This document shows, piece by piece, positions 1 through 33,920 of a stretch of 33,920 nt of DNA. The stretch covers positions 1 to 33,920 of the forward strand of contig CAIYZX010000181.1 of NCBI GenBank assembly GCA_903930745.1, in the 5' to 3' direction. The translations under genes and the position numbers were made by a program. How positions within the stretch are numbered: position 1 is the first letter of the stretch; each line of letters opens with the position of its first letter. The notes beneath the pieces were generated by a model. The model was not told the DNA's origin, did not search any database, and saw nothing but the letters and a program-made list of their open reading frames with translations. This DNA comes from an uncultured Chloroflexota bacterium. GTDB lineage: Bacteria; Chloroflexota; Limnocylindria; Limnocylindrales; CSP1-4.

Positions 1-695
1 CGGAAGCAGCGGGCGATCTGGAAGTAGCGGTCGATGCCCGCCACCATCAGGAGCTGCTTGAGCTGCTGCGGGCTCTGCGGCAGGGCGTAGACCGTGCCGG
101 GCTGGAGGCGGGACGGGACGACGAAGTCGCGCGCGCCCTCCGGGGTGCTCTTGATGAGGTTGGGCGTCTCCACCTCCACGAAGCCCGCCGCATGGTGGAC
201 CTCGCGGATGGCCTGGACGAGGTGGCTGCGCAGCAGGAGCCGGCGCGCCATCGCCTCGCGGCGGATGTCCAGGTAGCGGTACTTGAGGCGGAGGCTCTCG
301 TCGATGGGGGCGTCCGGGTCGTTCACGTAGAACGGCGGCGTCTTCGCCTCGTTGAGGATGCGCAGCCCGCGGACCTGGAGCTCCACCTCGCCGGTCGCCA
401 GCTTCGCGTTCTCCGTGCCGGGCTGGCGTCGGGCGACCTCGCCCTCCACCGCGATCACGTACTCGGAGCGGACCTTGCTCGCCAGCTCGTGCGCCTCGGG
501 CGCGTCGGCGGCGTCCACCACCACCTGGGTGATGCCGTGGCGGTCGCGGAGGTCGATGAAGATGAGCTTGCCGTAGTCACGGCGGCGGTGGACCCAGCCC
601 GCGAGGCTCGCCGCCTTCCCGGCGTCGTCCGCGCGCAGCGCCCCGGCGGTGTGGGTGCGGTACGGGGTTGCGAGGCTGGTGGGGTCAACGGGCAC
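1..695 (-). CDS. aspS: Aspartate--tRNA ligase, N-terminal part (runs off the window start)
   Basis: Not in the ORF track. Manual translation from GTG at 695 (GGAG upstream) gives [57 protein letters not shown]...[12 protein letters not shown]...[29 protein letters not shown]. These are the bacterial AspRS OB-fold and class II signatures, and the gene lies downstream of hisS. Confidence 0.97.
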
Positions 696-735
696 GAGGT
701 GGCTCCCAGTGGAACGGGGTGGAGTGGCTGACATC

Positions 736-2886
736 CTACGTCAGGGGCGCGCCATCGGGTTCGCGCGCGCCATCGGGTTCGCGAAGACCCAGCTCCACCA
801 GCCAGCCCGCCAGCAGGCGGTGCAGGGCCGGGGCGCCCACGATGGGACCGGCGGGCTCCGCAAGGTCCGCGGGGTACATGACGAACGCCTCGGTCTGCGG
901 GCCGCCGATGCCGCCGTGGCTGCCCACCAGCTCCTCGAACGCCGCCACCTCGCCCGTGTCCACGTAGTAGCTGGAGACCACCACCAGGTCGCCCACGTGC
1001 TGCATGGCGTCCAGCCTTCGCAGCGAGATCGCGGCCAGCTGGCCGTACGGTGCCAGCGGGTCGTCGCCCTCCACCTCGCCGGTGTCCAGGTGGTGGATCC
1101 CGGGCGCGGCATGACCAACGGAGCCCAGCACCAGCGGGCCGTGTGCGGCGGAGCGAAGCATCACGAGGCCCACGCCCGGGTGCGAGGCGAGCGCCTCCAC
1201 GAGGCCAGGATGAGCGGCGTCGATGGCCTCCCAGGTGAGGCGGTCATGGACCGCGGTGAAGTAGACGTTCGCAAGGTTGCCCGACGCGGCGACGACGACG
1301 TCCGTCCTGGGGTGGGGCCGGCCTGCGGCATCCAATCCCTCGCCGTGGTCCTCGGCCGCCCGCTTCTGGACGCGCTCACGCGCAAAGCTGGCGCCGCGTC
1401 CCTTGCCGCCCGCGAGCTGCGTCATGACCGTGTTGACGTGGCCCCACCCCTCCACGGAGCCGGTGGCGGCGAGGACCGCCGGTTCCCCGGCCATCAGGTC
1501 GCGCACCAGGGCGTCCAGCGATTGGCCGTACCGCTGGCGGAAGGTTGCGCCCTGGCTCTGGCCGTGGTCCGAGAGGACGACGATCCGGTACGGACGCGAG
1601 GTGAGCGCAGCGGCCCGCGCGAGGATGCCGATCTGGCGGTCCACCTCCGCGATCGCGTCCAGCGCCTCCGGGCGCTCCGGGCCGCTGTGGTGGGCGATCT
1701 CGTCGTACCCCACGAGATCCACGTAGATCACGGGCGTGCCCCGGTACATCTCCTCCAGGACCACCCCAACGGACAGGTCCCGCAGCACGACACAGGCGGC
1801 CGCCCGGAGCAGCGGGTATGGCCACGAGCGCCCGATGCGAGGCACCACGCCGCGGAGCCGCTGCTGGCGCGCCTCGATCGTCTCCCGGACCACCTCCATG
1901 CCAACGAGCACGAAGGTGCGGAAGACGGTGGACGGATCCGCGAAGAAGCCGAAGAAGTCCCGGCTCCGGACCCCGCTGGGAGCCCTGAGGGTGGACGTGG
2001 TGAGGGCGCTCCGCGTCGCGTCGCCGGAGACGAGGTTGGAGATGCTGGTCCCGCCTCCGGCCAGGAGGCCGTTCCCGGACGACACGCGCCGCTCGATCTC
2101 GGCGGCGTCCGCCGGGCGGTTGGACACCATGAGGCGTCCGCTCCCCTTCTCGTACCAGCGGAAGGCCGGAATACCGTCATTGGATCCGTGGAGGATGCCC
2201 GCCTGCGACGCCGAGGTCTGCGAGGGTGCCAGCACGTCCCAGCGTGCCAGCCGGTGGTGGCCGCCCCGCACCCAGGCCGCCATCGTGGGCGCATTGCCGG
2301 TGCGGATGGCGAACCGCAGGATGGGCTCCGCGAGGCCGTCCACCTGGACGACGAGCAGGCCAGGCGCGCTGGCGGTCGAGCCCTGGGGCTGGCGCCGGTA
2401 CGCCTCCAGGACCACCTGCCGGTACCAGGAGTCAGACCAGTCCAGGTCAAGCACCAGGCCGATGCCCATGTTGACCACGGCCAGGTAGAGCGAGAGCCCG
2501 AACGCGACGCCGAAGTCCCCGACCTCGAACCCGGGCACCACCGTGGCGACGAGGGCGATCATCAGCCCGTTGATCGCGAGCGACAGCAGTCCCAGCGTCA
2601 GGACGGCGTAGCGGACGACGAAGCGCAGGACGATGGGCCGGACGAGCGCATTGGCCGCGGAGATCCCCACCACGGCCCCCACGAGCGACAGGATTCCGTG
2701 GAACCGGACCGGCTCCAGGGCCCATGCCGCGAGCGCGAGGGCGAGCCCGTCGACAATCCACGTCACGAGCACGTAGCGGACGAGTCGCGACCTGTCCTGG
2801 CGCCAGGCGTCGGCGACACGGAGGTTGGCGCGCCAGAAGACGCGCAGGTCCGTGGTGGCGCGCGTGATGGGCCCGGGGATGCGCAT
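736..2886 (-). CDS. Membrane protein: YvlD/phage-holin-4-like N-terminal domain fused to an alkaline-phosphatase-superfamily (phosphodiesterase-like) domain
   Basis: ATG at 2886 with GGAGG upstream; the ORF-track start at 3015 overlaps hisS. About four hydrophobic helices (NALVRPIV...[12 protein letters not shown]), then [26 protein letters not shown] and LSDHGQ metal/nucleophile motifs. Confidence 0.85.
748..783. repeat. 18-bp tandem duplication (CGCGCCATCGGGTTCGCG x2) encoding [12 protein letters not shown] at the C-terminus of the 736..2886 protein
   Basis: Two exact adjacent copies at 748-765 and 766-783. Confidence 0.9.
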
Positions 2887-2905
2887 CCGCCTGCCCCCGC
2901 CTCCG

Positions 2906-4201
2906 TCAGCCGTGCCTGTGGCTGCTCTCGGCCCGGGCGAGCTCGCGGGCGAGGTCCGCAAGCGCCACGATCCGCTGGCTTGCGGCCTGGAGGTCGCGCA
3001 CCTGGACCTGGCCATCGGCCAGCTCGTCGCCCAGGATCACGGCGAAATGCGCGCCGTCCTTGCCGGCGGCCTCCAGCTGGCGGCCAAGCTTGCGACGGCC
3101 CAGGTCCGCGCGAACGCGCAGCCCCGCGGCACGCAGCTCCGTGGCGACCCTGAAGCGGCCCACGGTGTCATCTGGATCCGCGGAGACCACCACGGCGAGC
3201 GGCCCCTCGGCGGTCGCGGCGGCCCCATCGGCCCCCGCCTGCTCGGCGAGCACCAGCGCCACGCGGTCCAGGCCAAGCCCGAACCCGATGCCCGGCGTGG
3301 GCTTGCCGCCCAGCAGCGCCACGAGGCCGTCATACCGGCCGCCGCCGCCCAGCGCCTGCTGCTGGCCCTCGCGGCCGGCCACGTAGAACTCGAAGGCGGT
3401 GCGGGTGTAGTAGTCCAGGCCGCGGACAAGGCCGGGTTCCACGCGGAACGGGACACCAACGGCGGCCAGGTGCGCCTTGACGCTCTCGAAGTGCGCCGCG
3501 CAGGCCTCGCACAGGCGGTCCGTGATGCGCGGTGCGGCGGCGTTGAGCTCCGCCATCGCCGGGTCCTTGGAGTCCAGGAGCCGCAGGACGTTGCGCTCAA
3601 GGCGGTCCAGCTCCGTGGGCGGCAGCACGGCCGCGTGGCCGCGGTAGTACGCGGTCAGCTCCGCCACGTACGCCGGGCGGCACGCCGGGTCACCGATGCT
3701 GTTGACCAGCACCTCCACGTTCCGGACGCCGGCCTCCGTGTAGAAGCGGTGGCCCAGCTCGATGATCTCGGCGTCGATGCCCGGACCCGCGTCGCCGATG
3801 GCCTCCACGTCGAACTGCCAGAACTGGCGGTAGCGGCCGGCCTGGGGGCGGTCGTAGCGGAACATGGGGCCCGTGGTGGTCAGCTTCACCGGCTGCGGCC
3901 ACGTCTGCATGCCGTGCTGCACGTAAGCGCGCACGATGCCGGCCGTGGGCTCCGGGCGCAGCGCCCAGCTCTCGGACTCCTCGGTGCGCGGGGCGATGCG
4001 GAAGAGCTCCTTCTCCACGACATCGGTGACCTCGCCGATCCCGCGCTCGAAGACGCTGGACTGCTCGAAGAGCGGCGTCTCGATGCCGCGGTAGCCGTAC
4101 CGGGTGGTCAGGCTGCTCGCGGTGCGCATGAGGCGGTCGAAGACCGCGCGGTCGTCGGGAAGGAGGTCACGGGTGCCCCGGGGGGCTCGAAAGGCTGCCA
4201 T
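2906..4201 (-). CDS. hisS: Histidine--tRNA ligase
   Basis: ATG at 4201 gives MAAFRAPRGTRD...LRPEPTAG...FRYDRPQAGRYRQFWQF...LVRGLDYYTRTAFE...GGGRYDGL, with a C-terminal anticodon-binding domain. Confidence 0.98.
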   Translation of the reverse strand: MAAFRAPRGTRDLLPDDRAVFDRLMRTASSLTTRYGYRGIETPLFEQSSVFERGIGEVTDVVEKELFRIAPRTEESESWALRPEPTAGIVRAYVQHGMQTWPQPVKLTTTGPMFRYDRPQAGRYRQFWQFDVEAIGDAGPGIDAEIIELGHRFYTEAGVRNVEVLVNSIGDPACRPAYVAELTAYYRGHAAVLPPTELDRLERNVLRLLDSKDPAMAELNAAAPRITDRLCEACAAHFESVKAHLAAVGVPFRVEPGLVRGLDYYTRTAFEFYVAGREGQQQALGGGGRYDGLVALLGGKPTPGIGFGLGLDRVALVLAEQAGADGAAATAEGPLAVVVSADPDDTVGRFRVATELRAAGLRVRADLGRRKLGRQLEAAGKDGAHFAVILGDELADGQVQVRDLQAASQRIVALADLARELARAESSHRHG

Positions 4202-4209
4202 CGGCGCGA

Positions 4210-4215
4210 AGTCTA
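4210..4215 (-). promoter_or_regulatory. Putative -10 element (TAGACT) of a leaderless hisS transcript
   Basis: GG-TAGACT lies 8 nt before the hisS ATG and no Shine-Dalgarno is evident. Confidence 0.5.
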
Positions 4216-4276
4216 CCGGGCGCCATGGGTCACGGCGGGCCAGGAGACGCCCGCAGGGTGACGGAGCATCCGGCGG

Positions 4277-4282
4277 TAGCAT
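4277..4282 (+). promoter_or_regulatory. Putative -10 element (TAGCAT) of a leaderless MFS transcript
   Basis: GG-TAGCAT lies 6 nt before the ATG at 4289, with no SD at normal spacing. Confidence 0.55.
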
Positions 4283-4288
4283 CTCGGC

Positions 4289-5569
4289 ATGCCGGCCATC
4301 GCCAGCGGCCTGGGGGTCTTCCGCCACCGCAACTACCGACTCTTCTACGGTGGACAGGCGGTCTCGCTCGTTGGCACCTGGATGCAGCAGGTGGCCCAGG
4401 CCTGGCTCCTCCTCCAGCTGACCAACGATCCCTTCGTCCTCGGCCTCGCGTCCGTGTGCGCGTTCGGCCCCGTCCTCGTCTTCGGGCTCTTCGGCGGGCT
4501 CATCGCGGACGCGCTGCCCAAGCGGCGGACGCTGATCGCCGTGCAGGTCGCCCAGATGAGCCTCGCGCTCATCCTGTTCGCCCTCGTGATCACGAACACC
4601 GTGCAGGTCTGGCACGTGCTCGCGCTCGCCGTGCTCCTCGGCCTGACCAACGCCGTGGACATGCCCGTGCGCCAGTCCTTCGTGGTGGAGATGACCGGTC
4701 GCGACGAGGTGGGCACCGCGGTGGCGCTCAACTCCGCGCTGTTCAACGCCACCCGCGTGGTGGGCCCGGCCATCGGCGGCCTTGCCATCGGCGCCTTCGG
4801 GATGGCCCAGGCGTTCCTCCTCAACGGCCTCAGCTTCCTGGCCCCGGTCACCACCTACTCGTTGATGCGCGACCAGGAGCTGTTCTCGCCGCCGGCGCTC
4901 GCCCGCGCCCACTCCGCCGCGGAGGTGCGCGAGCAGCTGGCCGAGGGCCTCCGCTACGTCCGCCGCACGGACATGGTGCTGATGCTGGTGATCATCGTGG
5001 GGATCGTGTCCACGCTGGGCATGAACTTCGGCGTGATGATCCCGGCCTTCGCCCGCGGCGTGCTCAGGACGGACGCGACCGGCTTCGGGTTCATCATGGC
5101 CGCCACAGGTCTTGGCTCCATGACCTCCGCCCTGGGCATCGCGTTCTCCGGCAAGTCCAGGCCGGCAATCGTGTGGCGCGGCGCGCTGCTGCTGGGGCTC
5201 GCGCTCATCGGCGCCGCCGTCGTCCCCTCGTTCTGGCTCGCGCTCCCGGTCATGTTCGTCCTGGGCTTCGGCGCCATCGGCATGGCGGCCACGGCGAACA
5301 CTGTCATCCAGACGGCCGTCCCGGACGGGCTCCGCGGACGGGTGATCAGCGTCTACACCACGGTCTTCGTGGGCTCCACGCCGGTGGGCGGCCTCGTGTC
5401 CGGCTGGCTGATGTCCAACGTGGGGATCCCGGACACCCTGGCGATCAGCGGCATCGGCTGCGTGCTGGCGAGCGTGGCTGCGGCGGCCTGGCTCCGGCGC
5501 ATCGAGCGGGCGCAGGCCCGGGAACCTGACCTTGACGGGGCGACCGCCGCCCAGGCGAGCTCGCGCTGA
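4289..5569 (+). CDS. MFS transporter (MFS_3/DUF894, EntS-like family)
   Basis: 426 aa with about 12 hydrophobic segments. N-terminal FRHRNYRLFYGGQAVSLVGTWMQ, GGLIADALPKRR (motif A-like), DMPVRQSFVVEM and QTAVPDGLRGRV. Confidence 0.93.
   Translation: MPAIASGLGVFRHRNYRLFYGGQAVSLVGTWMQQVAQAWLLLQLTNDPFVLGLASVCAFGPVLVFGLFGGLIADALPKRRTLIAVQVAQMSLALILFALVITNTVQVWHVLALAVLLGLTNAVDMPVRQSFVVEMTGRDEVGTAVALNSALFNATRVVGPAIGGLAIGAFGMAQAFLLNGLSFLAPVTTYSLMRDQELFSPPALARAHSAAEVREQLAEGLRYVRRTDMVLMLVIIVGIVSTLGMNFGVMIPAFARGVLRTDATGFGFIMAATGLGSMTSALGIAFSGKSRPAIVWRGALLLGLALIGAAVVPSFWLALPVMFVLGFGAIGMAATANTVIQTAVPDGLRGRVISVYTTVFVGSTPVGGLVSGWLMSNVGIPDTLAISGIGCVLASVAAAAWLRRIERAQAREPDLDGATAAQASSR
5553..5568 (+). repeat. 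Left copy of 16-bp direct repeat AGGCGAGCTCGCGCTG (putative island boundary)
   Basis: Identical to 31703-31718 and located at the MFS 3' end. Confidence 0.7.
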
Positions 5570-5948
5570 CCTGGCAGGGCATCGCCTGCAGAGCAGGACC
5601 CCAGCGCGGAGGCGCGGCTTGGAGTGGTCGCCAACGCCGGTGGCCGCCTCCGGAGAACACCACCCGATGTCAAGCGCAGCCCCGGTGACCGTGGCCCTGG
5701 AGGCCAGTCCGCCGCGTGGCGTGCCCGCCGGCCGCCCGAGACCGGGAAGATCCCCTCCCTCGTGCGTGAAGGAGCATGACGCCCGGGCGCCTCGGAGGAC
5801 GTTCATCGCTCCGTCTGAGGCCGCCGCCCGTGACGCACTAGGCGAACGGGAGTTGCCCACCGGCGCATGCACCAGCAGCAGGCCGGCGCGGGACCGCCAT
5901 TGCCCAGCGGCAGGTCATGCCTGCGTCGATGCACCCTGGTCCGGCATG

Positions 5949-5994
5949 TTGACCTGATCACCGCTTCGCTCTATGCTCGATAATCGATGATTGG
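5949..5994 (+). promoter_or_regulatory. Sigma70-like promoter (TTGACC-17-TATGCT) with overlapping TCGATAATCGA operator, for the SDR-MBL-ADH operon
   Basis: -35 at 5949-5954, -10 at 5972-5977, palindrome at 5977-5987 and a degenerate second copy at 5984-5994. Confidence 0.8.
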
Positions 5995-6031
5995 ACGCCC
6001 AGGGCGGTGGCGCCCCGCGCCGAGGAGCACC

Positions 6032-6817
6032 ATGGACTACGTGAACAGGTTCGCGCTCACGGACAGGGTCGCGATCGTGCCCGGCGGGGCCGGTGCGATC
6101 GGATCTGCGATCTGCAGGGCGCTCGCGGGGGCCGGCGCGCAGGTCGCGGTCATGGCCCGCACCCTCCAGCAGGCCGAGGCCGTTGCCTCAGAGATCAACG
6201 CCGCCGGCGGCGAGGCGATCGGCGTCGCAGCGGATGCCACGGTTGAGTCCGACTGCGAGGCGGCCGTGGCCGCGACGGTCGAGCGGTTCGGCCACCTCGA
6301 CATCATCGTCAACTGCATCGGGGGCGGTGCCGGCAAGGTGCTCCACGGCGCCGAGGCGTACCCGCGCGATGCCTGGGACTGGATCATGGAGCTCAACGTC
6401 CGGAGCACGGTGGTTGCCACGCAGCCGGCCGTGCGCCAGATGATCAGGCAGGGCACCGGGGGCAGGGTGGTCAACATCAGCTCGGTGCGAGCCCTGCTGG
6501 GCATCAACGCCGGCTACTCGGCCTACGTCGCCGCCAAGGGCGCGGTGGAGTCGCTCACCCGCCAGTGGGCAACCGAGTGGGCGAGGCACGGCATCAACGT
6601 GAACGGCATCCGCCCGACCTTCGTGGACACTCCCCAGGTGGCCATGCTGCTGGGCGATCCGGCCTTCAGGGCCTCCATCGTCGCCCGCATCCCGCTCGGC
6701 CGCGTGGGCGGCACGGACGACATGACGGGCGCCGTCGTGTTCCTGTGCAGCCCGGCCGCATCGTTCATCACCGGCCAGACCATCGGACTCGATGGCGGCC
6801 TCACCTCAACGCAGTAG
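6032..6817 (+). CDS. Classical SDR family NAD(P)-dependent oxidoreductase (gluconate 5-dehydrogenase/KduD-like)
   Basis: ATG at 6032 after GAGGAG. Motifs PGGAGAIG, NISS, YVAAK and SFITGQTIGLDGG. Confidence 0.92.
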   Translation: MDYVNRFALTDRVAIVPGGAGAIGSAICRALAGAGAQVAVMARTLQQAEAVASEINAAGGEAIGVAADATVESDCEAAVAATVERFGHLDIIVNCIGGGAGKVLHGAEAYPRDAWDWIMELNVRSTVVATQPAVRQMIRQGTGGRVVNISSVRALLGINAGYSAYVAAKGAVESLTRQWATEWARHGINVNGIRPTFVDTPQVAMLLGDPAFRASIVARIPLGRVGGTDDMTGAVVFLCSPAASFITGQTIGLDGGLTSTQ

Positions 6818-6837
6818 CCCCGGAGGGCCAGACCGCC

Positions 6838-7731
6838 ATGGAGCAGGTCACCGACCGCATCTTCGCCGAGACGCGGCTCCGCGGCTGCAATCCCGCCTTC
6901 GTGAAGACGTCCGCAGGACCCGTCGTCATCGACACGCCCCAGCTTCCAACCAGGGCCGTGGCCATGCGGAAGATGGTCGAGGAGCACGGGACGATGCAGC
7001 TGCTCGTCAACACCGAGCACCACGTCGACCACATCTTCGGCAACTACTGGTTCAAGGGGGCGGTACCCATCGCCCATCACCAGGGCGTGCACGACCGGTT
7101 CATGACCGTGTACCCGGAGCTGGACCCGTTCGCCTACGCGCTGGAGGCGCTGCCGACAGACGATCCCGGCGGGGCCGCCCTCGTGCCGGACCGCGAGACC
7201 TACTACGCGAACATGGGCACTGCCGACATCGTCTTCACGGGCGATGTGACGTTCCGCATCGGCGACCGGACCTTCGCCCTGCTCCACACCCCGGGCCACA
7301 CGCCGGGCCAGGTGGCGGTCTACGTCCCCGAGGAGCGCGCCGTCTTCACCGGCGACACGATCTTCTCGGAATGCACGACGTGGCTCATGACGTCCAACGT
7401 GGACCAGTGGATCACGGCGCTCGACCGGATCCGGGCCCTGGACATCGACCACGTCATCCCCGGCCATGGGCCGGTCCAGACGAAGGCGTACCTCGCCACC
7501 CAGCGCTCCTTCATGCTGGAGTGGAAGGCGGCGGTCGCGGTGGCCGTGGCCAAGGGCTGGTCACGCGAGGAGACGATCGCCCGCGTCAGCTTCGAGGAGC
7601 GCTACCCGGTGGACATCGGGCAGGAGTACATGATGGGCTACATCCAGGAGCGCAACGCCGGTGCGCTGTACGACCTGTTCACCAGGCCCACCGAGACGAC
7701 CTGGCCCGCGAAGGACGCACCGCCCCGCTGA
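6838..7731 (+). CDS. Metallo-beta-lactamase-fold hydrolase
   Basis: ATG at 6838 after GGAGG. Motifs VIDT, NTEHHVDHIFGN, TPGHTPG, FTGD and IPGHG. Confidence 0.9.
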   Translation: MEQVTDRIFAETRLRGCNPAFVKTSAGPVVIDTPQLPTRAVAMRKMVEEHGTMQLLVNTEHHVDHIFGNYWFKGAVPIAHHQGVHDRFMTVYPELDPFAYALEALPTDDPGGAALVPDRETYYANMGTADIVFTGDVTFRIGDRTFALLHTPGHTPGQVAVYVPEERAVFTGDTIFSECTTWLMTSNVDQWITALDRIRALDIDHVIPGHGPVQTKAYLATQRSFMLEWKAAVAVAVAKGWSREETIARVSFEERYPVDIGQEYMMGYIQERNAGALYDLFTRPTETTWPAKDAPPR

Positions 7732-7795
7732 CCTTGAACAAGCGGCCTGCGCCCATTTGGCCGGTCCGCTCCACCCCTCCACGGAGAGCAACGAC

Positions 7796-8860
7796 GTGAC
7801 CGTCCTTCCCGCCACCATGGAGGCGCTGGTGGTCACCGCGCCAGGCCAGTTGGAGATCCGCCAGGTCCCCGTGCCGATCCCCGGCCCAAACGAGGTGCTC
7901 GCACGCGTCCGCGCGGTGTCGATCTGCGGCACCGATGCCCATCTGATCCACGGTGACTACCCCGGCTTCTGGCCACCCGCCTTCCCGTTCATCCCCGGCC
8001 ATGAGTGGGCAGGCGAGATCGTCGCTCTCGGGCCAGGCTCGGCCCTGCATGGATGGACGGTCGGCGACCGGGTCGCCGGCACGTCGCACGATGCCTGCGG
8101 CGTCTGCCAGAAGTGCGTCGAGGGCAGGTACAACCTGTGCGAGAACTACGGGAGGCCCGGACTGCACAAGCAGTACGGTCATAGCTACCAGGGCGCAGAC
8201 TCGACATACGTCGCGCAGGGCATCAAGACGATCTTCCCACTCCCTGGCTCCCTCGGCTTCGACGAGGGAGCGCTCGTTGACCCGGCGTCAATCGCGCTCC
8301 ACGTGGCCAACCGTGGCCGCATCGAGCCGGGCGACACGGTTGCGATCACCGGGGCGGGCACCATCGGCCTGCTCGGCGGCGACGCGGCGTTCATCCGCGG
8401 AGCCGGGCGCGTGATCGTGGTCGGTCGCGGGTACCGCCTCAGGAAGGCGGCCGCCATGGGCTTTGAGACGGTCGACAGCAGCGCGGATGATCCCGTGGCC
8501 GCCGTGCGAGCGATGACGGGTGGGCGTGGTGCCGACGTGGTGCTCGAGTGCGCCGGTGTCCCCGAGATGATCAATGCAGGCCTCGGGATGCTGCGCCGTG
8601 GCGGGCGATGCTCGGCAGTCGGCATCCCAACCGAGGGTGTCGCGATCGGCATGCAGCGCCTCGTGCTGGACGAGCTCGAGCTCGTGGGCTCACGCGCCTC
8701 GGCGGGCGAGATGCGCCGGGTCATGCCGCACCTCGAGCAGGGCCGGATGCGGGTGCGCGAGCTGATCACACACCGCTTCGCGCTCACCGACTACCAGCAG
8801 GCCATCGACACCTTCAACGACCGGGCCAGCGGCGCGATCAAGATCATCGTCAACCCGTAG
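7796..8860 (+). CDS. Zinc-dependent medium-chain alcohol/polyol dehydrogenase (sorbitol/threonine DH-like)
   Basis: GTG at 7796 after GGAG (alternative ATG at 7817). Motifs ICGTD, GHEWAG, CGVCQKCVEGRYNLC and GAGTIG. Confidence 0.93.
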   Translation: MTVLPATMEALVVTAPGQLEIRQVPVPIPGPNEVLARVRAVSICGTDAHLIHGDYPGFWPPAFPFIPGHEWAGEIVALGPGSALHGWTVGDRVAGTSHDACGVCQKCVEGRYNLCENYGRPGLHKQYGHSYQGADSTYVAQGIKTIFPLPGSLGFDEGALVDPASIALHVANRGRIEPGDTVAITGAGTIGLLGGDAAFIRGAGRVIVVGRGYRLRKAAAMGFETVDSSADDPVAAVRAMTGGRGADVVLECAGVPEMINAGLGMLRRGGRCSAVGIPTEGVAIGMQRLVLDELELVGSRASAGEMRRVMPHLEQGRMRVRELITHRFALTDYQQAIDTFNDRASGAIKIIVNP

Positions 8861-9092
8861 GGCACGCTGACCCGCGGCACCATTGCGCTCCGCTGGCCTG
8901 CCCACAGGACGCGTCCACCGCGGCCGCGCCGCCGCGTCCCCCCTGGGCCGCTCCGGCTCCACGACCTGGACGTCAGGCGGGTCTCGGTGCCGGGCCGGCG
9001 TCCCACCTCTGACCGTTCGCCGGCACGGTCCGGCCCGCTCGCGAACCGACGCAACGGTCTGAGCGGTGCGCTGGCGCGGCGGGCCGGTGCTC

Positions 9093-11231
9093 TCAGGCGC
9101 GGCCTGCCGCCACCTCGTCCGCTCGATTGCGTCCGGCGAGGAGGATGAGGTCCTCGTGGAGCTCGAACCACACCCCGTGATAGCTGTCCACGCGTGGCGA
9201 GGCAACGTACTTGCCATTGCCGGCGACGGCGGCAGCCACGGCTGCGCCGAGCCGAACGCCATAGCGCGCGAGCCGCGGCAACGCTGCGGCAGGGGACGCC
9301 AGCCACCGCTCGACCTCCACGTGGAGCTCGCGCAGACTCGCGAGCACCGCCGAGTCGTACACGGGGTCGGTGTGGTCGTTGAAGACTCCCTCGCTTCTCA
9401 TCTGCCAGGACGTCACAACGGTCTTCATCCGATGATCGAGCGCAAGAAAGGCGTCCAGCGCCGCGACCGCGTTCGCAGGCCCCCAGCTTGCCGTGTCCTC
9501 GGCGAGCCTCGCGATGCCCGCCGTCCTGCCCCCGGCAGTAAGGCGGAAGGAGCCGGCGCCCGCCTCGACGAGCCCGTCGGCAACCAGCTGCTCAATGAGC
9601 GAGGACGCGTCCTCGGCGGCGCAGCCGGTGGCGCTGGCAATGCCGTCGGGCCCCGCGTATCCCTTCACGACGAGGGCGCGGATCGCGTCGTGTGCATCAA
9701 CGGGCGCGCGCCCGCCAGCCACGGCGGCGGCAGGGGCACCCTGGGCCCCAGGGGCACCTGCCCCCTCCTGCTCGACGTGGATGCCGAGCTCGCGTGCCCA
9801 TCCAAGCAGCGTGGACACCTCGGGGACGACCGCCTCCACACCGGCAATGGCGCCCTTGAACACCTCTCCCGTGGCGCCGTCGATCGTGATCGTGTCGCCT
9901 CGGCGGATCACGGTGTCCCCTATCGTCACGGTGTCGGACCCGACGTCGACGGTGCTCGCGCCCACGACCGCCGGAATGCCCCACCCTCGCGCCACAACGG
10001 CCGCATGACTGGCGAACCCGCCGGTCGTGGTAAGGACCCCGGCGGCACGACTCATGCCATGCACATCGTCCGGCGACGTCTCCCGGCGAACGAGGATCAC
10101 CCGTGCTCCGCCATCGGCTGCAGTGACCGCGTCCTCCGGTGTCAGCTGGACCTCGCCGCACGCGACGCCCGGCGACGCCGGCAGGCCGCTCGCGAGAGCG
10201 GGGCCCGCATCGGATCGCCCCTTCAAGGTCGTCGGCGGGTTGGCCAGGGCGGATCGCACGCGCTCAACCGCCTGTGCGCGGGTCAACCCGAACGTGGGGT
10301 CCCCGGCCATCTCGACAGCCATCCGCAAGGCCGCCTGGGGCGTGCGCTTGCCGACGCGCACCTGCAGCATCCAGAGCCGTCTGCGCTCGATCGTGAACTC
10401 GATGTCGCAACAGTCACGGTAGTGGCGCTCAAGCGTGGTGGCGTACCTGCGCAGCTCGCCGGCCACCTCGGGCATGCGCTCGCGCAGGCAGCCGATGGGC
10501 TCGGTGACGTGCGTGCCGGCGACGACATCCTCGCCCTGCGCGTTGAACATCACGTCGCCGTAGAGCTCGTTCTCGCCCGTCGCCGGGTTGCGCGTGAAGA
10601 GGACGCCCGTGCCGGAGTCCTCGCCCCTGTTGCCGAAGACCATCGCCTGGACCGTGACACCCGTGCCAAGGTCATCAGGGATGCCCTCCTTCGCGCGGTA
10701 CGCCCTGGCTCGATCGCTGTTCCAGGAGAGGAACACGGCTTCCACCGCACCCCGGAGCTGGTCCCAGGGGTCCGCGGGAACGATCGTCACGCCGACGATC
10801 TCGCGGTAGACCCTGACAAACCGGTCGTGGCAATCTGCCGCGAATGCCGCATCTCCCGAGGTAGCGGCGAGTCCCGCCTCGGTGTCATCGTTGAGGCCGA
10901 GGTTGAGGATGGTGTCCATCATTCCCGGCATGGAACGCGGTGCCCCGGACCGCACGCTCACGAGCAGCGGGTCGGCGGCGTCGCCGAAGCGACGCCCCAC
11001 CTTCTCCTCCAGGCGCGCCATCTGCGCGCGCAGCTCATCCTCGAGACCCGCAGGCCAGCCACCGGCGAGATAGGCGTTGCAGGTGGCCGTCCCCACCGTG
11101 AAGGCGGGCGGTACCGGCAGGCCGAGCTCCACGGCCATGGTGGCGATGTTCGCCGCCTTGCCACCGATCTTGAGCGTGAGCTCGTCCAGAGACAGGCCGT
11201 GATCATGGTCATAGGCAAAGACCTGGGGCAC
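9093..11231 (-). CDS. Pyruvate,phosphate-dikinase-like protein: ATP-grasp + phospho-His domains, no pyruvate-binding barrel, C-terminal winged-helix-like module
   Basis: GGKAAN, PLLVSVRSGAPRSMPGMMDTILNLGLN, VQAMVFGN, NAQGEDVVAG, DIEFTIE and GGFASHAAVVARG. PPDK similarity stops at LLGWARELG, followed by a low-complexity linker and about 200 unrelated residues. Confidence 0.88.
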   Translation of the reverse strand: MPQVFAYDHDHGLSLDELTLKIGGKAANIATMAVELGLPVPPAFTVGTATCNAYLAGGWPAGLEDELRAQMARLEEKVGRRFGDAADPLLVSVRSGAPRSMPGMMDTILNLGLNDDTEAGLAATSGDAAFAADCHDRFVRVYREIVGVTIVPADPWDQLRGAVEAVFLSWNSDRARAYRAKEGIPDDLGTGVTVQAMVFGNRGEDSGTGVLFTRNPATGENELYGDVMFNAQGEDVVAGTHVTEPIGCLRERMPEVAGELRRYATTLERHYRDCCDIEFTIERRRLWMLQVRVGKRTPQAALRMAVEMAGDPTFGLTRAQAVERVRSALANPPTTLKGRSDAGPALASGLPASPGVACGEVQLTPEDAVTAADGGARVILVRRETSPDDVHGMSRAAGVLTTTGGFASHAAVVARGWGIPAVVGASTVDVGSDTVTIGDTVIRRGDTITIDGATGEVFKGAIAGVEAVVPEVSTLLGWARELGIHVEQEGAGAPGAQGAPAAAVAGGRAPVDAHDAIRALVVKGYAGPDGIASATGCAAEDASSLIEQLVADGLVEAGAGSFRLTAGGRTAGIARLAEDTASWGPANAVAALDAFLALDHRMKTVVTSWQMRSEGVFNDHTDPVYDSAVLASLRELHVEVERWLASPAAALPRLARYGVRLGAAVAAAVAGNGKYVASPRVDSYHGVWFELHEDLILLAGRNRADEVAAGRA

Positions 11232-11283
11232 GCGTGGGTCCTCCCAAGGGCATCGTGCGGCCGTCTCGCGGACGGCCTTGGGG

Positions 11284-12171
11284 TCAAAGGACGGCGACCG
11301 GGTCCACCATCGAGCCCGTGGCGCCGCGGATCTTCACCGGCAGCGCGACGAACAGGAACTCGTAGATCCTCCGGCGGGCAAGCTCCTCGAGATCCAGGCT
11401 CTCCATGATGTAGATGCCGTTCTCGATGAGCAGCCTGGTGTGCACTGGCTGCGGATTGCCCTCCGGTCCCGGGTCGGGTGCCGGCTGGACCTCGAAGGTC
11501 TCCGTGTCCGACCCGGCGGCGACCACGCCTCGCTCAAGCATCCACTGGGCCGCGGACAGGTCGGGGCCGGGCGTCTTGTGCGCGGCCATCCTCTCGGCAT
11601 CGGGCCAGAGGCCCATGTACCCGGTGCGGATGACCACGACATCCCAGGGCCGGACGGCAACGCCTTGAGCTGCACAGATCGCCTCCATCTCGGCGGCATC
11701 GATCGGTGACCCCTTGGGCAGGCACTCGACGCCGCGGAAGGTGGGGGCATCGACGAGGACGCCGCGGGTGAAGAACGGCGGCATGCTGGAGGCATCCCCG
11801 TGCACCGGACCAAAGTCGGTCAGGTGCTCGTCCGCAGCGCCGCCACCGTACCAGTGCATGTCGTCGCCGATCGTCATGTGGGCGAGGGCATCCATGTGCG
11901 CTCCAGAGTGGCTCGTCGCCATGACGTACTCGGCCATGTAGCCGAGGCCCGCGTCATTCACCGGGCCCCACGGCTGGGCACCGGTCACCCGGATCCCGCG
12001 TGGCGTCCGGTAGTTGAGCACCTGGAAGGGCGGGTGGCCCGGGAACAGCGGCATGCCCGGGAACCTGACCGCACTGAGCGAGATCATCTCGCCGGCCTGG
12101 ACCAGGCGCGCCGCCTGGGCGACCTGCGAGGCAGGCATGTCCCCGATGGGGCCGAGCTGGGAACCACTCAC
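11284..12171 (-). CDS. Cyclase family (kynurenine formamidase/isatin hydrolase-like) metal-dependent amidohydrolase
   Basis: GTG at 12171 overlaps the upstream TGA (GTGA). HSGAHMDALAH is a variant of HxGTHxDxPxH. Also IRTG, GSDT, PVHTRLL, MESLDL and GATGSMVDPVA. Confidence 0.9.
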   Translation of the reverse strand: MSGSQLGPIGDMPASQVAQAARLVQAGEMISLSAVRFPGMPLFPGHPPFQVLNYRTPRGIRVTGAQPWGPVNDAGLGYMAEYVMATSHSGAHMDALAHMTIGDDMHWYGGGAADEHLTDFGPVHGDASSMPPFFTRGVLVDAPTFRGVECLPKGSPIDAAEMEAICAAQGVAVRPWDVVVIRTGYMGLWPDAERMAAHKTPGPDLSAAQWMLERGVVAAGSDTETFEVQPAPDPGPEGNPQPVHTRLLIENGIYIMESLDLEELARRRIYEFLFVALPVKIRGATGSMVDPVAVL

Positions 12172-14423
12172 CGCGCACCATCCTCCTGCAGCGCTCGCCA
12201 GACACGTTCGGGCGTCAGGGGCAGATCCCGGATCGGGACGCCGATCGCGTCGCGAACCGCGGCGCCGACAGCGGAGGCGACGCACAGCAATGCACCCTCG
12301 CTCATCCCCTTGGACCCGTACGGGCCGGGCCCGTCCTCGTTCTCGATGATCTCGCTCCGCAGCTCGACCGGCAGATCCATGATCGTCGGGATCCGATAGT
12401 CGATCGCGCCAAGGTTCCGCATCCGTCCACGTTCGTCGTAGATGCAGTGCTCCATCAGCGTGTGACCGAGGCCCATGATCGCCGCACCCTCGTCCTGCAT
12501 CCGGACGTGGAGCGGGTTGAGGGCCTTGCCCACATCGGAGACGGTGATGTGCTTCACCAGCGTCACGTCACCGGTCTCGCGATCCACGTCCGCCTCGATG
12601 ACGGTGCAGTTGAACTCGAAGAAGGCCGGTGCGCCGGAGAGTGGATGCGACGGATCGGCATCCTTGCGCACCTCGCCGAGTCCCGTGATCTCTCCGCCGA
12701 GCCTGCCGAGCCCGGACGCAAGCACCTCCCGAATGGTGAGCACGCGACCGTCGGCGACCCGGACGACGCCGGCGTCAACGATCACGTCCCCCACCTCGAC
12801 ACCCGCGATCCGCGCCGCCAGTGCACCCAGCTTCGCCTGCACGTCCCGGCAGGCCATGAGAACCGCGTTGCCCATCAGGACCGTGGACCGGCTCGCGGAG
12901 GTCTGCTGGTCGTACGGCACGATCGCCGTGTCACCCATGATGACCGTCACCCAGTCCATCGGCGCGCCGAGCTCCTGCGCCACGATCTGCGAGAACACGG
13001 TGCGGGCTCCCTGGCCCATGTCCGAGGTGCCCGCGTAGACGACAGCGCTGCCGTCTCCGAGGAGGCGCACGATCGCGTAGGACAGTCCCGTCGTCGGCCC
13101 CGACTTGATGCCGAGTGCGATGCCACGACCTCGGCCTGGAGGCAGCGGCGCGTCCCAGCCGCCTTCCGAGGCCGCACGGCGCACGGTCTGCTCCCAGTCA
13201 CCGTCGGCAGGGGTGTCGAACGGGATGAAGGCATCGCCCTTCCGCGCCAGGTTGAGCAGGCGGATGGCGAGCCGGTCCATGCCGAGCTCGAGCGCGCCCT
13301 GGTCGAGGTTGGACTCCACTGCCCAGTTGATCTGCGGGTTGCCGAAGCCGCGAAAGGCGGTGGACGGCACCGTGTGGCTCAGCACGCTCCGTGCCAGGAT
13401 CCTCACCGCGGGGATGTTGTACGGCCCGGCCGCCGGGTAGCTGCCCTTGGCAACGACGCGGTCGGCGATGTCCACGTAGGCACCGATCAGGTAGTCGGCC
13501 TCGATGTCCTGGAAGAGGATGTGGCCAGCAGCGTCGAAGCCGGTGCGAACATGCGACGCACAGGCCGCTCGGCGGACCGCCTGGAACGACTCCTCGAGCG
13601 TCAGGACGAGCCTGACAGGTCTACCCAGCCTGAGCGCGGCGAACACCACCGCGGGTTCGTGCTTGGCGTGCTGCTTGCCTCCGAACCCGCCGCCGGGATC
13701 CGGGGCGTGGACACGGACCTTGGAGAGCGGTAGGCCGACGAGGCCGGCAATCTGCTTCTGGAGCCAGTTGGGGTGTTGGATCGTGCTCCAGACCACGACG
13801 CCGTCGCCGTCGGGCGCAGCGATGAACGCGTGGGGCTCGATGGCGAACTGCGTGACGATGGGGAAGCTGTACCGGCCCTCGACGACGAGGTGCGCCTTCG
13901 CCTCCTCGGCCTCGACGTCACCCCAGCCAACGCGGTGCTCGGTGAGCACGTTGCCGAGCGCGAGGCCGGTGTCTCCACGAAGCGCCGGGTCCTGCACGAG
14001 GGGCGCACCCGGCGCGAGTGCCCCGGCGATCGTGAAGACCGCAGGCAGCTCCTCGTAGTCCACCTTGACGAGGGCCGCGGCCCGCTCGGCGAGCTCTCTC
14101 GTGTCGGCCACGACGATCGCCACCGGGTCGCCGTGGTACTTGGTCTCGCGCACCGCGAGCACCGGTCGATCGGCAACCTGTGGGCCATATCGCGGCATCG
14201 GGTCCGGCAGGTCGGCCGCCGTCATGACGAGATGCACGCCAGGGAGTGCGAGCGCCGCCGAGCCGTCGATCCCGACGATGCGGGCCCGCGCACAGTCGAG
14301 GTGGACAAGCTTCGCATGCAGGGCACCCGGCACGTGGAGGTCCGCCAGGTACGCCTGGGCTCCGGTGACCCGGTCAGTCCCGCCGACCCTGTTGGGGGAC
14401 TCCCCGATAGGCGACGCGCTCAT
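12168..14423 (-). CDS. Xanthine dehydrogenase family molybdopterin-binding (large) subunit
   Basis: ATG at 14423 (ATGA overlap). Motifs QFAIEPH, GGGFGGK, AFRGFG, DMGQG, SASRS and GSKGMSEG (catalytic Glu). Confidence 0.95.
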   Translation of the reverse strand: MSASPIGESPNRVGGTDRVTGAQAYLADLHVPGALHAKLVHLDCARARIVGIDGSAALALPGVHLVMTAADLPDPMPRYGPQVADRPVLAVRETKYHGDPVAIVVADTRELAERAAALVKVDYEELPAVFTIAGALAPGAPLVQDPALRGDTGLALGNVLTEHRVGWGDVEAEEAKAHLVVEGRYSFPIVTQFAIEPHAFIAAPDGDGVVVWSTIQHPNWLQKQIAGLVGLPLSKVRVHAPDPGGGFGGKQHAKHEPAVVFAALRLGRPVRLVLTLEESFQAVRRAACASHVRTGFDAAGHILFQDIEADYLIGAYVDIADRVVAKGSYPAAGPYNIPAVRILARSVLSHTVPSTAFRGFGNPQINWAVESNLDQGALELGMDRLAIRLLNLARKGDAFIPFDTPADGDWEQTVRRAASEGGWDAPLPPGRGRGIALGIKSGPTTGLSYAIVRLLGDGSAVVYAGTSDMGQGARTVFSQIVAQELGAPMDWVTVIMGDTAIVPYDQQTSASRSTVLMGNAVLMACRDVQAKLGALAARIAGVEVGDVIVDAGVVRVADGRVLTIREVLASGLGRLGGEITGLGEVRKDADPSHPLSGAPAFFEFNCTVIEADVDRETGDVTLVKHITVSDVGKALNPLHVRMQDEGAAIMGLGHTLMEHCIYDERGRMRNLGAIDYRIPTIMDLPVELRSEIIENEDGPGPYGSKGMSEGALLCVASAVGAAVRDAIGVPIRDLPLTPERVWRALQEDGAR

Positions 14424-14896
14424 CGTCCGGCCTCCGAGGCGGCCAGGACTGCGTCCGTGATCTGCTCGTAGCAGGCGCAGCGGCACAGGTTTCCGGCCAT
14501 GCCCTCCGCGATCTCCTCCCGGGTTGGATGGGGGTTCAGGTCCAGCAACGCGTGGGCTGACATGAGCTGCCCGGGGATGCAGAAGCCGCACTGCACCGCG
14601 CCCTTGTCCAGGAACGAGGTCTGCAGCGTCGACAGGCGGCCATCGGCGGACGAGAGCCCCTCGACGGTGAGAATCACCGCCCCATCCGCCTCCACCGCGA
14701 GCACCAGGCACGAGTCCACGGCACGTCCGTCCACGATGACCGTGCAGGCGCCGCATTCGCCGACGAGGCAGCACTCCTTGGTTCCCGTCAGTCCGAGATC
14801 GTCGCGCAGGACATCGAGCAGGGTGTGCTGGGGTGCCACGTCCAGCACGCGTCGCCGGCCATTGACCGTCAGCTCGATGGGAAGGGTGAGCGTCAC
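14420..14896 (-). CDS. Xanthine dehydrogenase/CoxS family [2Fe-2S] subunit
   Basis: GTG at 14896. Motifs GTKECCLVGECGACTV...SC, QCGFC and NLCRC. Confidence 0.95.
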   Translation of the reverse strand: MTLTLPIELTVNGRRRVLDVAPQHTLLDVLRDDLGLTGTKECCLVGECGACTVIVDGRAVDSCLVLAVEADGAVILTVEGLSSADGRLSTLQTSFLDKGAVQCGFCIPGQLMSAHALLDLNPHPTREEIAEGMAGNLCRCACYEQITDAVLAASEAGR

Positions 14897-14897
14897 G

Positions 14898-15764
14898 TCA
14901 CTGCTCCCCCGCCGCCAGGCGCTCGAGCGCGATGGCAAGGGCACGTCTGCCCAGGACACGCAGCATCGCGAGACGGTACTCGGGTCCGGCCCGCATTGAG
15001 GTCGCGGATGGGGAGGCATCGGCGAGGATCGTCGCAAGGACGTCGGCCCTGGCGGCATCCGGCGCGCCGGGGTCGGCCAGCACACCAGAGGTGTCCACCC
15101 GGACCAGCGGTCGCGGCCCCACGCTCCCAAAGGCGACCCTGGTCACGCCCGCTGCGTCCACTCCGCAGGCCAGCGTGACGGAGGCGAGATCATGACCCCG
15201 TCGGCGCGTTCGACGCTGGTGGGCACTGGCGATCCGGCTTGCGGGCATTGGGACCTCCACTGCAACCACCAGTTCGCCGGGGGCGAGCGTCGTGATCCCG
15301 GATCTGACGAACAGGTCGTCCACGGCGATCCGGCGCACTCCCGTCGGACCCGCTGCCACGACCCGGGCATCGTGCACGAGGAGCGGGGGTGCCGTGTCGG
15401 CGGCGGGCGAGGCATTGCAGATGTTCCCGCCCAGCGTCGCGCGATTGCGGATCTGGATGGAGCCGACAGCTGCGGCCGCCTCACCGAGCGCGTGGGCATG
15501 CCTGCGCACGATCGGACTGGCGGCGATCTCGGTCATTGTCGTTGTCGCACCGATCACGATCGTCCCGGCCTCGTTGCGGATCCCGGGCGCAAGCTCAGGG
15601 ACGCGCTTGATGTCCACCACGAGGGCAGGCGAGGCAGAGCCGTCGCGGAGCCGGATGATGAGATCGGTTCCACCGGCGAGCACGCGAGCACCAGGGCCGC
15701 GCTCGGCGAGGAGCGCGAGCGCGTCCGCGAGCGTGTTGGGACAGGCGTAGGCGAATGGTTGCAT
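14898..15764 (-). CDS. Xanthine dehydrogenase/CoxM family FAD-binding subunit
   Basis: Motifs LAGGTDL and QIRNRATLGGNICNASPAAD. Confidence 0.95.
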   Translation of the reverse strand: MQPFAYACPNTLADALALLAERGPGARVLAGGTDLIIRLRDGSASPALVVDIKRVPELAPGIRNEAGTIVIGATTTMTEIAASPIVRRHAHALGEAAAAVGSIQIRNRATLGGNICNASPAADTAPPLLVHDARVVAAGPTGVRRIAVDDLFVRSGITTLAPGELVVAVEVPMPASRIASAHQRRTRRRGHDLASVTLACGVDAAGVTRVAFGSVGPRPLVRVDTSGVLADPGAPDAARADVLATILADASPSATSMRAGPEYRLAMLRVLGRRALAIALERLAAGEQ

Positions 15765-15786
15765 GATGACCGGCCAGCCCCTGCCG

Positions 15787-16674
15787 CTAGAGGATCCTGT
15801 CGACCTCGTCCATCAGCACCTGCGGGCTGGAGGCACGGATGAAGTAGAAGGGACGCTGACAGAAGTCGTCAACGAACTGGGCGCGGCGGGCACGGAGCAC
15901 GTCGTTGTCCACCATCGGCATGACGTGCCCGGGAGCCAGCAGCTCGTTGGTGAGAAGGTAGTTCTGCAGGGAGTGCAGGAACTGGAAGCCCCGCTCGAAC
16001 GGGATGAGCTCGTTGGTCGCCGGGTCGAAGTTCCCATCGATCGCCGGGACGATCACGAGGTCGATGTTCGGAGTGCCCTCATACCTGCCCCACGTGGGCA
16101 TTGTGCCCCAGAACTTCTCGACGCCCTTGTTGGGGGCGGCCTTGTCCGAGCGCTCCGTGCCCTCGGTTCGCCTGACCAGGAACGTGTCCTCGGAGCCCGC
16201 CACGGCTCGCCCGTCATCGCTGATGACCGTCGTCTCCGATGCGACCTGGAGCGCGCCGCGCACGCCGGCCTCGATCAGGCCCATGCTCTTGCCGTGATTG
16301 GACTCGCCCCCCAGGAACAGGAACGTCTTGCCCCGGTAGTTCACGGCGGCGCTGTGGCTCGGGTGCTCCCCCTTGGCCTCCATGCGCAGCGCCAGCATCG
16401 CCACGATCGCCTTCTGCAGCGGTCCGGCCGGCCAGCTGCCGGTGAACGTCATCGTCCGCCCGTCGTAGGACGCGCGCTTCGCTCCGTCCTGGTTCCATAC
16501 GATGTCCGGCGCCTCGAGCGTCACCGCCGGGGAGATCCGCACGTCGGCGAGCCTGTAGTTCAGGAAGTTGAGATCGTCGAGCACGTGCTCGCGAGGCTCG
16601 CCGCCGTAGACGTCGATGCGGAGGCGGGCCTTGCCTGCCGAGAACTCCTCTGTAAGGCGCAGGTTGCTGTTCAT
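15787..16674 (-). CDS. Uncharacterised P-loop protein resembling the HPr kinase/PEPCK-like kinase fold
   Basis: HSAAVNYRGKTFLFLGGESNHGKS resembles the HPrK-type H-x-x-x-V...G-x4-GKS pattern. The gene is translationally coupled to gntR (ATGA overlap). Confidence 0.7.
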   Translation of the reverse strand: MNSNLRLTEEFSAGKARLRIDVYGGEPREHVLDDLNFLNYRLADVRISPAVTLEAPDIVWNQDGAKRASYDGRTMTFTGSWPAGPLQKAIVAMLALRMEAKGEHPSHSAAVNYRGKTFLFLGGESNHGKSMGLIEAGVRGALQVASETTVISDDGRAVAGSEDTFLVRRTEGTERSDKAAPNKGVEKFWGTMPTWGRYEGTPNIDLVIVPAIDGNFDPATNELIPFERGFQFLHSLQNYLLTNELLAPGHVMPMVDNDVLRARRAQFVDDFCQRPFYFIRASSPQVLMDEVDRIL

Positions 16675-17426
16675 GGGATCCCTTCCGGTGTGTGAGCGGG
16701 TTCCGGCCCCGTGCCGGTTCGTGCGGCGGGTGAGGGCTGATGCTGATCGGCTTCGCCATCACCCGGTCCGGGCTCCAGCCAGAGCGTGGCCAGCATCGTC
16801 CGCGCGTCGCTGAAGTGGGTCCGGATGGCCGTCTCGGCGGCTGTCCCGTCGCGGCGTCGGAGGGCATCGAGCACAGGGCCGTGTAGCCCGGCGATCCGAC
16901 GCCGGTCCGAGCCGGCCACCGCGAGCGTGATGTACGTCCGGGAGTACGGCTCGAGGAGGCCCCAGACCCGCTTCAGCGTCTTGTTCCCGCTGACGTCCAC
17001 GAGATACCCGTGGAAGGCGGCGTCGGCAGAGGCCTCCCCCACCGTGTCTCCGGCCTCTGCGCCTGCGTGCATCGCGTCCAGGAGAACGCCGAGCCGCTCG
17101 ACGTCATCGTCGGTCAGCCTGGGCACCGCGAGACGTACAACGAGCGCCTCCAGTTCGGACCGGACGACATACGCCTCGAGAAGCTCATCACGAGAGGGAC
17201 GGCGGACCCGGGCGCCGCGAAACGCGGCGATCTCCACGACTCCGAGGGCCTCGAGATCTCGGAGGGCCTCGCGGACAGGCGCCTGGCTCGTCCCGAACTC
17301 GCGCGCCACCCGGGTCTCAATGATCCGGGACCCGGGCTGATAGCGGCCGTCAAGGATCGCCTCGAGCAGGCGATCCTTGACGGTGTCGGACAGGACGCTG
17401 CGTGAGATCGTCGTCTCGGCAGCCAT
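16671..17426 (-). CDS. GntR family transcriptional regulator (FCD/FadR subfamily), copy 1
   Basis: N-terminal wHTH (ETRVAREFGTSQAPVREAL...RGARV) and FCD motif DAAFH...SGN. Confidence 0.95.
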   Translation of the reverse strand: MAAETTISRSVLSDTVKDRLLEAILDGRYQPGSRIIETRVAREFGTSQAPVREALRDLEALGVVEIAAFRGARVRRPSRDELLEAYVVRSELEALVVRLAVPRLTDDDVERLGVLLDAMHAGAEAGDTVGEASADAAFHGYLVDVSGNKTLKRVWGLLEPYSRTYITLAVAGSDRRRIAGLHGPVLDALRRRDGTAAETAIRTHFSDARTMLATLWLEPGPGDGEADQHQPSPAARTGTGPEPAHTPEGIP

Positions 17427-17453
17427 CCCGGGGGTCTCCTCTCGCCGCGCTGG

Positions 17454-19187
17454 CTAAAGGATCGTCACGATGCCGGCGGTGCCGTCCACGCGGAGACGGT
17501 CGCCGGTCCTGATGGTCGAAGTGGCAACCGAGGTGCCCACGACGGCAGGGATCTCGTACTCGCGCGCCAGCACGGCCGGGTGCGAGACAGTACCGCCGGC
17601 GTCGGTCACGACGGCGGAGATGTGGCCGTAGAGGACCTGCCAGGCCGGGTTGGTCATCTGGCAGACGAGGATCTCGCCCTCGAGCAGGCTGTCGAACTCC
17701 GCCTCCGACATGACGACACGCGCCACGCCCTCAACGACGCCCGGCGAGCCGGCGATGCCCCTGACCTGGCCGGCCACCTGCACCTGCGAGCGGGTGAACT
17801 TGTCGGGGAAGCCCCAGAGGTTGAGGTACGGGAAGGCGAGCTGTGTCGCGGTGACCGTGCCGACCCAGTCACGCGGCTGCACCTTTTCGGCAGCCGCACG
17901 CTTGGCCTTGGCGGCGGCGACGATCGCCCTCCCGTCCATGGAGGACGGGTTGCCGATGAAGGCGCGCAGGTCGTTGTAGCGGAACAGGATGACGTCGTCG
18001 GGCGCGTCGAGGACGCCCTGTGCCACGAGCTTCTCGCCGACGGCGATGAGCACGAGGCGCACGTGGGCATTGGCACCCTGGTCGATGTAGAAGTGGTGGT
18101 CCGGGGTGAGCGGCGCCATCTTGAGGTTGATCTCGTTGGCGGCGCGCATCTCCTCGAGCGCCTCGCCCTCGAGGCCCTCGAGGATCTCCCTCGCGGCTGC
18201 GTCGATATCGGCCGCCAGGGTCGCGATGCGTGCCGGGTAGTCGTAGTCGGACGAGAACTGGTCCCGCACGAGCTGGACGACCGGGATCATGTCCTCCCGG
18301 AAGCTCGGGAAGATGAACTCATGGCTCCAGACGGCGTGCCAGCCGAACTCCTTCTGGTACGGCACGATCCGCTCGTCGATGAAGCGTCGACCGCGTGCGC
18401 TTGCCCTGAGGGAGGGCAGGATCTCGGCCCCGGACGCGGCGGCGAAGATCGCGGCCAGCTCGGCGTCGGCCTTGACCTCCTCCTTCGCCTCCCAGAGGGC
18501 CTTGATCTTGTCCCAGTTGCGGTCGTTGGCCGAGTTCTGGAGCCGGCCGAGCAGGGCCTCATTGACCCTGCCATGCGTCTTCTCCATGACCGCCCGAAGG
18601 TTGAGCGTCGCGCTCAGCTGCGCGAAGTTCAGCATCCAGTGGATCTTCCAGTGGCGGTCGTGCATGTCGATGGCGTCCTCGAGCAGGACGGCCACCTCGG
18701 CCAGGGAGAGCTGGTCCTTCTGGTCCAGCATGCCCTCGATGTAGTCGAAGTTGCGCTGCATCTCCGGGACGAAGCGGCTTCGCCACCAGTCGGTGAACTT
18801 GAGGCCGTACACCGGCAGGACTGCGCCCAGGTACGCGCCGATCCTGCCGGCGTATGCGTTGTCCTCGGGGACGATCGGGTGGGTCGAGTAGTTGTACTCC
18901 TGGGTCGCGACATCGACGCCGGCCTCGGCCGGGATCGCCGCCGTGTACAGGTAGCCGTTGACGTTCTTGTAGATCCAGTCCGACGCGAACGGCGTGCCGA
19001 AGCGGCGGAACATGTGGTCGCACGAGAGCCACCAGCCGCCGATGTCCTCGTACATCGGTGACAGGGGCTTGGGGCAGTGCAGGTCGTCGTAGACCCAGAA
19101 GAGATCCTTCTCGGTCTCGGACGTCCACTCCACGGGGAACGACTCGTCCCCGAGGAACTGGTCCAGGACTTCTTCCTTCAGCGGCAC
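17454..19187 (-). CDS. PEP-utilising-enzyme family protein: acceptor-binding domain + C-terminal swivelling phospho-His domain, no ATP-grasp (phenylphosphate synthase alpha/RPH-like)
   Basis: GTG start after GAGGAGG. C-terminal GIAGSPGVVEG...ILVCQMTNPAW...VVTDAGGTVSHPAVLAREYEIPAVVG...VDGTAG. Confidence 0.88.
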   Translation of the reverse strand: MPLKEEVLDQFLGDESFPVEWTSETEKDLFWVYDDLHCPKPLSPMYEDIGGWWLSCDHMFRRFGTPFASDWIYKNVNGYLYTAAIPAEAGVDVATQEYNYSTHPIVPEDNAYAGRIGAYLGAVLPVYGLKFTDWWRSRFVPEMQRNFDYIEGMLDQKDQLSLAEVAVLLEDAIDMHDRHWKIHWMLNFAQLSATLNLRAVMEKTHGRVNEALLGRLQNSANDRNWDKIKALWEAKEEVKADAELAAIFAAASGAEILPSLRASARGRRFIDERIVPYQKEFGWHAVWSHEFIFPSFREDMIPVVQLVRDQFSSDYDYPARIATLAADIDAAAREILEGLEGEALEEMRAANEINLKMAPLTPDHHFYIDQGANAHVRLVLIAVGEKLVAQGVLDAPDDVILFRYNDLRAFIGNPSSMDGRAIVAAAKAKRAAAEKVQPRDWVGTVTATQLAFPYLNLWGFPDKFTRSQVQVAGQVRGIAGSPGVVEGVARVVMSEAEFDSLLEGEILVCQMTNPAWQVLYGHISAVVTDAGGTVSHPAVLAREYEIPAVVGTSVATSTIRTGDRLRVDGTAGIVTIL

Positions 19188-19244
19188 AGTTCAGTTCCTC
19201 CTCGGACCGGCCGCGTTGCCGGTCCCTGCGTGCGTGACGGTGGC

Positions 19245-20072
19245 CTACGAGGCCTTCGAGATCCTCTTGAACCTCTTCATGTTCTCGGTGATGGCGATCT
19301 CGGTGGGGAGTCGCTCCATCGAGGAGGCACCGAAGAACCCGGCGACGCCGGTGGTGTGGGTGAGCACGTACTCGGCATCCTCGGGCTCGGCGATCGGACC
19401 GCCATGGCAGAGCACGATGATGTCCGGCTTCACGGCAACGGCAGCGTCGCGGATCGCCTGGACACGCTCGGCCGAGGCCTCGATCGTGAGAGCCGTGGTG
19501 GCGCCGATGGCACCCTTGGTGGTGAGGCCCATGTGCGCGACGATCACGTCGGCGCCAGCGGCGGCCATTGCCGCCGCCTGGTCGGTGTCGAAGACGTACG
19601 GCGTGGTGAGCAGACCGGCGTCGTGCGCCTGGCCGATCATCTCGACCTCGAGGCCGAACCCCATGCCGGTCTCCTCGAGGTTCTGCCGGAACTGTCCGTC
19701 GCACAGGCCAACCGTCGGGAAGTTCTGGACGCCGGAGAACCCGACCCGCTTGATCTCCTCGAGGAACACCGGCATCAGCCGGAAGGGGTCCGTGCCACAG
19801 ACACCGGCGAGGACCGGTGTCTCGCGGACGACCGGCAGCACCTCGGCGGCCATCTCCATGACGATCGCGTTGGCATCGCCGTAGGGCATGCAGCCCGCCA
19901 GCGAGCCGCGTCCGGCCATCCGGTAGCGCCCCGAGTTGTAGATGATGATGAGGTCGGCGCCGCCTGCCTCGGCGCACTTCGCGGAGAGACCTGTGCCCGC
20001 GCCGGCGCCCATGATCACGCCGCCCTGGGCCACCGTTGTGCGCAGCCGTGCAAGCGCCTGCTGCCCGTTCAT
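19245..20072 (-). CDS. Phosphoenolpyruvate-hydrolase-like TIM-barrel protein (Tm-1 C-terminal domain family)
   Basis: [64 protein letters not shown] and [12 protein letters not shown]. Confidence 0.93.
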
Positions 20073-20091
20073 GCCAAGGACCTCCTTGTCC

Positions 20092-21321
20092 CTATGCCTG
20101 CTTCGCGGCCCACGCGCGGTAGTGCGCGTCGAGCTTGTCGGCCATGGCCGTCGCGAAGGCGGGATCGTTGATGTCGGCGGCCATCTCGACCACCTCGACG
20201 TCGGGCCGGAGACCGGCCTTCAGCTCCCGGATCAGGGCCGCATCCGCGGCCGCATCGTGGAAGGGGCCACCCGGGGTCGCGATCATGGAGACGCCGCCGA
20301 GAGGGATGAAGACCGTGAGGGGTCCCTTGGCCAGGTTGAGCTTGCGGGCGATGATCCGCCCGAGTTCGGCACACTCCTCCTCGGTGGTCCGCATCAACGT
20401 CACCGTGGCGTTGTGCACGTAGAGGTTGCGATCGTTGAACTGGGCCGGAACGGTCTCCCGCGGGCCGAAGTTGCACATGTCGAGCGCGCCGAGCGAGACG
20501 ACCTGCGGGATCCCCAGGGAGCCGGCCATCTCGAGCCGGTCGGGGCCTGCGGAGAGGACGCCGCCCACGAGCTCGTCCACGAGCTCCGTGGTGGTCGCGT
20601 CGAGGGCGCCCGTGATGAAGCCCGCCTTCATGAGGGCCTCCATCGACTGGCCGCCGGCACCGGTGGCGTGGAAGACGAGAACCTCGTAGCCGAGCGCCTC
20701 GAGCCGCTCGCGAGCTGTTGTGACGCAGGGGGTTGTGACGCCGAACATCGTGGCCCCGATGAGTGGCTTCCTCGCGATCCGGGACACGAAGCCGTCGGTG
20801 GCCTTCGCCATGCCCGCGATGGCGGCTGCGGCGTTGGTCAGGATCTTCTCCGACAGGCCGTTGATGCCGGCGATGTCCACCACCGAGTACATCATCGCGA
20901 TGTCGGAAGTCCCCACGTATGGGCGGGTGTCACCCGAGGCCATCGTGGAGACGATCAGCTTGGGCACGCCCACCGGCAGTGCCTGCATGGCCGCGGCAGC
21001 GATCGACGATCCGCCAGAGCCGCCGATGCCGAGTACTCCGTGGAGCCTCCCCTCGGCATACAGGCGCCTGGTCACCTCGACCGCGCCGCGCGTCATCGCG
21101 GCGACCGCGGGGCCGCGGTCGTGCGCTGCCACCAGGGCCGCACGGTCCACGCCCGCCGCTGCAGCAACCTCGTCGGCCGTCACGTCGGCAGCCGGCGAGT
21201 CGCTCATCACGCCCGCATCGACCACGACGACGTCGCAACCGCCTTCACGGACACGCTCGCGCAGGAACTCGTACTCGGGTCCCTTGGTGTCCAAGGTGCC
21301 GAGGAGCACGACGCTCGCCAT
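20092..21321 (-). CDS. Tm-1-like ATP-binding domain protein (UPF0261)
   Basis: [58 protein letters not shown] and [10 protein letters not shown]. Confidence 0.94.
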
Positions 21322-21333
21322 GTGAAATGCCTC

Positions 21334-22134
21334 CTAGGGGTTCGCCGCAGGTGCGGCAGGAGTCTCGGTGTGCCCGATGTGGGTGCTCACGCCCAGGTAG
21401 CGTCGCTGGGCCACCTCGTCGTCGGCGAGGTCGTCAGACGTCGTCTCAAGCGCAATCCTGCCCGTGACCATGATCGCGATGCGCTCCGAGACGGCCGTGG
21501 CCACGCCAAGGTTCTGCTCAACAAGGAGCAGAGCCACTCCCTCGCGAGCGAGGTTGTGGAGCGTCTCCACCATGTGCTCGACGACGATCGGGGCAAGCCC
21601 CTCGGAGGGCTCGTCCATGATCAGGAGGCGTGGATTGAGGAGCAGTGCCCTGGCGATCGCGAGCATCTGCTGCTCGCCACCGGAGAGCTGGGTCCCGCCA
21701 TTGCGACGGCGGGCCTGCAGTGAGGGGAAGAGGTCGTAGACCTTCTTGATGGTCCAGCCATCGCTGCCCCCGCCGGACACCATCCGGAGGTGCTCGTCGA
21801 CCGACAGCGACGCGAAGACGCGCCGGCCCTGGGGGACGTAGCCGATCCCGGTGCGGGCGATCTCGTGCGGCTTGAGGCCGATCAGCTCCTGGCCATGGAG
21901 CCGGATCGAGCCGCCGAACGCGGGCACGAGGCCCATGATCGCGTTGCACAGGGTGGACTTGCCCATCCCATTTCGCCCGATCAGCGACAGCGGCCGCCGG
22001 TTCACCACGAGATCCACGCCCTGGAGGACGTGGCTCTGGCCGTATCGGACATCCAGGCCGGAGACCTGGAGCACGGGCACGGCCCCTGTCTCGGCCGGCA
22101 CATCCGGCTGGGGCGCGACAGCCTGCTCAGCCAT
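21334..22134 (-). CDS. HAAT/LIV-type ABC transporter ATP-binding subunit (LivF-like)
   Basis: ATG at 22134. Walker A GRNGMGKST, signature LSGGEQQM, LLIMDEPSEGLAP and LVEQN. Confidence 0.94.
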   Translation of the reverse strand: MAEQAVAPQPDVPAETGAVPVLQVSGLDVRYGQSHVLQGVDLVVNRRPLSLIGRNGMGKSTLCNAIMGLVPAFGGSIRLHGQELIGLKPHEIARTGIGYVPQGRRVFASLSVDEHLRMVSGGGSDGWTIKKVYDLFPSLQARRRNGGTQLSGGEQQMLAIARALLLNPRLLIMDEPSEGLAPIVVEHMVETLHNLAREGVALLLVEQNLGVATAVSERIAIMVTGRIALETTSDDLADDEVAQRRYLGVSTHIGHTETPAAPAANP

Positions 22135-22912
22135 TGCGGGCTCCCACTGCATGCCCAAGGTAGATGTCCTGGACCTGGCGGTTGTCCTGGATCTCGTCGG
22201 GGTTGCCCTCGACGAGCGGTGTGCCCTCGGCCATGACGGTCACCCGGTCCGCCACGGCGAGCGCGACGTCCATGTCGTGCTCAACGATGACGACGGTGAT
22301 GTCCCTCGGGAGCCCCTGGATCAACGAGGTGAGGTTGATGCGCTCAGCACGCGACAGGCCTGCGGCCGGCTCATCGAGCATCAACAGGCGTGGGTTGCCC
22401 GCGAGGGCCATTCCCACCTCCAGCTGGCGCTGCTGCCCATGCGAGAGTGCGCCCACCGGCGCCGCGAGGGCGTCGGCCAGCCCCACGATCGCTGCGATCT
22501 CCGCCGCCCGGACCCGTGACGGATCATCCGCCTTGGGTCTCGTGGGCCAGAAGCGTCGGCCCTGGACCCCCCGGATCGCCAGGAACAGGCTCTGCGCCAC
22601 GGTCAGACCCATGAACAGCTGCGATGTCTGGTACGTCCGGCAGACGCCGAGCCTGGTGCGCACGTACGGCGGCAGGTTCGTGACATCCGTGCCGAACAGC
22701 TCGACGCTGCCGGAGGTGGGCGGGAAATCGCCGGCGACCACGTTGAACAGGGTCGTCTTCCCGGCCCCGTTGGGACCAAGGATCGCTCGACGCTCGCCCG
22801 CGGCCACCTCCATGCTCGTGTCGTGCAGCGCCTGGAGGGCGCCGAAGCGCCGCCCCACACCCTGCAGACGCAGGGCGGGGGCAGACGCTTCGGCTGCCAT
22901 CCGATCGGTCAC
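22127..22912 (-). CDS. HAAT/LIV-type ABC transporter ATP-binding subunit (LivG-like)
   Basis: GPNGAGKTT, LSHGQQRQLE, LLMLDEPAAG, VEHDMD and C-terminal VQDIYLG. Confidence 0.94.
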   Translation of the reverse strand: MTDRMAAEASAPALRLQGVGRRFGALQALHDTSMEVAAGERRAILGPNGAGKTTLFNVVAGDFPPTSGSVELFGTDVTNLPPYVRTRLGVCRTYQTSQLFMGLTVAQSLFLAIRGVQGRRFWPTRPKADDPSRVRAAEIAAIVGLADALAAPVGALSHGQQRQLEVGMALAGNPRLLMLDEPAAGLSRAERINLTSLIQGLPRDITVVIVEHDMDVALAVADRVTVMAEGTPLVEGNPDEIQDNRQVQDIYLGHAVGARNG

Positions 22913-24195
22913 GGGCAGCTCGGGAAGTCGCGGCTCACCGGCTGGGCGAGATACGGGCTCGTCGCACCGAGGCCAAGCGTCTGGTCGACGCCGTCGGCCT
23001 TGGAGATGACGTTGTTCTGCAGGGTGCCGTCGGCAGCCTTCTGCACTTCGGTGACGTAGTTGGAGCTGATCGCCTGGCGGTTGCCGTCAAGGCTGACGTG
23101 TCCCGTCGGGCCATCGAACTCGACCTTGGCAAGGGCCGCCATGAAGGCTGCCTGCTTGTTGGAGAGGTCGCCCTTGACGGCCTGGAGGGCCTTGAGGACG
23201 CCGACCGTCTCGTTGTAGTAGCTGAGGGCAAAGAGTCCCGGGAACGGCAGTCCGTCCTTGAACTCCTTGTGGTACTCGGCCACGTAGTCGAGCCATGCCT
23301 TGTCGGTCGCGGTGTCGGCAGTCGGGCCGGCTGCGATCGTGCCGGCGAGGATGTCCTGGAAGGCACCCTTGGTCGCGAGCACCGACTGGTCCACCGTGAT
23401 GGAGCCGCCGATGAACTTGGCCTTGCCGCCAGCCTGGTTGTACTGGGTGAAGAAGTTGACCGCGTCCGAGCCGCCGAGCGCGACGTAGATCGCGTCGATG
23501 CCGGATGTCGGCAGGTTGGACACGACGGACGAGTAGTCCTTGGTGCCGAGCGGGACCCAGTTCTTCTGGACAACATGGCCACCGGCCGCGCAGAACTCGT
23601 ACATGAAGCCGCCAACCTGCGTGTACGGGAACGAGTAGTCCTCGGCCACGAGGGCGACGCTCTTGTAGCCCTTCTTCTCAAACGCGTACTTGCCGAGGCC
23701 GGCCATCCACTGGGCACCGTCGGTCGAGAAGCGGAAGAAGTTGGGGGCGGCATCGCGGAACGTCGTGTCCTGGGCCGCGGACGACCCGTTGACGAACGTC
23801 TTGTCCGGCACGGTCTTGGCGTAATCCTTGATCGCGAGACCCTCGTCACCGGAGAGAGGGCCGATCAGGATGTCGACGTTGTCCTGCTCGATGAGCTTCT
23901 TCGCCTTCTCGAGGGCAACGGCCGGCGTGGCGTCGGAGCCCTCCTTGAGCAGCTGGACCTGGAAGCCCTCGAACTGCCAGTTGCCGTTGTCGAGCTTCTT
24001 GCCGAGAGTGTTGAGCGCCTGCTCGACACCACGGAAGCCATCCTGACCGGGCACCGCGAACGGGCCCTCGAGGGTGGCGAGTCCGCCGATCTTGATGACC
24101 TTGTCACCGCCGCTCGAACCACCGCACCCGGCGGCGGCGATCGATGCAACGAACATCAGGGCGACGAGCCCGCGGCCCGTCCTCGTTCCGAACAT
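22909..24195 (-). CDS. HAAT/LIV-type ABC transporter substrate-binding lipoprotein
   Basis: ATG at 24195 after GAGGAGG. Signal peptide with lipobox AAAGC, then VIKIGGL...GPLSG...PNFFRFS...DYSF (periplasmic binding protein type I). Confidence 0.92.
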   Translation of the reverse strand: MFGTRTGRGLVALMFVASIAAAGCGGSSGGDKVIKIGGLATLEGPFAVPGQDGFRGVEQALNTLGKKLDNGNWQFEGFQVQLLKEGSDATPAVALEKAKKLIEQDNVDILIGPLSGDEGLAIKDYAKTVPDKTFVNGSSAAQDTTFRDAAPNFFRFSTDGAQWMAGLGKYAFEKKGYKSVALVAEDYSFPYTQVGGFMYEFCAAGGHVVQKNWVPLGTKDYSSVVSNLPTSGIDAIYVALGGSDAVNFFTQYNQAGGKAKFIGGSITVDQSVLATKGAFQDILAGTIAAGPTADTATDKAWLDYVAEYHKEFKDGLPFPGLFALSYYNETVGVLKALQAVKGDLSNKQAAFMAALAKVEFDGPTGHVSLDGNRQAISSNYVTEVQKAADGTLQNNVISKADGVDQTLGLGATSPYLAQPVSRDFPSCP

Positions 24196-24285
24196 CAGTC
24201 CTCCTCTCAGCGATGGCCGCACAAGGTAGTGCGGGTCCACGCGACCTCCGTACCGGTATGTCCTGGTGGTGCCTCCTCCTGTTGA

Positions 24286-25407
24286 CTACCCTCCCGATGG
24301 GACATCGTCGCCCGCAGGCACGCCCGGAGCTCCAGGTGCTGTCACGGTGGATGCCGACGCGATGCCTGCCTCGGCCGCAAGTGGGTCCACGGCGCGGCGC
24401 CGTCCCCCGCCGCGATGGGTGAGCGCCACGAATGCACGATCGGCGAGGCCCACGATCCCGTTGGGCGCCACGAGCACGATCAGCAGGAAGCCAAGTCCGA
24501 TGAGCGTGTTGAACCGCTCGTCGAACGAGAAGCCGGCGATCGTGATGCTGCTCGCGAAGACCTTGATCAGCGTGTAGATGACGGCGCCCACGAACGCACC
24601 GATCGGATAGCCCAGGCCACCGAGGACGGCGACGATCAGGACTTCGATCGTGCGGCTGAGATCAACGATCCCGGGCGAGATGTTGCCGCGGTACCACGCG
24701 CCCAGGACCCCCGAGATGCCCGCCACGAAACCGCCGATGGCAAACAGGGCGACGCGATGGCCGCCAACGCGGTACCCCAGGGCGGCCATGCGGCGCGGAT
24801 TGTCCCGCACACCCTGGAACGTCAAGCCCAGCTGTGACCTCACCAGGTAGCGCAATCCGAGGTAGACCGCGGATGCCGTTCCGAGGCAGAGGTAGTAGAA
24901 GACGGGCGGATCCTGCCGTGGGAGGCCCGTGGGGCCCTCGATGCCGGCGAAGCCGATGTGGCCGCCGAAGACGTCGTAGTTCTGGAGGACGATGTAGTAG
25001 AAGCCCACGGACAGCGCGAGCGTGAGCATCAGGAAGTAGATGCCGTACGAGCGCGACGAGATGGCCCCGAACAGGGCGCCGAGCGCCGTGGCCAGTGCGA
25101 TGGCGATGAGTGCGGACGGGATCGCGGGCAGGCCCGCCCCGAGCGTCGATCCGGTGGCGTTCGTGCTGGGCTCGAGGCTCAGGAGCGCAACCATGTAGGC
25201 CGCGAAACCGGCAAGGGCGGCCTGGGCCAGCGAGGTCATCCCGCCATAGCCCGCCATGAAGACGAGGCTCAGAGCGGCGATGCCCAGGATCATCGCGTTG
25301 GCGCCGATGGACAGCACCCAGAACCGGGGCATCACCTGCGGGTAGATGACCAGGACCACGAGGACCGCCAGCGTCGCGATGCCCTGGCGGCTGCGCACCC
25401 AGGTCAT
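24286..25407 (-). CDS. HAAT/LIV-type ABC transporter permease (LivM-like)
   Basis: GYGGMTSLAQAA, GIYFLMLTLA, VRDNPRRMAALG and VLGGLG; hydrophobic. Confidence 0.93.
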   Translation of the reverse strand: MTWVRSRQGIATLAVLVVLVIYPQVMPRFWVLSIGANAMILGIAALSLVFMAGYGGMTSLAQAALAGFAAYMVALLSLEPSTNATGSTLGAGLPAIPSALIAIALATALGALFGAISSRSYGIYFLMLTLALSVGFYYIVLQNYDVFGGHIGFAGIEGPTGLPRQDPPVFYYLCLGTASAVYLGLRYLVRSQLGLTFQGVRDNPRRMAALGYRVGGHRVALFAIGGFVAGISGVLGAWYRGNISPGIVDLSRTIEVLIVAVLGGLGYPIGAFVGAVIYTLIKVFASSITIAGFSFDERFNTLIGLGFLLIVLVAPNGIVGLADRAFVALTHRGGGRRRAVDPLAAEAGIASASTVTAPGAPGVPAGDDVPSGG

Positions 25408-26282
25408 GCCGGTCGCCCCAGCAGTCCCTGCGGACGGATCGCAAGGACGCCGGCCATGATCACGAACGTGATGAAGATCGAGTAGGTCGGGGCGTAGAAG
25501 AGGCCGATCTGCTCGGACAGGCCGATGATCAGCGCCCCGATGACCGCGCCTCCGAGGCTGCCCATGCCACCGACGATGACCACCACCAGTGAGCTGAGCA
25601 GGTATCGGCCGTCCTCGCTCGGCGAGATCGACAGGGCCGTTGCCCCCACGACCCCTGACAGTCCGGCAAGTCCCGCTCCCAGCCCGAAGACGAAGAGGAA
25701 CACCCGGGAGACGTTCACTCCGAGGGCCGAGAGCATGTCCCGGTCATCGATCCCCGCCCGGATGTACCAGCCGATCCGGGTCCGGTTCAGGACCAGCCAC
25801 AGGGCGCCATAGACGGCTGCCGCCAGGGCGATGATGAACAGCCGGTAGGCGGAGTACGTGCCGTTGACGACAAACGGGATTGCGACCGAACCCGCGGCAA
25901 AGGGCGGTGGCTCGATCTGGTAGGTCAGACCTCCGTACTTGGCGAGCAGCAGGTCCGCGATGATGATCGAGAGCCCGATCGTGACGAGCGCCTGGCGCAG
26001 ATCCTGCCCTGCCATCCGCGAGAGCAGTCCAAGGTGGATGACGATGCCGACCACGGCCACCGCAGCGAAGCCGATCACGAGCGCTGCGAACCAGTTGCCG
26101 GTCGCCTCGTAGGCGCTGACTCCAACATAGGCACCGAGCATGTACAGCGAGCCGTGCGCCATGTTCGTGGTGCGCATCAGGCCGAAGATCAGCGTGAACC
26201 CGCTTGCGACGATGAAGTACAGGGCGGCAAGCGTGACACCGTTGACCAGGACCGTCAGGAAGTCGACGAGCGCCTTCGGCAA
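25404..26282 (-). CDS. HAAT/LIV-type ABC transporter permease (LivH-like)
   Basis: TTG start after GGAG. Motifs ASGFTLIFGLMRTTNMAHG, IVGGMGSLGGA and IRPQGLLG. Confidence 0.93.
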   Translation of the reverse strand: MPKALVDFLTVLVNGVTLAALYFIVASGFTLIFGLMRTTNMAHGSLYMLGAYVGVSAYEATGNWFAALVIGFAAVAVVGIVIHLGLLSRMAGQDLRQALVTIGLSIIIADLLLAKYGGLTYQIEPPPFAAGSVAIPFVVNGTYSAYRLFIIALAAAVYGALWLVLNRTRIGWYIRAGIDDRDMLSALGVNVSRVFLFVFGLGAGLAGLSGVVGATALSISPSEDGRYLLSSLVVVIVGGMGSLGGAVIGALIIGLSEQIGLFYAPTYSIFITFVIMAGVLAIRPQGLLGRPA

Positions 26283-26377
26283 AGGAGCACTCCCAGGTTT
26301 GGGGATCGCGATCTGGCTTGGGTCTCGGATCGGCTGGACAGCGATCCGATGGAATGCAACTGGTTCCTATCTGACCT

Positions 26378-26424
26378 TCGATAATCGATTAGCGATAGTA
26401 GGAACCCTTTGGCACGTCCGTCAA
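26378..26424 (-). promoter_or_regulatory. Sigma70-like promoter (TTGACG-18-TACTAT) with downstream TCGATnATCGA operator, for the 15-gene minus-strand operon
   Basis: -35 at 26424-26419, -10 at 26400-26395, palindrome at 26378-26388 and a degenerate copy at 26385-26395. Confidence 0.8.
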
Positions 26425-26487
26425 GCCCGAATCTGCACTTCAGCGGTAGCAGATACCGTCATGCGCAATCGCCGTGCGGGCCGGTCA

Positions 26488-26498
26488 TCGATGATCGA
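26488..26498. promoter_or_regulatory. Operator-like palindrome TCGATGATCGA upstream of the cupin-LLM unit
   Basis: Matches the motif at 5977, 26378 and 28453. Confidence 0.7.
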
Positions 26499-26543
26499 GT
26501 ATTGCGTCCTGCCACCCGGCACGGCCAAGCTCGAGGAGCGCTC

Positions 26544-26969
26544 ATGACTGGCGACCTGCGGTTCATCACCCCCGACGACATCGAGACCCAGGTCTTCGAC
26601 TGGGGGGCGATCAAGTGGATGAGCGAGATCCGGACAACCGGCTGCGACCGCTTCACCACGGGCGTCGTCATCCTCGAACCCGGCAAGGGCCACGCCCGAC
26701 ACAACCACCCCGGCTCCGACGAGGTCCTGTACTTCATCTCCGGCGAAGGCGACCAGATGGTCGAAGACGCAGATGGCAATCCCGTCGTCCGGCATCTCAA
26801 GGCCGGCGACATGGCCTTCATCCCGGACAGCACCTACCACTCCACGGTCAACACGACCTGGGAGCCGCTTCGCATCCTGGCGATCTACACGCCGGGCGGC
26901 CCGGAGGCCGTCCTGCGGGGCCTTCCCGACTGCCTGGTCGTCCCTCCCGGCAAGATCCACACCAAGTAG
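26544..26969 (+). CDS. Cupin domain protein
   Basis: ATG at 26544 after GAGGAG. Metal-binding cupin motifs GHARHNHPGSDEVLYFISGEG and GDMAFIPDSTYHSTVN. Confidence 0.92.
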   Translation: MTGDLRFITPDDIETQVFDWGAIKWMSEIRTTGCDRFTTGVVILEPGKGHARHNHPGSDEVLYFISGEGDQMVEDADGNPVVRHLKAGDMAFIPDSTYHSTVNTTWEPLRILAIYTPGGPEAVLRGLPDCLVVPPGKIHTK

Positions 26970-27036
26970 CCCCTCGTTCGAAGACGCCCTGGCCCAGGCT
27001 CACCGCCCGGGTCGGGGCACCTCCGGGAGCACTGCC

Positions 27037-27936
27037 ATGACCCACGACCTTCGCGCCGTGCTCGGTCCCACGGGGATCTGGGCGGCCCTCGACGGCATCC
27101 CCACGAACGAGGTCCTCCGCTTCGCGGTCGAGGTGGAGGCGATGGGCCATACCGCTCTCTGGATCAACGAGGGCAGCGGTCGGGAACCATTCGCCGTCCT
27201 GGGCGCCCTGGCTGTCTCCACCAGTCGGATCACCCTGGGCCTGGGCATCGCCACGATCCATGCTCGCGATGCCACCGCCGCGCATGGCGGAGCGAGGACC
27301 GTCAACGACCTGAGTGGTGGCCGGTTCGTGATGGGACTGGGCGTCTCGCACAGGTCGTCGGCCAGCGCCCGCGGGCACGACTACGCGGCACCCCTGCCCG
27401 CCATGCGCACCTACCTGGACGCGTACGAGGCGGCCCCGTGGACCGGTCCTGCGGCAGCTGACCCGCCACTTGTGATCGCCGCCCTGGGGCCCCGGATGCT
27501 CGCCCTCGCCGCGACACGCACATCCGGCGCCTTCCCCTACAACGTCACCGAGGCGATGGTCGCCGATGCTCGCCGGACATTGGACGAGGCGGCAGCCACC
27601 GCGGGCGCCACCGCACATCCCCTGCTCGTGGCCTCACTGCCTGCCGTGCTCGGCGACCCGGCGGAGGGCATCGCCGCGGGGCGCGTGCTGATCGGGCGGT
27701 ACATGGGCCAGCCCAACTACCGCAACAACCTGCTCCGGGCAGGGTTCCTGGAGGCCGACCTCGACGGGCCCTCGGACAGGCTGGTCAAGGCGCTCGTTGC
27801 ACTTGGCGATGCCGATGTGCTGCGCTCCCGTATCGCCGGCATGCATGCTGCGGGTGCCGACCACGTCGCGGTCATCCCTCTCGCGATGTCCGGGCGGCAG
27901 GCGGACCTGGCCACAGCCCGCGCGGTGGCTCCGTAG
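27037..27936 (+). CDS. LLM class oxidoreductase, probably F420-dependent (TIGR03620-like)
   Basis: ATG at 27037 after GGAG. Motifs GIATIHARD, GRFVMGLGVSH, PLPAMRTYLDA, AALGPRMLALA, PNYRNNL and AGADHV. Confidence 0.88.
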   Translation: MTHDLRAVLGPTGIWAALDGIPTNEVLRFAVEVEAMGHTALWINEGSGREPFAVLGALAVSTSRITLGLGIATIHARDATAAHGGARTVNDLSGGRFVMGLGVSHRSSASARGHDYAAPLPAMRTYLDAYEAAPWTGPAAADPPLVIAALGPRMLALAATRTSGAFPYNVTEAMVADARRTLDEAAATAGATAHPLLVASLPAVLGDPAEGIAAGRVLIGRYMGQPNYRNNLLRAGFLEADLDGPSDRLVKALVALGDADVLRSRIAGMHAAGADHVAVIPLAMSGRQADLATARAVAP

Positions 27937-27967
27937 GGCCCCCGGCCAATGGCCTCCCGGGCCGCGC

Positions 27968-28237
27968 TCAGCCCACCCGGTTCGTCCGCAGCCCCTTGAA
28001 TGCCCGGACCACGCCGGACACCGCGCGCTCGACGGCGAGCCGCTCGATCGACGAGGCGCCGAGGTAGCCGACCACGTCGGTGGTCTCGAGCACGCGTGCC
28101 ACCGACTCCGCGTCCTCGAACGGGCCGCCGTGGGCAACAACCAGCACGTCCGGGCGCACAGCCGTCGCCGCCTGGAACATCGCCTGGTGGCTGCGCACGC
28201 GGCATCAAGGTCCATCGTCGCCTGGGCGGCCGCCCCC
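27968..28237 (-). pseudogene. C-terminal remnant of a second PEP-hydrolase-like TIM-barrel gene (frameshifted, 5'-truncated)
   Basis: QAMFQAATAVRPDVLVVAHGGPFED...VGYLGASSIERLAVE aligns by eye to the C-terminus of 19245..20072. The upstream part (GAAAQATMDLDAACAAT) is in another frame and joins if one C is restored near 28186. The upstream boundary is approximate. Confidence 0.8.
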
Positions 28238-28423
28238 GGGAACGGCCCGCGCCGGCACGGCAGCATGCCGGACGCTGGGCTGGGGTCGGCGTCGCGATGA
28301 CAGTGCCGGGTGACCGGCGAACGAACGCCCATGCCACGACCCTGCCCCATCGCCCGCGTTGCCACTCCGACGACGACCGGGTGCCAGGCCCCGGCTCCGA
28401 CCGGCAGTCTGCCGCGCAACCCG

Positions 28424-28470
28424 TTGACCGCCACGCGGGTCTGTGCGTATGCTCGATTATCGATTGTCTA
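28424..28470 (+). promoter_or_regulatory. Sigma70-like promoter (TTGACC-18-TATGCT) with overlapping TCGATTATCGA operator, for the cupin-transketolase operon
   Basis: -35 at 28424-28429, -10 at 28448-28453, palindrome at 28453-28463 and a degenerate copy at 28460-28470. A further near-match (TCGATGATCAA) covers the start codon at 28520-28530. Confidence 0.8.
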
Positions 28471-28522
28471 GCCGCTCCCCCGCTCTCGGGGTCCGGCATC
28501 CCGCGCCAGCAGAGGTGCATCG

Positions 28523-28891
28523 ATGATCAAGCGCGTCGCCCGAGAGGACGCGGTCAAGGTTCCGCTCCCCGGTCGCGTCTGGAACTCCTACATCGCTCCC
28601 GGCGACGGCACGTCGGATCTCGTCTCGCTTGGCGTGTCGGTCTACCCCCCGGGGTCCCGCCCAAAAGGCCACGTGCATCCCGCCGAGGAGGAGACCATCT
28701 ACTGCGCCCGGGGTCGTGGCCGCATCGTGACCTCCCAGGGGACGGCGGACATCGAGCCCGGGGTCGTGGTGCACGTGCCGCCCGGCGTCTTCCATGCGAC
28801 CGAATCGGACGGCCCGGAGGAGATGGAGCTGCTGTGCCTCTTCACGCCCCCGGTCGTGTCGGGCTCGTATGAGAGGAAGGAACCCACGTGA
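28523..28891 (+). CDS. Cupin domain protein
   Basis: GAGG RBS. Motifs PKGHVHPAEEETIYC and VHVPPGVFHA. Coupled to the next gene (GTGA). Confidence 0.9.
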   Translation: MIKRVAREDAVKVPLPGRVWNSYIAPGDGTSDLVSLGVSVYPPGSRPKGHVHPAEEETIYCARGRGRIVTSQGTADIEPGVVVHVPPGVFHATESDGPEEMELLCLFTPPVVSGSYERKEPT

Positions 28892-29754
28892 GCCCCGAAC
28901 GATCCGAGATCGCGCGGCTCGAGGAGGCAGCCCGCCGGATCCGGATAGAGCTGGTGCGCGCCGTCAACCACGCGAGGGCAGGGCACCTCGGCGGCCCACT
29001 GTCGGCTGCCGACATGCTTGCCGCGCTCTACTTCCGGGTGCTTCGCATCCGGCCGGACGATCCCGCGTGGCCGGATCGGGACCGATTCATCCTCTCAAAG
29101 GGACATGCCTCGATCGCCCTGTACGCTGCCATGGCGCTGCGAGGCTACTTCCCGGTGGAGGAGCTGCTGACGTTCGATGCGGCACACTCACGCCTCCAGG
29201 GTCACCCGGACATGACTCGCCTGCCGGGCCTGGACATGTCCAGTGGCTCGCTGGGCATGGGCATCTCGGCTGCGATGGGGATCGCGCTGGGAGCCCGGCT
29301 GACCGCACGCGATGTCCGCTCGTTCGTGATGCTCGGCGACGGCGAGTGCCAGGAGGGCGAGGTCTGGGAGGCGGCGATGGCGGCCGCGCGCTACCACCTC
29401 GACAACCTGGTCGCCATCGTGGACCACAACAAGCTCCAGCAGTACGGCTGGCCCGGCGACGGACCCGACGGCCGGACGCCCCCGCAGGCCCCTGGCGAGA
29501 TGGCCGGCAAATGGGCCGCCTTCGGCTGGCGGGTGCTCGAGGTGGACGGCCACGACATGGCGGAGATCATGCGCACGCTCGATTTGGCCGTCCAGGGTGA
29601 CGGCAGGCCCACGGTCGTGATCTCGCACACGGTCAAGGGCAGGGGTGTCTCCTACATGGAGGGTCGCTACTTCTGGCACACCCGGGCGATCAGGCCAGAG
29701 GAGTTCGACCTCGCAATGGCCGATCTCGGCGCAGACGCGGGAGCCGGACGATGA
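28888..29754 (+). CDS. Transketolase-like enzyme, N-terminal (ThDP-binding) subunit
   Basis: GHLGG, DRFILSKGHA, LQGHP, GSLGMG, GDGECQEGEVWEA...DHN and TVKGRG. Confidence 0.95.
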   Translation: MSPERSEIARLEEAARRIRIELVRAVNHARAGHLGGPLSAADMLAALYFRVLRIRPDDPAWPDRDRFILSKGHASIALYAAMALRGYFPVEELLTFDAAHSRLQGHPDMTRLPGLDMSSGSLGMGISAAMGIALGARLTARDVRSFVMLGDGECQEGEVWEAAMAAARYHLDNLVAIVDHNKLQQYGWPGDGPDGRTPPQAPGEMAGKWAAFGWRVLEVDGHDMAEIMRTLDLAVQGDGRPTVVISHTVKGRGVSYMEGRYFWHTRAIRPEEFDLAMADLGADAGAGR

Positions 29755-30695
29755 CCCTGCCGATGGGTCGTCCGATGCGGGAGATCTTCGGCGAGACCGT
29801 GGCCGAGCTGGCCGAGACCGATCCCCGGATTGTCATGCTCGACGGCGACGTCGGGTCCTCAACGCGAGCGGACATCTTCGAGAAGGCCCATCCGGACCGC
29901 TACCTGCAGATGGGGATCGCCGAGCAGAACATGTTCGGCGTCGCGGCGGGACTCGCGACGATGGGCCTGATCCCGTTCGTCAGCACCTTCGTGGCATTCG
30001 CGGTGATCCGGCCCCTTGACCAGGTCCGGGTGCTCGTCGCACAGACCGGCGCCAACGTGAAGATCACTGCCGGGTATGCCGGCCTCTTCACGGGCCAGAC
30101 CGGGATGAGCCACATCATCGTGGACGACCTCGCGATCATGCGGGCGATGCCGGGCATGGTCTCGGTTGCCCCGGCTGATGCCGTCGAGGCCGCGGAGGCG
30201 CTGCGCTGGGCCGCAGCCCACGATGGCCCGTGCTACGTCCGCCTCGTCCGCGATGCCACGGCGCGCCTCTTCGACCAGTCGCATGCCTTCACCTTCGGCA
30301 AGGCGGAGATCGTCCGCGAGGGTCGCGATGTCACGCTCATCTCCACGGGATCCCAGACGCCACGCACCTTCGAGGCCGCGGAGATCCTGGCCGGCGACGG
30401 GATCGACGCCCATGTGCTCCACGTGGCGACGGTCAAACCGCTCGACACCGACGGCATCGTCGCGGCGGCGGCGAGGACCGGTCGCGTGATCACGGTCGAG
30501 GAGCACACGGTGCTCGGCGGCCTGGGCGGTGCAGTCGCAGAGGTCCTGGGCGAGCGACACCCGGTACGGGTCGACCGCATCGGGATCCAGGACTGCTACG
30601 TGCAATCCGGACCCAACGAGGCCCTCCTCGACATCTACGGGCTGTCGCCGCGCCGGGTGGCGGAGCAGGTGCGACGGATCCTCGCCAACGGTTGA
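29751..30695 (+). CDS. Transketolase-like enzyme, C-terminal (Pyr + C-terminal) subunit
   Basis: GIAEQNMFGVAAGLA, STFVAF, GPCYVRL, TVKPLD and VEEHTVLGGLG. Confidence 0.95.
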   Translation: MTLPMGRPMREIFGETVAELAETDPRIVMLDGDVGSSTRADIFEKAHPDRYLQMGIAEQNMFGVAAGLATMGLIPFVSTFVAFAVIRPLDQVRVLVAQTGANVKITAGYAGLFTGQTGMSHIIVDDLAIMRAMPGMVSVAPADAVEAAEALRWAAAHDGPCYVRLVRDATARLFDQSHAFTFGKAEIVREGRDVTLISTGSQTPRTFEAAEILAGDGIDAHVLHVATVKPLDTDGIVAAAARTGRVITVEEHTVLGGLGGAVAEVLGERHPVRVDRIGIQDCYVQSGPNEALLDIYGLSPRRVAEQVRRILANG

Positions 30696-30761
30696 TCCGG
30701 GCCCGTCCGGGCCATGGTCAACCGGGCGGGCCAATGCCACAGGCTGACGGCGCCGAGCGGA

Positions 30762-31433
30762 TCAGCCCATCCGCCCGGCGTCTCTCCAGCCCTCGGCCAG
30801 GTGTGCGGACGCCTCGTCGAAGTGATGCCGGAGCGCGGCCTCCACGGCGCCACTGTCGCGGAGGCGAAGGGCCGCGACGATCTGCGGGTGCAGATCGGCG
30901 GTCCATTGCGCGTCGGCACCGGGCGAGACGAGCGTGATGTACGTCCGCGAGAACGGCTCCAGGGAGCGCCACACACGCTCGAGCGTTCGATTGCCGGCGA
31001 GCGCGACCAGCCGCGCGTGAAACGCGGCATCCCTGACGGCCACCTCGTCCCGGTCCCCGGCCCTTGCCGCAGCCTGCATCGCGGCATGCGCCGCCTCGAG
31101 CTCGGCAAGGTCCTCGTCCGTCATGCCCGGCACGCCAAGCTGCGCAGCCAACGTCTCGAGATGGGCACGGACGGCATAGGCCTCGAGCAGCTCCGCGATG
31201 GACGGGCGACGGACACGGGCACCCCGGAACGGGTGGATCTCCACGACCCCGAGCGCCTCGAGGCCGCGTAGAGCCTCGCGCACCGGCGCCTGACTGGTGC
31301 CGAGGTCACGGGCGACGCGCGTCTCCACGATCCGGGAGTCCGGGGGGTAGCGGCCACTCAGGATGTCCTGCAGCAGCCGGTGCTTCACCTGGTCTGCGAG
31401 CACGCTTCGTGCGATGGAGTTGTCGTCACTCAT
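30762..31433 (-). CDS. GntR family transcriptional regulator (FCD subfamily), copy 2
   Basis: ATG at 31433 aligns with the copy 1 start. Motifs ETRVARDLGTSQAPVREAL, DAAFH and LEPFSRTYITL. Confidence 0.94.
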   Translation of the reverse strand: MSDDNSIARSVLADQVKHRLLQDILSGRYPPDSRIVETRVARDLGTSQAPVREALRGLEALGVVEIHPFRGARVRRPSIAELLEAYAVRAHLETLAAQLGVPGMTDEDLAELEAAHAAMQAAARAGDRDEVAVRDAAFHARLVALAGNRTLERVWRSLEPFSRTYITLVSPGADAQWTADLHPQIVAALRLRDSGAVEAALRHHFDEASAHLAEGWRDAGRMG

Positions 31434-31700
31434 AGAGGATCCAGCAGTGTTGAGCTTGGGCAGTTCACAGTGTGACATCGATGACCCATTACGCCCCCCC
31501 GAAATCCTCTCTGCGCGACGCGCCCGACCCTGGACATGCGATCACCCACACCGGGTTGCGTGCGGGTGAGAGCCTGCGCTCCGGCAGTTGGGGCTCATCG
31601 ATGAGGGCCACCGCCGGACCACGCCCGCCAGCACGGCCCCGCGAAGGCCCGGCAACAGCGTCGAGCGGAGCTCGAGGACCGCACCTGGCGCCCGGTCGCA

Positions 31701-33848
31701 CTAGGCGAGCTCGCGCTGGACGTTCAGGACGTCCTTGAGCGCCTCCACGCGCCCCATCACCTTGGCGAGCTGCGCCACCGACGCCACCTGGATGGTCATC
31801 GCCACCATGGCCGTGTGATCCGCGTGGACGCCCACGTTGGCGGACAGGATGTTGACCTTGTTCTCCGCCATGACCTGGGTGATGTCCGAGAGGAGGCCCG
31901 TCCGGTCGTACGCCTCCACCTTGATGGCGATGGGGTACGTCTGCGCCGGCGCGGACTCCCACTCCACCTCGATGAGGCGGGAGAGCTCCCGCTCGTGCAT
32001 CACGGTGGCACAGCTCTGCAGGTGGACGGTGATGCCCTTGCCACGGGTGATGAAGCCCTGGATCGCGTCACCCGGGATGGGATGGCAGCACTTGGCGAAC
32101 CGGACCAGGAGGTCCCCCACCCCCTTGACGCGGACACCACCGGTCCGGGCGGGCTGCGTGGGCGCCACCGTGGGCAGCGCGGCGTGGCCGTCGTCCATGA
32201 CGCCCAGGCGCATGACCACCTGCTGGGCGTTGATGGCGCCGTAGCCGATGGCCGCGTACAGGTCGTCCACGGACTCGTGCTGGTAGTGCTTCGCGATGTC
32301 CGTGATCCTGTCCAGGCCCACCGCCTGGATGCTGGTCCGCGCCAGGCGGCGGAGCTCGCGCTCCAGCGACTCGCGCCCGTGGACCACGTTCTCCGCCCGG
32401 TCCTTCTTCTTGAACCACTGGCGGATCTTCTCGCGGGCGTGCGACGTGCGAACCAGGTTCAGCCAGTCACGGGACGGGCCGTGCTCGCCCTTCGTGGTGA
32501 CCATCTCCACGATGTCGCCGTTCTTGAGCCGGTAGTCCAGCGGCACGAGGCGGTTGTTGACCTTGGCGCCGATGGTCCGGTGGCCAACGTCCGTGTGGAT
32601 CCGGTACGCGAAGTCCAGCGGCGTCGCACCTGCCGGCAGATCCTTCACGTCACCGCGGGGCGTGAACACGAAGACCTGGTCCTGGAAGATGTCGAGCTTG
32701 ATGCCCTCGACGAACTCGGTCGCATCGGACTCGCTGACGTCGCGCTGCCACTCCATGAGCTGGCGGACCCAGGCCAGCTTCGCGTCGTAGTCGCGGTCTG
32801 ACTTGGAGCCCTCCTTGTAGCGCCAGTGGGCGGCGATGCCCACCTCGCTCACCTGGTGCATTGAGTGGGTGCGGATCTGGATCTCGAGGGGCTTGCCGTC
32901 CAGCGCGATGACCGCGGTGTGGAGCGACTGGTAGTGGTTGTTCTTGGGGACGGCGATGTAGTCGTCGAACTGCCCCGGGATGGGCCGCCAGATGGAGTGG
33001 ACGATGCCCAGGGCGGCGTAGCAGTCGCGGACATCCTCCACGAGGAGGCGGATGGCGTAGACGTCGTAGATCTCGCCGAACTCCGCGCCCTTGCGCAGCA
33101 TCTTCTTGTGGATGCTGTAGATGTGCTTGGGGCGGCCCTGGAGCTCCGCGGTGACGCCGGAGGCCTCCAGCCGCGGCCGCAGCTCCTCGATGGCGCGCTC
33201 GATGTACGCCTCGCGGCCCTTCCGCCGGGTGTCCAGGAGCTTCGCGAGGTCGCGGAAGGCGTCCGGCTCCAGCGCCTTGAAGCTGAGGTCCTCAAGCTCC
33301 CACTTGACCTGCCAGATGCCCAGGCGCTCCGCGAGGGGCGCGTAGATCTCCATGGTCTGGCGGGCGATGCGGCGCTGCTTCTCCGGCTTGAGCGAGCCGA
33401 GGGTCCGCATGTTGTGGAGCCGGTCCGCGAGCTTGACGAGCACCACGCGGCTGTCGTCCGCCATCGCGAGGAACATCTTCCGGATGTTCTCCGCCTGCTG
33501 CTGCTCGTGGGTGTGGGTGCTGAACCTGGAAAGCTTGGTGACGCCGTCCACGAGATGGGCGATCTCTGGGCCGAATGCGTCCTCAACGTCCGCGAGGCTG
33601 TACTCGGTGTCCTCCGGCACGTCATGGAGCAGTGCCGCGGCCACCGCCGTGGGGTCCATGCCCAGCTCCGCGAGGATCTGTGCGGCGGCGATGGGATGCG
33701 TGACGTAGGGCTCACCCGATGCGCGAAGCTGGCCATCGTGTGCCTTGACGGCCAGGTCGTAGGCCTTCTCCACCCCGGTGAGGTCCGCCTGGGCGTGCTG
33801 GGCACGGAGCGCGGCCAGGAGGCGGCGGCGGAGCGCGTGCAGGTCCAC
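31701..33848 (-). CDS. rel: Long RelA/SpoT homolog, (p)ppGpp synthetase/hydrolase
   Basis: HDGQLRASGEPYVTHP, LLHDVPED, KLADRLHNMRTL, GRPKHIYSI, YQSLHT, EIQIRT, AAHWRYKEG, TGS (DFAYRIHT), AKCCHP and ACT (DRTGLLSDI). Confidence 0.97.
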   Translation of the reverse strand: MDLHALRRRLLAALRAQHAQADLTGVEKAYDLAVKAHDGQLRASGEPYVTHPIAAAQILAELGMDPTAVAAALLHDVPEDTEYSLADVEDAFGPEIAHLVDGVTKLSRFSTHTHEQQQAENIRKMFLAMADDSRVVLVKLADRLHNMRTLGSLKPEKQRRIARQTMEIYAPLAERLGIWQVKWELEDLSFKALEPDAFRDLAKLLDTRRKGREAYIERAIEELRPRLEASGVTAELQGRPKHIYSIHKKMLRKGAEFGEIYDVYAIRLLVEDVRDCYAALGIVHSIWRPIPGQFDDYIAVPKNNHYQSLHTAVIALDGKPLEIQIRTHSMHQVSEVGIAAHWRYKEGSKSDRDYDAKLAWVRQLMEWQRDVSESDATEFVEGIKLDIFQDQVFVFTPRGDVKDLPAGATPLDFAYRIHTDVGHRTIGAKVNNRLVPLDYRLKNGDIVEMVTTKGEHGPSRDWLNLVRTSHAREKIRQWFKKKDRAENVVHGRESLERELRRLARTSIQAVGLDRITDIAKHYQHESVDDLYAAIGYGAINAQQVVMRLGVMDDGHAALPTVAPTQPARTGGVRVKGVGDLLVRFAKCCHPIPGDAIQGFITRGKGITVHLQSCATVMHERELSRLIEVEWESAPAQTYPIAIKVEAYDRTGLLSDITQVMAENKVNILSANVGVHADHTAMVAMTIQVASVAQLAKVMGRVEALKDVLNVQRELA
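31703..31718 (+). repeat. Right copy of 16-bp direct repeat AGGCGAGCTCGCGCTG (putative island boundary)
   Basis: Identical to 5553-5568 and covers the last codons of rel. Confidence 0.7.
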
Positions 33849-33920
33849 GTGTGGGACATGCTGGACGACACCCGGCCCGCCCGACGCATCCGGGACGGCA
33901 ACCTCCGGCTCGGCAGCGTC

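What the first reader, a model, noticed from the sequence alone, without database searches (positions are those of the whole stretch)
9093..11231. PPDK truncated at the domain boundary, with the pyruvate barrel replaced by a winged-helix-like module
Seen: intact ATP-grasp and phospho-His motifs. Similarity ends at LLGWARELG (about 9790), where the PEP/pyruvate barrel of PPDK normally begins. A linker follows, then a domain with wHTH-like features (LIEQLVADGLVEAGAGSFRLTAGGR) ending DSYHGVWFELHEDLI. The regulatory Thr of PPDK (GGMTSH) is Ala here (GGFASH). From memory, unverified: M. tuberculosis Rv1127c is a similarly short ppdK and its neighbour Rv1126c resembles this tail, which would make this a Rosetta-stone fusion. 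Inference: it cannot make PEP alone and acts as a phosphoryl donor or signalling protein.
Basis: partly seen in the sequence, partly recalled or inferred. Interest (0 to 1): 0.75.

Follow-up and report, generated by a model that had tools for sequence, protein, structure and literature searches.

The report
VadK-type kinase fused to its partner
This gene encodes a relative of pyruvate phosphate dikinase that lost its pyruvate-binding barrel, like the tuberculosis kinase VadK, and is fused to the small unstudied protein encoded next to VadK, which marks that protein as the kinase's working partner.

Summary
ORF 9093..11231(-) encodes 712 aa. It has an ATP-grasp domain and a phosphohistidine swivel domain (His409, GGFASH) but no PEP/pyruvate barrel. 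It passes NCBIfam's short-PPDK model NF004531 and fails the full PPDK model.

The last 214 aa are a winged helix plus a four-helix bundle (pLDDT 95-97) with an invariant polar cluster. They match no Pfam or NCBIfam family.

The Rosetta-stone idea is confirmed. In genome G645, the gene carrying the published rv1127c primer is overlapped by 4 nt by a 201-aa ORF. That ORF matches the tail end to end (35% identity, E 7e-32).

The fusion is common: 72 of 80 related loci have one open frame. It is therefore a fused variant of the VadK/Rv1126c pair (EMBO Rep 2026). This scan found the same fusion before on other DNA.

The winged helix is acidic, so DNA binding is unlikely. The tail module also occurs fused to a second kind of swivel-histidine protein and to phosphatases. 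One such swivel protein lies 7.8 kb away in the same-strand cluster and co-occurs in 22 of 22 genomes.

The best reading is the ATP-charged unit of a multi-part phosphotransfer system. The tail's exact role is inferred, not shown.

The parts
9093..11231 (-). Whole gene: VadK-type barrel-less PPDK fused to an Rv1126c-type module, 712 aa (stop codon 9093-9095)
   Evidence: in-frame fusion also in 72 of 80 related loci
11239..11245 (-). Shine-Dalgarno-like GGGAGGA, 7 nt before the GTG start
   Evidence: read directly
10227..11189 (-). ATP-grasp (PPDK_N-type) nucleotide-binding domain, residues about 15-335. K25, R94, E278, Q290 and R292 are invariant in 46 fused homologues
   Evidence: R94 aligns with the Arg that the paper calls ATP-binding Arg106
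9837..10199 (-). Swivel phosphohistidine domain (PEP-utilizers), residues about 345-465. The catalytic His409 codon is at 10005-10007. Motif GGFASH has Ala407 in place of the regulatory Thr
9783..9836 (-). Post-swivel linker that ends the similarity to PPDK (...LLGWARELG, residues 466-483)
9705..9782 (-). Ala/Gly/Pro-rich spacer, residues about 484-509. The tail model has low confidence in its first residues
   Evidence: pLDDT <50 for tail residues 1-6, block mean 52
9483..9704 (-). Winged helix-turn-helix, residues about 510-583 (tail 12-85). Net acidic, recognition helix charge -3
9096..9482 (-). Four-helix bundle, residues 584-712 (tail 86-214). It carries the invariant cluster W609 Q610 N618 D619 H620 D622 Y625 D626 R653 Y657 R660 D682 S683 H685 W688 E690 H692 R703
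17454..19187 (-). Probable partner: 577-aa PRK08296-like protein (PigC/RedH-like central part plus a second swivel-His domain, no ATP-grasp) in the same minus-strand cluster
   Evidence: Co-occurs with the tail family in 22 of 22 genomes. Fused forms exist
11284..15764 (-). Upstream genes of the same operon-like array: FAD subunit, 2Fe-2S subunit and Mo-binding subunit of a xanthine-dehydrogenase-family enzyme, then a PF04199 'cyclase'
   Evidence: The Mo subunit lies upstream on the same strand in 49 of 80 loci

Best explanation
The gene encodes a VadK-type kinase. It is a descendant of pyruvate phosphate dikinase that keeps the ATP-grasp domain and the swivelling phosphohistidine domain (His409) and has lost the PEP/pyruvate barrel. 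It is fused through a flexible Ala/Gly/Pro spacer to the module that M. tuberculosis encodes as the separate downstream gene Rv1126c. It cannot make PEP. By homology with VadK it uses ATP and Mg2+ to phosphorylate its own His409 (inferred from the paper, not assayed). The fused tail is an acidic winged helix plus a four-helix bundle with an invariant Asp/His/Arg/Tyr/Trp cluster, and it sits where the barrel used to be. I read it as a non-catalytic partner module that binds next to the swivel domain and directs or gates where the phosphate goes (inferred). In this organism the likely next station is the PRK08296-like protein at 17454..19187. That protein has a PigC-like substrate domain and a second swivel histidine but no ATP-grasp of its own. 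The set would then work as a multi-part, ATP-driven small-molecule kinase within a catabolic cluster (ABC transporter, Mo-hydroxylase, cyclase, dehydrogenases). Shown: the domain make-up, the homology to both VadK and Rv1126c, the prevalence of the fusion, the gene linkage and the co-occurrence. Inferred: autophosphorylation, docking, the acceptor and the pathway.
For: Identity: NF004531 (short PPDK) scores 513 bits against a cut-off of 456, while TIGR01828 (full PPDK) scores 532 bits against a cut-off of 843. There is no PEP-utilizers_C. The N part is 44% identical to the 492-aa product of the gene holding the published rv1127c primer, with His409 and R94 aligned to the paper's His422 and Arg106. 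The tail is 35% identical over 196 aa to the 201-aa ORF that overlaps that gene by 4 nt. The paper reports that co-expression with Rv1126c improved VadK solubility and that a 2 M NaCl wash was used to separate them (Methods passages).

Prevalence of the fusion: 72 of 80 loci have one open frame, 6 are frameshifted and 2 are cut by a contig end.

The tail is a family of its own: 1419 cluster representatives at E<=1e-3, no Pfam or NCBIfam model, and the same key residues in every genomic context.

Link to swivel proteins and phosphate chemistry. Among 269 hits the architectures are grasp-swivel-T 20, X-swivel-T 6, X-swivel-grasp-swivel-T 3, HAD-T, Y_phosphatase3-T and AMP-binding-T. A His_Phos_1 gene abuts T in 5 of 32 actinobacterial loci.

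PRK08296-like partner. In a sample of 121 genomes of the class, T is in 22 and the PRK08296-like orthologue is in 24. All 22 T-positive genomes have it, against 2 of 99 T-negative genomes. The two genes lie on one contig within 10 kb in 17 of 22. In the window both lie in one minus-strand array.
Against: No biochemistry was done here.

Co-occurrence among kin may only reflect gain and loss of a whole island.

The tail family also occurs without any swivel protein within 1.5 kb. In 8 of 32 actinobacterial loci it sits beside dapA and a metallo-beta-lactamase-fold gene. It is also fused to an AMP-binding enzyme. Its role therefore cannot be only to serve swivel domains.

The VadK paper names methylcitrate synthase and dehydratase, not Rv1126c, as interactors above its stringent cut-off. 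There are no prpC/prpD genes in this window.

The invariant polar cluster fits a ligand, metal or acceptor site as well as it fits a docking surface.
Confidence: 0.7

Rival explanations
1. The tail is itself the phosphoryl acceptor. His409~P would pass its phosphate to a conserved His or Asp of the four-helix bundle (H685, H692, H620), as HPt or HPr-type carriers do, and phosphatases would reset it.
For: The bundle has an invariant His187 (H685) and nearly invariant H122 and H194. The tail always follows a swivel domain in kinase fusions. It is fused or adjacent to three phosphatase families: HAD and Y_phosphatase3 and His_Phos_1. CheA P1 (Z 9.3, rmsd 2.6 A, 99 aligned) and HptB (Z 8.1) are among the fold matches.
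Against: A profile-profile comparison of the tail family with 12 Hpt domains from relatives gave probability 0.14% and no alignment. The HxxKG-type signature of those Hpt domains is absent. The fold matches are generic four-helix bundles, with FAT domains ranked higher, all in the range the tool calls common. The tail is also fused to an AMP-binding enzyme.
Confidence: 0.2
2. The tail is a new substrate-binding domain that replaces the barrel, making the protein a complete dikinase for an unknown small molecule of the Mo-hydroxylase pathway.
For: It occupies the barrel's position after the second linker. It has an invariant polar pocket-like cluster with Arg, His, Asp and Tyr. The Mo-hydroxylase large-subunit gene lies upstream on the same strand in 49 of 80 loci, and directly abuts in 27. 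Relatives such as rifampicin phosphotransferase and PigC use non-barrel substrate domains (family names seen; their mechanisms are recalled).
Against: The same module with the same key residues occurs in very different contexts: the prp region in the mycobacterial genome, dapA operons, and beside phosphatases. That argues against a pathway-specific substrate. A 129-aa four-helix bundle on a 26-aa flexible spacer is an unusual catalytic acceptor site. The PRK08296-like protein in the cluster already offers a substrate domain.
Confidence: 0.15
3. The tail is a DNA-binding transcription factor domain (MarR/DtxR-like) whose activity is switched by the attached kinase, controlling the neighbouring operon.
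For: The winged-helix fold matches MarR-family regulators (Z about 11, rmsd 1.3-2.2 A, 71-77 aligned). The family profile hits the wHTH of an iron-dependent repressor (E 1.2e-4). One ESM Atlas cluster is automatically named 'MarR family transcriptional regulator'.
Against: The predicted recognition helix is acidic: charge -3 here, mean -2.2 in 46 fused forms and -1.6 in 67 mostly stand-alone forms, with under one Lys/Arg on average. It is acidic or neutral in all context groups. Conservation lies in the bundle, not in the wHTH. The paper's section heading and its Discussion (which I read) state that VadK does not regulate the methylcitrate genes transcriptionally. The cluster has its own GntR/FCD regulator.
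Confidence: 0.08
4. The fusion is an assembly or gene-calling artefact, or the protein is an ordinary PPDK whose barrel is supplied in trans (for example by the PEP_hydrolase-like TIM barrel at 19245..20072).
For: The genome is a fragmented MAG (781 contigs, 6.2% contamination). A PF09370 barrel lies 8 kb away.
Against: The same single open frame occurs in 72 of 80 independent loci from many assemblies. The genome holds a complete PPDK with PEP-utilizers_C elsewhere. PF09370 lies within the 6-kb flanks in only 5 of 80 loci. The regulatory Thr is lost.
Confidence: 0.03

Closest known systems
VadK (Rv1127c, formerly PpdK) of Mycobacterium tuberculosis with its operonic partner Rv1126c (Pascoe et al., EMBO Rep 2026, PMC13400623; NCBIfam NF004531/PRK05878)
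   Same: ATP-grasp plus swivel-His without the barrel. The catalytic His and the ATP-binding Arg are aligned. Ala replaces the regulatory Thr (GGFASH here, GGAASH there). The N part is 44% identical and the partner 35% identical.
   Different: Here the two proteins are one polypeptide. The organism is a Chloroflexota (Limnocylindria-like) MAG, judging by the titles of the nearest loci. The neighbours are a Mo-hydroxylase/cyclase/ADH cluster and a second swivel protein, not prpDC. Autophosphorylation and any role in the methylcitrate cycle are untested.
Canonical pyruvate phosphate dikinase (TIGR01828; PDB 1ggo, 1kbl, 1dik)
   Same: The first 480 residues align with chain residues 17-528 (E 2.6e-122).
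   Different: No PEP/pyruvate TIM barrel. About 48 residues fewer in the ATP-grasp insert, judged from the offset of the two aligned blocks. No regulatory Thr. Score below the family cut-off. The genome has a real PPDK elsewhere.
Split or modular PEP-synthase-type small-molecule kinases: PigC/RedH, rifampicin phosphotransferase, phenylphosphate synthase (the last recalled, not seen in any call)
   Same: A swivel His shuttles phosphate from an ATP-grasp domain to a non-barrel substrate domain. The cluster's PRK08296-like protein matches the central and swivel parts of PigC/RedH.
   Different: Here the ATP-grasp unit carries its own swivel domain and an extra wHTH/bundle module. No member of those families is known to me to have such a module.
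MarR/DtxR/MntR winged-helix regulators and generic four-helix bundles (FAT domains, HPt/CheA P1)
   Same: Fold of the two halves of the tail.
   Different: Acidic recognition helix. No profile similarity to Hpt. The bundle matches lie in the range expected for any up-down four-helix bundle.

Membership tests
VadK / short PPDK (NF004531) | Score above NCBIfam's curated cut-off for the short-PPDK equivalog | tested here: met
   513.4 bits against a cut-off of 456, residues 22-514 on profile positions 26-518 of 534
VadK / short PPDK (NF004531) | ATP-grasp and central His domain present, PEP/pyruvate domain absent | tested here: met
   PPDK_N and PEP-utilizers found, no PEP-utilizers_C at E<=1. 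The PDB alignment ends at chain residue 528
VadK / short PPDK (NF004531) | Catalytic His (His422) and ATP-binding Arg (Arg106) conserved | tested here: met
   H409 and R94 align with H424 and R108 of the 492-aa ORF of G645. These equal 422 and 106 if the annotated start is two residues later. Both are invariant in 46 fused homologues
VadK / short PPDK (NF004531) | Rv1126c-type partner encoded with it | tested here: met
   Fused here. The tail against the 201-aa downstream ORF of G645 gives E 7e-32
VadK / short PPDK (NF004531) | ATP/Mg2+-dependent autophosphorylation | not testable with these tools
   Shown for the M. tuberculosis protein only (PMC13400623, passages)
VadK / short PPDK (NF004531) | Control of, or binding to, methylcitrate-cycle enzymes | not tested
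   No prpC/prpD-type family among the 46 ORFs scanned in the window. The genomic context differs
Canonical PPDK (TIGR01828) | Whole-protein score above cut-off and a PEP-utilizers_C barrel | tested here: not met
   532 bits against a cut-off of 843. No barrel
Canonical PPDK (TIGR01828) | Regulatory Thr two residues before the catalytic His | tested here: not met
   GGFASH. Ala in 43 of 46 fused homologues. The genome's own PPDK has GGATSH
HPt phosphotransfer domain (PF01627) | Profile similarity and the conserved His-x-x-Lys-Gly helix | tested here: not met
   hhalign probability 0.14%, 1 aligned column. No Pfam hit on the tail
HPt phosphotransfer domain (PF01627) | Four-helix-bundle fold like HPt/CheA P1 | tested here: inconclusive
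   CheA P1 Z 9.3 (rank 17) and HptB Z 8.1 (rank 47), below unrelated FAT domains (Z 12.8)
MarR/DtxR-type DNA-binding regulators | Winged helix-turn-helix fold | tested here: met
   Z about 11 with MarR proteins. Profile E 1.2e-4 to an iron-dependent repressor wHTH
MarR/DtxR-type DNA-binding regulators | Basic recognition helix and wing suited to DNA | tested here: not met
   Recognition helix charge -3. Family means are -2.2 and -1.6. This is a crude proxy, not a binding test

The most novel reading that the evidence does not exclude
The Rv1126c-type module is the missing adaptor of an undescribed three-part phosphohistidine machine. A VadK-type unit is charged by ATP. The module docks it to a second swivel-histidine protein that lacks an ATP-grasp domain (PRK08296-like). 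That protein then phosphorylates a small molecule. If this holds, VadK in mycobacteria would also act through Rv1126c and a second swivel protein rather than only by binding methylcitrate enzymes. G645 does hold a second PF00391 domain 1.04 Mb away.
Probability: 0.3. Interest if true: 0.8.

Novelty: new variant of a known kind. Interest (0 to 1): 0.6.

Why it matters
VadK was described in 2026 as a virulence-linked kinase of M. tuberculosis. Its route of action is still a working model, and its operonic partner Rv1126c is mentioned in that paper only as a solubility aid.

A natural fusion of the two is the common form in Chloroflexota, Acidimicrobiia and other soil and freshwater lineages. That is strong genomic evidence that the partner belongs to the kinase's mechanism.

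The partner module has about 1400 cluster representatives and no Pfam or NCBIfam model. It has an invariant polar site. It travels with swivel-histidine enzymes and phosphatases.

This gives testable candidates for the unknown acceptor: the module itself, or a second swivel protein. It also offers a harmless environmental protein in which to study the system.

Tried and rejected

2. Foldseek against the PDB gave no match at E<=0.001 for the whole tail or for the bundle alone (best E 1.1).

3. VIA-align gave only generic four-helix bundles for the bundle. No family-specific fold emerged.

4. Pfam at E<=10 on the tail gave only two sub-threshold wHTH hits, E 0.14 and 0.27.

5. The ESM Atlas gave 30 unnamed clusters, with no lead beyond an automatic 'MarR' name.

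6. HPt membership: hhalign probability 0.14%.

7. The idea that the PRK08296-like gene is unlinked. It appeared within the 6-kb flanks in only 6 of 80 loci. Genome-level search then showed it usually lies 6-9 kb away, just outside those flanks, so I dropped the idea.

8. Long open frames of 1000-1500 aa in six loci looked like triple fusions. They are only stop-free high-GC sequence running over the upstream Mo-subunit gene. Real triple fusions are P0197, P0263 and P0266.

9. Some 'stand-alone' near-identical hits on long contigs are frameshifted fusions in long-read MAGs. For example, a 231-aa hit lies on the contig of L037.

10. PDRP (PF03618) was not found in the window's genome, which is 89.9% complete.

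I worked with the loci already delivered.

12. Literature: two searches found only the VadK paper and its preprint as relevant. In that paper 'fused' occurs 0 times, and the occurrences of 'fusion' shown to me name the 'Orbitrap Fusion' instrument. [quoted passage not shown] The raw pull-down data (PRIDE) were not seen.
Full report
**What is there**

The minus-strand ORF 9093..11231 encodes 712 aa from a GTG start. A GGGAGGA site lies 7 nt upstream, and the start is 52 nt after the stop of the preceding 'cyclase' gene.

Pfam finds PPDK_N (E 1.9e-45) and the mobile PEP-utilizers domain (residues 377-455, E 1e-22). It finds no PEP-utilizers_C barrel, even at E<=1.

NCBIfam's model for the short 'pyruvate, phosphate dikinase' (NF004531/PRK05878, 534 positions) is passed: 513 bits against a cut-off of 456, covering residues 22-514. 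The full-length PPDK model TIGR01828 is failed: 532 bits against 843.

Against solved structures, residues 21-480 align with residues 17-528 of the 873-residue Clostridium PPDK (E 2.6e-122), and the match stops there.

The catalytic histidine is His409 in GGFASH. The same genome carries a complete PPDK with the barrel on another contig, and its motif is GGATSH. The Thr position is Ala in 43 of 46 fused homologues and never Thr.

**The tail**

The last 214 residues (window 9096-9737) have no Pfam or NCBIfam family.

They are far from unique. A full scan of 1.84 billion cluster representatives gives 1419 proteins at E<=1e-3 and 885 at E<=1e-10. These are stand-alone proteins of about 200 aa and C-terminal domains of longer ones.

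An alignment with 66 mostly stand-alone members shows invariant W111, Q112, H187, W190, E192 and R205. It also shows the motifs NDHxDxxYD, PRLxxYxxRL and DSYHxVWFELHEDL (tail numbering, add 498 for the protein).

AlphaFold2 models are very confident: pLDDT 94.9 for the tail and 97.2 for the bundle alone. They show a winged helix-turn-helix (about 12-85) followed by an up-down four-helix bundle.

- The winged helix matches MarR-type proteins (Z about 11). At profile level it matches the wHTH of iron-dependent repressors (E 1.2e-4).
- The bundle matches only generic four-helix bundles. p130Cas FAT scores Z 12.8, CheA P1 scores Z 9.3 at rank 17, and HptB scores Z 8.1 at rank 47. Foldseek finds nothing below E 1.
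- A profile comparison with 12 Hpt domains from related genomes gives probability 0.14%.
- The predicted recognition helix is acidic. Its charge is -3 here, with means of -2.2 in 46 fused forms and -1.6 in 67 mostly stand-alone forms. It is acidic or neutral in every genomic context.

I therefore think DNA binding is unlikely. The conserved function sits in the bundle.

**The Rv1127c/Rv1126c link**

A 2026 paper (PMC13400623) renames Rv1127c as VadK. I read its abstract, Introduction passages, Results sections 11, 16 and 17, the Discussion and Methods passages.

The paper describes a truncated PPDK that autophosphorylates on His422 with ATP and Mg2+. It regulates the methylcitrate cycle and is needed for virulence. 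Rv1126c appears only as the 'operonic partner': co-expression improved solubility, and it was removed with a 2 M NaCl wash.

To test the homology without typing any protein from memory, I proceeded in steps.
1. I searched for the paper's 16S primer in 401 Actinomycetota genomes. Ten had it.
2. I searched for its rv1127c primer in 301 genomes of the genus of one of those ten. One genome, G645, has an exact match.
3. In G645 a 492-aa ORF holding the primer is overlapped by 4 nt by a 201-aa ORF.

The 492-aa protein is 44% identical to the N part of the window protein (E 1e-102), with the catalytic His and the ATP-binding Arg aligned. The 201-aa protein is 35% identical to the tail over 196 residues, end to end (E 7e-32). 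It scores E 5.2e-68 against the family profile. The Rosetta-stone reading is correct.

**How common the fusion is**

In the species-representative genome collection, 591 of 600 pattern matches encode a relative of the tail. The best 80 loci were kept. By their titles they are mostly Limnocylindria and other Chloroflexota, with Acidimicrobiia, Dormibacterota and a few others.

In 72 of the 80 the kinase part and the tail share one open frame. Six are frameshifted, all in long-read MAGs, and two are cut by a contig end.

In a sample of 401 Actinomycetota genomes, 42 have the module. Of the 32 loci inspected:
- 4 are fused;
- 3 have the kinase gene followed by the module;
- 5 have the reverse order;
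- 1 is divergent;
- 19 have no VadK-like gene within 1.5 kb.

Of those 19, eight sit beside dapA and a metallo-beta-lactamase-fold gene. Five are followed directly by a His_Phos_1 phosphatase gene, and two of these five also have a convergent swivel-domain gene in view. One of the five, L105, comes from an unpublished genome (G085).

**What the module travels with**

I sorted the 269 hits with profiles of my own and checked them with Pfam.

| Architecture | Count |
|---|---|
| Module alone | 165 |
| swivel-module (mostly fragments from short contigs) | 62 |
| ATP-grasp-swivel-module | 20 |
| unknown-domain-swivel-module (Pfam-checked: four PRK08296-like at 755-773 aa, P0167 at 783 aa, and P0133, whose N-terminal part is transketolase-like) | 6 |
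| PRK08296-like-VadK-like-module | 3 |
| AMP-binding enzyme, HAD phosphatase, Y_phosphatase3 fusions | 1 each |
| Other minor classes (unassigned N-terminal part, duplicated module, or grasp without a detected swivel) | 10 |

The module therefore accompanies enzymes of phosphoryl or adenylyl chemistry. Most often it follows a swivel histidine directly.

**Context in the window**

Everything from 26282 down to 9093 is on the minus strand, in this order:
- a five-gene branched-chain-type ABC transporter;
- UPF0261;
- a PEP_hydrolase-like barrel;
- a 577-aa PRK08296-like protein (PigC/RedH-like central part plus a second swivel domain, no ATP-grasp);
- a GntR/FCD regulator;
- an unassigned 295-aa ORF;
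- the FAD, 2Fe-2S and Mo subunits of a xanthine-dehydrogenase-family enzyme, all below every NCBIfam cut-off;
- a PF04199 cyclase;
- the fusion gene.

The Mo subunit gene lies upstream on the same strand in 49 of 80 loci. It directly abuts the fusion gene in 27 (gap up to 137 nt), and cyclase and/or Zn-ADH lie between in 22.

In 121 genomes sampled from the class, the module is in 22 and the PRK08296-like orthologue (E<=1e-60) is in 24. All 22 module-positive genomes have the orthologue, against 2 of 99 module-negative ones. The two genes lie on one contig within 10 kb in 17 of the 22.

Related genomes are not independent, and a whole island may be gained or lost together. Still, combined with the natural fusions, this supports a working link between the three proteins.

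The window's genome holds one copy of the module.

**Mechanism**

Shown here: domain loss, conserved catalytic residues, homology to VadK and to Rv1126c, the fusion, and the linkage.

Taken from the paper: autophosphorylation of VadK and tight association with Rv1126c.

Inferred: the tail docks beside the swivel domain and directs or gates the phosphate. I put this at about 40% among the roles for the tail. The alternatives are that it accepts the phosphate itself (about 20%), binds a small-molecule acceptor (about 15-20%) or binds DNA (under 10%).

The likely next station here is the PRK08296-like protein, which lacks its own ATP-grasp domain.

Against a purely swivel-bound role are the dapA-linked and AMP-binding-linked members. 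Against any simple transfer of the mycobacterial model is the absence of prpC/prpD here.

**Novelty**

The kind is known (VadK, published June 2026). The fused architecture, the nature of the partner module and its wider associations are not in that paper or in anything my two literature searches found.

This scan has noted the same fusion on other DNA several times (e1-3234635, e1-3335020, e1-3821254; related: e1-2454539, e1-4786947). I re-tested the central claims myself.

I rate it a new variant of a known kind, of moderate to good interest.

Noticed in passing
window 17454-21321 (-): Three-gene set: UPF0261 (PF06792/PF23189), a PEP_hydrolase-like TIM barrel (PF09370, E 1e-131) and a PRK08296-like protein with a swivel-His domain but no ATP-grasp. 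A GntR/FCD regulator follows at 16671-17426. Its function is unknown, and it is part of the same-strand cluster as the fusion gene.
   Followed up: partly
window 15787-16674 (-): A 295-aa ORF without any Pfam or NCBIfam hit lies directly upstream of the FAD subunit of the Mo-hydroxylase. It is conserved at that place in 21 of 80 related loci.
   Followed up: no
L094, L095, L097, L099, L101, L103, L104, L115: In 8 of 32 actinobacterial loci a stand-alone member of the tail family sits in line with dapA (DHDPS). In most of them a metallo-beta-lactamase-fold gene (RNase J-like by position, recalled) is also present. No kinase is in view, so the module has a kinase-independent context.
   Followed up: partly
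L100, L102, L105, L108, L111: The tail-family gene is directly followed by a His_Phos_1 phosphatase gene, with gaps of 0-2 nt or a short overlap in four loci. An ECF sigma factor gene is nearby in four loci. In two loci (L108, L111) a convergent swivel-domain gene is in view. L105 is from an unpublished genome (G085).
   Followed up: partly
G645:C1:2292031-2292243 (-): The mycobacterial genome that holds the rv1127c primer has a second PEP-utilizers swivel domain in a 1048-aa open frame 1.04 Mb from the VadK gene (only 3 of 29 candidates were scored). It is a possible second phosphohistidine protein there. I recall it as Rv2047c, unverified.
   Followed up: no
window 736-3015 (-): An ORF combining a Phage_holin_4_2 membrane domain (E 7e-17) with a type I phosphodiesterase/nucleotide pyrophosphatase domain (E 4e-11).
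   Followed up: no
window 28888-30695 (+): A split transketolase-like pair: the N-terminal TPP-binding part at 28888-29754, and the pyrimidine-binding and C-terminal parts at 29751-30695, overlapping by 4 nt.
   Followed up: no
L014, L023, L037, L041, L042, L059: In six loci, all long-read MAG assemblies by their titles, the fusion gene is broken by frameshifts. Some database 'stand-alone' tail proteins of high identity are such artefacts.
   Followed up: partly
P0125 (593 aa), P0232 (609 aa): Two database proteins appear to join the ATP-grasp part directly to the tail module, with no detectable swivel domain. They may be real deletions or gene-call errors.
   Followed up: no
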